From positions 80,788 to 144,787 of the IMG/VR virus record IMGVR_UViG_3300042975_000100: a DNA stretch of 64,000 bases; one strand, 5' to 3'. The notes below the pieces were generated by a model. That model was given only the letters and a program-made list of their open reading frames with translations, did not search any database and was not told the origin of the DNA. How positions within the stretch are numbered: the first letter of the stretch is position 1; each line of letters begins with the position of its first letter. The stretch is from a virus. Taxonomy: Duplodnaviria > Caudoviricetes. Below, one piece after another: positions 1 to 64,000 of this stretch. Made by a program: the position numbers and the translations under genes.

Positions 1-1413
1 ATCGAATTTTTCTTGGACTTTAGAAGGAGACTCTTTTGGATCTGCCTCCATATTGCTATCAGATTTGTTGATAGTTCTATCCCGTCTATAGGGAGGGCGA
101 GTCTGAATCTTCCCTTTTTCATCATAGCTAATAGTGGAATTTACGTAGTTAGCATCGATAGCGTCAATAACTTCTGTTATTGTTAATACAGGATAAAACC
201 TAATATCTTGTGATGCTGTCTTCGTAAAAATGATCTTTAAGCTATGGTGCTCAGGATCGTCGAATCCAATAGTTGTACCATTTGCCTCGCCATACATCTT
301 TTGTAGAGTTTCTTTGAATTTATCCATCTCATCATAAAGAATAATAAAACTGCTTGTATTGATACTAGTGCCATCTTTGTCGCACAAGCTATACAATCCA
401 GAGATTACGGATTTCGTGTAACTCTCCTCTTTCTCCAGAGTTTCAAACATGCTAGCCTTGATGTCATTAACTATCTTGGTTATGGGTTCTTTCTTATCCC
501 CCTTATCATTTACAGAGTTTGCTTCTACTACATCTAATTTCCTTTTTATGGATTCAACAGACAATGCACCACCCCCAGCGATGATATCAATTTCTGTAAC
601 CAGACTATCACACGTTCTAGCAACCAAGCAGATATCTTCTACCATCTCAGCTGGAGTCTTTCCAAACTCATTGATAGGATGCTCTTCTTTGATCACCTCA
701 ATATCCAATGAGATTTTATTGTGCTTATACTCTATAACCGCTGAGCCTTTCCCGCTGAGAAACCAAGTCCCGAATTTTGTATTCAGTTCTTTTTTAGCAT
801 CGATGGTCTCGCATCTAAGATAATACTCAGAACGAGTCAGTAATCTAGGTGCATGGTTAGTAATATTCAGTGAGAAACCAACGATAACCTTTGTATGGGT
901 GTACGAATCATCTTTAGGAATGATGGTTTTGCTTGGATCTTCTTCCTTATAGTTATTCAGTTGACTTGCCTGAATATGCATGATTACTCCATACTTTGAT
1001 TTGAATACGACAGTCTTGATTCCTGCATTCTTGATCATACGCTTACAGAGCAGGCATGGCGCTCCAGATGCCAACGTGCCATCTGCATTCTCTCCATAGA
1101 TATAAATGGTAGAACCAATCATACGCTGTTTAGTACAATTGATGATAGCATTCTGCTCTGCATGTACGGCTTTACAGAGTTCGTATCTTTCTCCTTTTGG
1201 TACATGGAGTTCTTCACGTTTGCACTCTCCATGATCAGAGCAATTCTCTTCTCCCACCGGAGAGCCATTGTATCCACTAGATACAATGGCATTTGACGTA
1301 TCAACAATAACTGCACCGTATTTACGGCGCAGACAAGTGGATCTCATAGAAATTGCTTTTGCTACATTCAAGAAATATTCGTCCCATGATGGGCGTGCTG
1401 CTGTTGTTTTCAT
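1..1413 (-). CDS. dCMP deaminase (ComEB/Dcd-like) with a long C-terminal extension; runs off the window edge and is missing from the ORF track
   Basis: Manual translation from ATG at 1413: MKTTAARPSWDEYFLNVAKAISMRSTCLRRKYGAVIV...SGYNG...VHAEQNAI...PCLLCKRMIKNAGI (HxE and PCxxC zinc motifs). The frame stays open for 471 codons to position 1. Confidence 0.9.
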   Translation of the reverse strand, partial: MKTTAARPSWDEYFLNVAKAISMRSTCLRRKYGAVIVDTSNAIVSSGYNGSPVGEENCSDHGECKREELHVPKGERYELCKAVHAEQNAIINCTKQRMIGSTIYIYGENADGTLASGAPCLLCKRMIKNAGIKTVVFKSKYGVIMHIQASQLNNYKEEDPSKTIIPKDDSYTHTKVIVGFSLNITNHAPRLLTRSEYYLRCETIDAKKELNTKFGTWFLSGKGSAVIEYKHNKISLDIEVIKEEHPINEFGKTPAEMVEDICLVARTCDSLVTEIDIIAGGGALSVESIKRKLDVVEANSVNDKGDKKEPITKIVNDIKASMFETLEKEESYTKSVISGLYSLCDKDGTSINTSSFIILYDEMDKFKETLQKMYGEANGTTIGFDDPEHHSLKIIFTKTASQDIRFYPVLTITEVIDAIDANYVNSTISYDEKGKIQTRPPYRRDRTINKSDSNMEADPKESPSKVQEKFD

Positions 1414-1415
1414 AA

Positions 1416-1625
1416 TTAATATATCCTCCCCTGAGATACTATAATCAAATTAGTAAGAAGCACGGTTAGCAATACCAATATCGCTATGATTAGCGTATCG
1501 ATATTGCAAAACTCGTGTTTAATCCGAAGCATCATGTATCGAAGATCTTCCTTAGCTCTTACCCTCGGATTCAACCTGCTCTGTATCCTCTTCAAATGTT
1601 CCGGAAGTATCGTAATCTTTTTCAT
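1416..1625 (-). CDS. small membrane protein
   Basis: 69 aa, one C-terminal hydrophobic helix, GGGAGG RBS. Confidence 0.5.
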   Translation of the reverse strand: MKKITILPEHLKRIQSRLNPRVRAKEDLRYMMLRIKHEFCNIDTLIIAILVLLTVLLTNLIIVSQGRIY

Positions 1626-2904
1626 CTAATGCTGGCCTCCCGTCATTAAGCCAAACTAAGATAGGATGTTTTTGAATTGTATCTGTTGCATCGGTCGAAT
1701 ACAGATATGCTGCTGTGCATGTCAGTACAGAACGTCGAGTATCAATATTCAATACATCAATCTGCGCCAGATATCTAATGAAGTCTTCTGCTTTAGGACC
1801 TCCTACAAATTCTGCCGGTTTCGAATCGGTTGGGTATCTGAACAGATAATCAAATACCAACTTTTCGAGATAGTCCATATAGATAAATTGCCTACGCATG
1901 AAGATCATCTTCTTCATGGCTTCGACAAATTCTTTTGAGATCTCATTACTGCCATTGCAATAGTCTCTTACTGCTGTAATAAGAAGCTCCAAAAAATCAT
2001 TGATGTTCGCTTCGTTAAACCATATTTCCATCAGCATTTTTTCTCTTTCAGAATACTTATGCTTCTTATATGGCTTAGCAGTATTTGCTTCAGGCTGCTT
2101 GTTATCGTCAATGAAACCATCTTTATAATCCATCAGCCCTAATGTACGCAAGAACTTAACAAAATTAACTGTTCTAGATCCACCATTATAGTCTATGGTC
2201 AAAGCGTCTTCATGTAAGATAAAAGCATCGCGCGCCAGACTGATAAAGAGAGGCTTATCGATTTCATTTATCTTAAACGTAAGTATCCTCTTTATCGAAT
2301 CGATGTATTCATCAGGAACGGAGCCTTCTTCATAAGCACAATAGTCTTTCACAATATCAATGATATCGCGTAAAATGCAGTTGATATTCATTGTCATGCC
2401 TGAAAGCTCAATAGATTCTCCGTCATGCTCAATGAAAAAAGATATAATGCGTAGCACTTTTTCTCTTCGTTTAATATCTACCGTCACATCTCCTTGTAAT
2501 TTATTCTTAGTGAGGTCTTTCTTATGTGGCATTTCTTTCGGGACACTCCCAAATTTGAAGCTCATCAATCCTAGTTCAACTAAGAATGAAATGAACTGTC
2601 TTGCTTTGTCCCCTTGAACGCTTATTCCCGAAGAGTCTTCTTCCAGGATAATATCCTTACGTACCAATCCTGTAAGAAGGGGTATGTCTATATCTTTAGC
2701 TTTGTACTTGATCAGTTTCTTTATTGAACAGACATCTGCATCAGAGATGGCTCCATCTGCACCGGCACAATATTCTTTCATAGCACCGATGATATCGTAT
2801 AATAAAATACCATTGATGTCTATATAGTCACCTTGATCAGCTCCACCTTTACTCTCGAAAGATGCTATGACATCTAGCAATCTTTCTTTCCTAAGATTTT
2901 CCAT
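1552..2904 (-). CDS. hypothetical protein made of three ~130-aa internal repeats
   Basis: Recurring pattern R.E..L.../NIN..L..II..[MV][KR][ED]YC/...G.[KR]...F[IV].[FY]L..[LI]..[ML] three times. Confidence 0.75.
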   Translation of the reverse strand: MENLRKERLLDVIASFESKGGADQGDYIDINGILLYDIIGAMKEYCAGADGAISDADVCSIKKLIKYKAKDIDIPLLTGLVRKDIILEEDSSGISVQGDKARQFISFLVELGLMSFKFGSVPKEMPHKKDLTKNKLQGDVTVDIKRREKVLRIISFFIEHDGESIELSGMTMNINCILRDIIDIVKDYCAYEEGSVPDEYIDSIKRILTFKINEIDKPLFISLARDAFILHEDALTIDYNGGSRTVNFVKFLRTLGLMDYKDGFIDDNKQPEANTAKPYKKHKYSEREKMLMEIWFNEANINDFLELLITAVRDYCNGSNEISKEFVEAMKKMIFMRRQFIYMDYLEKLVFDYLFRYPTDSKPAEFVGGPKAEDFIRYLAQIDVLNIDTRRSVLTCTAAYLYSTDATDTIQKHPILVWLNDGRPALDEKDYDTSGTFEEDTEQVESEGKS

Positions 2905-2916
2905 CCCTACATCTCC

Positions 2917-3328
2917 TTATAATTTGCTCTTGATGATATCTTTCTTATGCAGCATTTCTTTCCACACACCGAGAGTATATCCCATTTTGATAAACAGCAT
3001 CTTAGCCTCTACTGTCATTCCGACAAGACCGGCTGTATGCATTTCATCGATTACAGCCTGCTCGAAGTCATGCGTTGCTTTCTTAGCCAACTGCCAATTG
3101 ATAACATCTTTTCCATAAAGATGAGTTACCGCAAGACCCTGATAAGTCTTTTGCGGAAACTTCGTCTTAATGAAACCATCACTGGTATCTTCAATATTCT
3201 GGATAACAGCTTTACGCTCATTATCACTTGTAGTTTTCTTAAGATCCTCTACTAAGAGAATGATATCACCAAGTGCAACCACCATTTCAAAGTATTCAGA
3301 TTCCAGTTCTTTAACGTCTACTAGCATT
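2917..3328 (-). CDS. hypothetical protein
   Basis: ORF track; start moved to ATG at 3328 (GGAGG RBS, abuts the sbcC stop). Confidence 0.65.
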
Positions 3329-6004
3329 TTACATTCCTCCATATTGATAGATGACATTGCCATCTAGTTTTAATGTCGGATCACTGTTTTTAAGAACAAT
3401 TAGATCCGCATCATACATACTGAGTTCGCTATTATGACTAATCATTATGCACTGCTCATATGAAAGCATCTTCATCAAAGTATTCAATACGGTGATGAAC
3501 TGCAATCTGTTTTGTGGATCTAATCCGCCATCAATCTCATCTAACTTGATTATAGAATAATCATTAGATGTAGAACGAAGCAGCGCGAAGCTAACGATCA
3601 TACTGATCATACATACTTGAGCTGTACTCATAGAAGAGATATCATCATTCATAATACCTCTGCCTAAGCATGGCATCTTAAACTCTTTCTCATTGATGAT
3701 GAATGGATGTAATACAAACTCCCCATTGAAGAATGACTTTAAAAGCTCATTAGACGTAGAGAGAATCCCATTCATAAACATCTCCATATACACAGTCTGT
3801 ATTCCAGTAGTTGGAGATGCATAATATTTGATCTTCTCAGTCATGTCATATTCAGATGAATACTTCTTGTACTGATCGAGATAATCATTATAGAGTACGA
3901 TCTTATACTTAGCCTTCTGCAAGTTATCCTGATTCTTTGGAATAAGATCAGTATTGATCATTTCCAATTCAGACATATCTGCATCCATAGTTTCTTTGAT
4001 TGTTGTAGCCGCTGTAAAACTTGCTTCGAGCCTAGGTAACTTATCAGTTATCTCATCTATTCTCTTAGATAAGTTCTGATATTGAATCTTGGTCTGATAT
4101 AGATTCGTATCAGTAGATAAGGATTTGTTAAGTTCACTGATCTCACCAGCATAAGAATCTATCTTCTTCTTAGCATCTTCTTCATCATGACGATAAGCTG
4201 CATATGCCGCCCTATCTTTATTGATGGATTCCGTTAAGAATAAGATTTCTGCTTCATTCTTTGATAGCGATGACTTCTGATCTTTGAATCTCTGAATATC
4301 TGCCTTAGTAGTTTTAACAACAGTGATCAGATTAGAACGGTCAAGATAACCCTTCGTATCCATCATTACCTGCTGATTGCTAAGCATAAACTTAGCATAA
4401 CTATCAATGTCTCTTACCCATTCCAGTCCATGGAACTTAGTAAGAATAGTCTGAGGAATAGATTCATAGAATCTGAATACCTCCATCTTACATTGCATGA
4501 CTTTACCGCTAGCCTTCTGTAAAGCTATCATATCCTGCAATGCATGCTCTTGCTCCTCTAATGCCACATTCAATTTATTGAAGTCATCTTCAGAGAGTAA
4601 ACAGCTCTTAGCACTTACGACTTCTTCAATGAATGGACAATCACTCAGATGATTACAATCATCTGGAATCAGAGAGAATGTTTTACATTGATCTTTGAGA
4701 GTTCTTTGGCGAACAATCAAAGCTTTAGACTCAGAGATAGACTCTCTGAGTTTCTCTATGGATTCATCGGTTGGTGCTACACTAGAACCAACCATCCCAA
4801 ATGTTTCTTCTAGGATATTATCCTCATAAGTATCTCTGATATATTGAATATGAGATTTGAGTCTCTGCATGAATTGAACAGCTGTATCATACTCATCTCT
4901 AGTTACATCATCATACTTATCAAAACCTATCTCAGAGAACTGTTCTTTGCAGAATTCGAGTTTATCTTTGCACTCCTGTATCCTTTCATCGATATCGCTC
5001 AAAATCGCGTAATCGCCAAAAGCATCGAGTTTAATCGTATTAGTTTGGATACGATCAGAAAGCTCTTTTTCTAATGCTAAGATCTTTTTGTACTGTTCTT
5101 CGGCATTTTCTTTCATAGATTTAGCTCTAGCGATTTTACTAGCATAGATAGCTTCGTAGTTATCAGCTACTCTGCTGAATCTAATTTTGTACTTAGCGCA
5201 ATCCTCGAAATTTGCATTGCATACAGTAAGTTCATTCTTCAGCTGATTATACTCGGTAAGTATATCTGTATTATCTTGGTCAGCTAACGCATTTAGCTTT
5301 TCCTTACTGGTTGCGATCTTTGCAATCAATAGATTACGTCTGTCTTCCATATCGCCCATTGAAGATTCCATCGACTTAATTGAACTATTAATCGATTCAG
5401 TATCTCCAATAGAATCCATCTTAGAATTGATAGAGTTAAGAATAGATTTCAATTCAGAGCTCTTCTTAACCAATTTCTTATAGATAAGATTATAGAACTC
5501 CAATTGGCTAAGCTTGCTATTGATGAATCTCTTTCTCTCTGCAGGATTCTTATCTGCTAATCCTCTATCATCAGAAGACAATTGTGCAAGTAGTAAGAAG
5601 TCTTCATCTATGCCAAGAATCTCATGGATGATCTTCTTTCCTTCAGTTACATTACCATTAGGATTGAGTTCTTTTGTAGTTCCATCTGAATATGTAACAC
5701 GGACATGACAGGAAGAGCTTCTTGTTCCGCTCTTGCTGCATGTACTTGTATGAGTTATATCCAATACCTTTCCTGGAAGGATATAGCTAATACTCTTAAC
5801 TGCATCTTTCCCAGGAACAAAGTCTTTTGCTTGTTCATTATCAGGATTGATGGCTTTGAGTATTGTACTCTTTCCTGAGCCATTGTCTCCTTTGATAACA
5901 GTAATACTGTGTGTCGCTTTAGAGAAGTCTATAAGAATCTCCTCTAATCCTAAACCATTATAAATCCCTACGTAGTTCCGCAGGTATAGTCGTGCCAATC
6001 TCAT
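3329..6004 (-). CDS. sbcC: SbcC/Rad50-like SMC ATPase (recombination/repair)
   Basis: Walker A GDNGSGKST, long coiled coils with a central Cys pair (DCNHLSDCPF, hook-like), signature variant MSTAQ, Walker B/D-loop KLDEIDGGLD, H-loop ISH. Confidence 0.9.
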   Translation of the reverse strand: MRLARLYLRNYVGIYNGLGLEEILIDFSKATHSITVIKGDNGSGKSTILKAINPDNEQAKDFVPGKDAVKSISYILPGKVLDITHTSTCSKSGTRSSSCHVRVTYSDGTTKELNPNGNVTEGKKIIHEILGIDEDFLLLAQLSSDDRGLADKNPAERKRFINSKLSQLEFYNLIYKKLVKKSSELKSILNSINSKMDSIGDTESINSSIKSMESSMGDMEDRRNLLIAKIATSKEKLNALADQDNTDILTEYNQLKNELTVCNANFEDCAKYKIRFSRVADNYEAIYASKIARAKSMKENAEEQYKKILALEKELSDRIQTNTIKLDAFGDYAILSDIDERIQECKDKLEFCKEQFSEIGFDKYDDVTRDEYDTAVQFMQRLKSHIQYIRDTYEDNILEETFGMVGSSVAPTDESIEKLRESISESKALIVRQRTLKDQCKTFSLIPDDCNHLSDCPFIEEVVSAKSCLLSEDDFNKLNVALEEQEHALQDMIALQKASGKVMQCKMEVFRFYESIPQTILTKFHGLEWVRDIDSYAKFMLSNQQVMMDTKGYLDRSNLITVVKTTKADIQRFKDQKSSLSKNEAEILFLTESINKDRAAYAAYRHDEEDAKKKIDSYAGEISELNKSLSTDTNLYQTKIQYQNLSKRIDEITDKLPRLEASFTAATTIKETMDADMSELEMINTDLIPKNQDNLQKAKYKIVLYNDYLDQYKKYSSEYDMTEKIKYYASPTTGIQTVYMEMFMNGILSTSNELLKSFFNGEFVLHPFIINEKEFKMPCLGRGIMNDDISSMSTAQVCMISMIVSFALLRSTSNDYSIIKLDEIDGGLDPQNRLQFITVLNTLMKMLSYEQCIMISHNSELSMYDADLIVLKNSDPTLKLDGNVIYQYGGM

Positions 6005-6051
6005 ATTGTCTCCCCCTATTAGTCAAAAGTTAAGTTTCTATTAAAAAATAA

Positions 6052-6076
6052 TCCCTGAGCTATAATAGCTCAGGGA
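6052..6076 (-). terminator. intrinsic terminator
   Basis: TCCCTGAGC-TATAATA-GCTCAGGGA hairpin followed by a T tract on the minus strand. Confidence 0.8.
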
Positions 6077-6205
6077 ATATTAGAATCTTAACGAAATAGA
6101 GATTCATTAAGAGAAATACAATATAAAGCGAATCTATCATCGACCTTGTACTTAGCGCAAAGTTGATGAATGTTCTTTTTGTATACGTAGAAAGCTCTGG
6201 CTATC

Positions 6206-6805
6206 TTATAAGCCAGACGTTCTTGCTCTTTCCTCAGCCCGAACATATTCACACCTCAATTCATCGATATGTTTCACGGTCTTCAGCATATCATCTGTAT
6301 CGATCTTATCAGTATTACACTTAAAGACCTCTACGTCATTTGTGCGCTTATAAAGACTGTATAAAGCATATTCCTTTATCCAATCGTTAGTCCTGATATT
6401 CGTCATATCTACGATATCAACAGCTCCAACCGTCAGCCTATGTGTATGATAGCAGTAGTGATCAATGCTATCAATAATCTTATAGAAAAGCTTATACAGC
6501 TTATGATAAGATACTTCCATGCCGTCGATAAAGTCTGGATAGATCAGAAAGATATTACGATTGTTCAAAGACGACTCACTGATATCATGAGCCATAGCGC
6601 ACTTGCTCTTGCCAAATACGAAGTAGATACTACACTCGTCACACTTAGCATAAGTATATACTCCATCAATGTCTTCCTTAGAATTTCCGACTGCTTCATG
6701 GATACGAGTAATCTCCGCACCACCTTTGTTCATTCTAGCACGAACAATAGTAGCTTGCGAACAACTCCCGTAAAATAAACCAGCCAATTTAATCCTATTG
6801 AACAA
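6206..6805 (-). CDS. hypothetical protein
   Basis: 199-aa ORF within a co-directional cluster. Confidence 0.6.
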   Translation of the reverse strand: MFNRIKLAGLFYGSCSQATIVRARMNKGGAEITRIHEAVGNSKEDIDGVYTYAKCDECSIYFVFGKSKCAMAHDISESSLNNRNIFLIYPDFIDGMEVSYHKLYKLFYKIIDSIDHYCYHTHRLTVGAVDIVDMTNIRTNDWIKEYALYSLYKRTNDVEVFKCNTDKIDTDDMLKTVKHIDELRCEYVRAEERARTSGL

Positions 6806-6806
6806 T

Positions 6807-7106
6807 TTATTTCTCCTCCTCTACATACCCAACTCCCACATTCTTATCCTGCAAGATAGGAGCCTGAGTAGGTTCACCTTTAAAGCCAACTGGCTCTAAC
6901 CCTCTTACAGTTAAATGCATAGGAGTGCTGTGCCCACATATAGGGCATACCAATTTGTAGTGAATCTCGTTTTTCAACTCAGCTTGAATCCAAGCTGTAT
7001 CAGATACTTTATATGCTGCATATGCAGATTTCATCAAGATCTTTTCATGATGACATCTTGGGCATACAGCAAATCTGTTTAATGTAATAGCAGTATGCTT
7101 TTCCAT
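6807..7106 (-). CDS. zinc-ribbon protein
   Basis: CPRC...CPIC pairs, AAGGAG RBS. Confidence 0.65.
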   Translation of the reverse strand: MEKHTAITLNRFAVCPRCHHEKILMKSAYAAYKVSDTAWIQAELKNEIHYKLVCPICGHSTPMHLTVRGLEPVGFKGEPTQAPILQDKNVGVGYVEEEK

Positions 7107-7120
7107 TATTCTTTCTCCTT

Positions 7121-7423
7121 TCAGTGCTTCTTTTTATCAAGAAGTTCTGGTAATGGGTCTCCCTCTTTCCAATCATACAAAGGTAGAACGCGATCTTTTA
7201 ATTCAGGAAGGTACCTGTTCATCATCTTCCACCCTTCATATTTTTTATAGTTATCTTTAATATACTGTGCAATGGCACTATCAAAGTAACCAGCCGTAAG
7301 AGGAACAGATACGATAGCTACACGCCGTCCATTATCTGTATCCTTAAACAGCATTACTTGTATAAGCTTATTAGAAAATACGATAAGGCGCGTAGCCTTA
7401 TACAATGCTCGTTTTCTTATCAC
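7121..7423 (-). CDS. hypothetical protein, paralog of 7708-7956
   Basis: Shared pattern KA.RL....LI......I..Y...NYK......RVL. Confidence 0.6.
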   Translation of the reverse strand: MIRKRALYKATRLIVFSNKLIQVMLFKDTDNGRRVAIVSVPLTAGYFDSAIAQYIKDNYKKYEGWKMMNRYLPELKDRVLPLYDWKEGDPLPELLDKKKH

Positions 7424-7503
7424 TTATTATCCCTCCTTAATAGCGACCCATCAAATACCTTGGATACTCTCTCCGGTATTCAATAAGCCGCTTTCCACAT
7501 TGT

Positions 7504-7704
7504 TTACTTAAATATGATATCTATCATCTTTTCTGCTTTTACAAAAGCTTCAAATGTGACCACTTCAGACGTAGGTCTGAGTTGAAAGAGCCGCACATTC
7601 ACTATTGCATCATGCAATTTCTTCATGGTGGTTGCGTATTTGTGTAATGCTCGGCCATTTAACATTTTAGCTTTTAGCATATTCCTTCGTCTTATCTTGT
7701 CCAT
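7504..7704 (-). CDS. hypothetical basic protein
   Basis: 66-aa ORF within the operon. Confidence 0.5.
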   Translation of the reverse strand: MDKIRRRNMLKAKMLNGRALHKYATTMKKLHDAIVNVRLFQLRPTSEVVTFEAFVKAEKMIDIIFK

Positions 7705-7707
7705 AAC

Positions 7708-7956
7708 TTACAATGCCGGAACAAGCGTATAAGTAAGGACCCGATTACGATAGGATGGCTTAGAGAGCTTTCTGAGGAACATTATTCCTTTATAGTTCTC
7801 ACTAAGATATTCCTCTATATGGCCTTCAGCAGATGAAGGAATATACAGATCGTCAGGTACACTGTCATCCGCTAAATGCGAAACGAGGATGTGGATAAGA
7901 TTCTCAGAATCTGTAAGAAGTCTGATTGCTTTAATTTTGTTTAATTCGTGTCTCAT
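7708..7956 (-). CDS. hypothetical protein, paralog of 7121-7423
   Basis: Similarity as above; AAGGAG RBS. Confidence 0.6.
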   Translation of the reverse strand: MRHELNKIKAIRLLTDSENLIHILVSHLADDSVPDDLYIPSSAEGHIEEYLSENYKGIMFLRKLSKPSYRNRVLTYTLVPAL

Positions 7957-8155
7957 AGTTATTACTCCTTTTCATATCTACCATTAAAGAAAAGATCAAA
8001 TGCTTTTCTCTTCATTCTTAATCTTGAATTGCTACGCAAATGATAAAAATGGCTAATCAGTGCGTAGTTAATCTTAATTGTAACCTTCTTAACCATTACA
8101 AATCATCCTTTCAAAATAAATCCTGTATGGCTGAATTGCCATACAGGATATAGAA

Positions 8156-8392
8156 TCAGAAATTAGGGTCTGTATATTTGATAGCGCGCATATCACCAGT
8201 GATGAGAGTACGTGCGTCGGCGAACCGAGAAGTTCTTCCCGGAGGAAGGATCTCAGTAAAATCCTTAGCAACGCCATTCACTACTACACTACCAAATTTT
8301 AGATGCGTATTACCGAGAGCTGCTTCATTCTTTTTGATTTGCTGCATCTGCTCCCGAGAATACACAAATGTACGTTCATACATATTACTCAT
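8156..8392 (-). CDS. hypothetical protein coupled to the RNAP beta-N gene
   Basis: 78 aa; start overlaps the stop of the upstream gene. Confidence 0.65.
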   Translation of the reverse strand: MSNMYERTFVYSREQMQQIKKNEAALGNTHLKFGSVVVNGVAKDFTEILPPGRTSRFADARTLITGDMRAIKYTDPNF

Positions 8393-10157
8393 ACGTTATC
8401 GTCCCGCTTCCTTCAACCGGTACTTGATCAGTAGTTACAGCTTCTGGATGGAGAATCTCCATCATAGACTTGATACACTCAAGTCCTTCTTCTGCCATAT
8501 GCTCACTAACCTGTGGGATATCCATTTGTCCCAATACCGATTTCTTAAAATGAATTACATCTTTCAGCCCACGCTGCTTCTTATATCCATCATAGAGTTT
8601 CTCATACTCATCTCCCCAAGTAATTGGTTCTTGGAAATCTGAAATGAAACCATTCCCATACGTTTGAAGCAGTGGAACAACACTACCGCTGATACCAGGA
8701 TCGGATGGTGAAGAAGCATCAGGGTCAAGTACACCCATATTGCTTACATCAAGATACCGATAAATCTTTGGAATGGATTTACCGCTAGTCTCTCCGATAC
8801 CGCTTTCTCCCTTATAAGTACATTTAAGGGCAACGATAGAATCCATGTCAGTGACGGTGTTTCTAAATGTGATCAACTGAGATCTAGATACTGCACTAAC
8901 AAGGAACATCGGATTCGTAATGAGAGATTTCCGGATAGACCGAATATCTGCTCTAGGATTATCCGACAGATTATAGATACCATATGCCAAACGATTACCA
9001 TACATAGCGCCAATATAATCAGCGATATTGATACGTTTGGTTCTGATATTCAGATTATCTTTCAGCTTCAAGTTGCTGAATTCGTTCAGTACCCATTGCA
9101 GGATTCTGAACACATCGCGTTTATACTCTTCAGGTAATCTGATATTGTCTCTTGTATCGATGCTATATACCCCTCTCAATGAGGTGAGTACATTGCATCC
9201 TTTCATATACTTATCAGCTGTAAGCGAACTTGTATATGCATTACCCAGACGCATCTTCCAGAAGACATCTGAGAAGATATCCTGAATGGTAAGGTCTTTG
9301 ATACAAGTTTGTGTGCAAAGCATATTGATTACATGCTGAACAACAGCATTGCCATCGAAGATCTGCTTCGGAACACAGAAAAACAGCTTGATGCTGTCTT
9401 TGATCTCTCCACGATACTGTGGCTGGAATGAATAGAATATATTCTCATCCAGTGGAGTTTCAGATGGGATTACTACCTGACTGAGTCCAAAGAACTCAAG
9501 AGCATTGTAGAATCCATACTGAGCAAATACATACAGCGATGCCGATGTGCATTTGCTAAATGCCATACAATCATATTGTGTAGCATCATGCTCTTCACCT
9601 TTATAGTCATAGAGCTTCACAATGTTTCTGAAGATACGAATAGGGTGGAACATGGTTTTCAAAGTCACACAATGCGAATCAGATTTACTGGTTGCATTGT
9701 TATAGGTACTTCCATCAACGATTTGATACATAGAGCTGCAGTAATTTCCATTAATATAGAAATAGAACTTGTCCACTACCCGTGGGACAGCTATAATGAC
9801 ATCAATCTCTTCATGCTGATCTTTGATCTCGATATAGTACGTGACTATAAGAAGTTTCAAAGCTGACTGTTTCAAATCGATAAAGTTATATCGATTATCT
9901 TCGTCAGACCGTGACTTAGAAGACTTCTTCCGATTAAGCATCTCTTGATACTTACGGAGAGTCTCATTTACTTCGAAGAAGCTATCTACAACTCTAAAAT
10001 TCTTAACCAGAATCTTAAAGTTTGTTTCTCTCTGACAAGAGAGGATGATTTTCTTCAATACTTTGATGATCTCTTCATCGGAGCGGCTGAATAACTTTGC
10101 ATTGAACCGATAGGTTGTCTTTTCTGCAAAGTCATGAATAAACTGTTTCTGATTCAA
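8385..10157 (-). CDS. non-virion RNA polymerase beta subunit, N-terminal half (phiKZ gp123 / AR9-like)
   Basis: FYINGNY..MYQIVD, KDNLNIRTKRI and the fork/rif-region analog YRYLDVSNMGVLDPDASSPSDPGISGSVVP; 590 aa; near the beta-C gene. Confidence 0.8.
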   Translation of the reverse strand: MNQKQFIHDFAEKTTYRFNAKLFSRSDEEIIKVLKKIILSCQRETNFKILVKNFRVVDSFFEVNETLRKYQEMLNRKKSSKSRSDEDNRYNFIDLKQSALKLLIVTYYIEIKDQHEEIDVIIAVPRVVDKFYFYINGNYCSSMYQIVDGSTYNNATSKSDSHCVTLKTMFHPIRIFRNIVKLYDYKGEEHDATQYDCMAFSKCTSASLYVFAQYGFYNALEFFGLSQVVIPSETPLDENIFYSFQPQYRGEIKDSIKLFFCVPKQIFDGNAVVQHVINMLCTQTCIKDLTIQDIFSDVFWKMRLGNAYTSSLTADKYMKGCNVLTSLRGVYSIDTRDNIRLPEEYKRDVFRILQWVLNEFSNLKLKDNLNIRTKRINIADYIGAMYGNRLAYGIYNLSDNPRADIRSIRKSLITNPMFLVSAVSRSQLITFRNTVTDMDSIVALKCTYKGESGIGETSGKSIPKIYRYLDVSNMGVLDPDASSPSDPGISGSVVPLLQTYGNGFISDFQEPITWGDEYEKLYDGYKKQRGLKDVIHFKKSVLGQMDIPQVSEHMAEEGLECIKSMMEILHPEAVTTDQVPVEGSGTITYE

Positions 10158-10822
10158 TCAGATTCCTCCCCATCTTCACCTGATGCGGCATTAGGTGCGG
10201 TGATCCTTGTCTTCAGCACTTTGTTCATTGGATTCACGCATCCAGGTTTATCTGTAATGGTGATATCAACGTCCAAATCATATGCTGTAGCAAGACTTGT
10301 GAGTTTCTTGAGTGTGATACCCTTATTCTTCTTAGACGTAATAAGACGCATGCAGTTACTAAAGTCACTGCCGAGTCTCTGTCTGTAAGATTCAGGATCG
10401 ATAGCCTTTGCTCCTAATGCTTCTTTGATAAGCTTAAGAGCAGGCGAATCATTAGGATCTATGTACGGCTCAAGCACATTATCCTTCGTAGTAAGACGAG
10501 CTGTCTCGTCATTTGCCAACTGATCCTTTTTCTTGATCAGTTCAGCATAAGATTTTGAATCGCTGAAATTGATAACTCTATCTTCAGAGTAATCTTTCAT
10601 ACGCTCCTCTGGCGGTTTCGTATATACAGACATGCAACCTGCATCTACAACACCGGGAAGACCTTCGGTAAATCTAGGTCTAATAGGATAAACAATCCCG
10701 TCTTTAGCAACACATGTGTTTTCAAACATTGGCTCATTGAATTGCTTACGGCGGATATATTCATCTTCAGATATGACATCCATAGTTGTATTATTGATAA
10801 ATACCTGTCTAATATCGTCCAA
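10154..10822 (-). CDS. putative DNA-binding protein with a C-terminal XRE-like HTH
   Basis: DFSNCMRLITSKKNKGITLKKLTSLATAYDLDVDITITD resembles an HTH_XRE C-terminus; stop overlaps the RNAP start. Confidence 0.55.
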   Translation of the reverse strand: MDDIRQVFINNTTMDVISEDEYIRRKQFNEPMFENTCVAKDGIVYPIRPRFTEGLPGVVDAGCMSVYTKPPEERMKDYSEDRVINFSDSKSYAELIKKKDQLANDETARLTTKDNVLEPYIDPNDSPALKLIKEALGAKAIDPESYRQRLGSDFSNCMRLITSKKNKGITLKKLTSLATAYDLDVDITITDKPGCVNPMNKVLKTRITAPNAASGEDGEESD

Positions 10823-10874
10823 TTAGATTCCTCCTAAAAAAATCAATCTGCAAGGTTTTTTATTAAAAAAATAC

Positions 10875-10902
10875 AGGAGAGGAAGATTGCTCTTCCTCTC
10901 TT
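10875..10902 (-). terminator. intrinsic terminator
   Basis: GAGAGGAAGA-TTGC-TCTTCCTCTC hairpin flanked by A/T tracts. Confidence 0.75.
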
Positions 10903-10922
10903 ATATTTTTACATAACCTTAC

Positions 10923-11540
10923 TTAAGCTGCTGCTTCAGCTTTCTCATTGACTTTATCATCCTTGACATGCTGCTTCAGAACTTCCATCGGCGTGATCGT
11001 GATATAGACCTTCTCGCCATCATGCTCTGCCGTAGCTTTGAAGAAGTCATCATATACCAATACCGGATCGATATCGACATTGTTGATCATATAAGTCTTG
11101 ATTGCTTCTGCACATGCACACAGGATATCGCAGAGGAAATCCTTGCCATTTACAGTCTCAAGGCAAATGCCATAATTGTTCAGGCCAAAATCAGCCAGCA
11201 TATAATGGAAAACCTGGTCGCTCAAGCCAGCAATGTTTTCCTTCGGAATGTCTTTCATATCTTCTTCGTTGAACGTGAAAGTCAGGGAGAAGCTATCCCC
11301 ATCTTCGCTTTCATTGCTCTCAACGTACGCACCAAAGTAGAATGCGTCATTCTGGAAATCACGGATCTGACAACCCATCGTCTGACCCTTTTTCTTTACA
11401 ACTCCGAGGTATTTCGCAACGCCCTCAAAGAGCATGCGAACGCAACGCCAGGAGAAACGAACGTCCCAGGTGCAGCTCTTTTCCTCGTCCATAATTTTCA
11501 TAATCTGTGCATCAATGTTCGTGTCTTTGTACTGTTTCAT
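10923..11540 (-). CDS. acidic hypothetical early protein
   Basis: Start moved to ATG at 11540 (AAGGAG RBS) downstream of the early promoter at 11610. Confidence 0.7.
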   Translation of the reverse strand: MKQYKDTNIDAQIMKIMDEEKSCTWDVRFSWRCVRMLFEGVAKYLGVVKKKGQTMGCQIRDFQNDAFYFGAYVESNESEDGDSFSLTFTFNEEDMKDIPKENIAGLSDQVFHYMLADFGLNNYGICLETVNGKDFLCDILCACAEAIKTYMINNVDIDPVLVYDDFFKATAEHDGEKVYITITPMEVLKQHVKDDKVNEKAEAAA

Positions 11541-11660
11541 GTCGTAAACACTCCTTAAATGAATTAGAATTTGATTCAAGACATCATAAGATATCTTGCC
11601 TTCACCTATATGATATATAGTTATTCTTAAGTTTACCACCCGTTAATTTTTTACAAGCGG

Positions 11661-13985
11661 TTAGAACCCTGCCGGCCTCGGCATAGATTCCCACAGAACT
11701 TCTGGAGTAACTATTCTACAGGTCTTTGTATTGATCTTGGAAAGCTTGCTGGATTGAAATCCTACGTATGGAACTACAAGGATATCTGTCTTCTTAGTGA
11801 CACCTTTCTCTCCAGATGCATCGAACGTTCCAAGAGCGTTCAATGCCTCGACCAATTTAGAGTCTCTGCAGCCAGTAAATCGTACAATGACTTTGGCTGT
11901 ATAATCTCCATATGATCTTTGAATATTATCCATACATGCGATGGTTTTAAGATCATCCATGAACGCCTTGCGCTCATTTACAACGGTTAATGCTGCTGTT
12001 TCCCCAATACCTTTGATAGTCATCAAGGCGTTGTAAAGTTCATTCTCTTCTGCATCCATGATATACTCTAAGGATACATCCTTAAGAATAAGCTTCCATT
12101 TCTCTGCACTAAGATTAGAGAAACCAAGCGCGCCTATTACCCGATTATCAGGATAAGGCTTTGTTTTCAGCTCTTCTACCCGTGCAAAGAATTTCTTCGT
12201 CATAACCTCACCGATTACCGCACATGCCTTATCATAATCCAGATTGAAAAGATCACTAAACGATCTGAGATTCAATGATACTACATATGCCTCGCCAAAG
12301 TCCTTGAAGTTAAGTTTCTTAAGCATGTTAGTTACACGCTTAACCATACGTCCATCACAATCCATATTAGGACAATATGCTGTATCTCCAGTATCTGATA
12401 CCATTAAGGATGTCCCACATACTGGACATACTTCAGGAAATGGAATCTTAGGTCCTTTTGGTATTGCATTCTCTGCTATATTAGGCTTGGTAAGATACAC
12501 GATTACATCATGCCTATACTCAAGCTCTACAACGTCACCGATATGCAGATCCATCTGGTTAAATTTCTTAAACGAATGAATCGTAGTTTTCGGATGAATA
12601 GTACCAAAGAACTCTACTGGATTGAAATACGCCATTGGTGTGATGCTACCATCCTGTCCTACGGTGAATTCACAACCGGTAATAATGCTTCTCTTCTTCA
12701 TAGCTGAGAACTTGATCGCAATAGCCCATTTGTTTACAGAGTTGATTCGTCCCAATGCCTGCTTAGCAATCGGATTAGTATACTCAATAACTACTCCATC
12801 ATACATAAATGGAATATAGGGCCTCATTGCTTCTGCTTCTTTAGCAAACTTACTTACCATATACAATCTATTCATATAATCCCCATGAATCATTGCATAC
12901 CGCAAGTCTACACCAGAGCTATAATACTTATTCAAGAAATTGATCTCTACCTCTCTATCAATTCCAAGACCTCCAGTACAGATTGGTACAAGCGTCATAT
13001 AGTCTCTGAATCTTCTGGCATCATCTCTACCGGTTAACCCGATAATAGCTGTTCTACCATTTACATAAGTCATACCGGTATCCGCAGCAAGCTTATTGAG
13101 CATAGGGAATGTGATGATGCATTCGAATTTAATACCGAATACCATCTTATCATTTATCTCTGGATAACCACAAGCTCTTTGGAATACATAGCCTCCAAAG
13201 ATATGCGTCAAATCCTGAGCCTCATCATTTCCCGTATCTCCTCTCGACCTTGCAGATACAATCTTGTTACCCTGGATCTGGGCTTCAACAGAAATACCAT
13301 CATACTTCAAAGTCGCACACATATCAGGGAAGTCGAATCCCATCTGACGATGAGCCATCATAAAGTCTCTTTCAAAGATAGCTACTTTTTGTTGACTATC
13401 ATTAGGATCTACTCCATGCATAACTGCATCATTGATAAGGGTAAACTTACATTTGTCAAGCGTACCAACTAACTCTGGATACTCGTGTGCAACCGCTCTG
13501 CCCTTTTTGTTAGGCTTATCATAGTGCTGTACATCTTGTACTTCGAAGTCGCTAGCACGAACGTTAAATGTATTCCCAGTGATATTCTTGAAGAAGAATC
13601 CATCCGTATCAGCTAAATGCATAGCTGTAACCTTTCCAGTTACATGCTGTTCATAGCTGTCAGGACCTGCAGCCTTTCTCTGCGGGAATACTACCGGTGT
13701 TGCTCCTACAGGAGACATACCACCCGTAACTTTGTTATACTTCGTTACGGCTAAATCATACACTCCATCTTCTAATGGAAGCATAGTTCGATCTGTATTA
13801 TTGTACAGGATATTTGAGATAACCAGTACATCATACATATCTTTTGTCATTTGTTCCGTTGGCTCTGAATTTATAAAATTCATAGTCAATTCATTAAGGT
13901 AAGAACTTAGCTGAGGAGTAATCATCCGTAAAGATGCTTTCTCTAAATCAGCTATAACCTCCTTAAGATTTATATTCACTTTCAT
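11661..13985 (-). CDS. ligA: NAD-dependent DNA ligase
   Basis: KYDG adenylation motif, SRGD, DGVVI, WAIAIKF, VGQDGSITP, Zn finger CPVC...CPNMDC, HhH (IKGIGETAA), BRCT-like FTG. Start moved to 13985 (GAGGTG RBS). Confidence 0.95.
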   Translation of the reverse strand: MKVNINLKEVIADLEKASLRMITPQLSSYLNELTMNFINSEPTEQMTKDMYDVLVISNILYNNTDRTMLPLEDGVYDLAVTKYNKVTGGMSPVGATPVVFPQRKAAGPDSYEQHVTGKVTAMHLADTDGFFFKNITGNTFNVRASDFEVQDVQHYDKPNKKGRAVAHEYPELVGTLDKCKFTLINDAVMHGVDPNDSQQKVAIFERDFMMAHRQMGFDFPDMCATLKYDGISVEAQIQGNKIVSARSRGDTGNDEAQDLTHIFGGYVFQRACGYPEINDKMVFGIKFECIITFPMLNKLAADTGMTYVNGRTAIIGLTGRDDARRFRDYMTLVPICTGGLGIDREVEINFLNKYYSSGVDLRYAMIHGDYMNRLYMVSKFAKEAEAMRPYIPFMYDGVVIEYTNPIAKQALGRINSVNKWAIAIKFSAMKKRSIITGCEFTVGQDGSITPMAYFNPVEFFGTIHPKTTIHSFKKFNQMDLHIGDVVELEYRHDVIVYLTKPNIAENAIPKGPKIPFPEVCPVCGTSLMVSDTGDTAYCPNMDCDGRMVKRVTNMLKKLNFKDFGEAYVVSLNLRSFSDLFNLDYDKACAVIGEVMTKKFFARVEELKTKPYPDNRVIGALGFSNLSAEKWKLILKDVSLEYIMDAEENELYNALMTIKGIGETAALTVVNERKAFMDDLKTIACMDNIQRSYGDYTAKVIVRFTGCRDSKLVEALNALGTFDASGEKGVTKKTDILVVPYVGFQSSKLSKINTKTCRIVTPEVLWESMPRPAGF

Positions 13986-14052
13986 CACCTCATGAATATA
14001 ATATATACTTGCAAAAAATAATAGAGGGCTGATTATACAGCCCTCCATATTT

Positions 14053-16587
14053 TTATTCCTTATCCAGGTTCCCCTTCAATGGGAGATTAGGATTAACGAG
14101 CCTCATTACACGTTCTTTGATTACTCTCTGCTTACGAACTGGCACCTCGGAGTTGATAAGCTTAGTTACATCCTTAGTTGTAAGCTCTCCAATCATCTCC
14201 TTGATAGCTTCCTTCTCACGAAGGTCATCCATGATATGAGTAATTTCAGAAGCATTCTTCATAATCTCTTCGGAATGAAGAACCTCATGCCGAATATCTT
14301 CTGGGAATGAATTGATTACCATTGCAGTGCGTGGATCTACAAGAGTCATAGCTCTCATCTTATTACGAGAACCAGATTTCTTATGATCAATCCTCTTCTT
14401 TGCAAGCTCTTTGATCTTATCTTTCAGTCGTGGATCTACAAGAGTCATTGCTACACACTTTCTCCGATTATCAATCAGAGTCATTACAACCTGCTTGACC
14501 TTGTTACGCACTTTAAGCTTTTTGATAAAGTCAAATCGTAATCCGATTTCCTTAAGATAAACATCAACCTTCTCTACTTGTCGAGAAGTAGCATCATGAG
14601 GAATACGTACATTGCGCTGGAATGGATCACCAACCAAAAGTGTTTCGAACATACGTCTACCCTGTGGAGATGCAGACAGAAGCATCAATGTTTCAATCAA
14701 CGTTTCTGCGTTAGAATGCATCATATCAAGAAACTCCATTTCACCAAAGCGTACTGGAGTGGTCGCATGCGCTGCTTTATGAAACTTATTTGCTTTGCTC
14801 TTTGTATTCTCGCTTCTGATATTCGTAGATGCCAGAGATACAGAAGAGAACTTCTCTTCAGCAAACTGCTTCAAACGCTGCGTATATTTCTTACCTACGA
14901 TGATTTTGCGTCTAGCTTTAATCTGCCGCAATCCTCCACGGGAATTCTGTACAGTAACATAGAGATCTGACTGCTCAATCCATGGGAATGCTTCATACAT
15001 CTCTCTGATCATATCGATAGACATGCCAGAAGACATCGGAGGCATACACATATAGATTGCTCCATCATTGACGATAGAATCAAGATACTGTGTTCTTACA
15101 TCAATTCCATTGTAATTACAGAAATCTTGATACTCTCTTGCCTGTTCCTTATTGAAGATATTCATATAAGTGAACAGCATGTTCTCGCACTGTCCGATTA
15201 TACCCTGATCATCATAAGATCCATGAGAATAAGCTTCAGTAAGAATATTACCGATGCGTTCAATGATCTTAGAGCCACCATAGGTCATCTCTGTTTCCAT
15301 AGACTGACCCGGATTTTCTCGGTTTACGATAGTGCTACTATTATAGATAGCATCTACTGGCTCAAGAATGATCTCACCACCACGATTGACCGGATACTGC
15401 GGCATTCTATCATCTGGATAGATAGCTGATACAACGCCTTTACCGCCGTATCTATCAGTAATCTTATCTCCTACATGAATAGGGATGGTGATCATCGTAG
15501 TGATATTCAGATAGATATTGCTAAATACCTTATCGGAGATTGTCTGCTTGCCCTGAATAGTCCAGAGACACTGATAATACAGCTTCTCAGCTTCATAAGT
15601 CATCGGAACTTTCTTATCAACAAACGGCTGCATAGATTTTACGATATTAGCACAATACTCGAGCTTCATATCATAATAGTGGCTGATCTGCTGATTGTAG
15701 AGACTCGACTTGAGCTTTTCAGGATTGTTGCAAAACACATCGATATCGATAACTTTTCCTTTGAGCATGTATTTGTCATCGGAAATCATCATCTCTTTCA
15801 AATGATCACAGCTCTGCGAATACAGTGCTTCATCTTCTTTTCTTTCTCTACGTACTGCACAAAGAAATCCATTCTGAATCTCTTCACCAATATCAGGGAA
15901 TGTTTTATAATGCTCATTATCTCCATACAGATTCAATAGGATATCATTATCATTGATCTGGAAAGATGTCGAATCGAACAATGGAGCATTGAATCGTTTT
16001 GCTGCTGACTCAGATAATACGATCGGATCTTCTGTTGTGATAGCAAGAGCCATATAGATCGTAGTCAAGTTTACGCCACAGCATTTGTTATTGGCTTCAT
16101 CAAATGAATTAGCCTTAACAATAGGAGTGTCTTTTGGAATTACATCTCCTACATTCACTACGTCGAGTGTATCCGTATTCATGCTGTATCCATAACTCTC
16201 TGAGATATGACGATAATCTACCCGATTAATGATATCAAGTTTGTTATTCTTTGAATCCAGGCAGATGAGTGTGAAGTTCGCCGACTTCACGTTATAGTTC
16301 GTATTGTACTTAGGAATCTTATCGATGACGATCAGGTCCGCCTCGGCTTGCGCGAACGTAGAACTCATTGTACCAAATTGTGTTTCATACCCAGTCATAA
16401 TGATTGGGGTTTCTGCACTTTGCAACTGCATGGTCTGATCAGTCTGAATACCTTGCATAATCTTTCTTGAACCAGAGTTACAGTTGTTGAACGGCTGCAG
16501 TAAACCTTTGCCTAATGCATACTCTTGTGCCGGGAGTTCATTTTCAATCTCCTGACATGTGCTCATGATATTAAGTTTTCCTGCCAT
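14053..16587 (-). CDS. non-virion RNA polymerase beta subunit, C-terminal half (phiKZ gp71-73 / AR9-like), with a ~150-aa C-terminal extension
   Basis: QPFNNCNSGSRKIM...Q, GVNL...TEDPIVLSESAA, VGDKITDRYGGKGVVS.I.PDDRMP, NRENPGQ..E, VRFGEME. Start moved to 16587 (AGGAGG RBS). Confidence 0.93.
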   Translation of the reverse strand: MAGKLNIMSTCQEIENELPAQEYALGKGLLQPFNNCNSGSRKIMQGIQTDQTMQLQSAETPIIMTGYETQFGTMSSTFAQAEADLIVIDKIPKYNTNYNVKSANFTLICLDSKNNKLDIINRVDYRHISESYGYSMNTDTLDVVNVGDVIPKDTPIVKANSFDEANNKCCGVNLTTIYMALAITTEDPIVLSESAAKRFNAPLFDSTSFQINDNDILLNLYGDNEHYKTFPDIGEEIQNGFLCAVRRERKEDEALYSQSCDHLKEMMISDDKYMLKGKVIDIDVFCNNPEKLKSSLYNQQISHYYDMKLEYCANIVKSMQPFVDKKVPMTYEAEKLYYQCLWTIQGKQTISDKVFSNIYLNITTMITIPIHVGDKITDRYGGKGVVSAIYPDDRMPQYPVNRGGEIILEPVDAIYNSSTIVNRENPGQSMETEMTYGGSKIIERIGNILTEAYSHGSYDDQGIIGQCENMLFTYMNIFNKEQAREYQDFCNYNGIDVRTQYLDSIVNDGAIYMCMPPMSSGMSIDMIREMYEAFPWIEQSDLYVTVQNSRGGLRQIKARRKIIVGKKYTQRLKQFAEEKFSSVSLASTNIRSENTKSKANKFHKAAHATTPVRFGEMEFLDMMHSNAETLIETLMLLSASPQGRRMFETLLVGDPFQRNVRIPHDATSRQVEKVDVYLKEIGLRFDFIKKLKVRNKVKQVVMTLIDNRRKCVAMTLVDPRLKDKIKELAKKRIDHKKSGSRNKMRAMTLVDPRTAMVINSFPEDIRHEVLHSEEIMKNASEITHIMDDLREKEAIKEMIGELTTKDVTKLINSEVPVRKQRVIKERVMRLVNPNLPLKGNLDKE

Positions 16588-16660
16588 TAAAGAAATCCTC
16601 CTTAAACTGTTTCGACTTTCATATTTATAATATATGATCAAATAGCCATTTAGAGAAAAT

Positions 16661-16689
16661 ATGCCAGATAGAACTAAGTCTATCTGGCA
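16661..16689 (-). terminator. intrinsic terminator
   Basis: TGCCAGATAGA-ACTAAG-TCTATCTGGCA hairpin. Confidence 0.75.
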
Positions 16690-16694
16690 ATTGA

Positions 16695-17963
16695 TTAAAT
16701 CTCTTCTGCGTTATTCTCTACAGATGGTACCTGATTCATGCAGAGGTCGTACAGATTACTCATAATCTTTTTCTCCTTGGCAAAGTCTGCATTAGAAGCC
16801 TTAGGAATCTTGACGAGTTCTTCACTAACTGCTTTATCAAACCGCATTCTGAACTCCTCATTGCTAAGATACTTGTCTTTGAAATTACCCATGGAGAACT
16901 TCACATCAGTAAAGTCGTCCACATACATTCCGACACCGCTACCCTTGATACGGTTAGTCTTCTCCTTCATGAATACAAAGGTAGAGAGTAACGGATCAAA
17001 TCCAGTCACATAGTCAAAGACCATAGTAACTGCCTGATGCGGTCTAGAACTACGAGTTTTCTCAAAGTATACATCTACCATAGCACCAGCGATCTTATAC
17101 TTTTCATCCTCTTTGAGCTTCTTGTTATCAACAAAACGCATGATGGTATTGGATAACAAAACGAGCGTATCTCCACGAGGAAGTCTCTCATCTGGAGACA
17201 AGAACGGAAGCTGACTACGCTTATGCATCATCGGATTAGCATTGATCTGCTGCATGATATGGTTTACAGCAAATACAATGATATTAGCAGATTTGATCAT
17301 TGGAATGATCGTACGAAGAATCTGCGTAACAACCTTTGCAGCAGCCGTCGTACTCATCTGCCCAGACAACTCTTCTTCCGATGCATACTTCTCAGGCATC
17401 AGCATAGCAATAGAGTCGATGATATAGATGGTAGGTTCAAACTCGATAATTGGATTTCCGAAGTTATCAAGCTTACCAGTATCATACTGATACTTTTCAG
17501 GATTCTCGAGCTTCATATCATGAATCTCTTTAATACGGCGATAGAAATTCTCTGCCGTAATACCACGATCTCGTGAGATTATACGTTCTTTAAGCGTCTC
17601 CTCTGGCACTCCTACTACATTCGAGATACGAGGCCAATCGATTCCTGCCTCTGTATTATCTGCGAAGATAGAAGCATTCTCGAATGGTGCGATCATATTC
17701 CATGCGAACTGCCACATACCGGTGGTTTTACCGCTCTGAGATCTACCAATAACGGAGTTGAAACTTCCGTTGGTGATACCTACAGAGAAGTAGTTGAAAT
17801 CCATTCCTTTTTCTGTATTCTTTACATGAACGATCTGTCCATTAGTAAAGTCAAGAACCGGAAAACCGGTTGGATATCCGACATACGTCTGCGCTTCACG
17901 TTGCATATCGATATCTTTATCTTTGAGCATCTTTTCTCTAAACTGTGTTGCAAGTAATGACAT
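16695..17963 (-). CDS. uvsX: RecA/UvsX-like recombinase (jumbo-phage type)
   Basis: PTGFPVLD, Walker A GRSQSGKTT, DNTE catalytic Glu, Walker B YIIDSIA, FAVNH, EKTR. Confidence 0.85.
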   Translation of the reverse strand: MSLLATQFREKMLKDKDIDMQREAQTYVGYPTGFPVLDFTNGQIVHVKNTEKGMDFNYFSVGITNGSFNSVIGRSQSGKTTGMWQFAWNMIAPFENASIFADNTEAGIDWPRISNVVGVPEETLKERIISRDRGITAENFYRRIKEIHDMKLENPEKYQYDTGKLDNFGNPIIEFEPTIYIIDSIAMLMPEKYASEEELSGQMSTTAAAKVVTQILRTIIPMIKSANIIVFAVNHIMQQINANPMMHKRSQLPFLSPDERLPRGDTLVLLSNTIMRFVDNKKLKEDEKYKIAGAMVDVYFEKTRSSRPHQAVTMVFDYVTGFDPLLSTFVFMKEKTNRIKGSGVGMYVDDFTDVKFSMGNFKDKYLSNEEFRMRFDKAVSEELVKIPKASNADFAKEKKIMSNLYDLCMNQVPSVENNAEEI

Positions 17964-18050
17964 ATTCTTATCCCTCCATACTGTGGTTAATTAGAAGTTA
18001 AAGGTCGAGTAAAAAAAAAATAAAGAGGAGGGAAATTCCCTCCTCGATAT

Positions 18051-18947
18051 TTATGGTAACACTACAGGTTCATCAAAGCCCTCAAGCTGCTCAACCAATA
18101 CCGGAATCTTACGAAACAGATTGATCGGTAAGTTATGGAAACTGAACTTTGTATATCTACTGTCGAATCCGAATTCCATTCCAAATTGTTCCGAAATAGA
18201 CATCAGATACTGAGTGATATTCTGAGCAGGGATGGATTCCAAGATGAACAATACAGCCCATCCAATATTCTCATCCACCTCAATCATATCCTTAGTTACC
18301 CAATACTCATCAGCATCGATCGCTTTCTTTATTTCAGTATCGAAAACTGTTGCCGATAAGAGATTAGATAAGACGTTATGATACAAAGCTCCATAGATAT
18401 CCACGAATTTCTGTACAGTATAGAACTTAGGGGATGGAGCACTGAATGTAGTCAATGCGAAGTTCACTCTCCTAATGTTCAATGTCATATCCTGGCTAGA
18501 CGTATTGCATAAGCCGGCATAAATAGCCGTACTAGGTTCTACACCTTTGCCAAGAAGCTGATTAACCGTATACCGATTCAACGTTTCTGCCAAGATATAC
18601 ATTAACTTTTTCTTATAATCTGTCAATGTAGCCGTACTCAGCATTTCGTACAGAATAGAATTGCATGTGATAAGCTCACTACAATCAAGCTGGACTTCAT
18701 GACAGACCTGCTGCAATGCTGTCAGAAACTTAACGTGCTGGAATGCGAATTTGTATTCCTTAGTTTCAAACAGGTTGTGGACATTCTTCTCCACAAATTC
18801 ATAAGCAGCTTTATCCTCCATGGATTCGATATTGCGAAGACCACGCATGATATCGTTTTTCATCTCGTATTCATTCGGAAACTTCGGAAGGATTTCTTCT
18901 TTCTTAGCTTCTTCTGGCCTTACGATTTGATCAAGCTTATCCAACAT
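18051..18947 (-). CDS. hypothetical protein co-transcribed with tubulin
   Basis: 298 aa directly downstream of the tubulin gene; GGAGG RBS; followed by a terminator at 18025-18045. Confidence 0.75.
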   Translation of the reverse strand: MLDKLDQIVRPEEAKKEEILPKFPNEYEMKNDIMRGLRNIESMEDKAAYEFVEKNVHNLFETKEYKFAFQHVKFLTALQQVCHEVQLDCSELITCNSILYEMLSTATLTDYKKKLMYILAETLNRYTVNQLLGKGVEPSTAIYAGLCNTSSQDMTLNIRRVNFALTTFSAPSPKFYTVQKFVDIYGALYHNVLSNLLSATVFDTEIKKAIDADEYWVTKDMIEVDENIGWAVLFILESIPAQNITQYLMSISEQFGMEFGFDSRYTKFSFHNLPINLFRKIPVLVEQLEGFDEPVVLP

Positions 18948-18959
18948 ACAAATTCCTCC

Positions 18960-20147
18960 TTAGTAATTATCCTTTGCGGAAGGAGTCCTTACTGTAATAT
19001 TCTGGGCCGTACCAGAAGCCGTCTTTACCGGCTCTACCTTCTGCACTTTCGCAAAGAACATGTTACGCTTCTTCGCAATGTCTTCCGGAGAGCTCTGCGG
19101 ACGCTTCATATCGAAACTGCCAACATTCGTATCGAAGCTTTTACGGAAGAAGTCATCATTACCCTTATTGACTTTCTCAATACGAGCCATGAATTCATTG
19201 TAAACTTCTTCGATCTCCTCTACTGGCATATCAAGTCCGGATACAACGACAAACAGCTCTTCGTCATCGAATACATCCTCTACATGCGTAAAGAATTCGA
19301 TCGTCTCGCCAAAGCGCTGCTTCAGCACATCAAAGCTCCAATCGATTGCATCTTTGGTCTTATTCTTGATATTGAGAATAACACCAATACGCTGGCAGGA
19401 TGCCGTAACATCCAGAGACTTAGAGTTATCAAGTCCCTCAGAGAGAACCTTATTGAAATCCTTCGGATTCTTGATCTTTCCGAGTTTGATATTCTCAATC
19501 GTCATGAAGCCGGCAGTAGTCGTCAGCTTCAGAAGATCTGTATCATCGATGTTCTGCTCTACAGACTCAACGATGTTCTTACCGATCAACGTACGAACTC
19601 TCATGGAGAACTCGTCATTTGCCATTTCCTGAGCTTTGAGTTTATTTCCAAAGCTATCATCCAGGAACTTCTTATTGGAGATTGCCTCTACCATGAACTC
19701 CGGAGAGAGTTCCTTGAACCAATCTACCGTGTTTTTCAATCCACGGGCATCATCTTCGAAGCCAGTGAATCCAAAGAGATGTACGTCAACTCCAAGAATC
19801 TCTTTGAAGTATTTTGCCATCACTACGGACATTCCAGAACCAGTACCGCCTTCAGTGCTTGTAGCAATGATGACGAACTTATCCTGCTCAGTCATGATCG
19901 TATCCAGTGAGATTGCATTGTTGCGAAGGGAATCCATGATCATCTCATTTGCGATTCCACGCTCTTTACCACAACCCTGGAACTTACCCTGCACCTGGAT
20001 TGCAATGTCCTTATATTCCGTCGGCACATCTTTCAATGTGCTATTGAGGAGAATGATATCATCACGCGATACCACCTGATCCTCTACCAGTTTAATAGCA
20101 GCCTTATTACCTGCTGCTCCAACACCAATAACCTTTACACTTAACAT
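18960..20147 (-). CDS. phuZ: phage tubulin (PhuZ/TubZ/FtsZ-like GTPase)
   Basis: VIGVGAAGNKA, LNST, GCGKER, signature variant TEGGTGSG, T7 loop NIDDTDL, disordered C-terminal tail. Confidence 0.88.
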   Translation of the reverse strand: MLSVKVIGVGAAGNKAAIKLVEDQVVSRDDIILLNSTLKDVPTEYKDIAIQVQGKFQGCGKERGIANEMIMDSLRNNAISLDTIMTEQDKFVIIATSTEGGTGSGMSVVMAKYFKEILGVDVHLFGFTGFEDDARGLKNTVDWFKELSPEFMVEAISNKKFLDDSFGNKLKAQEMANDEFSMRVRTLIGKNIVESVEQNIDDTDLLKLTTTAGFMTIENIKLGKIKNPKDFNKVLSEGLDNSKSLDVTASCQRIGVILNIKNKTKDAIDWSFDVLKQRFGETIEFFTHVEDVFDDEELFVVVSGLDMPVEEIEEVYNEFMARIEKVNKGNDDFFRKSFDTNVGSFDMKRPQSSPEDIAKKRNMFFAKVQKVEPVKTASGTAQNITVRTPSAKDNY

Positions 20148-20271
20148 TGTTTGTTTCCTCCTTCATATTCATAAACCTACTAGTTTGGATATGATTACTA
20201 ATAGGTTGTAGACTAAGTACAAAATTAGTGGAGAAGGGAATTAACCCTTCTCCGCTATTTTAACTACAGCC

Positions 20272-21006
20272 TTACAGCATCTGGGTAGATGCACAAGCAA
20301 TCTTTTCGATGTTTCCCTCCCAACTCGGGTCCGTGGCATAATTAGCAGCTTGCATCTGCTCTAGCGTTCTATAACCATGGTCATAGAAATTACGCTTAAT
20401 CCAATGAGCACCTGCAATTATACCTTCATCTACTGAATCTCCCATTGAATATGCCCGGTTCGGGTTATTATCAACGGCATTGATCCCGTAGTAGTTATGA
20501 CGATCTTGCGCCATTTCTGAATTTCCCCATGAGCTTTCCAAGGCGGCATGAGCCATCAGATAAATAGGGTTAAGCCCTGTCTCCTTAGCAGCCTCGACGA
20601 ACGTGGCACCTTTACCCTTAAAACGAGTCCCGTTTTTCATATGGGTAGACCACTTGTCGATGATATCGTCCATATCTTTTGCGCTAAGTTCAATATTCGC
20701 CCCCAGATCAGTCTGGCGGTCGAATCCCTTTTGCACCAAATTGTTCACCGCAACCTGATGTCTTTTTTCTTTCTCGAGTCTCTGTTGCTCGAGTTTTTGC
20801 AGTTCTTCCTGCTGGGATTTGATTTCCTCAAGGTTATTGAGGATCTGTTTTTCCGCTTTGTCCCGTTCTTCCAGTTGCTGTTCGATGTTGTACATTCTAT
20901 CATTGGTCTGCTGAATTTTAACAGACGTAAAGAAGGATGCTACTACCACCAGAACCAGCATCACTGCGATAATTCCCCACTCTTTCTTGTTGAAAACTTT
21001 ACTCAT
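20272..21006 (-). CDS. membrane-anchored GH73 N-acetylglucosaminidase
   Basis: N-terminal TM, coiled-coil stalk, AHAALESSWG, NYYGINAVD, YATDPSW. Confidence 0.88.
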   Translation of the reverse strand: MSKVFNKKEWGIIAVMLVLVVVASFFTSVKIQQTNDRMYNIEQQLEERDKAEKQILNNLEEIKSQQEELQKLEQQRLEKEKRHQVAVNNLVQKGFDRQTDLGANIELSAKDMDDIIDKWSTHMKNGTRFKGKGATFVEAAKETGLNPIYLMAHAALESSWGNSEMAQDRHNYYGINAVDNNPNRAYSMGDSVDEGIIAGAHWIKRNFYDHGYRTLEQMQAANYATDPSWEGNIEKIACASTQML

Positions 21007-21115
21007 TGACTTTTCCTCCTCAATTTTGCAACGATGAATTTAGGAGGGATAACCAATACTTCTCAGAGGTCATCCCTCTTAGTTCATTTCGCTACTTTTG
21101 ATTCGAGATAACGGC

Positions 21116-21262
21116 TTACTTTTTCTGGCCGTTTTCTTCTTTCTTGCGGCGCTCTTCGTCGCTTTTCAAAGTAGCCTGATCCTGCTTTCCAAGTACGTCA
21201 AATCCAAGGCCGAGATCACCGGTCTCATGGATAACTCCATACTGTCCATTCTGCTCAGGCAT
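21116..21262 (-). CDS. small early protein (48 aa)
   Basis: AAAGGAGG RBS before ATG at 21262; early promoter at 21342. Confidence 0.55.
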   Translation of the reverse strand: MPEQNGQYGVIHETGDLGLGFDVLGKQDQATLKSDEERRKKEENGQKK

Positions 21263-21389
21263 AATATTTGCCTCCTTTCGATAGTTGATTATTGGGTAGT
21301 TGTTAAGGAAATCAATTCCTAATGCTACCCAACTCAATACTATAATATATTATTATTTTAGATAATAGAGCAAAATGGAGTTGATTCAC

Positions 21390-21653
21390 TTACGACTTGA
21401 TGAATCGTAAGCTCAATAACGGAGTTATATCGGTTACAAGAGAATCGATATTCTTGTACAGAAACACATTGGAATCTTTGTCAAAGAGCTTTCTTTCCTC
21501 TTCAGACGTAGGGAATACAAATGCTTTACCACACATAGTACAAACATATCTTGTTGCACTATTAGGAACTACATGTCCTTTATGATCGCATGGTGCAACC
21601 CTCAGTATCTTAGAAAGACTCATATGAGCCATGTCCTTTTTTGAACAATTCAA
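21390..21653 (-). CDS. small Cys/His (zinc-binding?) protein
   Basis: CDH...CTMC. Confidence 0.5.
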   Translation of the reverse strand: MNCSKKDMAHMSLSKILRVAPCDHKGHVVPNSATRYVCTMCGKAFVFPTSEEERKLFDKDSNVFLYKNIDSLVTDITPLLSLRFIKS

Positions 21654-21718
21654 ACAATCATTCCTTTCTTAATTAAAAAGATATTCCCACTACCTGCAAG
21701 TGGTAGTGGGATATTGTA

Positions 21719-22444
21719 TTACTGACGTTGCGTTTTACGCTCTTTGGATTTGAGTGTGCTTGGAAGATAATCTTCTTCATTAACCAGATTGCTATTAATC
21801 AATGCACCTAAGAGATACGAATTCAAAAGATTTCTTGAAAGCGAATCATCTACCGTTACATCTACATCACTCTGGCTAACCATTCCTACGGTATTGATCA
21901 TACCATAGAATTCTGATTTAGCATTCATGGCATCTGCTCTATAAGTAGACAATTCTCTGATTGTCTCAGGGCAATCCATTACAGCTAAGCACTCCATCTC
22001 CCTGGAACTGGTATTACCATTCTTATCTACATCAAGCAGCAATCCAGACTTCATATCTCGCTTACTGATATTTGTAGACATAGAATTCTTCTTAGCAATG
22101 AACTGCTTCACCTTCTTCATAGGTGAATAAATGACCAATGCTTCGTAGTTGGTACTAACCGGATCACCAGCCTTATTCTTATACAAGAATGGCATAGTAA
22201 CCTTTTCCATTAATGGAGCCTTAAGATTATCAAGAGCCTTGACGATCTGATCCATCTTTGGCTCTACCTCAAATAATCTTGTTTGGAACTTTATAGAGAA
22301 ATCCTGTTTAAAGAATTCCATGAACTCTTTATCGTTCATCTTAGCAAATTTCTCTTTATAAAAATCACTGTTTTGCTCAGTTGGATCTAGAGTATCCAAG
22401 GTTTTGTAGATCAATTCCTCGACCTGTTTCCTTGCCTTATTCAT
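21719..22444 (-). CDS. virion RNA polymerase beta subunit, C-terminal fragment (phiKZ gp149-like)
   Basis: KKVKQFIAKKNSMS...RDMKSGLL...NGNTSSREMECL...IRELSTYRAD mirrors the beta C-terminus (R..TQQP..G...GEME...L...L.E.LT.KSD); driven by the late-type promoter. Confidence 0.75.
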   Translation of the reverse strand: MNKARKQVEELIYKTLDTLDPTEQNSDFYKEKFAKMNDKEFMEFFKQDFSIKFQTRLFEVEPKMDQIVKALDNLKAPLMEKVTMPFLYKNKAGDPVSTNYEALVIYSPMKKVKQFIAKKNSMSTNISKRDMKSGLLLDVDKNGNTSSREMECLAVMDCPETIRELSTYRADAMNAKSEFYGMINTVGMVSQSDVDVTVDDSLSRNLLNSYLLGALINSNLVNEEDYLPSTLKSKERKTQRQ

Positions 22445-22492
22445 AGCGATATCACTCCTCTTTACCCAAATGTCTCAAACAGTAATCTTTAC

Positions 22493-22867
22493 TTAACCAA
22501 TGCTCGAATCACCTTCTGGTATGGTAGATCTCATAGTTTCAACTACCGGGATCTTGCCACTACCAATGCGTAAACCCATCTCCATCAACTTATTTAATGG
22601 AATCTCAATGACGTAGCAACGCGTCTTGATCTTTACATGCCCTTTCTCGAATTCTTCCAAAACATAGAATCCCTGCTTATCATGCTTCAATGTAGCACTA
22701 TAAGGACGATGGCCATTGGCAGCGGCCGTCATCAATTCCATCTTTTCTTTACTGCAGAAGTAACTAACTTGATCTCTATCAAGATCAACCACTCCAACTT
22801 CTCTAGAGGAATTACCTCCTTCAAACTTATAAGATGCCGTAATACCAATAAATAATGAGTCTAGCAT
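22493..22867 (-). CDS. hypothetical protein, tandem paralog of 22884-23249
   Basis: MLDSLFIGITASYK...REV...D..G.YV.E.F versus MYSDVFIGITAIYK...REV...D..G.YVV.E.F. Confidence 0.7.
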   Translation of the reverse strand: MLDSLFIGITASYKFEGGNSSREVGVVDLDRDQVSYFCSKEKMELMTAAANGHRPYSATLKHDKQGFYVLEEFEKGHVKIKTRCYVIEIPLNKLMEMGLRIGSGKIPVVETMRSTIPEGDSSIG

Positions 22868-22883
22868 ATATCAACTCTCCCTT

Positions 22884-23249
22884 TTAGATTTTTGGAATAA
22901 TTCCCTGCTTTATACTAAAATTGATCTTAGCAAGTTTAGCAGAACTAATCCGAATAACAGATCTACGATATTTTATTACTGAATCGAATTTCTCCACAAC
23001 CACGTATATACCGAGTTCATCTTTTTCCACAGAAACTTTTGTATCGGTATCATTAAATCCATACATAGCCGCAATGTGTATTTGCTCTTCCCTAAAGATC
23101 TCAGCTAAACTGTTGAATGCCTCCTCTGAAATAAATAGTTTGGCGGCTTCTTCGCTGTCAATAGTAGAGCTTAATACTTCTCTATCAGTCTTTCCATCCA
23201 TGGAAACTTTATAGATAGCCGTTATACCAATAAATACATCCGAATACAT
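22884..23249 (-). CDS. hypothetical protein, tandem paralog of 22493-22867
   Basis: As above. Confidence 0.7.
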   Translation of the reverse strand: MYSDVFIGITAIYKVSMDGKTDREVLSSTIDSEEAAKLFISEEAFNSLAEIFREEQIHIAAMYGFNDTDTKVSVEKDELGIYVVVEKFDSVIKYRRSVIRISSAKLAKINFSIKQGIIPKI

Positions 23250-23765
23250 TTACTTATTTTCCTCCTTAGATTTGCCAATTACATCCATAAGTATATGATT
23301 ACATTGGGAGATTGTCTTTCCTCCAAGTATCATCATCTCATATGCACGAAGACGTACTACCTCTGCAGTGTTATCGCTTTGCCCATGCAGTTCTTTATCG
23401 AGATATTCCATTGCTGGATACTTATACACAGAGAAGTCTCTGTAATCCTGTTTAGGAAATCCCTCAAACTTAGGATACGGAATCTCTTTGCAAAGCAGAC
23501 CAAGCATCTTGATCTGTTTATTAAAGTATTCCATCTGCTCTTTATTCTGTATCACATGTACATGGGAAAGGTTCACTCTTTCTGCATGCAAAGCAAGTAA
23601 TTCTTTGGAAATGCGTTTCCTATTCTCAAGAATCTTTGGGCTGCAGTCCAGAGCTTTCATAGCTATCTTATCCTCTGCTACCATTTCGATAGACTCTTTT
23701 CTAAAAGCTTCTACCTTTTCTTTTGCCAAGTATTTAATTGCGTTTTTCATTTTAATCTCCTCCAA
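23250..23765 (-). CDS. hypothetical protein
   Basis: ORF in an early operon (likely start MKNAIK after GGAGGAG). Confidence 0.65.
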   Translation of the reverse strand: MEEIKMKNAIKYLAKEKVEAFRKESIEMVAEDKIAMKALDCSPKILENRKRISKELLALHAERVNLSHVHVIQNKEQMEYFNKQIKMLGLLCKEIPYPKFEGFPKQDYRDFSVYKYPAMEYLDKELHGQSDNTAEVVRLRAYEMMILGGKTISQCNHILMDVIGKSKEENK

Positions 23766-24797
23766 TTATCTGTTTACACTCTTCTTATTTTTTACCTTGA
23801 TTCCCATAGCTCCATAGATATCTATGATTCTGGAATAGAAGTCCCTTCTTTCCCTATATAACTTATTAGCCAGCTCATGAACATTCATGTCCGAAGAGTC
23901 ATAGTATTCTTTAAAAGTAATGATAGGAAACTTCTTAGGACCCTCTAGGTATATAATTCCATAGAAATTACTACTTATGCGGCTAGAAAGATATACCATT
24001 CTTTTTACCTGATTGAGGATGTTTGAATTACCTCCCTCTTCTTCAACAAACAAAAATTTGCATGCATTGTAAGTCGGTAAATCTATCAAGCAATCTTTTT
24101 CTCTATTATACTTATTTAAAGCCTGATAAAAGAGCTCATAAGACTTTCTACCATAGTCATGTAATAGGGTTGGATTTCCTTGTGGATCTTTTATAACGAT
24201 AAAAGGCTCACATTGGTCAACTATATCCAAAAATTCATTTTTATACCAACAACTGTATGCATAATACATATAACTCTCGAGATATATGCGTTGAATCTCA
24301 TCTAGCGATTCAGAAAATGCTACGAATAAATTCTTGAACAGTAGCTCTGTACGCTCCTGAAGTTCTTCTTCCGGTATGCTAAGCTGATATTTCTTTATTA
24401 GCAAACGGCAGAATTTATACTTAATCCAGAATTGAGTCTTTTCCTCGACCTCTGCTATCTTAGCTTTTCTGGCTTCCATAGCTTTTCTGATTTTCTCACG
24501 CTTTGAGCGAGCTTCCTGCTCCTTTTTATCCCTAATATACAAATCGTAGCCAACTTTGTTAATCGCTTCAACTTTGCTTAATGCCTTATAATATCTATCC
24601 TTTCTGGTTTCATATTTAGATGATACTATTGGGTCACCTTCTTCATAGATAATACCATTGTCTTTCAATACTTGAATCGTGTCAATATTCTTTGGATCAA
24701 TAGCTTGGTCGATTATCAGTTCAGACGGGAACTCATACTGGCCTTTCATAAATTCATACGGGTCGATATTTCTGTCAAAAATCTTACTATCAAGCAT
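23766..24797 (-). CDS. hypothetical early protein with a coiled coil
   Basis: 343 aa, downstream of the early promoter at 24844. Confidence 0.7.
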   Translation of the reverse strand: MLDSKIFDRNIDPYEFMKGQYEFPSELIIDQAIDPKNIDTIQVLKDNGIIYEEGDPIVSSKYETRKDRYYKALSKVEAINKVGYDLYIRDKKEQEARSKREKIRKAMEARKAKIAEVEEKTQFWIKYKFCRLLIKKYQLSIPEEELQERTELLFKNLFVAFSESLDEIQRIYLESYMYYAYSCWYKNEFLDIVDQCEPFIVIKDPQGNPTLLHDYGRKSYELFYQALNKYNREKDCLIDLPTYNACKFLFVEEEGGNSNILNQVKRMVYLSSRISSNFYGIIYLEGPKKFPIITFKEYYDSSDMNVHELANKLYRERRDFYSRIIDIYGAMGIKVKNKKSVNR

Positions 24798-25040
24798 TTA
24801 CAATCTTCCTTTCATCTTTATATTCAAAACACCTATCAAAGTTATAATATATAACTCTTATTATCTAGATTTACACTTTTCTATGATACTGAGTCTAAAG
24901 TGAGAAAAAATAAACACGGTCATTATCTATGATACGAAGTTGATCGTTCATCTCGATCTCCGAACAATTCCTTCCTTTCGTTGTAATAATATATAATCAA
25001 GACTTACGAGTTTGACATTTTACTAAAGGAGTGATTCTAA

Positions 25041-26207
25041 ATGTTCGTTCAACCGATTGATGAAGCATACTTTGGAAAGACTAAAGAGATCTTAGACATA
25101 GAGTATGCAATTAGAGATATACGAAATAAGTTCAAATTCAAGAAAGATGGATATACCGAAGAGAATCTTAAGAAGGTTCTTGATAGTAAGCTGTATGAAA
25201 AGTTTACTACCGCTATCAAGAAAGCATTCGGATTCAAAGAGGTGTATGGCGGCTTTGATACCGATCAGTATATGAACTGCTATACCTATCCTATCAGAGA
25301 AGAAAAGTACGGTCTGATGCAGGATAGATTTGAAGTAAAAGGAAAGAGTATTAAATTCAAACCAGAGCTTAAAGCGGTAACTATGATAGTTGCTACAGCT
25401 CCTTTGTTCTTTACTGATAAACTTACGAATGCAGAACTCACAGCTATCTTTCTGCATGAGATAGGTCATAGCTTTAAACAGGCCGTTATTCCGGTAGAGA
25501 CTTGCCTTGACATACTCAGAGATTCTCTTGGCTCTGTAATCTTCAATTTCCTATCGGCTACCAAGCATACGATGAAGGAATTAGAGAAGAATCCATTCAA
25601 TGCTATTACAAATCTTGGAGCTATTATAAAAGCTTCTCCAGAAGCGAAGGAACGTACGCGTAAAAGATGGCCTAGCTTATTTGAAAAGGTTCTTAGAGGA
25701 TTTAAGAATACATCCAGTGGATCTATGTATATTGACGAGAAGTTTGCTGATCAGTTCGCAGCAATGTTCGGTTATGGAGTAGAGCTTAATTCTGCTCTGA
25801 TCAAGATAGACTATGATCGTAAGGATATCAAAGGAGCTCCGGTTCTTAACTTCCTCAATACATTTGCAGGACTGATTGATCTTTCATTAGATCTGATGCT
25901 TGATTGCCATCCATTCATTGGAGCTAGGCTTAAGTCTACAGTAAACGTATTACAGCGTGAAATAGATAAGAATAGCACCCTTCCAGATTCTGAGAAGAAA
26001 AGACTCAAGAAGCAGATTGACTCCATCAATCTTCTTGCTTTGCAGTATCAGAATCTTGATAAGACCTCTAACTATTCTATGGCCAAAAAGATGTATTTTC
26101 AGTTCATCTACAATAACCTTAAGGACGGAGATGTATTTTCCAAGTTCCTGGTTGGTGCCTATAACCTTGAATTAGTAGACCAAAAAATAAGAGATGCAAC
26201 AAAATAG
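25041..26207 (+). CDS. zincin metallopeptidase-like virion (head) protein, paralog of 56872-58149
   Basis: AIFLHEIGH (HExxH), DEKFADQFAAMFGYG, HP...RL; N-terminal IDEAYFGK; late-type promoter. Confidence 0.75.
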   Translation: MFVQPIDEAYFGKTKEILDIEYAIRDIRNKFKFKKDGYTEENLKKVLDSKLYEKFTTAIKKAFGFKEVYGGFDTDQYMNCYTYPIREEKYGLMQDRFEVKGKSIKFKPELKAVTMIVATAPLFFTDKLTNAELTAIFLHEIGHSFKQAVIPVETCLDILRDSLGSVIFNFLSATKHTMKELEKNPFNAITNLGAIIKASPEAKERTRKRWPSLFEKVLRGFKNTSSGSMYIDEKFADQFAAMFGYGVELNSALIKIDYDRKDIKGAPVLNFLNTFAGLIDLSLDLMLDCHPFIGARLKSTVNVLQREIDKNSTLPDSEKKRLKKQIDSINLLALQYQNLDKTSNYSMAKKMYFQFIYNNLKDGDVFSKFLVGAYNLELVDQKIRDATK

Positions 26208-26214
26208 AGTTATG

Positions 26215-26240
26215 CCCCTTACCCACCACGGGTAAGGGGT
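26215..26240. terminator. bidirectional terminator between convergent genes
   Basis: CCCCTTACCC-ACCAC-GGGTAAGGGG. Confidence 0.75.
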
Positions 26241-26260
26241 TTAAACTCGTCAAATTGAAA

Positions 26261-27139
26261 TTACTTGATCGTAGGATGAATAGTCCAATTCACATTGGAG
26301 TATGTGAACGTTACATCAATCCCATATTTCTTTTTAATCTCATTTACTACTCTTTGCGGAGTAGCATCGCAAACTACAACAGAATAGTTCCCATAATGGA
26401 TTTTAGGCATATGGTTAAATGATGTAGGTCCATAATACTTATAGCGACCAATGCGTGGGGTAAAATAAATTCTGTCACCTTTTTCATCTATAGTGAAGCA
26501 TGTATCTCCATTAATCACAGGAGTGCCACTATCACGATATATAGCAAATGAAGATTCTGGCCATTTGGCATTTACATGGCACCCTATATTCATACCATGT
26601 TTAATGAAAAAGAGATCATCACTATTCTTAATAACTAAATCTCCATTGTCTTTAAATTCGATCTCTACTTCTTTCTTCATCTCTTTTGGCACAGGACTGC
26701 TAACTCGGTAAGATTTTCTATCCGCTTCCCTGATAGATTCTTTTACCGATTCTTTCTCATCTTCTTCTTTCATAATGCTATCAACGAACTTAGCAGACGT
26801 ACTAACAACGGAATCGGCGAGTACGTCTGAAACCACACCAGCTGTAGTTGGTACCAATTGTGATACAGCATTATGTAATTTTGCTTTGAAGCTAAGTTTG
26901 ATATCAGAATCATTAATTTTTGAAATCATCTTGCTTGCTAATGAAGCGGCTTCATACTCGTTATCCAATCCGGATAATAAATCACATAACTCTGGCAGGG
27001 CAACCAGACGCTCTATAAATTTCCCTATCACTTCTCCGTACACATTGGTTTCTTCTTTGAGTTTCTTTACATCACCGCTGATAAAATACATACCAATTTT
27101 CATTTCCAGTTCTTGTCTTTTGTTCAACTTCATTTTCAA
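26261..27139 (-). CDS. hypothetical early protein with a long structured 5' leader
   Basis: 292 aa; GGGAGG RBS; promoter at 27326 lies about 190 nt upstream. Confidence 0.7.
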   Translation of the reverse strand: MKMKLNKRQELEMKIGMYFISGDVKKLKEETNVYGEVIGKFIERLVALPELCDLLSGLDNEYEAASLASKMISKINDSDIKLSFKAKLHNAVSQLVPTTAGVVSDVLADSVVSTSAKFVDSIMKEEDEKESVKESIREADRKSYRVSSPVPKEMKKEVEIEFKDNGDLVIKNSDDLFFIKHGMNIGCHVNAKWPESSFAIYRDSGTPVINGDTCFTIDEKGDRIYFTPRIGRYKYYGPTSFNHMPKIHYGNYSVVVCDATPQRVVNEIKKKYGIDVTFTYSNVNWTIHPTIK

Positions 27140-27391
27140 ATCCTCCCAAAAAGTTTGTTTATCAAGCTACATAATCAACATTATAGTGAGTAGATTCCCG
27201 TAGCTGCTCAATGGCATTCTGTTGTTTCAACTATTCCCTATCTACGCACTCCCGCTAGCTACCCTGGGCTAGTGGGAGTTCGGTGTGACAGATATTTATT
27301 TATACAACTTATGTCATTCATCATTATAATATATAACTGAAAAGACACAGTTTAACCCACTACTCATTACGAGTAGTGGGATATATTTTGT

Positions 27392-27760
27392 TTACTGCTC
27401 AGTTAAAGGACTACCAGTCTGATAGTCATACCTGATATGAATTTCATACTCATCAGGAATCCAATTATCTATAATAGCTTCTACGTTCCTAGCTATCTCT
27501 TTAGATTCTTCATGATTGGATACATAGAATCTAAGAGAAGCATGTTTATCATGCTTAAACTTAAGACCTAAATCCATACAGAAGAACTTTACTTTTACTC
27601 CGTCAACTAAAGCCTTCCTTGGAATATTATACATACGCACTGTCATCAATGCATTCTTAAATGGAGATTCACTAGCTCCTCTGCATTGCTTGCAAAATAC
27701 TCTAGGTATACGTGAAAATACATACTTCGAAACAGTGTGTTGAAAATCTCTAGCAGCCAA
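27392..27760 (-). CDS. hypothetical protein
   Basis: 122 aa; AAGGGGG RBS; late-type promoter at 27804. Confidence 0.6.
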   Translation of the reverse strand: MAARDFQHTVSKYVFSRIPRVFCKQCRGASESPFKNALMTVRMYNIPRKALVDGVKVKFFCMDLGLKFKHDKHASLRFYVSNHEESKEIARNVEAIIDNWIPDEYEIHIRYDYQTGSPLTEQ

Positions 27761-27834
27761 TACTAGCTTCCCCCTTGTTTGTAGTTGCTCCCCATATACG
27801 TTCTTTACGTAAAAGTTTACATAGTTTTAACTTT

Positions 27835-29012
27835 TTACTTATTAGCGTTATGAGTTATAAGAGTAAAGTATAATAGAATAGCTCTATTATAACTATTCTT
27901 AGTAGGCTCTCTATGCTTTCTCTTTCTATAGGAAACGGAGTTATCCTCCAACCATCCCTCTATGATTGCACGCATTCTAAGAATATGAGGATCTTTAGTA
28001 TTAGGCTTTGGAGCGATAGTAAAGGTTATGAACCTAATATCGGTAACATCCTTTCTAGGATCTTTCTCGAAGTACGTATATACCAAGAGACGAATAAGCT
28101 CTTTGATTTCAAGATTATACTCTTTCTTACCAATGATAGCTTCGATTATATTCTTGATCTCTTCAGTCTTTACATTAGAATCAGCGCACATCTTGCATGT
28201 CTTATAATCTACAGATGCTGTATTAACACGCTGCATAGCTTTCTCTATGAATCTTTCAGCCTTTAAAGAATCAGAATCCGCCAGATGATAATCTCCCTGA
28301 TCAAATGAATCAGAATCATATGTCATATAATCCTTATTCTCATAAGCCTTATAGTACAGAGTTGCGATATTCTTCATGAATGTCTTTATACGGTCATGTA
28401 ACTGCTGTATCAGATATACTATATCTTCATCTTCAAATTCCTTGAAACGTCTCTCATATGAACTCATCCACGTTATACCAAACTTCTTGATAGTTCCAAA
28501 TACAGATCCTTCTGTTTTCAGATAGAACTTCTCAGAAAGCATATTGTTTACAACGAATTCCATTACATGACGATACTCACTTGGTGGTACTTTAGGGAAA
28601 GACATGTAGTGAATAGAAGGATAGAACTTGCCAGAGAATGCGAGATATATCATAGCTAATTCTGCATTCTTCTTATCTCTCTTCTTAATGAAGTAACGTA
28701 CTACGCACATCATAAGAATAGTAAGTTCATCCTTAGCAGCTCTAGGATTGAATGCTGGAATAGGATAGAAGTAAGTTTGCTGAATAGTCTTAGATACAGT
28801 TTCTCTATCTATTCCTACTGCAGAAAACATAGCTTCTGCATCATCTTCGCTATAGTAAATTCTATCACAAGGGCAAGTATCAAATATATATTGATTACGA
28901 TCATTGATGAACTTTTCTACTAAGCGCTTAAATTTATTCGTGTTACGAGCAAGCAAAGCATCGACCTTAGGACAGAGCCCGATACGATGACTTTAGTGTT
29001 TGATTTACTCAT
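27835..29012 (-). CDS. jumbo-phage protein, possibly virion-associated; apparent 1-nt frameshift near 28979
   Basis: GGAGG RBS and ATG at 29012 (MSKSNTKVIVS) join the 373-aa frame only if one base is added at the C run 28978-28980; motif YPSIHY.SFP...LSEKFYLKTEGS; late-type promoter. Confidence 0.7.
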
Positions 29013-29140
29013 TGTAAGTGCACCTCCAATTACCCTAATGTCGAACCATCCAATTATAAATTTTTAGCATAGTTACATAAAAAATAAAGGGAGGAGTTGC
29101 TTCGGCTGTCTCCCTTTAGAAAACCTTCTGTGCAAAGGTT

Positions 29141-29320
29141 TTACATAGCTGCCATACGGCAGCGGGTAGCCAATCCGGTTTCGGATTGCTGCCACTTGTT
29201 TATACCCTCATCCATGAGAGCGCAGAGTATTTCATCTGTGGTGCTTTCAGGATGATTGGCCTTGTATGAGTCGGTATGTGAACCTATATACTCGGCCAAA
29301 AAGCTTGGATAATCAGGCAT
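29141..29320 (-). CDS. small early protein (59 aa), not in ORF track
   Basis: GAGGTG RBS; MPDYPSFLAEYIGSHTDSYKANHPESTTDEILCALMDEGINKWQQSETGLATRCRMAAM; own promoter (29420) and terminator (29087-29117). Confidence 0.6.
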   Translation of the reverse strand: MPDYPSFLAEYIGSHTDSYKANHPESTTDEILCALMDEGINKWQQSETGLATRCRMAAM

Positions 29321-29572
29321 GATTTGTCACCTCTCTTCCTAGAATCGTGACAGCAGATATCCCTCTACCACTGCTATGGTAGAGGGATTTTCTGTGCTAC
29401 GTATTCTTTATTCACCTATATTATATATATAACTGAAATATGAGATAATGACAATATTTAGGTCTCTAGCCATCCTAGCTAGAGACCTGTATATATGTGC
29501 ACACTTCCTAGGAAGATTACCTTGATGTAGAAAAAAAGAAAGCAGCGTACTATACGCTGCTCCCTGTTTCAG

Positions 29573-29692
29573 TTAAGCTATTACGCTCCACTGAAACAGG
29601 ACCTGATCTTTTGCAGAGAGAAGAGGATACACCTCTTCGTAGGTATAACCACCACGGGTTACCATCTCCACCGCCTGATCTACTGTAATCAT
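29573..29692 (-). CDS. small early protein (39 aa)
   Basis: AAAGGAGGTG RBS; MITVDQAVEMVTRGGYTYEEVYPLLSAKDQVLFQWSVIA; own promoter (29771) and terminator (about 29539-29563). Confidence 0.6.
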   Translation of the reverse strand: MITVDQAVEMVTRGGYTYEEVYPLLSAKDQVLFQWSVIA

Positions 29693-29868
29693 TGTATCAC
29701 CTCCTTTAATTGCTACACTTATTACTATGCAGAACCAGAATTGATTCTCGCTTTTATCTCTATCACTGATATAATATATAGTCAAAATACTTTAGTCTAA
29801 CAGATCTTCTATGTTCCTTAATGACAAAAAAAAGAAAGTCCATAATGGACTTTCTTCTTAGAGATCTA

Positions 29869-30189
29869 TTAAGCAGCTTTAGGCATACTCTTATAGATCT
29901 CATCTATACAGCGGCGAGTCAGGTAGCCACCATAGCGACCATTATCCTCTACGGATATATGATCGCTATTAAAGTTACATCTGCTTGAATAGCTCTTATA
30001 CTTAAGAGATCTAAGTATAAGAGAACTAATCAAACTAATTTCGAAGTTAACGAACGTAAGCAGAACATCCACATCCTGTTTCTTATCTATAACTCTTACC
30101 TGACCATTGACGACTGTGTAGCCATCTTTGTTTATCGATGTATAGGTGCTCTTACTAATTTCTAATTTAACCATGATTAAATCCTCCAT
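29869..30189 (-). CDS. small early protein (about 100 aa)
   Basis: Own promoter (30258), GGAGG RBS, terminator at about 29834-29856. Confidence 0.65.
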   Translation of the reverse strand: MEDLIMVKLEISKSTYTSINKDGYTVVNGQVRVIDKKQDVDVLLTFVNFEISLISSLILRSLKYKSYSSRCNFNSDHISVEDNGRYGGYLTRRCIDEIYKSMPKAA

Positions 30190-30334
30190 TTAAAGTTATA
30201 TATTATTAGACTCATTACTTGTTTAGGAATAAAGTGATCTCTACTTCATTCACTACAATTATATATAGTCAAAATTTCGGACTTTTACAAAAAATAAAAG
30301 AGAGCTCGCAATGAGCTCTCTTCTATATATTGCT

Positions 30335-32728
30335 TTATACCTTGATTACACTCTTCAGTTCACCAGCCAATGGCTTCTCACCAGCACTAATGCTAGAACC
30401 ATCTCTAATCTCCCCAGCTTTCAACTCCAACGTAGCATAGTTAGAGTTCTCAAGCTGAATGATAGTCTCTGGTTTGCAGATAAGAATACGTTTGATTCTA
30501 TCTGTCTTTCCGAGCTTGATTACAGCACTTCCAGACTTACCACGGCTAGACCGCATATTAGCATCCAATGGCAGTTTATTAATACGACCGTTCTTTGTAA
30601 CAACGACCATATTCGTAGCTCCTGGATATATGCATTCCATACCATCAATATCATGACTTGTTCTCATACCAGAATAGCCCTTAGTGGTTCTTCTGATATA
30701 AGGAGCCTCTTCTCCAGAGAGTCTAATAGCCTTATTATGAGAATAGATCAGCAGATCAAATTCTGCAGGCATGAATACTATATCCTTTACATAGTCTCCT
30801 TCATCAAGCTTGCAATACACAAGGCCTTTGTTAGAAGGAACATCGATAAAGTCATCCATATCCATTCTCTTAAGATAGCTATCATTGCTGATCGTATACA
30901 CATAGTATTTGATCTTCGGATTTGATGCCATAGCCTGAAGACTAGACTTAGGAATAGCGCATGCGATATCCGCAGTCAATCCATTGATCATAACTTTGAT
31001 ATCCATTCCGGCTGTTCCTTTCGGAGAGAATGGAATCTTATGCACTGGGTATTCGAATACTTTACCAGTAGCCCCAAAGATAGTGATACTATCCCTATTA
31101 TCAATAGGAATAATGAACTTCTCTCTATCACCGCCAAGTGATCCGATACGCTCATTGATATCTACCTTCTTGATATGGTTATTCTCAGTAATTACTACCT
31201 TGAACATACCACCCGGAATCTGAGATGCTTCTTCTCTGGAGATAACACGACTACGTCTAGGACAGCCATAACGCTTATTAATCTCCTTGAGTTCTTCCTC
31301 GATCTCTTTATCGAGTTCTTCAGTATGGGTAACTTTGTAGAAATACAGATCAGCTTTCTGCTTCTCTTCTTTCACAAGTTCTTCATACTTCTTCATATAC
31401 CCAAGACTCAATTTCTTGAATCCAAGATCCAGAAGGAACTTTGCCTGAAGTGGAGTTACTTTCAAGCTCTTCGTAAATGCTTCAATCATTTTTGCATCAT
31501 CAGCTTTTTTCTGATCATACACCTTATCCTGAATAGCACGAATCTTTCCAGACTTCATTGCGTAGAGATACAACTCATACTTATGGATATTCGTCTTAGA
31601 TTCCTGAAGCTTATTCGTATAAACACGGAATTTAGCTTCTCTACGTGCATTCAAGAAAAGATTAATGTAATGAGTATAACTCAAGAGAGCTGGACCCTTA
31701 CCAAGAATAACTTCAAAATCGACCGGTACTGTAGATTCCATACTGGTCATATTGTATACCATTTCTCTTACATATGCAGGATCTGCCTCACGTTTCAGAA
31801 CGATGTATACTTCGAAGTTCTCCTCTTTAGTCTTCTTGTCAAGTGTAGTATTATTGAGAATCTCATGAACCTGTGGCATCTTATTAGATTCAACAAGTTT
31901 CTCGATCTCCTCTTTAACCGTCTTAAAGAATACCCTATCCGGCATGGAGAGAACTTTCAGAGCTGGATATTTTCCGCCTCTACCATAATCCCACTCAGTG
32001 ATCTCAAGCCGACCACGAACCTTGAATTTACCTTTACCTGTATTACAGATATCTTTGAAGTTCGTAGCGATGATATCTGATCCCATGCAGTTATCAGGAA
32101 TCAAGAATACCTGATGGCGAGGATTATGAATAACTTTGATTGTCTCTGCAATTACCTCTGAGATATTATGCTTCGGAAGTTCCGTTACCATTCCCACTGC
32201 GATGCCACTCGTTCCATTAATCAAAAGATTAGGAACTGCTGCAGGGAAATATACCGGTTCTTTGCAACTATTGTCATAGTTGTTTCTCCAGTCTACGGAT
32301 GACGAGGTTTCATTCAATTCTGATACAATGCAATCTAATGCATAATCAGATAATGCTACCTCAGTATAACGTGCAGCTGACTGCTTATCGCCATACATAC
32401 TACCATAACCACCCTGTGCCCTAATCAAAGGACAATAAATCTCAAACCAGTTTACCATAGGTTTGATCGCATCCTCTACAGATGCTGGGCCATGCGGATG
32501 ATACTTACCGATTACATGGCCTGATACTCGTGACGTTTTAATCGTCTTACAATTGTGCTTGTTCATATGAAAATCCTTGAATAATGAATACAGGATTCTA
32601 CGATGAACATTCTTCAATCCATCAATAGGATTAGGCAATACACGATGCCTAACCAAATAGATGATGTACTCACTGTAATCCATATTATGCTGCTTAAGCA
32701 TATTTACAGGAATGATTTGTTCTGACAT
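30335..32728 (-). CDS. gyrA: type IIA topoisomerase subunit A (GyrA/ParC-like)
   Basis: DGLKNVHRRILY, GKYHPHG, catalytic AARYTE, PNLLINGTSGIAVGM, C-terminal beta-pinwheel repeats. Confidence 0.95.
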   Translation of the reverse strand: MSEQIIPVNMLKQHNMDYSEYIIYLVRHRVLPNPIDGLKNVHRRILYSLFKDFHMNKHNCKTIKTSRVSGHVIGKYHPHGPASVEDAIKPMVNWFEIYCPLIRAQGGYGSMYGDKQSAARYTEVALSDYALDCIVSELNETSSSVDWRNNYDNSCKEPVYFPAAVPNLLINGTSGIAVGMVTELPKHNISEVIAETIKVIHNPRHQVFLIPDNCMGSDIIATNFKDICNTGKGKFKVRGRLEITEWDYGRGGKYPALKVLSMPDRVFFKTVKEEIEKLVESNKMPQVHEILNNTTLDKKTKEENFEVYIVLKREADPAYVREMVYNMTSMESTVPVDFEVILGKGPALLSYTHYINLFLNARREAKFRVYTNKLQESKTNIHKYELYLYAMKSGKIRAIQDKVYDQKKADDAKMIEAFTKSLKVTPLQAKFLLDLGFKKLSLGYMKKYEELVKEEKQKADLYFYKVTHTEELDKEIEEELKEINKRYGCPRRSRVISREEASQIPGGMFKVVITENNHIKKVDINERIGSLGGDREKFIIPIDNRDSITIFGATGKVFEYPVHKIPFSPKGTAGMDIKVMINGLTADIACAIPKSSLQAMASNPKIKYYVYTISNDSYLKRMDMDDFIDVPSNKGLVYCKLDEGDYVKDIVFMPAEFDLLIYSHNKAIRLSGEEAPYIRRTTKGYSGMRTSHDIDGMECIYPGATNMVVVTKNGRINKLPLDANMRSSRGKSGSAVIKLGKTDRIKRILICKPETIIQLENSNYATLELKAGEIRDGSSISAGEKPLAGELKSVIKV

Positions 32729-32793
32729 TAAACTCTAACTCCTTTTTGTATTTGGATTTCTTTCATATCTATAATATATAGCCAAGCTTCAGA

Positions 32794-33099
32794 TTATAAG
32801 CATAAAAGAAATGGAACCAGCGAAATGCCAATTAGAGCTATAGTCTTGCTGATTCTATCTCCTATAATCATAGCCCATAAAGCACCCTCTAACAATCCTA
32901 TGACACTTGTGCTCAATCCATCTCCAAGTGATAAGGACTTATGTGCTACGCATATCATTATTGCAGATAACACACAACCACCCATAGACCAAAATAAACC
33001 ACGATCTACATTCATAAGCGTTCCAATTGCTATATATGTCCACCCAAATACCACGATAGGAAATAATGGATGCAACTGATATATTTGATCAAATAACAT
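32794..33099 (-). CDS. small polytopic membrane protein
   Basis: About 4 hydrophobic segments; start moved to 33099 (AAAGGTG RBS). Confidence 0.55.
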   Translation of the reverse strand: MLFDQIYQLHPLFPIVVFGWTYIAIGTLMNVDRGLFWSMGGCVLSAIMICVAHKSLSLGDGLSTSVIGLLEGALWAMIIGDRISKTIALIGISLVPFLLCL

Positions 33100-33166
33100 G
33101 TAATCACCTTTCGTATAGAAAAGTAAAAAAGAGTAGGAGATCAAACCCCTACTCTCTTATAATTTC

Positions 33167-33985
33167 TTAGTGACGCATTTTCTTCTTGAGGTTCTTCTTA
33201 CCCTCATGCTTCTTGCCTTGCTGAGCTTCCGGAATCTCTGGCTCAAGAGCCTCTCCATGTGCTTCAGCCTCTTTGACTGGCGGCTCTACCTTATCTCGAA
33301 CAGCCTCTTCCAGTTCTTCTTCAGCGTTGTTGCAAGAGGCATCAACTCCGGAGGTACACTGCTCGGTTGTGTCGATGATATCTTCTTCATGCTTGTCAAG
33401 CTCAGGCTCTTTCCCCTCTGCCGTGGAAGGATGACTTGCTTCTTTTTCAACTTCCTTCACCTCTACTTTATCTCCAGTAGATCCGAATCCACCATTGCGG
33501 GATTTACCCACTCCAGCTTCATCTCCTTCTACTACAAAATACTGCTGGATTACACCTTGACAGAAGCGACTTCCCTGCTCAATGATAACAGGTTTGCCGC
33601 TGTTATTCTTTATGAACTCTACGATATGACCTTCATTAGAAGGGTTACCATAGTAATCAGAATCAATTACAGAAACCTGATTCATCAGTTCAAGACCGCG
33701 CTTCGTAGCATATCCAGAACGGATATACATAGCGAGGAATTTATCTTTGTCGAGCTTTACTTTGATTCCCGTTGGGACCTTTGCCGAACCGTGCGCAGGT
33801 ACGAGAACAGTAATAGGAGCGACAAAATCGTAACCAGCAGAAGCTCCAGTGGAACGAACAGGTACTGGCATTTTCTCTTCAAAGTATTTGACAAGTAATG
33901 CAATCTGACTGTTACTGGTAACCGCATTGCGATTCTCCTCCAAATATGCTTTATATGCTTCTGTACTAATTTTTTCAAACTTCAT
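33167..33985 (-). CDS. dut: trimeric dUTPase with an acidic C-terminal extension
   Basis: Motifs I-V: SAGYDF, RSG, VIDSDYYG, RFCQG, RNGGFGSTG; then about 100 aa Glu-rich tail ending in a Lys-rich tip. Confidence 0.93.
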   Translation of the reverse strand: MKFEKISTEAYKAYLEENRNAVTSNSQIALLVKYFEEKMPVPVRSTGASAGYDFVAPITVLVPAHGSAKVPTGIKVKLDKDKFLAMYIRSGYATKRGLELMNQVSVIDSDYYGNPSNEGHIVEFIKNNSGKPVIIEQGSRFCQGVIQQYFVVEGDEAGVGKSRNGGFGSTGDKVEVKEVEKEASHPSTAEGKEPELDKHEEDIIDTTEQCTSGVDASCNNAEEELEEAVRDKVEPPVKEAEAHGEALEPEIPEAQQGKKHEGKKNLKKKMRH

Positions 33986-34102
33986 TTTTGCATCTCCTTA
34001 AGTGACGTATTTGGCCTCATCTAGAGAGCCCTATTATATTGTTTACGCTCTAATTAAAAAATAAAGGGAGACTATAGGGCCTCCCTCCATTTTCATACAA
34101 AC

Positions 34103-34402
34103 TCAGCGTTTATGCTCTACTAATGTTACCTTACCAGTAAGCACACCGAATGTGCTATCTTCCTGATAGGTATAGGTTTCTGCATCTTCGTCTGGCCTCA
34201 TCTCTCTGGTAAGATACCAGAGAGAATCACTCTTATCCCAGTTGGTATTTACCAGTTTGGTATTGGCAGGAAGGTCAACTGTCATGTTACCACCGATATG
34301 CCTAGCTACCGGATTAAAACCTAAGAAAAATGAAACTGCTGAGCAGAATACAATTATAAGAATCACTACAAGAATAAGTTGATTCATATTTTTAATGCTC
34401 AT
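34103..34402 (-). CDS. phage membrane-anchored protein
   Basis: N-terminal TM followed by AR..GG...VDLP...KLVN..W....LWYLTR.M....AETY.Y.E.S..G...G.V, a pattern I recognise from other phage proteins. Confidence 0.65.
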   Translation of the reverse strand: MSIKNMNQLILVVILIIVFCSAVSFFLGFNPVARHIGGNMTVDLPANTKLVNTNWDKSDSLWYLTREMRPDEDAETYTYQEDSTFGVLTGKVTLVEHKR

Positions 34403-35405
34403 TTTTCATTCTCCTTGCTACATCTTCATCTACCGGAATACACTCAAGATCTGCGAATGGGTTAAAGCAAGATCTCCAACCACATGCATGAGCGTGCCCG
34501 CCTCCACCATACTTAATGGCAATAGGTTCACCATCAAAATCTGGCTTATCGGAGAAGAGCGAGATCGTCCATTCTCCACTACGAAGTTTGCTATATATAG
34601 CAACTGCATCATACTCTTTGATATGAGCACCAAAGCTATACGATGATCCCCTTCCCTCACGAATACAAATGCGATGCCCTTCAAAGGTGCATACCTTTGC
34701 AAATGCATAGTACATCAGCTCATTGACTTCAGCATTCAGTTCGTAGAACCTCTTCCCGATCCTAAGTGCTCTCTTAAAGCAGCTTTCATCATAAAGCAAA
34801 TCGGAAAGCATTTTGCTATCAACATCATTCATCATAGCTTTATAAGTGAATGCATTAAGATACCATGCATCCAAATTGGATGGATCGGCATTGATATCAT
34901 AGCACCATACCAGATCAACCAGCTTTTTGACATGAGGGGAAGACATGTATTCAGGACAGGAGTTAACCCCTTCCTCTATTACCATTTCATAACAGAGTTT
35001 CGTACCAGAACTCTTCATGTCCACTATACCGTTAACCTTTGTAAAGTTATTGGCCAGTATCTTATCGAGCTCTGGAACTGCAGACTTGTGATGATCTCTC
35101 CAGAATACCATATCGCAATTAGGTTCATTCTCGAACTTCTTTGCTTCTTCATACGGGAAATTATAGTCTGTGATGAACACAACTGTTCTTCCGAAGTTAT
35201 GGATATTATCAATGATACTATCCCAATCGGCCCTTGTATCTCTATAATCGCACTTGAGCATGATTATAGTTTCGAACTTTGGGTGCATCCAATCGTAGAG
35301 CATCCTAGCTCCTACCAGTCCGTCATTGTCATCATGATGGATGATAATGATTCTTTTGATACCTTCCGATACCATTGTTTCAAGTAAATCTTTCTTTTCT
35401 GACAT
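34392..35405 (-). CDS. DHH/DHHA1 phosphoesterase
   Basis: HHDDNDG, FITDY, RDHH, C-terminal GGGGHAHACG. Confidence 0.88.
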   Translation of the reverse strand: MSEKKDLLETMVSEGIKRIIIIHHDDNDGLVGARMLYDWMHPKFETIIMLKCDYRDTRADWDSIIDNIHNFGRTVVFITDYNFPYEEAKKFENEPNCDMVFWRDHHKSAVPELDKILANNFTKVNGIVDMKSSGTKLCYEMVIEEGVNSCPEYMSSPHVKKLVDLVWCYDINADPSNLDAWYLNAFTYKAMMNDVDSKMLSDLLYDESCFKRALRIGKRFYELNAEVNELMYYAFAKVCTFEGHRICIREGRGSSYSFGAHIKEYDAVAIYSKLRSGEWTISLFSDKPDFDGEPIAIKYGGGGHAHACGWRSCFNPFADLECIPVDEDVARRMKNEH

Positions 35406-35493
35406 TGTGTATATCCTCCTTATAGATACTAAATATTGTCATTCACCATTATAATATATGCTTATTACAACGTCTAATTACAGATAAAAAATA

Positions 35494-35521
35494 ATACCCC
35501 TACCCGAAGGTAGGGTATTAT
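35494..35521 (-). terminator. intrinsic terminator after gyrB
   Basis: AATACCCCTACC-CGAA-GGTAGGG(G)TATT-type hairpin with flanking A/T tracts. Confidence 0.75.
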
Positions 35522-35523
35522 TT

Positions 35524-37921
35524 TTACAAATCGTATCCGCTAAAGTCAACCATATCAAGAATAGCCTTCTTGTTTGAATCATAGTTTCGAATAGCCTGAA
35601 TCTCTTTGTCGATATCCGCTGCAGTTACCTGCATAAGAGTTCTATTATAATCTGGATGCAAGGTAGATTCCATAAGCTGCCATGCATCCATTTCGCCCAG
35701 TCCTTTATAGCGCTGGATATTGGATGGCTGATACTTATCGTAGATATTCATCAAGCCGAGTAATGTCGTAGATTGGCCATTGACTCTGAATCCATTATAT
35801 GGGCAATTGTCAATAAGATTGATCAGATTTACACAACGATTCTCCATGAATTCATTGTATACGATAGTCTGAATCTTCTCCCCAGTCAATCCATCGAAGC
35901 ATAAAGATCCATTAGTTACCTTGACGCTCATATACGGATCGATCTTCTTCAGAAGCTTCTCAGTCTTCGTAGCATTATTCTTACGATTACGAAGAATGAA
36001 TTCCAATAAGAATGGATCTACAGAGAACGTCTGGCAGCAACTCGTAGCCAGCTCTTGCATATCATGGTTAACCACGATAAGATGCTTCAACTCACGAGGC
36101 GGAATCTTGTGTCCTTTATCATCGGTAACAGATACCTCATGGCTGAATCCTTTCATAGTATACTCTACATAATCTTCCATGGTAGTAAAGTATACAACTT
36201 TACCATTATGCAGCGTAACAGAATACAGTGGCGGTTGTGCGAAATAGAACCTGCCGGCTTCAAGAGCTGCACGATAATATACGATCATAGTCTTAAGGAT
36301 CAACTGTCTGATATGTTTACCATCGACATCTGCATCCGCCAGTACAATGATCTTATCAAATGGACATTTCTCAAGAATGAAGTTTTTTCCATCTCCGGAA
36401 CCTAGTAAAGAGCGCAGTCCGACTGCCTCTTCATTCTCAAAGTATGCCGCTCTATTATACGACATCGCATTCTTAAATTTACCGCGAATTGGGAATATAC
36501 CTTGACGTTTTGGATCTCGTGCTTTTCTAGCAGGACCCATAGCTGAGTCTCCTTCTACTATAAGAAGCTCAAGATTCTTCTTACCGATTGGCTTTTCATA
36601 TTTAGCCGGAAGTCCATCGATCGAAGATTTATTCTTCAATACGATCTTAGCCTTATCTTTCTCTCCCTTTGTACGGAGATCGGCTACTTCCTTCAAGTAT
36701 TTACATAACTTTTGCAAATCATCAGAGTGAGTCTTAATCCATTCATTCAGCTGAACACGAATAGTGTTCTTCACAAACTCCGGAACGTCTTCATTACTGA
36801 AGATCTCCTTAGCCTGACCCGAGAATATCGGATCGATATGTGATACTGTAATGACAGCATTAAGCCCAGCATTGATAACGTCATCTGCGATGACCTTTGT
36901 CTTAGATTTGGTATTCGCCAGAAACACTTTATTCATGTGATTTCTGAAGAAACTACCAACCTCATCAACAAACGCTTTCGTATGTACACTTGTATGTGCA
37001 TCATCTGAAATACCGCCTGTTGGACAAGCATTTGCAAAGCTACGTACTACCGCTTTTCCTCCGACATTCGTTGGGTCGAAGGTAAAAGCTATATCGGTTT
37101 TCATTGTAAGATCGTCTTTGATAGCACTGATAGTAATCGGTGCGATCAACGGCTTTCCAATTGTAGAAATGATATACGTCAGGATACCATCCTGATTGGT
37201 AATGTCCTGCTTGAACTGAGTTCCATCGAGACGAGTTCCTACGAACTGAACAGTAGTTCCGATGTTCATCAACGGAACCAGAGTTGCCACAAGGTTAAGG
37301 ACATCTTCACACGTACATGTGATATCTCCCATGATAAGTTTGGAAGGTACGAAGGTTACCCTAGTACCCTGGAAATCATCCTTGTTAGGTTTTTCCACTT
37401 CTCCCTTATGAGAACCCTTGAGGTTTACCACTTCTCCTTCTTTGAATTCGATGTGGTGACATGCAGGTTTACCATTGATCAAACTGCACATATAAGAGTC
37501 TACGATGAACGAATGACTCAAGGCGTTTACAACCTTGGAACCTACACCATGCATTCCGGATGCGAATACTCCGGCACGCGGTTTGAAGTTTGAACCAGTA
37601 TTGGTATTGGTGAAGATATTGTGCATATCTCCAAAAGGAATACCTCTACCATTATCCAGTACAGAAACTGTTTTGGTAACCTCATCATAAGATACCATAC
37701 CAGTTGTACATGGTGAATCTTCCTTCTGAATCTCATCAAGCATATTCTGCACGATCTCTCGTACCATATTGATGAAACCCTTGTTACCCTTATATCCAAT
37801 GAACTCACCCTGGACGTTTTCTGATCGCTTCAAAGTCCGAAAGGCTGATAATAGTATCAGCATAGCCTTTGATTTTCTTGATCTTGTCTGCAGTGAGATT
37901 TCCTTTCTTCAACTTAGGCAT
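35524..37921 (-). CDS. gyrB: type IIA topoisomerase subunit B (GyrB/ParE-like), with an apparent +1 frameshift at 37805-37810
   Basis: EIVQN..DE, DNGRGIP, SGMHGVGSKVVNALS, VEGDSA, PIRGK, DADVDG, RYKGLGEM. The true N-terminus (AGGAGG RBS, MPKLKK...FEAIRKRPG) is in another frame ending GGG-TGA. Confidence 0.93.
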
Positions 37922-38034
37922 TCGTTTGCCTCCTACTTTGTAAAAATAAATTAATCATTAAAAGCATAAATTGAGGAGTAGAGAATAATCTCTACTCCCC
38001 TATTATTTGCTCTTAACAATTTACGGCTTCAGGA

Positions 38035-38952
38035 TCAACCTTTGAAACCGTTGTTGATGTCCGGGCTCTTAACAGTCGTTGCCTTCTGTTCAGTTTTACC
38101 CTGGGCAGCAGTTGTTGCCGGACCCTGTTCCGGAACTACATAACCTACGCCGTTACCAGCTACAGGTGCACCGTAGTTGATTGCCGGAGCCTGACCCATC
38201 ATCATACCCATACCCATTGCAGGATTCATTGCACCCTGCTGAGCCATCTGCTGCTGCGGCTGTGCCTGCATCATCGGGTTCATCATGCCCATACCCATCG
38301 GTGCCTGCTGAGCCATCTGCTGCTGCTGTGCCTGCATAGCCTGCTGCTGCTGAAGCACCATGCTCGGATTCATCATACCGCCCATTCCCATGTTTCCACC
38401 GAACGGACCATAGAGATTCTGCCAAGCCATCATAGCCTGATTGCCAGCGCCATAGCTCTGTACACCAGTGTTTACGCCACCAATGCGCTCGAAATACTTC
38501 TTTGCATATGCATAGAAGCTCGGGATCTTCTTGATGAAGCCGCTGATGAGATACAGGTTGCGACCAACATCTTCCGGAATAGCACCATACATCAGTTTGA
38601 TGCTCTGGAAGATATCATTGAAGTTCGAGCAGGTGTTCTCGATCTCTTCCATAGAGATACCGTCACCAGTCTCGATCAGATGGAAGTTCTCGCCGCAGAT
38701 GCTGCAAGTAACCGAACCATCTTCCTGCTGCTCGAGGCAGATAGCGCCAGTGCGTGCATCCTTATGCGTGCACAGTGCTTTCAAGCCTTCTTCTTTGGTC
38801 AGACGACCAGAGAATTCCGGATTCTTCTTGCGGAGCTGATCCTGCTCGTCAGCAGACAGAAGCTGACGCATCTGAATCTTTTCCGGGGCCTGCTGCATCT
38901 GATTTGCATAACCCATGAAACCGTTGTACCCGTTGTTGAAATTGTTGAACAT
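38035..38952 (-). CDS. early protein with a zinc-finger-like core and a Q/M/G/N-rich low-complexity C-terminal region
   Basis: CTH...C...CSIC; tail MGMGGMMNPSMVLQQQQAMQAQQQQMAQQAPMGMGMMNPMMQAQPQQQMAQQ; AAGGGGAGG RBS at ATG 38952; promoter at 39028. Confidence 0.8.
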   Translation of the reverse strand: MFNNFNNGYNGFMGYANQMQQAPEKIQMRQLLSADEQDQLRKKNPEFSGRLTKEEGLKALCTHKDARTGAICLEQQEDGSVTCSICGENFHLIETGDGISMEEIENTCSNFNDIFQSIKLMYGAIPEDVGRNLYLISGFIKKIPSFYAYAKKYFERIGGVNTGVQSYGAGNQAMMAWQNLYGPFGGNMGMGGMMNPSMVLQQQQAMQAQQQQMAQQAPMGMGMMNPMMQAQPQQQMAQQGAMNPAMGMGMMMGQAPAINYGAPVAGNGVGYVVPEQGPATTAAQGKTEQKATTVKSPDINNGFKG

Positions 38953-39084
38953 TTGTTGTTTCCTCCCCTTAGCTAAGGTTGTTAATTTATCCAGGATTAC
39001 CAAATGGCAATCCTGAATATCACACTTATAATATATACTTACTTTTATGTTTAAGCAGTATATTTTTTGACATTTGAAAACCTA

Positions 39085-39636
39085 TCAATCTTTAGGTTTC
39101 GCTCCATCTGGCCACTCATAGGCGCCAAACTTCTGATCCTGAATCTGAACCTTGTTATCTTTCTGATCGATAAGCCAGTTCTGATCAGTTCTATTAAACC
39201 AGTGTTTGATAAGCAGTGGTTTCTTATCAGCAGTGATAATATTTCTAGCTATCAAGCTATCCAAATACTGCTCAAACTGAGGACGCGTTGGATGGAAGCT
39301 CATCTGCTGAATCTGATCATAGTCTGCACAGCTAACCATAACAGGCGTAGCTACACTACTAATGCCAGACATAGGAATGGTGCTAACATTTCCTCGCGTC
39401 GGAGACTCAAACCAAATGACGCACTTATTGGCATCATCCCAGAAGAATTCACTGATGTTACCCTCGATGCCGTGTTCATTGTCAAGACGAATGTAAATCG
39501 ACGGAGTTCTTAACTCGAACAGCGGATTCCCTTTTGCGTCTAATTTTTGCTTTGAAGTGTTTTCGTCTATAATCGGAATCTTCACTGTAAGCTTCGCTAT
39601 ATCCGCTAAGTTTTTGTGAATGAGATCTAATTCCAT
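39085..39636 (-). CDS. hypothetical protein
   Basis: ORF track; likely start ATG at 39636. Confidence 0.7.
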   Translation of the reverse strand: MELDLIHKNLADIAKLTVKIPIIDENTSKQKLDAKGNPLFELRTPSIYIRLDNEHGIEGNISEFFWDDANKCVIWFESPTRGNVSTIPMSGISSVATPVMVSCADYDQIQQMSFHPTRPQFEQYLDSLIARNIITADKKPLLIKHWFNRTDQNWLIDQKDNKVQIQDQKFGAYEWPDGAKPKD

Positions 39637-39959
39637 TATCTTTTCCACCTTTCTCTTGGTAATCTTTTGGTATATTCAATACCGTAATTCCTACTCCACC
39701 TTCTGACACAATGAGAATAAAGTTTCCATACACTCTCAAATCATATCCAGGCTTACTAATACTACACAAGTATCTAAACAAAGATTCCTTCTTTTGTTCA
39801 CGAACCTGATTTAGCGTTAGACCCTTGTTATAGAATTTCTGGATGAAGCGCTTATGAGCTCTCTTAGGAATACCTACACGCATGTGTATTCTTTTTGATA
39901 GGTGGGTAGTCTCGACTGCATCTTTGTCGTCAAAACTCTGGCTCTTTTTCCATAGCCAT
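39636..39959 (-). CDS. small basic protein (T-H-x3-R-x3-R-x-GI pattern), interrupted by apparent homopolymer indels
   Basis: GGAGAG RBS and ATG at 39959/39953 join the ...TTHLSKRIHMRVGIPK frame if one A is removed at 39945-39949; adding one A at 39641-39644 gives a TAATG stop/start overlap. Confidence 0.5.
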
Positions 39960-40025
39960 CATCACTCTCCGATCAAAAAAAAAATAAAGCGGGATAGCAT
40001 GCATCTACCCCACTTTACCTAATTG

Positions 40026-40478
40026 TTAAACCGCGTATCTGAACGGCTTAATATTATTCATCATGATCGTAAGAACATTGATGTCCCCACTCATCATAAT
40101 TGCATTTAAGCCCTCATCGATAATCGAGTAAGCCTGAAGACTTTCTCTATCTGCACGCTCGATATCTTTAAATAAGGGATCTGCCGCGTTGGACGGAAGA
40201 TTCAACTTTATCAACTCAAGCCCATTGCAATGAGTCATATAATAGAATCGCTTCTGCCATGAAGCATTCTTCAGGATCGTAATAAAGTTACCATCCAAGA
40301 AGTATCTGCCATGCTTTTCCACATTCAAATTGCCATGAGCAATATCTTTGAATAGGAAGTGGCTCTTTTTCATGATATCATTCGGACGAACTTTAGTCAT
40401 AAAGTCCTCACCGAAATCTCTTATCATGTTGTCAAAAAACATGGAACCACGTTTCTTTTGCTGCATAGGTCTACCCAC
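40026..40478 (-). CDS. hypothetical protein
   Basis: 150 aa, GTG start with AAGGAG RBS. Confidence 0.7.
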   Translation of the reverse strand: MGRPMQQKKRGSMFFDNMIRDFGEDFMTKVRPNDIMKKSHFLFKDIAHGNLNVEKHGRYFLDGNFITILKNASWQKRFYYMTHCNGLELIKLNLPSNAADPLFKDIERADRESLQAYSIIDEGLNAIMMSGDINVLTIMMNNIKPFRYAV

Positions 40479-40490
40479 TGTTATCGCTCC

Positions 40491-40907
40491 TTATTTCAAA
40501 TTAAGTTCTTTGTTGTACTTCTCATCGAGTTCTTCATCCGTGATATCGTAGTTGTCTTTGATAAACGATACGAAATCTTCGAATGTGAAGTCGAATTCGG
40601 ATTCCATTTTTTCATCAAGCACATCCTGTTCCTGACAGAACCGAATAAATGTAAACGGACTCCATGCCTGACGAATCAATGCGGATTCAGAGATTACATA
40701 GCAATCATCCAATTCCAAGTCCTGTAAATTTGCAAAGAAGAAGTCGATGACATCCCGTTTACCGGTCATCAATCTCCATTCCGTAGCAGCCGTGTTATCA
40801 GCCCATGTAATCAATACCAAATAATGCTTTTCAGGATTAGCATTAATCACCTCTTTAGTTACTGGGTCTACGATGTGCATTACATTTTTCTTTTCTTCGA
40901 TTAACAT
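40491..40907 (-). CDS. acidic hypothetical early protein
   Basis: AAGGAG RBS at ATG 40907; promoter at 40964. Confidence 0.7.
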   Translation of the reverse strand: MLIEEKKNVMHIVDPVTKEVINANPEKHYLVLITWADNTAATEWRLMTGKRDVIDFFFANLQDLELDDCYVISESALIRQAWSPFTFIRFCQEQDVLDEKMESEFDFTFEDFVSFIKDNYDITDEELDEKYNKELNLK

Positions 40908-40975
40908 TTCAACACTCTCCTTATAATAGTTATTAGATTGAGTACGCATACTCTATCATAGCTATAATATATAAC

Positions 40976-42172
40976 TCAATAATATTTAGGTTTATGGATT
41001 ATATACCAACAGCTTCTAGAGAAGCGAGTAATACCAGTATAGTTTAGATTCTTATTTATATCAGGATGCAGGAATTCCTCAAAATACATTCCCTTTACAT
41101 ACTGAGAACCCTGTGAGATATGAGTAGTAATAGCATAAGCATATTCGAACTTTTCGCCATTGCTATATGGAAGTTTCTTAATCATATCTTTCTCATGACG
41201 ATTAGCCATGAGATATCTATAGTCACAATCTAATCCCCTGAATACACCCTGAAACATATCCGGGGAGAAATCGATAGCATAAGTTTTACCAGTAAATTGG
41301 GTTATATCAGGGAAGTTGGCAACTGTACCTATTAATCCATTAGCTAGATTAATGCCATCGCAATCGATCTTCCAATTGTTCTTACGGCATATCATTCTCT
41401 CTCCATGCTGTGGTAATTGACTATGGAAGTTAAGCAGCTTTTCTCTAATATAGTGATTGAATTTCTCTCTAGTATCATTCTTACCACAGATGACAATGTT
41501 GGAATTCATTATCATGCTATCCCATATTTCAGAATCATACATAACGCATACATTACCATACCATCCCGGTTTGAGCTTATGCCCTTTAAGAAGTTCATGT
41601 GCAAAGTATACTATAGCATTATTCTCTGCTTGTCTCATGATCTGTCTAAGATAGTGAATCTCACCAGAATATAAGAAAGCAGGTTTATCAGCTACAGGAG
41701 GTAGCTGATTAAGATCGCCTGATACTATTATCTTAAGCCCAAATGATAATAGATCTGGCAGCATATGGGATGGTACAAAACTTGCCTCATCTATGATAAT
41801 GAGTTTCTTATTGTATCCAAGCGATTGTCTTCTAACAAATATGATTTTCTTTTTAGGACGATTAAGCTTTGGGTCCATATTAGAATAATCATTTACAAGC
41901 TTAGGCTCATACATCCAAGAATGTATGGTTTTAGCATTAGTTAGTCCCTTAAGGCGCATAACAATAGCAGCCGCTCCAGTATATGCCATAGGGCAAGTTT
42001 GATCTACAGTGAGACCTATACTCTCTACTATTGCATTGAGTACAACAGACTTACCGGTTCCAGCTGCTCCTGAAATCTGAAAGATTTGTTCTGGGCTATT
42101 AAAAAAGAAAGACACTGCCGCATTAACAGTGTCTCTCTGGTCATCATTAAGCTGTATAGCCATTTTAACCAT
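40976..42172 (-). CDS. dda: SF1B Dda/RecD-like DNA helicase
   Basis: LNDDQ, GAAGTGKS, AYTGAAA, TIHS, IIDEAS, GDLNQLPPV, IMRQ, YAITTHISQGSQY, YTGITR. Confidence 0.9.
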   Translation of the reverse strand: MVKMAIQLNDDQRDTVNAAVSFFFNSPEQIFQISGAAGTGKSVVLNAIVESIGLTVDQTCPMAYTGAAAIVMRLKGLTNAKTIHSWMYEPKLVNDYSNMDPKLNRPKKKIIFVRRQSLGYNKKLIIIDEASFVPSHMLPDLLSFGLKIIVSGDLNQLPPVADKPAFLYSGEIHYLRQIMRQAENNAIVYFAHELLKGHKLKPGWYGNVCVMYDSEIWDSMIMNSNIVICGKNDTREKFNHYIREKLLNFHSQLPQHGERMICRKNNWKIDCDGINLANGLIGTVANFPDITQFTGKTYAIDFSPDMFQGVFRGLDCDYRYLMANRHEKDMIKKLPYSNGEKFEYAYAITTHISQGSQYVKGMYFEEFLHPDINKNLNYTGITRFSRSCWYIIHKPKYY

Positions 42173-42184
42173 GTCCTTTGTGAG

Positions 42185-42694
42185 TTATTTCATATCTATA
42201 GCTTTAAGCTGCATGAACTCAGGAGGTGCTGACCCATCAAGAATATAGATGATATCCATATATTTCAACGCATCTCTATAATACTCATTTCCAACATAAC
42301 TAGTTCCATCCATAAACTTGATTTCTGCAAATCCTAAAGTGTTAAGCTTCTTAGAACTAATAGACAGAGTCAAGATGTCCGTATCTTCATCCATATACAT
42401 TTCAACGTACTGATTTACCAAAGATATCATCAGCTTAACGTTATTATATGGATCGAACGCCATCTCTATTGCAGGGTCGATCTCCTTTCCTACCAACGTA
42501 GATACCAGTCTCTTACCGGCATACTTCATTGGAGACGACCAACCATCTTCATCGTCGATGATAACCATATACCCATCTTTATCAATACTAAGATTGAGTT
42601 TCTGAGTAAGCATGGTAATGCATCTGTTTGTGTTCTTTGCGAGAAGCGCTTCTCTTGCTTCGGCTTCCGCAATCATCTTTTTTGTAATTCTCAT
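42185..42694 (-). CDS. hypothetical early protein
   Basis: 169 aa; AAGGAG RBS; promoter at 42741. Confidence 0.7.
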   Translation of the reverse strand: MRITKKMIAEAEAREALLAKNTNRCITMLTQKLNLSIDKDGYMVIIDDEDGWSSPMKYAGKRLVSTLVGKEIDPAIEMAFDPYNNVKLMISLVNQYVEMYMDEDTDILTLSISSKKLNTLGFAEIKFMDGTSYVGNEYYRDALKYMDIIYILDGSAPPEFMQLKAIDMK

Positions 42695-42771
42695 TATATC
42701 TGCTCCTTTTTAGTGATTCGACAATACTGTAATCAATATTATGATATATAATTGAAAGGAGTAATTACCTT

Positions 42772-43110
42772 ATGGGACAGTATAACACCTCTCAAATAGC
42801 GATTTTACAGTCTGTTGCGAATAAATACAACCCTGGAAAGCAGGTGTTTAAACTTCAGGCTATAACTGGTATGAAAGATAATACGAATAAAATCGAGACT
42901 AACTCTATCAGCACAGCCAAGATTATGAATAAAGATACCAAGGATCTTCCAATATCAAATGTCAATAAAGCCACTTGTATCAAATTGGAAATTCCTAAGC
43001 ATCTTACCGAAAACTATCCGACTAAATATATCCCTCAAGGGACAAGATTCATAGTCGACTTTCAAAATGGAGATATCTCCAAACCTATTATAACAGGATG
43101 TGAATTCTAA
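42772..43110 (+). CDS. putative virion/baseplate protein
   Basis: Late-type promoter; coupled to the gp53-like gene; C-terminal PQGTRFIVDFQNGDISKPII (OB-fold hub-like). Confidence 0.5.
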   Translation: MGQYNTSQIAILQSVANKYNPGKQVFKLQAITGMKDNTNKIETNSISTAKIMNKDTKDLPISNVNKATCIKLEIPKHLTENYPTKYIPQGTRFIVDFQNGDISKPIITGCEF

Positions 43111-43553
43111 TGGCTACATTTACTCAGATTACCGATCCACGACTCGCTACAAAGTTTAGCGAATTTGTCACTGCCGGTAAACAGGAAATAACTATAACCT
43201 TTCCTCAACTCTGTTTCTTAGAAAACAGAGATAATATCTCGTACTGTGTTAAGTCAGTTATAGATGACTACATGCATGAGATGATAGCCGCATCTATTAA
43301 CTGTAAACTTAGCACTGAACAAGTTCAAAAATACAGATACAATCCAAGACTTATTTGCTCAGATACCTATGGTACAGGAGATCTGTTCTACGTTATACTG
43401 CTCATAAACAATATGTGTAGTATTAAAGAATTCGATCTCTCAAGCGGATACGTAAGGATGCTTAAGAAAGATGACATGAAAGATTTTCTTAATGCCATCT
43501 ATAAGCAAGAGTATCAGGATTTGAATGCTTACAATACTTTGCATAATTCATAA
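43110..43553 (+). CDS. baseplate wedge protein (T4 gp53-like, LysM-like fold)
   Basis: KYRYNPRLICSDTYGTGDLFYVILLINNM matches the RPxxxxxxxYGxxxLxWxILxxN pattern. Confidence 0.65.
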   Translation: MATFTQITDPRLATKFSEFVTAGKQEITITFPQLCFLENRDNISYCVKSVIDDYMHEMIAASINCKLSTEQVQKYRYNPRLICSDTYGTGDLFYVILLINNMCSIKEFDLSSGYVRMLKKDDMKDFLNAIYKQEYQDLNAYNTLHNS

Positions 43554-43594
43554 GATAAGGGCATAGCATTACGCTATGCTCTCTTTCTTTTGTC

Positions 43595-45391
43595 TTATAC
43601 CAATTTCATTACAGGTTTTCTATAAGTTGCAGGATCAACAAGTGTCATTACAACCATCTTATTTTCTCTCTTAGGAGCTGTATTCTGCGCCTTGTGCTTT
43701 TCGAAGAAGCTCTCCTGCTTAATCTCTTTCTTCGGTTCACCACCACTATACACAGTACCTCCCTTGATGAGATTTTCGATATTATCCTCATCAGATTCTT
43801 CTGTAGGAATCGGAAGTTCTGTACTATACTTGATCGTTTTACCAAAGTTCTTCATGATAGTTTCATTAGAGTTATTAGCCAAACTAGAGAGTGTTACACG
43901 CTTTCCTCCTAAATCCATCTTCAACTTAACTTCACTATTATGATCATATGGGATATAGAATGAAGTCGCATTAGTTGCAATAGGGTAACGATGCTTTGTC
44001 AATTTAACACCCATGAACTTCTGATCTTCGCTAGGCCATTCAGGTGTTAAGAATATAGTGGCATCAAGATTCTCATCGATAAGTGATGACTCACCAATGT
44101 TTGCCCTTCCAAGTTTACGTACCAAATCATTCTTATTACTGCTACGGCTTTCATCGATGATGCGAGCGGCTTCACGATTCAGCTGAGATGCTGTAATTAC
44201 CGGAATATCCTTATAGCAAGCAAAGTTTCTGAACTCATTGATTACATTACCAAGGCGGAAACGCTCATCCATGTTATTACCATTGATAGGACGAATACGT
44301 TTGATATAATCCTGAATAAGACCAATAACTTCATACCCTTCATCTTCATAATCTTCTGTAAGTTTATAAAGATAATTTGTATCTACTGAATTAATCGGCT
44401 TATATTTAATAATGATTTCGATTGGATTATCTGGAGTTACTCCAAGACCTCTGCTCATCATAATACGAAGAGCATCATCCTCACTATAATCTTGGATACA
44501 ACCATCGGTGCAAACGGTTGAGAATAGAGTAGAGATAACTTCAAGAGTCTTATTCTCCATTGTCAGAAGAATAATGCAAGGTTTCTTAGTTGGGTCTTTG
44601 CAGACATAGTTTCTATTTGCAAGTTTGATTTGCTTAAGAAGATTGATAAGAGTAGTTGTCTTTCCCTCTCCCGGAAGTGCAAAGAAACAATATACACGAG
44701 ATCCTTCAAACCCTCCTGCGAGAATATCATTCAATGCTTGAATTCCAGTTGCCAATTTGAATGAAGGACGTTTACAACGCTCTATTACATCATGAACTCC
44801 TTCTCTCAAATTACTAAGAACGAACGTGTCGTTCTCATCTTCCGTGTCTATCGCATTACGTCTAAATTCGGTATTCATGTCTCTAGACATCTGCTGAATT
44901 TTAGCCGAATATTCTTCTTTCTGTGCTGGATCGCAATTCATGTAATCCATACATGCTGACTGAAGTTTATAAACGTTATTGTTGATAAACATCATGTTTA
45001 TGCAGTTGGAGATGGATTGCTCAGTCCATTCAACCTCTGCATTAGAAAGTTCGTTAAAGTTGTTAGGATCTACAGTGTATCTATCCCCGATTACACCATA
45101 TACATCCTGAAGAATCATGTTTCTTTCGAATATTCTTTTTTCAAGTTTTGCCGTAAGAATTGCACTGCAGATATTGCGACGCTCTATAAGTGATTGGTCT
45201 CCATTGAATACGCTCTCATTCAATGAATCCATAATTGTTTTAAGTTGGGTTAATGCAGAACGGTGAACTGATTTATTTGATGACAAAGCATACGAACAAA
45301 AGTTATTCATCATGTCTAAGCTAAAATTAAACCGGAGTCCTTCTGGTTCAGTTTTAGCGGCATATTTTTTCTTTCTTTCGGCTAAGTTCAT
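43595..45391 (-). CDS. dnaB: DnaB-like replicative helicase
   Basis: TGIQALND.L.GGF, Walker A ALPGEGKTT, LTME, Walker B IQDYIKRI, PVITASQLNR, IGESSLIDENLD, K.R finger (TKHR). Confidence 0.92.
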   Translation of the reverse strand: MNLAERKKKYAAKTEPEGLRFNFSLDMMNNFCSYALSSNKSVHRSALTQLKTIMDSLNESVFNGDQSLIERRNICSAILTAKLEKRIFERNMILQDVYGVIGDRYTVDPNNFNELSNAEVEWTEQSISNCINMMFINNNVYKLQSACMDYMNCDPAQKEEYSAKIQQMSRDMNTEFRRNAIDTEDENDTFVLSNLREGVHDVIERCKRPSFKLATGIQALNDILAGGFEGSRVYCFFALPGEGKTTTLINLLKQIKLANRNYVCKDPTKKPCIILLTMENKTLEVISTLFSTVCTDGCIQDYSEDDALRIMMSRGLGVTPDNPIEIIIKYKPINSVDTNYLYKLTEDYEDEGYEVIGLIQDYIKRIRPINGNNMDERFRLGNVINEFRNFACYKDIPVITASQLNREAARIIDESRSSNKNDLVRKLGRANIGESSLIDENLDATIFLTPEWPSEDQKFMGVKLTKHRYPIATNATSFYIPYDHNSEVKLKMDLGGKRVTLSSLANNSNETIMKNFGKTIKYSTELPIPTEESDEDNIENLIKGGTVYSGGEPKKEIKQESFFEKHKAQNTAPKRENKMVVMTLVDPATYRKPVMKLV

Positions 45392-45446
45392 AACTATTCC
45401 TCCACGATATTTTTGGTAGTATTAGAGTGTCATCCCTCTAATATTT

Positions 45447-46583
45447 TTATAGAGACCTTAAAAACTGCCGAAGTCCGTCAACAGTTATAAAGGTATATCC
45501 TTCGCGCTGATTTATGTATTGCGCTAACTTAGATTCAGGATCTGACTTACCAAACAGATAGTCATACTCCTTATACTTAGTATCAAGATCATGGATTTCA
45601 TCCATCACTTCTTGATTCTTGAAGTTTGCATCTATCTTTACCGATCCAGAAGTTCTATAGAACGTTCTCAGTACAGATAAAAGCTCTTCATTGTTCTGCG
45701 TAAACTGAACTCTCAGATGGTCAATACCATGCGACTGTATTTCATTGATATACTGAATAACAGTTTGTGGATCACTATCAAACATACTATCTAGATTGAC
45801 CGTATCATATCGGAAACCATAGATAGGTTCAAAGTGAACCATATGCTCACGAGTCTTTATATTATGGAGAAGTATCATAAAGCCTTTTGCTTCTTCTTCT
45901 CCGAATTTCCAACGATAAGGGCAGCCACAATAGTAGAAATATACATCGTGACAGCCCGGAACATGGTTATGCCCTGCGATGATCGGCCCTAAGCAATTAG
46001 CAAAGTGCTCGATGCAGAATACAGGTTCTCTATCGGAATCTAAATCCGGTAGATCTTTTCCAAAGATTGTTCCAGCAAAAGTCCCATGTAAATAACAAGC
46101 ATCATACTGACCACTTTCAAAAAGAAAGTGGTCGTAGTATGACTTGCCTTTACCGTATAATTCTGGAATTATAAGTACACGTTTTCCTTTGATATACTCA
46201 AACTGTACCTGCTGAATGATTCTTATATCTCCATATCCCTGCAAGTAAGGATAGAAGATTTTAAGTTGATCAGCATCATGCTCAAACGTACCTGATATAA
46301 TAAGAAGCGTTGCTCCCTTATCATGGCAAATAGATGCTAATGCATGGATAAACATATTTGCATACATAATAGCATCTGAATTAGCCATGAACTTATGATG
46401 AAAGATATCACCATTTATAGAAACGATATCAAGAGTTTCCATACTCTTGATTCTATTGATAAACTGCTCCATCAGTATGCCATACTGCTTTGACGGATCA
46501 GTAGCTCCAAAATGCAAATCGGCGATGTGTGCCTCTACAAACAATCCTATAGTATTAGCCAAGCTAATTACTTTCGTTTTCAT
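45447..46583 (-). CDS. sbcD: SbcD/Mre11-like metallophosphoesterase nuclease
   Basis: HIADLHFG, NGDIFH, GTFEHD, LHGTF, AGHNH, YCGCPYRW.FGEE..KGF. Confidence 0.88.
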   Translation of the reverse strand: MKTKVISLANTIGLFVEAHIADLHFGATDPSKQYGILMEQFINRIKSMETLDIVSINGDIFHHKFMANSDAIMYANMFIHALASICHDKGATLLIISGTFEHDADQLKIFYPYLQGYGDIRIIQQVQFEYIKGKRVLIIPELYGKGKSYYDHFLFESGQYDACYLHGTFAGTIFGKDLPDLDSDREPVFCIEHFANCLGPIIAGHNHVPGCHDVYFYYCGCPYRWKFGEEEAKGFMILLHNIKTREHMVHFEPIYGFRYDTVNLDSMFDSDPQTVIQYINEIQSHGIDHLRVQFTQNNEELLSVLRTFYRTSGSVKIDANFKNQEVMDEIHDLDTKYKEYDYLFGKSDPESKLAQYINQREGYTFITVDGLRQFLRSL

Positions 46584-46635
46584 CTATATGCCCCCATATT
46601 AGTGCGATTAAGATGATGTAAGGTGTCACGTAACT

Positions 46636-47220
46636 TTATAATTTGTCGACGGTCTTATACAGTACATTCTTGGTGTTTCTATAGATGACTCTACGCAAAG
46701 TCTTACCAAGAACCTTTTGAATGTTTATATTGAATCTGTCTTTTGTTCCTTCCTTGTAATGAAACATAATCTCTTTTCCATGAGATTTAACAGTTATAGA
46801 CAAATCTGTTTTGACGTTAGAGTGATTTCCTTTCTTCTCCACGATGATCGCAACTACAGTTTCCGTATCAATAACAACCGCATACTTGATATAATCCACC
46901 ATTCTAGTATCTTCATTCTTAACGATATATACTGGATAGAAGTTATGGTAGTTATTCAGTTTAGAGACATCCGTATCAATAAACTGACTAACGTTATTCA
47001 GCATTACTCCATACTCATATAGCAGATCCGGAAAGTGAAGATAGTTCTTATACTCTGAATGAAATATGCATAGATTCAATTCCAGCCAAACTCTAAACTT
47101 CCATATGATAGAGATAAATGGTGCGGCAAAATGACGCTCATAAAATGAGCCTTGTAACTTACGTCTTATGAATATATTTGAGTAATATTCTGCAAGAAGA
47201 GAATAGAACATATCCATCAT
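46636..47220 (-). CDS. hypothetical protein
   Basis: 194 aa; start overlaps the upstream stop. Confidence 0.6.
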   Translation of the reverse strand: MMDMFYSLLAEYYSNIFIRRKLQGSFYERHFAAPFISIIWKFRVWLELNLCIFHSEYKNYLHFPDLLYEYGVMLNNVSQFIDTDVSKLNNYHNFYPVYIVKNEDTRMVDYIKYAVVIDTETVVAIIVEKKGNHSNVKTDLSITVKSHGKEIMFHYKEGTKDRFNINIQKVLGKTLRRVIYRNTKNVLYKTVDKL

Positions 47221-47912
47221 TACTCCCCCTCTATTTTTTTATACATCTTCTCCACCTGAGTGATATAGTAAAATGAGCGTACTAATGATAAGAATGTCTG
47301 CTCACAAAAATCCATGAATTTAGCATGTTCAGGATTTTCCATATTGAGCAGCATCTCATTAAATTCGTCTGACTCCTTAGATAATTGCAATACTAAGAAA
47401 CCAGATGGTGCTTCTCTCTTATTGTACTTAAGCATAAAGTTATATGCCGCTAGCTGTAAACAATACTTGAAAGACAGATGGTTACTTGTCTTAAAGTCTA
47501 CCAGCATTAGTTTGCCATTAACACGCATAAGCATGTCATATGTCCCACCAAACCATGGACAAGACATTTTTTCTTCTTGTCCAACAACTTCTACTTTATT
47601 CCCTGCATTTACTTGACCCCACCAATTCAAGAAAGCTTCAAATGACCAATTCAAGCATTCAGGAATATCCCCATTCTTCAAATAATGCTCTATATGTGAA
47701 TGAGCAAATGTTCCATATGCTGCAGCTTCATTAAGAGTCTTACGATATCCTTTACGTTTGAAGCCTAAGCTATTTGCCCAATACACTATTCTATCATCAT
47801 GAATGCATTTAGAAAGTATCTCTGTGGTTCTAGGCACAGGAACCCCCTCAAATTCATATCTATCTTCATTCTTGAAATTATCTCTAAGCCCGTTAAGATC
47901 TTCCATCCCCAT
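47220..47912 (-). CDS. PD-(D/E)XK exonuclease (RecB/Cas4-like phage family)
   Basis: PRTTEIL, GTFAH..IE, E, GTYD, LVDFKTS, LQLAAY; start moved to 47912. Confidence 0.85.
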   Translation of the reverse strand: MGMEDLNGLRDNFKNEDRYEFEGVPVPRTTEILSKCIHDDRIVYWANSLGFKRKGYRKTLNEAAAYGTFAHSHIEHYLKNGDIPECLNWSFEAFLNWWGQVNAGNKVEVVGQEEKMSCPWFGGTYDMLMRVNGKLMLVDFKTSNHLSFKYCLQLAAYNFMLKYNKREAPSGFLVLQLSKESDEFNEMLLNMENPEHAKFMDFCEQTFLSLVRSFYYITQVEKMYKKIEGE

Positions 47913-48014
47913 AAAATATTCCTCCTTTATTATAAGAGTGTCCAAATTCAATTAAATAAGTAAAATAGGCTATCCTAAACATTCTATTAAATCATATGAA
48001 AGGCGGTAAATTAA

Positions 48015-48950
48015 ATGAAGGTAGAAAAGGCAAGAACCTATGCAGATTGCATGCTGTATACGCAATATCCACAGTACAATGTACTCCTTATGGATGCTAT
48101 CATGCATTCAGATAGAGTAGATAAAAATGAAAAAGAATTCGATCAGGTGGTGTATGAGATTAAACGTGCTCATACAGATGCCAGCATTATCAAAGTTCTT
48201 GAAAGCACTAACTCAGTTCTCTATTACCCAGGGAAGCTTATGCCGAAACCATTTAAGGTTTTCTGTGCAAAGGATTTGAAAGATGGTCGTAAGATCAAAG
48301 CTTTCATTGATGTATCAAATATTGTAACCAAGGAAGTAGATGGTTACAAAGTAAATGAGATGACTCTGTTATCTCATCTGATCAATGCAAAGTTTTCTAT
48401 GTATTACACGGTTTCTCCTAAGACGATTAACCGTACTACGTTGAAAATTGAAGCGATGAATTGCTTTGCTCAACTGTTTACGCATATTATCGATTACGTT
48501 GGAAAGATCAGCACTATCGATTATGCTAAAGACAAATGTCTGTATCTCTCTGCTCGTTATTTTGGTCAAGCTGTAATGGGATTAGATGAGGATGAGGCTC
48601 GTACGACTTCTCGTAAGATCTCAGGCATTACCGAAACCAAAGAGGGTCGTTATGACTTCATGGTAGAGCGGTATAGCGAAGAGCAGAATCCGTTCTTAAA
48701 TATCAAAGCATTCGTAAAACTGATTGCTGAAGAATTTAAGATCGAAAAGCTGACTCTTGATATCGTTGCAGAGAAATGGATGTATCTCTATGGCCAGGGA
48801 ACAGTATTTGCACTTGAGTTCTATCCAGCTTTGGCAGCCATGATGACAGATGCTTATTGTGGAGCATACATCAATAACCAGAAGACGATTGAGAAGATCT
48901 GTGCTAAGCATATGATCGAATTCGCCAAAGAGGTAATTTATCATTTATAA
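48015..48950 (+). CDS. late protein, probably virion-associated
   Basis: First gene after the late-type promoter at 47978 in a + strand structural operon. Confidence 0.6.
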   Translation: MKVEKARTYADCMLYTQYPQYNVLLMDAIMHSDRVDKNEKEFDQVVYEIKRAHTDASIIKVLESTNSVLYYPGKLMPKPFKVFCAKDLKDGRKIKAFIDVSNIVTKEVDGYKVNEMTLLSHLINAKFSMYYTVSPKTINRTTLKIEAMNCFAQLFTHIIDYVGKISTIDYAKDKCLYLSARYFGQAVMGLDEDEARTTSRKISGITETKEGRYDFMVERYSEEQNPFLNIKAFVKLIAEEFKIEKLTLDIVAEKWMYLYGQGTVFALEFYPALAAMMTDAYCGAYINNQKTIEKICAKHMIEFAKEVIYHL

Positions 48951-48956
48951 TAGGGG

Positions 48957-49505
48957 TTGATTAATTTGAAACAGCGGGAAACTGATTTAGAGTATGTACG
49001 GGTAAAACTCGTCAAAGGAAAAGATATTAAAGATCTCTTATTCGACACGTATACTGGAGTTAGTAGAGATCATTCTTATGCTAATCCTTTAGAAGTAAAT
49101 GTGGCAGCAGGCCATAGTGCTAAGATTCTCTTTGGTGTGATCACTACCAAAGATTATTTTGCATCTGATGTTACTATGGAGCTCAAGAGGAGAGATGTTC
49201 TTAAAGGATACCTTCCTGATGAGTTCCCTAATATTAACATCAAACTTCTTCCTTATACACATGAAAGAGAAGATGGACTTGTTTATGGTCACCATCTCTC
49301 TCTTACCGATATGGAGCGTAGAGAAATCAATGAAAAGCGTATTGCAATATTCTGGCTCTATGTAAAGAACAAGACCAAAGAAACCATTACCTATACAGAT
49401 ATAGGTATTCATGTATACGGCAAAGCTGGACTCAAGGTAAAACAGAGAAAGCTTAGTGAGATTTTCGATGTTAGAGTCAACCTTACCGGAGTGCATGAAA
49501 AATAA
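48957..49505 (+). CDS. hypothetical late protein
   Basis: 182 aa within the late operon. Confidence 0.6.
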   Translation: MINLKQRETDLEYVRVKLVKGKDIKDLLFDTYTGVSRDHSYANPLEVNVAAGHSAKILFGVITTKDYFASDVTMELKRRDVLKGYLPDEFPNINIKLLPYTHEREDGLVYGHHLSLTDMERREINEKRIAIFWLYVKNKTKETITYTDIGIHVYGKAGLKVKQRKLSEIFDVRVNLTGVHEK

Positions 49506-49523
49506 TATGCAGGAGGGATAATC

Positions 49524-52500
49524 ATGTCCAATTGGTTACTCCTTCAGAATGATGAGAAATCAAAGTATGGACCTCACTATGGACCTACTGCAGATGATAA
49601 GGATGGAGCACTCGTTACAAGTAGTGCTCCTATCCGTATTTTTGTAAAAAAGGGCATGGCAATGGCTGTAAAAATCGCAGTCAGAACCGATTCCGGATGG
49701 GGTAAAGATGCTACTTTTACAATTCATTCTGGAGACGACAATATACGAGTTGGCTTTATTGAAGATAAAAACTACTCTGATGAAAAGATAGCGTTAGTAA
49801 ATGGGCGTATCACCCCTGACGTTTTATATGTAGATAAGAATGATAAGTTCACCCCAGATCATAATATTATCTTTTGGTTGGTATGCAGCAATGTATCATT
49901 ATTTATCAAGAAGAGATTAGACTTAACTGTTACTATTGCAGGAACTATCGGCACTGATTCGGTGACCAATACTTTCCCTGTTGTAATAACGGTATATAAT
50001 CCTGTAGACTTATATAAGTCTACGGTAGAGGAGATATCCGATCAGCCGGCTATAGACTCTGTAACTGAACATAATAGAATACATGCCTCAAGAAACATTC
50101 TTTCAGAGCAGATAGGTTTTCTGCCTAGATGGATACCTATCGAATGGAAAAAAGAAACAGTATATTTCAAAGATGGGAAATGTGCTACTCTACATGACTA
50201 TTTCAAATTAGGATTGCAGGTAAGCAAGATTCCTAATAATACCCTTTTCTCTAAAGAGGAAGAGTATGTAGATCTTCGCATGGATGATGATGACTTCCAA
50301 GATCATATGCGGCCGTTTCTTGTGTGGGTAGATTATAAATTAGTGGCATGGAGTAGAATCCATATCATTAAAAGCTCTGACTTTGTATTCTTTATTATAG
50401 ATGGATTAGACTATGACTATGGTATTACGGATCTAAGAATACTCTTGCTTCCTGATAATACCATTTATACCGAGAATAAAGATGAACTTGGTGAATACAA
50501 CCCAATGTTCTACTTTAGTAAGGATGGCTTATTTGGTGGGTTAGATATATTCGTATACAGCAAAGATGATACGCTTATACCATATATTATGGAAGAGCCT
50601 TCATATAGCAATATGAATCTTGATATTCCATACAAGCAGAAAGTCGGCAATGATAACTTTACCATCTTTAGTGGAGATGGCAAGTTAAATGTAGACTCTG
50701 TAATAGAGGTAAAGAACTCAAATATCTTTACTCTTGACCATGGAGGCAAAACTGCTAAGAAGGTAGTGTGCTTATACAGCACCCTCTCAGAAAACAACAA
50801 ATCGCTCATATTGAACGCTCTCAATGAACCATTTACGCGCGATCTAATAAGCGGAAGAGAAGGATGGGATAAGTATGAAGCTTCTCGTGCAGAGTTAGAA
50901 GCAGATTTTGACTTTGAGCATGATAAGAATACAGCATATCCTACCAATCTTAGCAATAGCCAAAACTATCTATGGAAGAATAACGTCAAGCACTATGACA
51001 AAGTCTTCTATAAGAATAGATTGGTAGATATCATGCAGGTTGATGAAACCTCACTTCGCACAAGATATGATCAGAACCATACGATCACTATGTCTAGGTG
51101 GAATCCCAATCAGAGAGGTCTTACATTCCCTATGGTATTCCAGGGTGGGTTGCTTCCTAGTTGGTATAACAGTATCAATTATACGCAAAGTTCATTCTCT
51201 TTTGTTCCACACTCCGATCTCAGTAATCAAGATGGTATCGTAGCTGGAGAGGATTTTGAAGTTTGCTACTTTAAGGAAGTTCAAAATGAACTTCTTGAAA
51301 TAGATAAGTCGAAAGTTACACAAGCAGATGGCTCTGTATATATTCATGTAACTCATAATACATTCCCTGCAGGTAAAGAGGTAATCTTTGCTGATATTGG
51401 CTTGCCAGATATTATGTATCCATTGCCTTACAGCAGAAGTTATGTAAGTGATAAAGAAGATATCTTAGCATGTAAGTCTACAGTTATACTTCAACAGGCT
51501 AAGTTGTATCTTGGTTGTGAAAATCAGTTCTTATATAAGAGATTCGATATAGGAGCTGACAATCCGGGTATGATAGAACTCGGTTCTACATTCAAAACTG
51601 GATTCGATCCAGAGAAGTACATGGTATTCTACAATGGTAGATATCTCAATAGAATATATTGGAGATTGCTCAGACCAGATCTTGACAAACCAAAGATCGA
51701 TAAAGCCGCTATCTACACTCTGAAAGCATTGAATGCTGGAGATAGGGTAGAGGTATTCTATTGCGGTGGACCTAGACTTAACAGTATAAACTTCAATGGC
51801 GACTTGCTTATCAAATGTATCAAAACTAAAGCATACACCGATGGTCAGGTTAGATTTAAAGTGCCTTATCCGTTTAAGAGCTACCCTCATATATACGATG
51901 CTTTCTTCTGTATTAAGCATAGTGGTTATGTAGATAAGAGTAAGTACAAGATAGATGGAGATTATATCGAATTCTATCTGCAATCTGATGCTCTTAAGTT
52001 CGGTAGAGATCTTATCTTTGTATTTCCTTATTATCGTCCTGATTGGGATCATGATGGGGATGTTACAGATGAAGATACAGAGCAGTTCATAACTCTCTAT
52101 AAGAGAACAAGTTCAGAGTTCTATGATAATCATGCTACTAGTTCGTCGATAGTAAAATATAAAGCCATAGTACCTAGGCCTGGGCACGGATCTTTTGATC
52201 ATGTACCATCAACTGGCCCTCTCAGCGGACTCAACGACTGGGAACTTAATTTAAACTGGGATGCAATCAAAGGTAATGTAGCATTTAGTGATATTGCCAA
52301 TGACTATGGCGTTTATTCTGGATTTAAACAGGATATGGTTGATAAAGTATCCAAATCTACTATGTCCGTAAGATTCCTTAAATCTGATATAGACAAAGCT
52401 GCATATGGGGCAGATATATCATTTGACAAGGATAAATTATTGGTATTCTTTGATACTACATTTGTCCATCCAGATAGATATACTACTTCAGTTTCTCAAG

Positions 52501-53927
52501 AAGGGAATCTTATTATACAGCTGAATAATAACGAGCTGTTTAATAATAACACTATGGTCAGTGTTGTTCTACAGACTGATGCTAACTACTCTAACGATAA
52601 TATCTTGATAAAGGCAATGGATATAGTTGCTACTGAGGATCAGCAGTATTTATTTGATATGCCTGATTCAGAAGAATATAATGACGCTTTCTTCATTATC
52701 AATGGTACAGTGTTATTTACTCCAGATCGTTACTTTGTAACGGCCGATAATAAGATCTTCATCACCACTGAGGGAGACTATATTCCTAAGGGAGAAAAGA
52801 TAACATTCGTCTTTGTTAAAGACAAAAACGAGTTAATCGATCCTACATATAAGAATCATTATGCTCTTGGAACTATTATGTATCGTTGCAAAACTAGAAT
52901 GGACTCTGTTCATATTCCAGTAGAGTATTATCATAACTTTACATTTACCGATCAGAATATGCTTTTGTTCCAAGATAACTCATATATCACTAATGATCGT
53001 TATCAGGTTAATGGTAATTATATCGTTAGGGAAGATGATTCAGATATCTTGATGGATAAAGCAAGTAAGCTCTGTATCATATATGCATATAGAACCCTTA
53101 ATCATCATAGAGAAGAGGAGCCTTTAGATCCTAAGGATATCATCTACTTCACTGATGTGGATGCTGATTTAGTATTCTATAATGGTCAGGATAGGGTAAA
53201 GATTCCATGGATAATGCAAGGTATCACCGATACTGCATATCTTGTATCTAAAGGAGATTCTATTATCAGTACGAACTTCTATCATGAAAGCGATGATCAT
53301 CAATGGTTAATATTTGACCAGCCTGATTATCTTGTGAGAGGAGATAAGGTTAGATTCACATTCGTACATAACTGGGGATATACTGATATTAGACGTTATG
53401 TAGCTACTGTTACTCTTAAAGAAGGCGTGGATGAATATGATATTCCATCCCCATTCTATAAGAAGGTAAATCTTAATAACCGTATGATAGTTACTTATGG
53501 TAACTTGTATCTCGATAAAGAGAGATATATGGTAGATAATAAGAACTGTAAGATATGGCTTATAGATGAAAACATGACAAGTGCATCTACATTTAAGAAT
53601 CGTACTCTTACATTCTATTTCTTCTATACAGGAAATGAGTATAACGGATCTGCCGCATGGTTACCGCAGAGTGGTTATGTGTCTTTCCAGCATAAGAGAA
53701 TCGAGAATAATTTCAACAAAGAACTGTACATGATGTTCATCAATGGGCGTAAAGTTTCTAAGTCTGAAATACTCGATATAACCAATAGCTTGTTTAAAGT
53801 TAAGGTTGATATAAAGCGTAGATTCGATTTAGTTATCTTGAATACTGCGCCAGTAGTGAAAGAGTTCAAAGGTAAATATATGCCAGTCGATGATTGGACA
53901 AGACTTACTCAGGATTTCAATATTTGA
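49524..53927 (+). CDS. large virion structural protein (tail/baseplate-associated) with repeated beta-rich modules
   Basis: 1467 aa; recurrent [VF]F.[NQD]G..[LV]....Y units (MVFQGGLL, MVFYNGRYL, FIINGTV, MMFINGRKV). Confidence 0.7.
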   Translation: MSNWLLLQNDEKSKYGPHYGPTADDKDGALVTSSAPIRIFVKKGMAMAVKIAVRTDSGWGKDATFTIHSGDDNIRVGFIEDKNYSDEKIALVNGRITPDVLYVDKNDKFTPDHNIIFWLVCSNVSLFIKKRLDLTVTIAGTIGTDSVTNTFPVVITVYNPVDLYKSTVEEISDQPAIDSVTEHNRIHASRNILSEQIGFLPRWIPIEWKKETVYFKDGKCATLHDYFKLGLQVSKIPNNTLFSKEEEYVDLRMDDDDFQDHMRPFLVWVDYKLVAWSRIHIIKSSDFVFFIIDGLDYDYGITDLRILLLPDNTIYTENKDELGEYNPMFYFSKDGLFGGLDIFVYSKDDTLIPYIMEEPSYSNMNLDIPYKQKVGNDNFTIFSGDGKLNVDSVIEVKNSNIFTLDHGGKTAKKVVCLYSTLSENNKSLILNALNEPFTRDLISGREGWDKYEASRAELEADFDFEHDKNTAYPTNLSNSQNYLWKNNVKHYDKVFYKNRLVDIMQVDETSLRTRYDQNHTITMSRWNPNQRGLTFPMVFQGGLLPSWYNSINYTQSSFSFVPHSDLSNQDGIVAGEDFEVCYFKEVQNELLEIDKSKVTQADGSVYIHVTHNTFPAGKEVIFADIGLPDIMYPLPYSRSYVSDKEDILACKSTVILQQAKLYLGCENQFLYKRFDIGADNPGMIELGSTFKTGFDPEKYMVFYNGRYLNRIYWRLLRPDLDKPKIDKAAIYTLKALNAGDRVEVFYCGGPRLNSINFNGDLLIKCIKTKAYTDGQVRFKVPYPFKSYPHIYDAFFCIKHSGYVDKSKYKIDGDYIEFYLQSDALKFGRDLIFVFPYYRPDWDHDGDVTDEDTEQFITLYKRTSSEFYDNHATSSSIVKYKAIVPRPGHGSFDHVPSTGPLSGLNDWELNLNWDAIKGNVAFSDIANDYGVYSGFKQDMVDKVSKSTMSVRFLKSDIDKAAYGADISFDKDKLLVFFDTTFVHPDRYTTSVSQEGNLIIQLNNNELFNNNTMVSVVLQTDANYSNDNILIKAMDIVATEDQQYLFDMPDSEEYNDAFFIINGTVLFTPDRYFVTADNKIFITTEGDYIPKGEKITFVFVKDKNELIDPTYKNHYALGTIMYRCKTRMDSVHIPVEYYHNFTFTDQNMLLFQDNSYITNDRYQVNGNYIVREDDSDILMDKASKLCIIYAYRTLNHHREEEPLDPKDIIYFTDVDADLVFYNGQDRVKIPWIMQGITDTAYLVSKGDSIISTNFYHESDDHQWLIFDQPDYLVRGDKVRFTFVHNWGYTDIRRYVATVTLKEGVDEYDIPSPFYKKVNLNNRMIVTYGNLYLDKERYMVDNKNCKIWLIDENMTSASTFKNRTLTFYFFYTGNEYNGSAAWLPQSGYVSFQHKRIENNFNKELYMMFINGRKVSKSEILDITNSLFKVKVDIKRRFDLVILNTAPVVKEFKGKYMPVDDWTRLTQDFNI

Positions 53928-53983
53928 CAAAAAATAAACCCGTGCTCGATAATGAGCACGGGAATATTTTGTCTTATACAATA

Positions 53984-54772
53984 TCAAATTTGCACATCCG
54001 TGCAATTTCCATGCAGGAATGCTTCATAGATATCCTTGCCAAGTCTATTGGCTTCAGGAGAATCATCGGTAAGCCAGCGGCGATCACGTACCTCGAAATA
54101 CTTAACTCCCTGAGTTGTCTCATAGATATAAGCATTAAGAATAACCTGACCGAATTTACCAATCTTAGTATATGCCTTATAAGATTTCAAGCTGACATCC
54201 TTATGGCCGAGTTCTCTTTCTTTCCATACCATAGACTTACCATGTGAAATGCAATTGCCTGGCTTGATACCAAACTTATCGCAAATCTTATTTACCCAAC
54301 CAGGGTGAACGTAACCGGTAGCTGAAATCTTACCAGTAGATTTCCAGTATCCAGCAACTGCTATTACTGAACTGAGATCTGCTTGATTGATCTCTGCTAC
54401 TTCCAACTGATGGAATAAGATTTTGTTCTCTGGAATCTCTGGACGCAGCATAGAATCATAATAAGAAGTCTGGAACATCTTCCAATACAATCCTTCTGTA
54501 GTAATATAGAGATAGACCGTACCATCCCACTTATCCATGCCATGACGTACAGTAGAAAATCTGATACGTCGTACTTCAAGTAAATCGCACTTATGTGAAT
54601 TCAAAATCTTCTGAATCGTTACTTTCCCACGTAAAGCATTAGTTGAGCGCAGTCCAACTGCTCCCTTGATATCATCCATCCATTTAGGCATCAATAATGA
54701 TGATGTATTTGGTTTATCAGAAACCGATTTTACTGGTTTTGGTGTTACTAACTTTATCTTTTTTACTGTCAT
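53984..54772 (-). CDS. hypothetical protein
   Basis: 262 aa, basic. Confidence 0.65.
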   Translation of the reverse strand: MTVKKIKLVTPKPVKSVSDKPNTSSLLMPKWMDDIKGAVGLRSTNALRGKVTIQKILNSHKCDLLEVRRIRFSTVRHGMDKWDGTVYLYITTEGLYWKMFQTSYYDSMLRPEIPENKILFHQLEVAEINQADLSSVIAVAGYWKSTGKISATGYVHPGWVNKICDKFGIKPGNCISHGKSMVWKERELGHKDVSLKSYKAYTKIGKFGQVILNAYIYETTQGVKYFEVRDRRWLTDDSPEANRLGKDIYEAFLHGNCTDVQI

Positions 54773-54972
54773 TTTTTATACTCCTCAGTTTTATAGATAA
54801 CCTTGACATTGTTGATTTTCTCATTGCCATACTTATCGTAGGTGGTGGTTATACGAATGATCGGCGGTGGTGCTTGTTTCTTAATTTGCGGATCATTGAT
54901 ATGCTCTATTCCGAACACGATGAAACTTGTTAAAAATACTACGGCTATCACCGTCAATCCATTCAGTAACAA
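54769..54972 (-). CDS. small membrane protein
   Basis: N-terminal TM helix. Confidence 0.5.
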   Translation of the reverse strand: MLLNGLTVIAVVFLTSFIVFGIEHINDPQIKKQAPPPIIRITTTYDKYGNEKINNVKVIYKTEEYKK

Positions 54973-54977
54973 CTAGA

Positions 54978-55136
54978 TCAATCCTTTTTCTGGTCTTCCT
55001 TTTTAGTCTCTACTAATGTCATAGCTGTATGCTTTGGCTCATCATGGTGAGCCACAATAGTAGTCTTCTTGCCATTCCAATCAACCTTGAGATCAAGATC
55101 AATTGAGTTGATGGCTTTTTCAATGATGTTGCTCAT
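54978..55136 (-). CDS. 52-aa protein carrying the KHTAMTLVE motif
   Basis: GAGGAGG RBS before ATG 55136; MSNIIEK...PKHTAMTLVETKKEDQKKD. Confidence 0.6.
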   Translation of the reverse strand: MSNIIEKAINSIDLDLKVDWNGKKTTIVAHHDEPKHTAMTLVETKKEDQKKD

Positions 55137-55206
55137 TTGCAATGTCCTCCTCAAAATATAAAACAAAATAATTCCCTGTACTCGCAATGAGTACAGGGAT
55201 ATTATC

Positions 55207-55371
55207 TTACTTTTTAGCTTTATGCTGTTCGACCATACTTTTCAATTCTTCCTTGGTAATGAGATCCTTGATGCAAATAGAGCCACGCCCGAATAGATAT
55301 TCGGTAGCTTCTTTTACATCCTTAAAAACCTTTGGTTCTCTATACCCTGGAGACTTAATGATCGTACCCAT
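55207..55371 (-). CDS. small protein (54 aa), not in ORF track
   Basis: MGTIIKSPGYREPKVFKDVKEATEYLFGRGSICIKDLITKEELKSMVEQHKAKK; abuts the upstream stop. Confidence 0.5.
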   Translation of the reverse strand: MGTIIKSPGYREPKVFKDVKEATEYLFGRGSICIKDLITKEELKSMVEQHKAKK

Positions 55372-55373
55372 AA

Positions 55374-55868
55374 TTATGCGATTTCTTCGTCATTCGTTGG
55401 CAGTACATCGCTAATACCGCCGGAATTTTCATCTTCGATTGTCACTGCTGCAGCGAATGCAGCGTTGAGAAAAGTAGCTTCCTCAACCGTAAAGTTCTTC
55501 CCGATATAATCGAGAGTGTCTTTCCTGAGAAGCGGCTGGTTGTCCTTTTCAATGTTGTCAAGAAGAGGACGGATAACTTCCTGAGCAATTTCCTTACGAG
55601 TAGTGATAGCAAGGTCACAGCCTTTCAATGCCTTGGCAGCGCTTTTATTCGGATCGCATTCTACCGCACCTTGCAGAATGTGCTCTGCAACCTCAATAGC
55701 ATAAGCATCGCGGCCAGATGCATATTCATGGAACGGAATCCCTTTAGCGCTGAAAAAGATCCTAGTATCTATTGTATCCTCTTCGTTAACGCGGAATACG
55801 TGCGTTGCCTGAGTCGGTTTGACCCCATAATCATCTGTGATCGTAAAGCTTGTAGTTTTCTTTACCAT
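55374..55868 (-). CDS. hypothetical early protein
   Basis: AAAGGAG RBS; promoter at 55922. Confidence 0.7.
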   Translation of the reverse strand: MVKKTTSFTITDDYGVKPTQATHVFRVNEEDTIDTRIFFSAKGIPFHEYASGRDAYAIEVAEHILQGAVECDPNKSAAKALKGCDLAITTRKEIAQEVIRPLLDNIEKDNQPLLRKDTLDYIGKNFTVEEATFLNAAFAAAVTIEDENSGGISDVLPTNDEEIA

Positions 55869-55947
55869 TGTAAAACAACTCCTTTAAAAAAAAATATTCT
55901 GAGTATACTAAACTCATGATTATAATATATAATTGAGTTTAAATATA

Positions 55948-56595
55948 TTAGCGTTTCATAAACTCCTTAATTAGCACCCCAGATTTTGCTAAGTTCATAG
56001 TGTGCTTAAATGGAAGAGCATCCATCTCTATAGAGATACTTTCAATGTATCTACCATTACGTAAATATGTGATATTTACACTGTCCATAGACTTAATCCT
56101 AAATAGCTTTATCGCTACTTTTCTATTATCAGATCCGCCATCTTTTGGCCTGAATAAAACCTCATCCAATGATGCATGATCAACTGTATATAGATTATTG
56201 TTCTCATCAGTATAATCAAAATTCCGATAATTGGCGAAATCAATTCTAGGGTAATCGATAGTACCTGATTTAGAAGATAAAATCTTATCGCATACGGATG
56301 AAACGCTGTAGAAGCTTTTAGGCTCACCAGCAATTGTAAACGTATAAATGAATTTTGGTATAGGAACTGTATTCTTATTAATACGTTTCAAATCCTGTGC
56401 CCTTAGCAAGCTCCGTTTCTGCTCCTCCACCATTGTATCATATAAGTCCTTTAGGCTTAAATCCTTGAGGCTCTGCTCATTTACATGTATCACCTGTTTA
56501 TCTTCGCATACATGCTTAGAACTCAATGCCTCTATATCTTCATCTGAGCCAATCAGAAACGTAATAGCTCCAATCAGTCTATTAAGAAATTTCAC
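55948..56595 (-). CDS. hypothetical protein
   Basis: 215 aa. Confidence 0.6.
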   Translation of the reverse strand: MKFLNRLIGAITFLIGSDEDIEALSSKHVCEDKQVIHVNEQSLKDLSLKDLYDTMVEEQKRSLLRAQDLKRINKNTVPIPKFIYTFTIAGEPKSFYSVSSVCDKILSSKSGTIDYPRIDFANYRNFDYTDENNNLYTVDHASLDEVLFRPKDGGSDNRKVAIKLFRIKSMDSVNITYLRNGRYIESISIEMDALPFKHTMNLAKSGVLIKEFMKR

Positions 56596-56597
56596 AT

Positions 56598-56780
56598 TTA
56601 TTCATCCTTTCTGATCTTTTTAACTTTGATAACTTCTGTATCGATAGATTCGCAGATAGGGCAAGCGAGATGCGGATCTACATTATCCCCGATTTCCTGA
56701 CCTCTCTTCGGAAAAAATCTCTGTTTAAAGTGTGCACCGCATTCGTGGCAAGAATATGTAGCGTAAGCGTGACTCTTCAT
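56598..56780 (-). CDS. zinc-ribbon protein
   Basis: YSCHECG...CPICES. Confidence 0.65.
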   Translation of the reverse strand: MKSHAYATYSCHECGAHFKQRFFPKRGQEIGDNVDPHLACPICESIDTEVIKVKKIRKDE

Positions 56781-56871
56781 AATATTTATTCCCCTTTTAT
56801 AGATAGATTAATGATTATCAAAGTGTAGAAGGGTATGTAAAAATCAACAAAGGGATAAAGGAGGAATAGAA

Positions 56872-58149
56872 ATGTTTATAAATGAAGCATACTTTGGGAA
56901 ACCTAAAAAGTGCCTAGAGATGGAAAAATGCATTCATAGATTAAGAGAAAAGTATGGAAATGATAGCATTATAGGTGGTCAAGGAATAGGTGTTGTAGAA
57001 CAATCCGAAGATTGGATTAATCTTAGAACATTAATAGAGGATCAATTCGGATTCTATTCTGTTACATTGATTCTTATGCGTGATACATCGCCAAATGCTT
57101 GTACTATACCTATAACTATCACATTCGATGGCGTATTAGAAGCCCAAAAGAATGCTAGAATACATAACGGTATTAAATATACTAAAGATGCAAAATACTG
57201 TACGTTGATAATGGTCACAGAAGGGTTATTCTTTAACAAGGAGTTTACAGATGGAGAAGTATTAGCTGTTATGCTTCATGAAGTTGGACATAACTTTGAT
57301 GCCGCTATTAGTCGTCAGATGACTCCATTCACATTTATCGACTTAGGCTTATCGCTTATTTCTGGAATTATGAATATGGATCAAAGTGTAGTGATACAAT
57401 TCTTTACATCATTCACCAAAACTAGACGAGGGATATTTGTCTTTATGAATAAAGTAATGCAGAATAAGGCTTGGGCATTGATAGATTATATGCAATGGCT
57501 AAGAAAGATTCCAATGAGTTTAATTTCTAAAGCACTTATGCCTATTTTGAAGGTCGCTGAAATAGGGTTGGGATTTTTAGAGATGACTGCAAATCCTTTT
57601 ATCTCAAACTACATTTCTCTATCTGGATATAATAGAGAGAATATGGCGGATAAATTTGCAGCCATGCATGGTTATGGACCAGAATTCGCTACTGGTATTA
57701 CCAAGATGACAATGGAGCCAATAGGAACTGAAGAGGTCATTAATCGCATTCCTATATTAGGACATATGTATGGATTAGTTCTTGTAATGTATGCATATGT
57801 ATTTTCATTCAGTGATCCGCACCAAATTCTTTCTGCTAGATTAAGAAGTATAGCCGAGGTATTAGAAGGTGATTTAGATCGTTCTGATATAGATGGTAAA
57901 ACTAAGAAGCAAATTCGCAATGATATTAAACGAATGGAATCTACTCTTGATAATATAGAATCTGAGAAAAAGATCGGTTACTCTAAGCAGGTTGAATTAG
58001 GCTACTATAAACTTATGGCAAGAATGTTTCCAGATTATGGAGATTTCTTTAGAGGTGTATTAAACGATCGGTATACTAATAATAAAACTGTCAACGATGG
58101 AGTAGAATCCATAAAGAAAAATTCATTTGATAAAATGAAAATAAGATAA
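56872..58149 (+). CDS. zincin metallopeptidase-like virion protein, paralog of 25041-26207
   Basis: INEAYFGK, PNACT.P, AVMLHEVGHNF, ENMADKFAAMHGYG, DPH....RL; central hydrophobic segments; late-type promoter. Confidence 0.75.
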   Translation: MFINEAYFGKPKKCLEMEKCIHRLREKYGNDSIIGGQGIGVVEQSEDWINLRTLIEDQFGFYSVTLILMRDTSPNACTIPITITFDGVLEAQKNARIHNGIKYTKDAKYCTLIMVTEGLFFNKEFTDGEVLAVMLHEVGHNFDAAISRQMTPFTFIDLGLSLISGIMNMDQSVVIQFFTSFTKTRRGIFVFMNKVMQNKAWALIDYMQWLRKIPMSLISKALMPILKVAEIGLGFLEMTANPFISNYISLSGYNRENMADKFAAMHGYGPEFATGITKMTMEPIGTEEVINRIPILGHMYGLVLVMYAYVFSFSDPHQILSARLRSIAEVLEGDLDRSDIDGKTKKQIRNDIKRMESTLDNIESEKKIGYSKQVELGYYKLMARMFPDYGDFFRGVLNDRYTNNKTVNDGVESIKKNSFDKMKIR

Positions 58150-58195
58150 AATATTCCCTATACTCGCAATGAGTATAGGGAACTTTTATTGATTA

Positions 58196-59296
58196 TCAGA
58201 ATGCGAAGTTCAACGTTGCTTTGAGATCCTGATACAACTCATCGCCAGCAATCTTATGGCCATGATCGTAAGTCAGTTTAGCCCAGACATTCTTCTGGAA
58301 TACATACTCGCCGCCAATACGGAAGATCTTCTTGTCCATAAGACCCGAAGAACCACTGTATACATCATTTGCTTTCGGTACCTTAGAATACTGTACAAAG
58401 ATATCGAACGTGTCAGGTTTCTTTTTATCAATCTGGCTGAACTGCAACTTAGTCAGATAACCGAATGCACCAGTTCCAGTGTAGTTATCCGCCGTGCTGT
58501 TGAAAGCATTGTACTGAAGTGCAAGGTTCTTGCATACCGGAATATCGAGTTCACCCTCATAGAGGTACTCATTGTTTCCATGCAGAGATACCTGGCGAGC
58601 AGCAGCGCCAACGCCGATTACGCCAACTTTACCCTCAGTTGTAATAGCTTTATAGAATGGATTGTCCCCATCCTTGCCAAATTTCTTCCAACCAGGGATA
58701 TCAGCCGTGCGACCAAGAACAATGTTAGTCTCCCAAGTTTTTCCGAAGCTGTAGTCAACACCACTCAGCCACGTATCGCCAATCGAAAGGCCAGACAGTT
58801 CTTCATACTTGAACCGTCCAAGCGTGATCTTTTCCGACTTGCCAATCTGACCAACCATTGCTGCCGTACGCATCTGTACAGCTGCATCACTATCAGAGTT
58901 ATCAAACGTATGGGTTGCACGTTCAAGAAGATCGGCGCTCCATACATTGTTGATCTTATAGATCTGCTTAAGATCGAACTGAACTTTGTTCTTCTTAGAG
59001 CTTAATGCTTTATCGCCCTTAGAATCCCATTCCTGCTCAACCTTAGCCTTGCCTTTGAACTGAAGGCGATCTGCTGCATCTTTATCTTTCTTAGCCTGTA
59101 CAGTCTTATCCTTCGTGTACATGGCCTTAAGCTCCTTGAGCTCGCTTTCCAGATCAGCAATACGCTGCTCCGTACTCAACGGCTTTGCTGCTGTGACAGC
59201 TACCTGCTCTGCAGACTCCTCTGCTGCTAAAGCCGGAGTTGCTGTCAAAAGCATTACACCGGCCAACATGCCAGCTACGATACTTTTCATTCTCAT
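58196..59296 (-). CDS. outer-membrane beta-barrel porin, OmpM/Mep45-like but without an SLH domain
   Basis: Sec signal peptide (...PALA|AEE), coiled-coil stalk (QRIADLESELKELK), amphipathic beta strands, C-terminal BAM signal ...KATLNFAF. Confidence 0.72.
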   Translation of the reverse strand: MRMKSIVAGMLAGVMLLTATPALAAEESAEQVAVTAAKPLSTEQRIADLESELKELKAMYTKDKTVQAKKDKDAADRLQFKGKAKVEQEWDSKGDKALSSKKNKVQFDLKQIYKINNVWSADLLERATHTFDNSDSDAAVQMRTAAMVGQIGKSEKITLGRFKYEELSGLSIGDTWLSGVDYSFGKTWETNIVLGRTADIPGWKKFGKDGDNPFYKAITTEGKVGVIGVGAAARQVSLHGNNEYLYEGELDIPVCKNLALQYNAFNSTADNYTGTGAFGYLTKLQFSQIDKKKPDTFDIFVQYSKVPKANDVYSGSSGLMDKKIFRIGGEYVFQKNVWAKLTYDHGHKIAGDELYQDLKATLNFAF

Positions 59297-59521
59297 CTCT
59301 CCCCTATTACATATATGATTTCAATCTCTAGGCTTCTCTCCAGCCCGATTAATGTATGGTTATTAGTAACTTATGGAAAAAAAAGAAAGGGCCGAAGCCC
59401 TCTCAAGTTCTTTCATCCGCAAATGAATTATGATTTGCTTCTATCTCTATCTACTAATATACATATAACCGAAATAACGGACTTTTACATTTAAGTAATT
59501 GAGCCAAAGGGGGTAAATTAA

Positions 59522-60679
59522 ATGTTCGACGTAGAAGACAAGATCAAATGGAATGATCTTGCAAAAAGCTTGCAAGATATCATTATGCGCAAAATCGGAT
59601 ACGATGACTTAGCAAAATCTCTTAAGGATAAATTAGTATCTAGCGCTGATAGTGCTATTCTTGCTGACGTATTTGCTAATGGATATGATGGGCAAGTATT
59701 AAAAGTTAACGCTACCAAAGGAATTCTGTTTGCTGATGATAACTATAGAACCTTAAAGGTAGTTAGTACAGATGCTGAATTATCAGACGAAATGTCATTC
59801 AAGCCAGTTTCTCTTAAGGACGTTTTCAATACATGGTACAGATATGCTCACTCTGATAATCGTGCTTTATCTGAATTGGTTACCAACCCAGATGAATACT
59901 CATTTGGAACGTGGCAGAATAAAGGATATCTAGATATCTGGTCTTATGATGAAACCAATAACTGTATCAATGATAATGCTGATGTCAGCCCTGTATGTGG
60001 CTTCATTAGCCCAACTAACTTTTATACAAACTATTATCTTCGTATCAGATATAATACAGGAGATGACGATAATACATTTATCGTAGTTGGCTATATGAAA
60101 GATAGTGCTGGGGTTGAGCATACGCTTTCTATATTTAGAGGATCACATTCTGATACCATCTGTTATTGGGCATTGATATATGATGCCGGAAATGCTACCC
60201 AGCATAAGATAGTAGATTATACCGATAAGGTCGGTAGACAACCAGGAGGTACATTCTATATCTCTGCTAAGAGAGTAAATAACTCATTGGAATTCAAAAC
60301 CAGTATGGTAAACAATCCTGTGGATAATGAGTCGTGGACTATAAATTGGTCTTATCCAGATAAGAAACCTGTTGATATGACCCAGTCAGAATATGATAAT
60401 ATAGGCGTGATGCTGAATCAAACTAATAGAGTTGGATTTGGTGTCAGATCTATGAGAGCTACATTCTATATAGATAAACAGTATGAGATCTTTGATGATG
60501 GAGATATATATGCTTTGCATCAAGATAAGATATACTCATATGATACCAAGACAGCCACATGGGTAGCAAAAGGCACTCCGCTGCATGACGTTATTCCTAA
60601 TAGAGTATTCTTATTCAATTCGAGATTGAATACGTTTTACTTCTACAATTATTGGAATAAATATGTGGCAATAAAGTAA
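59522..60679 (+). CDS. tail fibre / receptor-binding-like protein, paralog 1
   Basis: N-terminal I.W.DL...LQ repeats, Trp/Tyr-rich beta domain with GDDDNTFIVVGY; late-type promoter. Confidence 0.6.
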   Translation: MFDVEDKIKWNDLAKSLQDIIMRKIGYDDLAKSLKDKLVSSADSAILADVFANGYDGQVLKVNATKGILFADDNYRTLKVVSTDAELSDEMSFKPVSLKDVFNTWYRYAHSDNRALSELVTNPDEYSFGTWQNKGYLDIWSYDETNNCINDNADVSPVCGFISPTNFYTNYYLRIRYNTGDDDNTFIVVGYMKDSAGVEHTLSIFRGSHSDTICYWALIYDAGNATQHKIVDYTDKVGRQPGGTFYISAKRVNNSLEFKTSMVNNPVDNESWTINWSYPDKKPVDMTQSEYDNIGVMLNQTNRVGFGVRSMRATFYIDKQYEIFDDGDIYALHQDKIYSYDTKTATWVAKGTPLHDVIPNRVFLFNSRLNTFYFYNYWNKYVAIK

Positions 60680-61717
60680 GGAGGAGTTTAAATTGTTTCA
60701 ATCTGAAGATTTGATTAGGTTTGAAGACCTTGCTTTATCATTGCAAGAAATCATAATGAGAAAGTTAAAGTGGGATGATTTAGATCCTAATCTTCAACGT
60801 ATTATAAACAGCAGAACTGGATCAGGAATGCTGTTTCAGAATGCATTTAATGGAGGAAGTAATGGCCAGCTTATAAAAATTAATGCTAGCCAACAGACAT
60901 TATTTGCAGATGATAACTTTAGATCTGTTAAAGTCGTAAGCACAGATCAAGAATTAGCTGATGAAATGGACTTTAAGCCCATATCCATGAAAGACGTTTT
61001 TAATTCTTGGTATAGGTTTTGCCATTCTGACCATAACGCTTTATCCCAATTGGTTACTGGTCCTGAGACTGAATATGGTACATGGCAGAATAAAGACTTT
61101 CTGAATATATGGTCATACAATGAAGCAGATAATTCCATATCACAGAACGTAGACTGGAGTCCAGTATGCGGTTTTATCAATCCGAAAAACTTCTATACCA
61201 ATTATTATCTGAGAATCAAATATCGTACATCTGATGATGATAATACCTTTATCTTCTGCGGATTCATGACTGATGCTAATGGAGTCGAGCACACACTCTC
61301 TATCTGTAGAGGAGCAAGAGAAAATACCATTTGTTATTGGGCATTTATATATGATGCTGGCAATCCTACCCAGCATATCATAACCAATTATACTGACAAA
61401 GTTGGAGCTATGGGCGATGGTACATACACAATGTCAGTTAAAAGAATAAATAATTCTCTTGAGTTTAAAACTACCTCAGTGAATAGCGATGTCGACAATG
61501 AAAGTTGGACTATCAATTGGACCTACCCAGATAAGAAACCCGATGGTATGAGTCAGGCAGAATACGATAATATTGGAGAGATGCTTAATAAAACCAATAG
61601 AGTTGGATTTGGAGTGCGCTCCATGAATACCACATTCTATATAGATAAACAGTATGAGATCTTTGATGATGGAGATATATATGCTTTGCATCAAGATAAG
61701 ATATACTCATATGATAC
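60461..61717 (+). repeat. 86-bp perfect direct repeat shared by paralogs 1 and 2 (60461-60546 and 61632-61717)
   Basis: acattctatatagataaacagtatgagatctttgatgatggagatatatatgctttgcatcaagataagatatactcatatgatac is identical in both genes. Confidence 0.9.
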
Positions 61718-61865
61718 AAAGTTATCTACATGGGTAGCAAAACCAACTCCACTGCATCTATCAATCCCAAATAGGATCTTTATGTATAATGCTAGGTTAA
61801 AGCATTTCTTCTTCTACGATTACTGGAATAAGTATAATAGAATCGTATTTAAGAAAGGGGTATAA
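60693..61865 (+). CDS. tail fibre / receptor-binding-like protein, paralog 2
   Basis: Co-linear with paralog 1; TTG start with AGGAGG RBS. Confidence 0.6.
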   Translation: MFQSEDLIRFEDLALSLQEIIMRKLKWDDLDPNLQRIINSRTGSGMLFQNAFNGGSNGQLIKINASQQTLFADDNFRSVKVVSTDQELADEMDFKPISMKDVFNSWYRFCHSDHNALSQLVTGPETEYGTWQNKDFLNIWSYNEADNSISQNVDWSPVCGFINPKNFYTNYYLRIKYRTSDDDNTFIFCGFMTDANGVEHTLSICRGARENTICYWAFIYDAGNPTQHIITNYTDKVGAMGDGTYTMSVKRINNSLEFKTTSVNSDVDNESWTINWTYPDKKPDGMSQAEYDNIGEMLNKTNRVGFGVRSMNTTFYIDKQYEIFDDGDIYALHQDKIYSYDTKLSTWVAKPTPLHLSIPNRIFMYNARLKHFFFYDYWNKYNRIVFKKGV

Positions 61866-63157
61866 TGATGGCATTTATAAATGAAGATTTAATAAAGTGG
61901 CAAGACTTATCTAAGTCGCTGCAAGATAAGATTACTAGACAGATTACATGGGATGATTTGGATATTACTATTCAGCAAAAAATAAATTCTGGCGGCAATT
62001 CTATTCTAACAGATATCTTTAAAGAAGGGTTAGATGGTCAGGATATCAAACTGAAAGTTACCAATCAGACTCTATTTGCAGATGATAACTTTAGAAATAT
62101 CAAAGTGGTTGCTACCGATGCAGAACTCGCCGATGAAATGAATTACAAGCCTATTCAGATGGGTGATGTATTCAGAAAATGGTATAGATATACCCATGCA
62201 TATGGCCCAGCAATAAGAGACATTCTTGACCATACTAACTGGAATCAGTGTGCAGATGGTCAGAACGTAATGAGCGACCATGAGCATGCCGACTATCTCG
62301 ATCCTAATAAGAGTGGTTGGGTTTATAATGAAGCCGAGCAGTCTATCAGCTCTCATTATGATTATGAGCCTGTAGCAGGATTTATCAATCCTACTAATTT
62401 CTATACCAACTATTTCCTTCGCATGAAATGCGATGCTGGTTGGGATGATGATAACCTTATGATCATTGCTGGTTATTGTAAAGATGCTGCTGGCGTAGAG
62501 CATACATTATCATTGGTACGTGGAGCTGGTAATATCGGTGGAGGGTATGGCAACTCCAACTATCCAGGATACGAAAAATACAATGGGTCTATTGATACTA
62601 CATTCTGGTGGGGTTTGATATATGATATGGGTAATCCTACTCAGCATATTCTTGTAGACTATAGTCAGAAGACTGGCCCTTCTAAGTTTGCTACAGCTGC
62701 TGCTAGAGTATGTATCTGCTATATCACCCTTGTACGTACCAACTCTCATCTTGAGTGCCGTACCACCGATTGGAGTAAAGATGGCTTAGATAAGAATGAT
62801 GTACCAGATTGGACGTTCACTTGGGATTTGCCAAAGACCAGACCGGCAGGAATGTCACAAGATGAATACGATAATATCTCTAAGATGCTTGGAGAGACAA
62901 ACCGCGTAGGTTTTGGTGTTAGATCCGGGCAGCCTACATTCTCCATTGAATCGCAGCATGAAATCTTCGATGATGGAGATATCTATGCTATGCATCAGGA
63001 TAAGGTGTACTCGTTCAATATCAAATCTGGAGAGTGGGAAGTTAAAGGCAAGATGCATGAACTCCTTCCAGATAAGATATTCCTCTATAATACAAGATTA
63101 GAGAAATTGTATTTCTATAAGTTCTGGAATAACTATCAGCTGATAGAAGCATATTAA
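61865..63157 (+). CDS. tail fibre / receptor-binding-like protein, paralog 3 (more diverged, with loop insertions)
   Basis: Same architecture; WDDDNLMIIAGY. Confidence 0.6.
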   Translation: MMAFINEDLIKWQDLSKSLQDKITRQITWDDLDITIQQKINSGGNSILTDIFKEGLDGQDIKLKVTNQTLFADDNFRNIKVVATDAELADEMNYKPIQMGDVFRKWYRYTHAYGPAIRDILDHTNWNQCADGQNVMSDHEHADYLDPNKSGWVYNEAEQSISSHYDYEPVAGFINPTNFYTNYFLRMKCDAGWDDDNLMIIAGYCKDAAGVEHTLSLVRGAGNIGGGYGNSNYPGYEKYNGSIDTTFWWGLIYDMGNPTQHILVDYSQKTGPSKFATAAARVCICYITLVRTNSHLECRTTDWSKDGLDKNDVPDWTFTWDLPKTRPAGMSQDEYDNISKMLGETNRVGFGVRSGQPTFSIESQHEIFDDGDIYAMHQDKVYSFNIKSGEWEVKGKMHELLPDKIFLYNTRLEKLYFYKFWNNYQLIEAY

Positions 63158-63199
63158 AGCAAAATTTATCCCTCTACTCATTACGAGTAGAGGGGTATT

Positions 63200-64000
63200 T
63201 TATTTTGTATACAAAGTATATCCATCATCCATATCGAAGCATTCTTTGCTATTCTTATCTAAATGATCAATATGATATGTGCTCTTGATCATCATGCTAT
63301 TATCTTCCCCATGAGGCTTAAGCCTTCCAACCCAAACTTCTTCAGAGCTAATAGCATTACAAGAAGATTTACGAACGTCTTTTGTAAAGTAGATAGATCC
63401 ATTAGCATAGTCAATAAGTCGTGTATCGTGTATAGAAATAAAGATAGTCTTTCCTTCATCACGTAAGCTATCAACTATGCTTCTCAACTCCCTACCAGCC
63501 ATAGGATCTAGCTGTGAGAATATCTCATCCATGATGATATACTTAGTCTTCTGGAGTAAAGCTCTTGCTATTGCTGCTTTACGAATCTCGCCACCAGATA
63601 GCAAACTTACGTCTCTATCCAGTATCTCCCTAGGCAATAATTTATACTTATTGATTACTTCTTCAAGATCATTAAAGTCAGAATCTGTCGGTGAGTAGAA
63701 GATTGATCTATAAGGAGCTAATCCTTGCAGAATCCAATCTTTCGTAGGGAATCTCATCTCGCAGCGTACATCTTGTGGTATATAAGAGAAGTATTTAAAC
63801 TCTTTTCCCTTGATAGATTCTCCATCTATCGCGATATCCCCAGAATAAGGCTTTAAGCCCAGCATAGATTCAAAGAAAGTGGTTTTACCAGAACCATTCT
63901 CACCCAGCACTGCTACTACTCCATTGAATGGAATCTCCGATATTGCAAGCTCGCAGGAGTGCCCAATATAGCCAAATCGGAAGGAGTCAAATCGTATCAT
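63200..64000 (-). CDS. ABC transporter ATP-binding subunit (FepC/ZnuC-like metal/cofactor importer family)
   Basis: GENGSGKTT, YIPQ, LSGGE.RKAAIARAL, IIMDE...LD, SIHD; start lies at the window edge. Confidence 0.88.
   Translation of the reverse strand: MIRFDSFRFGYIGHSCELAISEIPFNGVVAVLGENGSGKTTFFESMLGLKPYSGDIAIDGESIKGKEFKYFSYIPQDVRCEMRFPTKDWILQGLAPYRSIFYSPTDSDFNDLEEVINKYKLLPREILDRDVSLLSGGEIRKAAIARALLQKTKYIIMDEIFSQLDPMAGRELRSIVDSLRDEGKTIFISIHDTRLIDYANGSIYFTKDVRKSSCNAISSEEVWVGRLKPHGEDNSMMIKSTYHIDHLDKNSKECFDMDDGYTLYTK

Follow-up and report, generated by a model that had tools for sequence, protein, structure and literature searches.

A lineage-specific peptide motif on DNA-transaction proteins of an AR9-related jumbo phage, a putative docking tag for a common phage hub

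We analyzed a window of 64,000 nucleotides, the whole stretch of DNA under study (part of a 145-kb phage contig with 154 ORFs, IMG/VR record IMGVR_UViG_3300042975_000100), to which positions refer unless contig coordinates are given. At 14053-16641 on the minus strand lies the gene for the C-terminal half of the non-virion RNA polymerase (RNAP) beta subunit (862 aa; PF00562 and phrog_3295). The protein shows homology to Rpb2 domain 6 and to AR9 gp088, its closest phage homolog, which is annotated as non-virion RNAP beta C-terminus. Its catalytic part stops near aa 700, and the chain runs on for about 155 aa beyond the ends of the AR9 and PBS1 homologs, confirming the extension past the conserved end that a preliminary description of this DNA had claimed. 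The tail (about aa 705-862; 14056-14529, minus strand), which is missing in AR9, carries four in-frame copies of a short motif at 14470-14496, 14431-14460, 14332-14361 and 14089-14118. RNAP tails of more than 50 relatives contain two to six copies of their own lineage-specific motif.

The same motif recurs in other proteins encoded on the minus strand. The NAD-dependent DNA ligase (11661-14048; Pfam and PHROG matches) has one in-frame copy at 13608-13634, within an N-terminal linker insertion, and ligase orthologs have their own variant at the equivalent place in the relatives G002 (aa 122), G005 (aa 116) and G009. The DnaB-like replicative helicase (43595-45391; PF20307 and phrog_3213) bears two in-frame copies at its C-terminal end, one at 43631-43660 and one formed by the last 8 codons (43598-43621); the C-terminal tails of its orthologs bear genome-specific variants, with three copies in G002. 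One further copy (55008-55034) is found near the C-terminal end of a small protein (54978-55187; 52-69 aa, according to which start codon is used) that matches no Pfam or PHROG family. All copies named in the preliminary description were recovered at their positions, in frame and on the minus strand.

Additional copies, absent from that earlier list, were found on the window or contig in an SF2 helicase (C-terminal end), an AT-hook protein (N-terminal end), g031 (N-terminal end) and g042 (two internal copies), and in g129 (152 aa, no known family; 40491-40949, minus strand), where a PSSM match covers aa 20-29 (40863-40892). At the equivalent N-terminal site, the g129 orthologs of G002, G004 and G005 show the variant of their own genome, followed by [DN]-P-x-T. 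Weaker copies were also seen. The SbcD/Mre11-like nuclease next to DnaB (45447-46583, minus strand; homolog of the SbcD-like AR9 gp002) has a degenerate N-terminal copy (46554-46580), and its orthologs in G002, G004 and G005 have clear genome-specific N-terminal tags. A zinc-ribbon protein (99 aa; 6807-7106, minus strand) likewise has a degenerate N-terminal copy (7077-7103), and its orthologs in G002-G005 carry the variant of their own genome immediately before the first cysteine pair. A marginal, possible copy lies near the C-terminal end of the N-terminal half of the non-virion RNAP beta subunit (590 aa; 8385-10157, minus strand; homolog of an AR9 RNAP region) at 8445-8471, a place at which the orthologs in G004 and G005 have clear tags. 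The N-terminal half of the split B-family DNA polymerase (PolB) contains a weak copy as well. In G002, two HNH homing endonucleases terminate in the resident tag.

The number of copies was compared with that in a proteome shuffled protein by protein, a check that the preliminary description had called for. Among the 154 ORFs, the pattern [KR]-x-x-[AV]-M-[TRKH]-L-[VIA] was observed 11 times versus 0.06 expected, and [AV]M[TRKH]L[VI] 11 times versus 0.37 expected; the observed count was reached in none of 1000 shuffles. Both expressions were composed after the copies were known, so that the exact ratios of observed to expected are inflated, but the excess goes far past any inflation due to such hindsight. 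As originally proposed, all copies lie outside catalytic cores, in disordered tails, at extreme termini or in a linker. Synonymous codons vary from copy to copy, which excludes a repeat at the DNA level and identifies the motif as a signal at the peptide level. We found no published description of a tag system of this kind in the literature.

In the four whole relatives G002-G005, the equivalent sites bear different, genome-specific motifs, such as I-[AV]-[ET]-R-V-P, V-V-E-F-V and L-V-D-A-V-H. Each phage has its own tag spelling, uniform across its own proteins. The sites that switch together are the RNAP and DnaB tails, the SF2 helicase C-terminal end, the ligase linker, the C-terminal region of the PolB N-terminal half, the N-terminal ends of the AT-hook and SbcD-like proteins, g031, g129 and the zinc-ribbon protein. 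Across 34 non-redundant loci from IMG/VR, RNAP tails were closer to the ligase linker of their own locus than to the linkers of other phages (Mann-Whitney p = 9e-6). A scan with a single protein had found no IMG/VR relatives; an alignment query was needed to recover them.

Such joint respelling across orthologs points to a docking tag whose single reader co-evolves with it. The idea that the motif is a peptide tag for a common phage hub was put forward in the preliminary description from one genome, and is now backed by genome-by-genome respelling in a dozen orthologous proteins, including the co-varying tails for which homologs were to be checked. From these sequence comparisons, the motif is strongly supported as a putative short linear docking peptide for one common phage hub, and we infer that its receptor is a single phage-encoded protein that co-evolves with it. 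The PIP-box network of PCNA and the Q-L-[SD]-L-F network of the bacterial beta-clamp are similar in having one hub with many DNA-transaction clients and motifs at extreme termini or in loops, with hydrophobic residues at positions 2, 4 and 5. In contrast to the tag, which varies between related phages, those motifs are conserved across kingdoms. The tag also fails the Q-L-[SD]-L-F consensus, as it has no Q at position 1, and its genome-specific spelling is not explained by a conserved host clamp.

The best candidate for the receptor is a protein of 246 aa encoded outside the window (contig 68358-69098, minus strand; L005:2358-3098), whose gene follows that of the PolB N-terminal half with a 4-nt overlap. 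It has no Pfam or PHROG family and is assigned to the clamps by its fold only. The AF2 model (pLDDT 91, pTM 0.87) has a two-domain sliding clamp fold. Nearly all top Foldseek matches are PCNA or 9-1-1 proteins (probability 0.97-0.99), and in an alignment against the whole PDB each of the best 39 matches (Z 6.2-10.0) is either a sliding clamp or a viral processivity factor, T4 gp45 among them (6drt_A; Z 9.6, 185 residues, rmsd 4.1), and the match that follows falls to Z 4.9.

An exhaustive profile search showed that this clamp-fold family comprises 344 representative clusters, versus only two relatives from a word-based homolog search. The family keeps its place after the polymerase in those polymerase loci of the clade that have a readable downstream gene. 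In G002 its member lies at L078:2884-3588 (plus strand) and in G005 at L112:13352-14245 (minus strand). Identity between its members is down to 18-21% where the PolB N-terminal half retains 37-53%, and in a near relative it is 55% versus 81%; by these comparisons the family evolves very fast. In that near relative the motif is unchanged though the clamp-fold protein is 45% diverged, so that divergence of the clamp is not simply tied to change of the motif. The protein was found in 10 of 10 tag-bearing genomes tested and in 0 of 3 tag-less ones (AR9, G006, G007), a phyletic pattern that as few as one or two evolutionary events may have produced. A complex prediction with three copies of the clamp-fold protein and the DnaB tail (aa 558-598) scored 0.14 relative to the tool's verdict mark of 0.32 and thus counts neither way.

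Several other candidate receptors were rejected or given less weight. A beta-clamp gene was discarded because none of the five genomes (G000 and G002-G005) has a PF02768 match. An AAA+ ATPase is missing from the tag-bearing G003; no clamp loader was recognised, and the AAA family PF00004 occurs in only three of the five genomes. A GroEL-like chaperonin was given low weight, as AR9 has a chaperonin and no tags.

Among the hubs suggested in the preliminary description, a clamp has thus gained most support, because the clamp-fold protein adjoins the PolB N-terminal half and tracks the tags across genomes. We consider the chances about even that the motif is a docking tag with this protein as its most likely, predicted receptor. 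A clamp-like processivity factor would sit on phage DNA with the polymerase and act as a tool-belt into which tagged enzymes would plug, each tag lying as an extra beta-strand in a hydrophobic groove of the clamp-like protein. Multiple tags, four on RNAP and two per DnaB subunit, would raise avidity. Tethering of the late RNAP to the clamp-like protein would tie late transcription to DNA that is being replicated, in analogy to gp45, gp33 and gp55 of T4.

The closest known systems are the client motifs of T4 gp45 and the Rhc protein of chimalliviruses. T4 gp45 is also a phage-encoded two-domain clamp of about 230-250 aa, recognised through short hydrophobic motifs on flexible ends or loops of polymerase, ligase and the late-transcription machinery, and it links replication with late transcription, as proposed here. 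Both terminal placement and client list agree with those of known T4 clamp clients (PMC7892883). However, the clamp-fold protein has no sequence similarity to gp45, no clamp loader was recognised alongside it, far more kinds of client carry the tag, every lineage has a spelling of its own, and the tags are on the phage's own RNAP beta subunit (2-6 copies) rather than on sigma and co-activator proteins as in T4.

Rhc (RNase H-clamp) serves the split B-family polymerase of the chimalliviruses PhiKZ and Goslar as its third subunit and also supports late transcription (preprints PMC13648687, PMC13648698). It thus offers a jumbo-phage parallel, with split PolB, multisubunit RNAPs and a cryptic clamp-type protein working with the polymerase, as is predicted here. 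Rhc, however, is monomeric and binds the polymerase by a large folded interface, not by a peptide motif (PMC13648687), and no network of peptide motifs is described for it. An RNase H domain forms the N-terminal part of Rhc, whereas the protein found here is clamp-only and directly follows the PolB N-terminal half; in AR9 the equivalent position is occupied by an RNase H gene. Profile comparison of the clamp-fold family with neither PhiKZ Rhc nor AR9 gp128 was significant, and against the single sequence of PhiKZ gp155 the hhalign probability was 0.5%, although the fold class is shared.

Not all clients have obvious business with a clamp. The AT-hook and zinc-ribbon proteins and the homing endonucleases would suit a general 'go to phage DNA' address equally well, and small unknown proteins are likewise among the carriers. 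The tag could then be an address, read by an import machine or by the scaffold of a replication compartment or condensate that forms independently of chimallin, with multivalent tails (up to six copies on RNAP) driving the partitioning of all proteins that need phage DNA. The presence of tubulin in G000 and G002-G004 would suit such a compartment, but tubulin is missing from the tag-bearing G005 and was therefore rejected as the receptor. Chimallin (PF25677) has no match in G000 or in the complete relatives G002-G005, and a chimallin shell was rejected for that reason; the PF25677 model does match PhiKZ gp54 itself. PBS1-type phages have been reported to lack chimallin (bioRxiv 10.1101/2023.02.24.529968). 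A conserved protein of 660 aa, considered as a shell, was identified as the major head protein, and no candidate shell or importer was identified in these genomes. Import into the phage nucleus of chimalliviruses involves Imp1/PicA and Imp7 (PMC11087766, bioRxiv 10.64898/2026.09.21.753271) and handles the same class of cargo, namely non-virion RNAP and replication and repair enzymes, but in the literature covered it is not described as using a linear motif. As to import factors of the Imp1/PicA kind, PhiKZ gp69 has no Pfam family.

Nuclear-shell import, one of the hubs named in the preliminary description, has accordingly lost ground with the absence of chimallin and the lack of tubulin in G005, and we regard a compartment address as doubtful. 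Slightly less probable still is a general, fast-evolving address code, in place of a clamp plug, by which proteins, selfish homing endonucleases among them, would gain entry to a replication compartment or condensate that forms in this phage clade independently of chimallin; if true, it would give a bacterial virus a linear 'localisation signal' system.

Instead of the clamp-fold protein, the hub might be another DNA-bound phage protein. One candidate, on fold evidence, is a Whirly/PC4-like ssDNA-binding protein (contig 27533-28333, plus strand), and another is an acidic protein of 205 aa next to the RNAP and ligase genes (10923-11540, minus strand), which was considered as a clamp and rejected, since its model is a single-chain HU/IHF-like fold and its family also occurs in the tag-less G006. 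G000 and G002-G005 all encode the two proteins, which are acidic, with a pI of 4.5-5.6, and for which tblastn gave no match in AR9; the client set resembles the interactomes of SSB or RPA. Against them, the HU-like family is not confined to tag-bearing genomes, the SSB-like protein ends in the same C-terminal tip in G000 and G002 despite their different tags, and both proteins evolve more slowly than the clamp-fold protein. RNA polymerase is, to our knowledge, not a usual client of SSB. A hub of this kind seems improbable, to about the same degree as the address code.

Two further readings were weighed. Tags could pair mutually as beta-strands in a homotypic zipper, clustering the enzymes into a factory without a separate receptor; self-recognition would likewise make all copies in a genome change together, and many clients are multivalent, but the motifs are short, proline-flanked and often charged centrally (E-R, E-F, D-A), unlike known zipper segments, and no precedent is known for such a protein set; the zipper seems very unlikely. 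Least credible of all is a degron, protease cleavage site or capsid-targeting signal: terminal placement recalls ClpX-type tags and the T4 capsid-targeting sequence, G002 encodes a prohead protease (Peptidase_S77) and the third residue is acidic in several variants, but this residue is T/H/R/K in the present genome and T/S/Y in many G002 copies, a range at odds with a single S1 pocket, degrons are not typically internal or multi-copy, and the carriers are enzymes of replication and non-virion transcription, not virion proteins, with no copy in the major head, sheath, tube and terminase proteins.

If the tag does plug into the clamp-like protein, a large uncultured clade of AR9-related jumbo phages would run a T4-like tool-belt that was invisible to annotation, with a clamp outside any family and a motif spelled differently from lineage to lineage. 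The composition of the replisome, and the link between replication and late transcription through the phage's multisubunit RNAP, would then become directly testable. The tag would also provide a simple sequence rule for cataloguing, in any phage of the clade, the proteins that act on DNA, among them unknown ones and homing endonucleases that have copied the tag. The clade would hold a natural series of orthogonal peptide-receptor pairs, in which a hub and a dozen clients change a shared code together.

The window covers positions 80788-144787 of a viral contig (144,787 bp, 58% complete by CheckV estimate). The cultured phages nearest to it are Bacillus jumbo phages of the AR9/PBS1 type, whose RNA polymerase (RNAP) subunit is ~32% identical. 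The gene at window positions 14053-16641, on the minus strand, encodes the C-terminal half of the non-virion RNAP beta subunit, with matches to Rpb2 domain 6 and phrog_3295; its AR9 homolog, gp088, is annotated as this same half. The gene is flanked by that of UvsX upstream and that of the NAD ligase downstream, in the same order as in AR9. The product has 862 aa, versus 665 aa in AR9, where the protein stops soon after the conserved core, its C-terminus being a short acidic stretch. Metagenomic homologs of the subunit number more than 1000, and most have a tail of 100-150 aa.

The tail and several other proteins carry a short peptide tag (consensus K-x-x-[AV]-M-[TRKH]-L-[VIA]-[DNE]-(P)), which AR9 lacks. 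All copies named in the preliminary description are in frame at their positions, and when the complete contig was scanned in six frames, motif matches were confined to real ORFs. Including the upstream basic residue, the pattern was observed 11 times against 0.06 expected from per-protein shuffles, and the five-residue core 11 times against 0.37; for either pattern, none of 1000 shuffles reached the observed count. Codons are unlike between copies, so that the conserved unit is the peptide and not a DNA element. An SF2 DNA helicase has an extra copy at its extreme C-terminus, an AT-hook protein has one at its extreme N-terminus, a 563-aa unknown protein adjoining a DnaG-like primase has one at its N-terminus, and a lysine-rich 437-aa protein has two internal copies. 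Scanning with a PSSM added one copy in a 152-aa unknown protein and weak copies near the C-terminus of the PolB N-half. No copies were found in virion proteins.

This spelling of the tag is kept only in the closest RNAP homologs (86-99% identity), the remaining ones having other short hydrophobic repeats in the tail. Orthologs were compared with those of four whole IMG/VR relatives (G002-G005), all rated complete, of which G002 has terminal repeats. A set of sites in G002 shares the spelling I-[AV]-[ET]-R-[VI]-(P), with five copies in the RNAP tail, three in the DnaB tail, two at the helicase C-terminus, and others in the ligase linker, at the N-termini of the AT-hook and SbcD-like proteins and in the N-terminal regions of the orthologs of proteins g031 and g129. 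Equivalent sites read V-[VI]-[ED]-[FI]-V in G004 and G005, and [ML]-[IV]-D-A-[IV]-H in G003. The PolB N-half has its tag ~35 residues ahead of the C-terminus in 5/5 genomes, and that of the Zn-ribbon protein precedes the first cysteine pair, each in the local spelling. RNAP tails at 56 IMG/VR loci reveal many more private spellings, with 2-6 copies each, and the RNAP tail is closer to the ligase linker of its own phage than to foreign linkers (34 non-redundant loci, p = 9e-6). Chance and composition are excluded as the source of this pattern.

Across G002-G005 the tagged sites co-vary genome by genome, the pattern to be expected of a docking motif that a single co-evolving partner reads. The common phage hub proposed in the preliminary description finds strong support in this co-variation; that the hub is a clamp is our inference. 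Two HNH homing endonucleases of G002 also end in the G002 tag (L195:679-1683, plus strand; L068:17222-17866, minus strand). Judging by these ends, it seems that selfish mobile elements have taken over the docking signal of their resident phage.

Since AR9 has no tags, candidate readers were sought among clade-core genes without an AR9 match. A nuclear-shell import apparatus, one of the hubs initially proposed, is disfavored, as chimallin was not detected in the five genomes; nor was a beta-clamp. PBS1-type phages are also reported to lack chimallin (Prichard et al., bioRxiv 10.1101/2023.02.24.529968). An AAA+ protein was set aside because it is missing from G003, and tubulin because it is missing from the tag-bearing G005. 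The tubulin/PhuZ-like gene (18960-20147, minus strand) is present here and in G002-G004 but was not matched by tblastn in G005 or AR9; it occurs without a recognizable shell gene.

A 205-aa acidic protein (10923-11540, minus strand; pI ~4.7), conserved at its site between the genes for the ligase and RNAP beta-N, was rejected as a clamp, its confident model (pLDDT 92) being a single chain that fuses two HU/IHF-like repeats (single-chain IHF 2iif_A, Z 6.8). The family is also present in tag-less G006. An acidic DNABII-like fold is unusual, and the protein's C-terminal K-Q-x-V-K-D-D segment is nearly invariant. A conserved 266-aa protein (contig 27533-28333, L002:9533-10333, plus strand) is a candidate binder of ssDNA: its features weakly resemble Whirly, PC4 and PurA, its linker is rich in G, N and S, and its C-terminal tip is both acidic and hydrophobic. 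Its tip is identical here and in G002, though their tags differ, and varies among some relatives out of step with the tag.

Immediately after the PolB N-half, and overlapping it by 4 nt, comes a 246-aa ORF that matched no Pfam or PHROG family. Its positional orthologs in G002-G005 share only 18-21% identity, versus 37-53% for the PolB N-half. Against one near relative, identity is 81% for the polymerase half and only 55% for this protein, with the tag unchanged. A lysine-rich C-terminal family signature is found in the post-polymerase ORF at most IMG/VR polymerase loci of the clade, and profile searching across 1.8 billion representatives collected 344 clusters; the AR9 gene at this position encodes RNase H. 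The AlphaFold2 model (89-sequence alignment; pLDDT 91, pTM 0.87) has a repeated beta-alpha-beta-beta-beta topology, and Foldseek matched it almost only to PCNA, 9-1-1 and ASFV clamp chains, with low TM-scores. In an independent all-against-PDB alignment the top 39/39 matches were sliding clamps or viral processivity factors (Z 10.0-6.2), including T4 gp45 (Z 9.6 over 185 residues), and the first match after these had Z 4.9. The modeled neighbor of the polymerase thus has a clamp fold, with nearly invariant lysines on or beside helices, as expected of a DNA-facing surface. It co-occurs with the tags: the family was found in all tag-bearing genomes tested (this one, G002-G005, G009, G010, G011, G013 and G014, the last assigned by position plus hhalign, E = 1e-5), and was not detected in AR9, G006 or G007, all without tagged tails.

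Among the hubs initially proposed, a clamp is favored by this clamp-fold neighbor tracking the tags. We nevertheless give the clamp-like protein only about an even chance of being the reader, because no clamp loader was found, because the chimallivirus protein Rhc is monomeric and binds its own polymerase via a folded interface with no motif (preprint PMC13648687), and because some tagged clients would equally suit a general address signal rather than a clamp plug. Of the proteins described in related phages, Rhc, reported in preprints of October 2026 (PMC13648687, PMC13648698), comes closest; no sequence homology of the clamp-like family to it could be demonstrated.

The last ~7 residues of the PolB C-half (L003:7455-9116, minus strand) read [YH]-[ST]-x-[IL]-x-x-[LF] in 5/5 genomes, constant and without co-variation with the tag, and may form a second, fixed contact. 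The DnaB-like helicase of AR9 (gp007, L128:3583-5268, plus strand) ends in D-S-G-I-P-F, like the C-terminal tip of bacterial SSB, which may represent a different docking solution in this tag-less relative. Elsewhere on the contig, the ortholog of a conserved 892-aa G002 protein (L001:4725-6575, minus strand) aligns as two DNA-overlapping pieces (contig 6270-6575 and 4725-6500), with residues 105-262 of the G002 query unmatched; a frameshift, intron or assembly error may be responsible. Three tandem paralogs of 385-430 aa with very similar N-terminal regions occupy 59522-63157 (plus strand), and a related sequence opens the ORFs at 25041-26207 and 56872-58149.

In full-text searches, no account of a common peptide tag was found for jumbo phages. 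In its working, the closest described system is T4 gp45, with clamp-binding motifs on polymerase, ligase, gp33 and gp55 (PMC7892883). With the clamp-like protein as reader, the tag would bind a groove by beta-strand addition, in the manner of a clamp tool-belt. New features would be a lineage-private plug, its apparent copying by homing endonucleases, and its presence in several copies on the phage-encoded multisubunit RNA polymerase; tethering of this late polymerase would couple transcription to replicating DNA.
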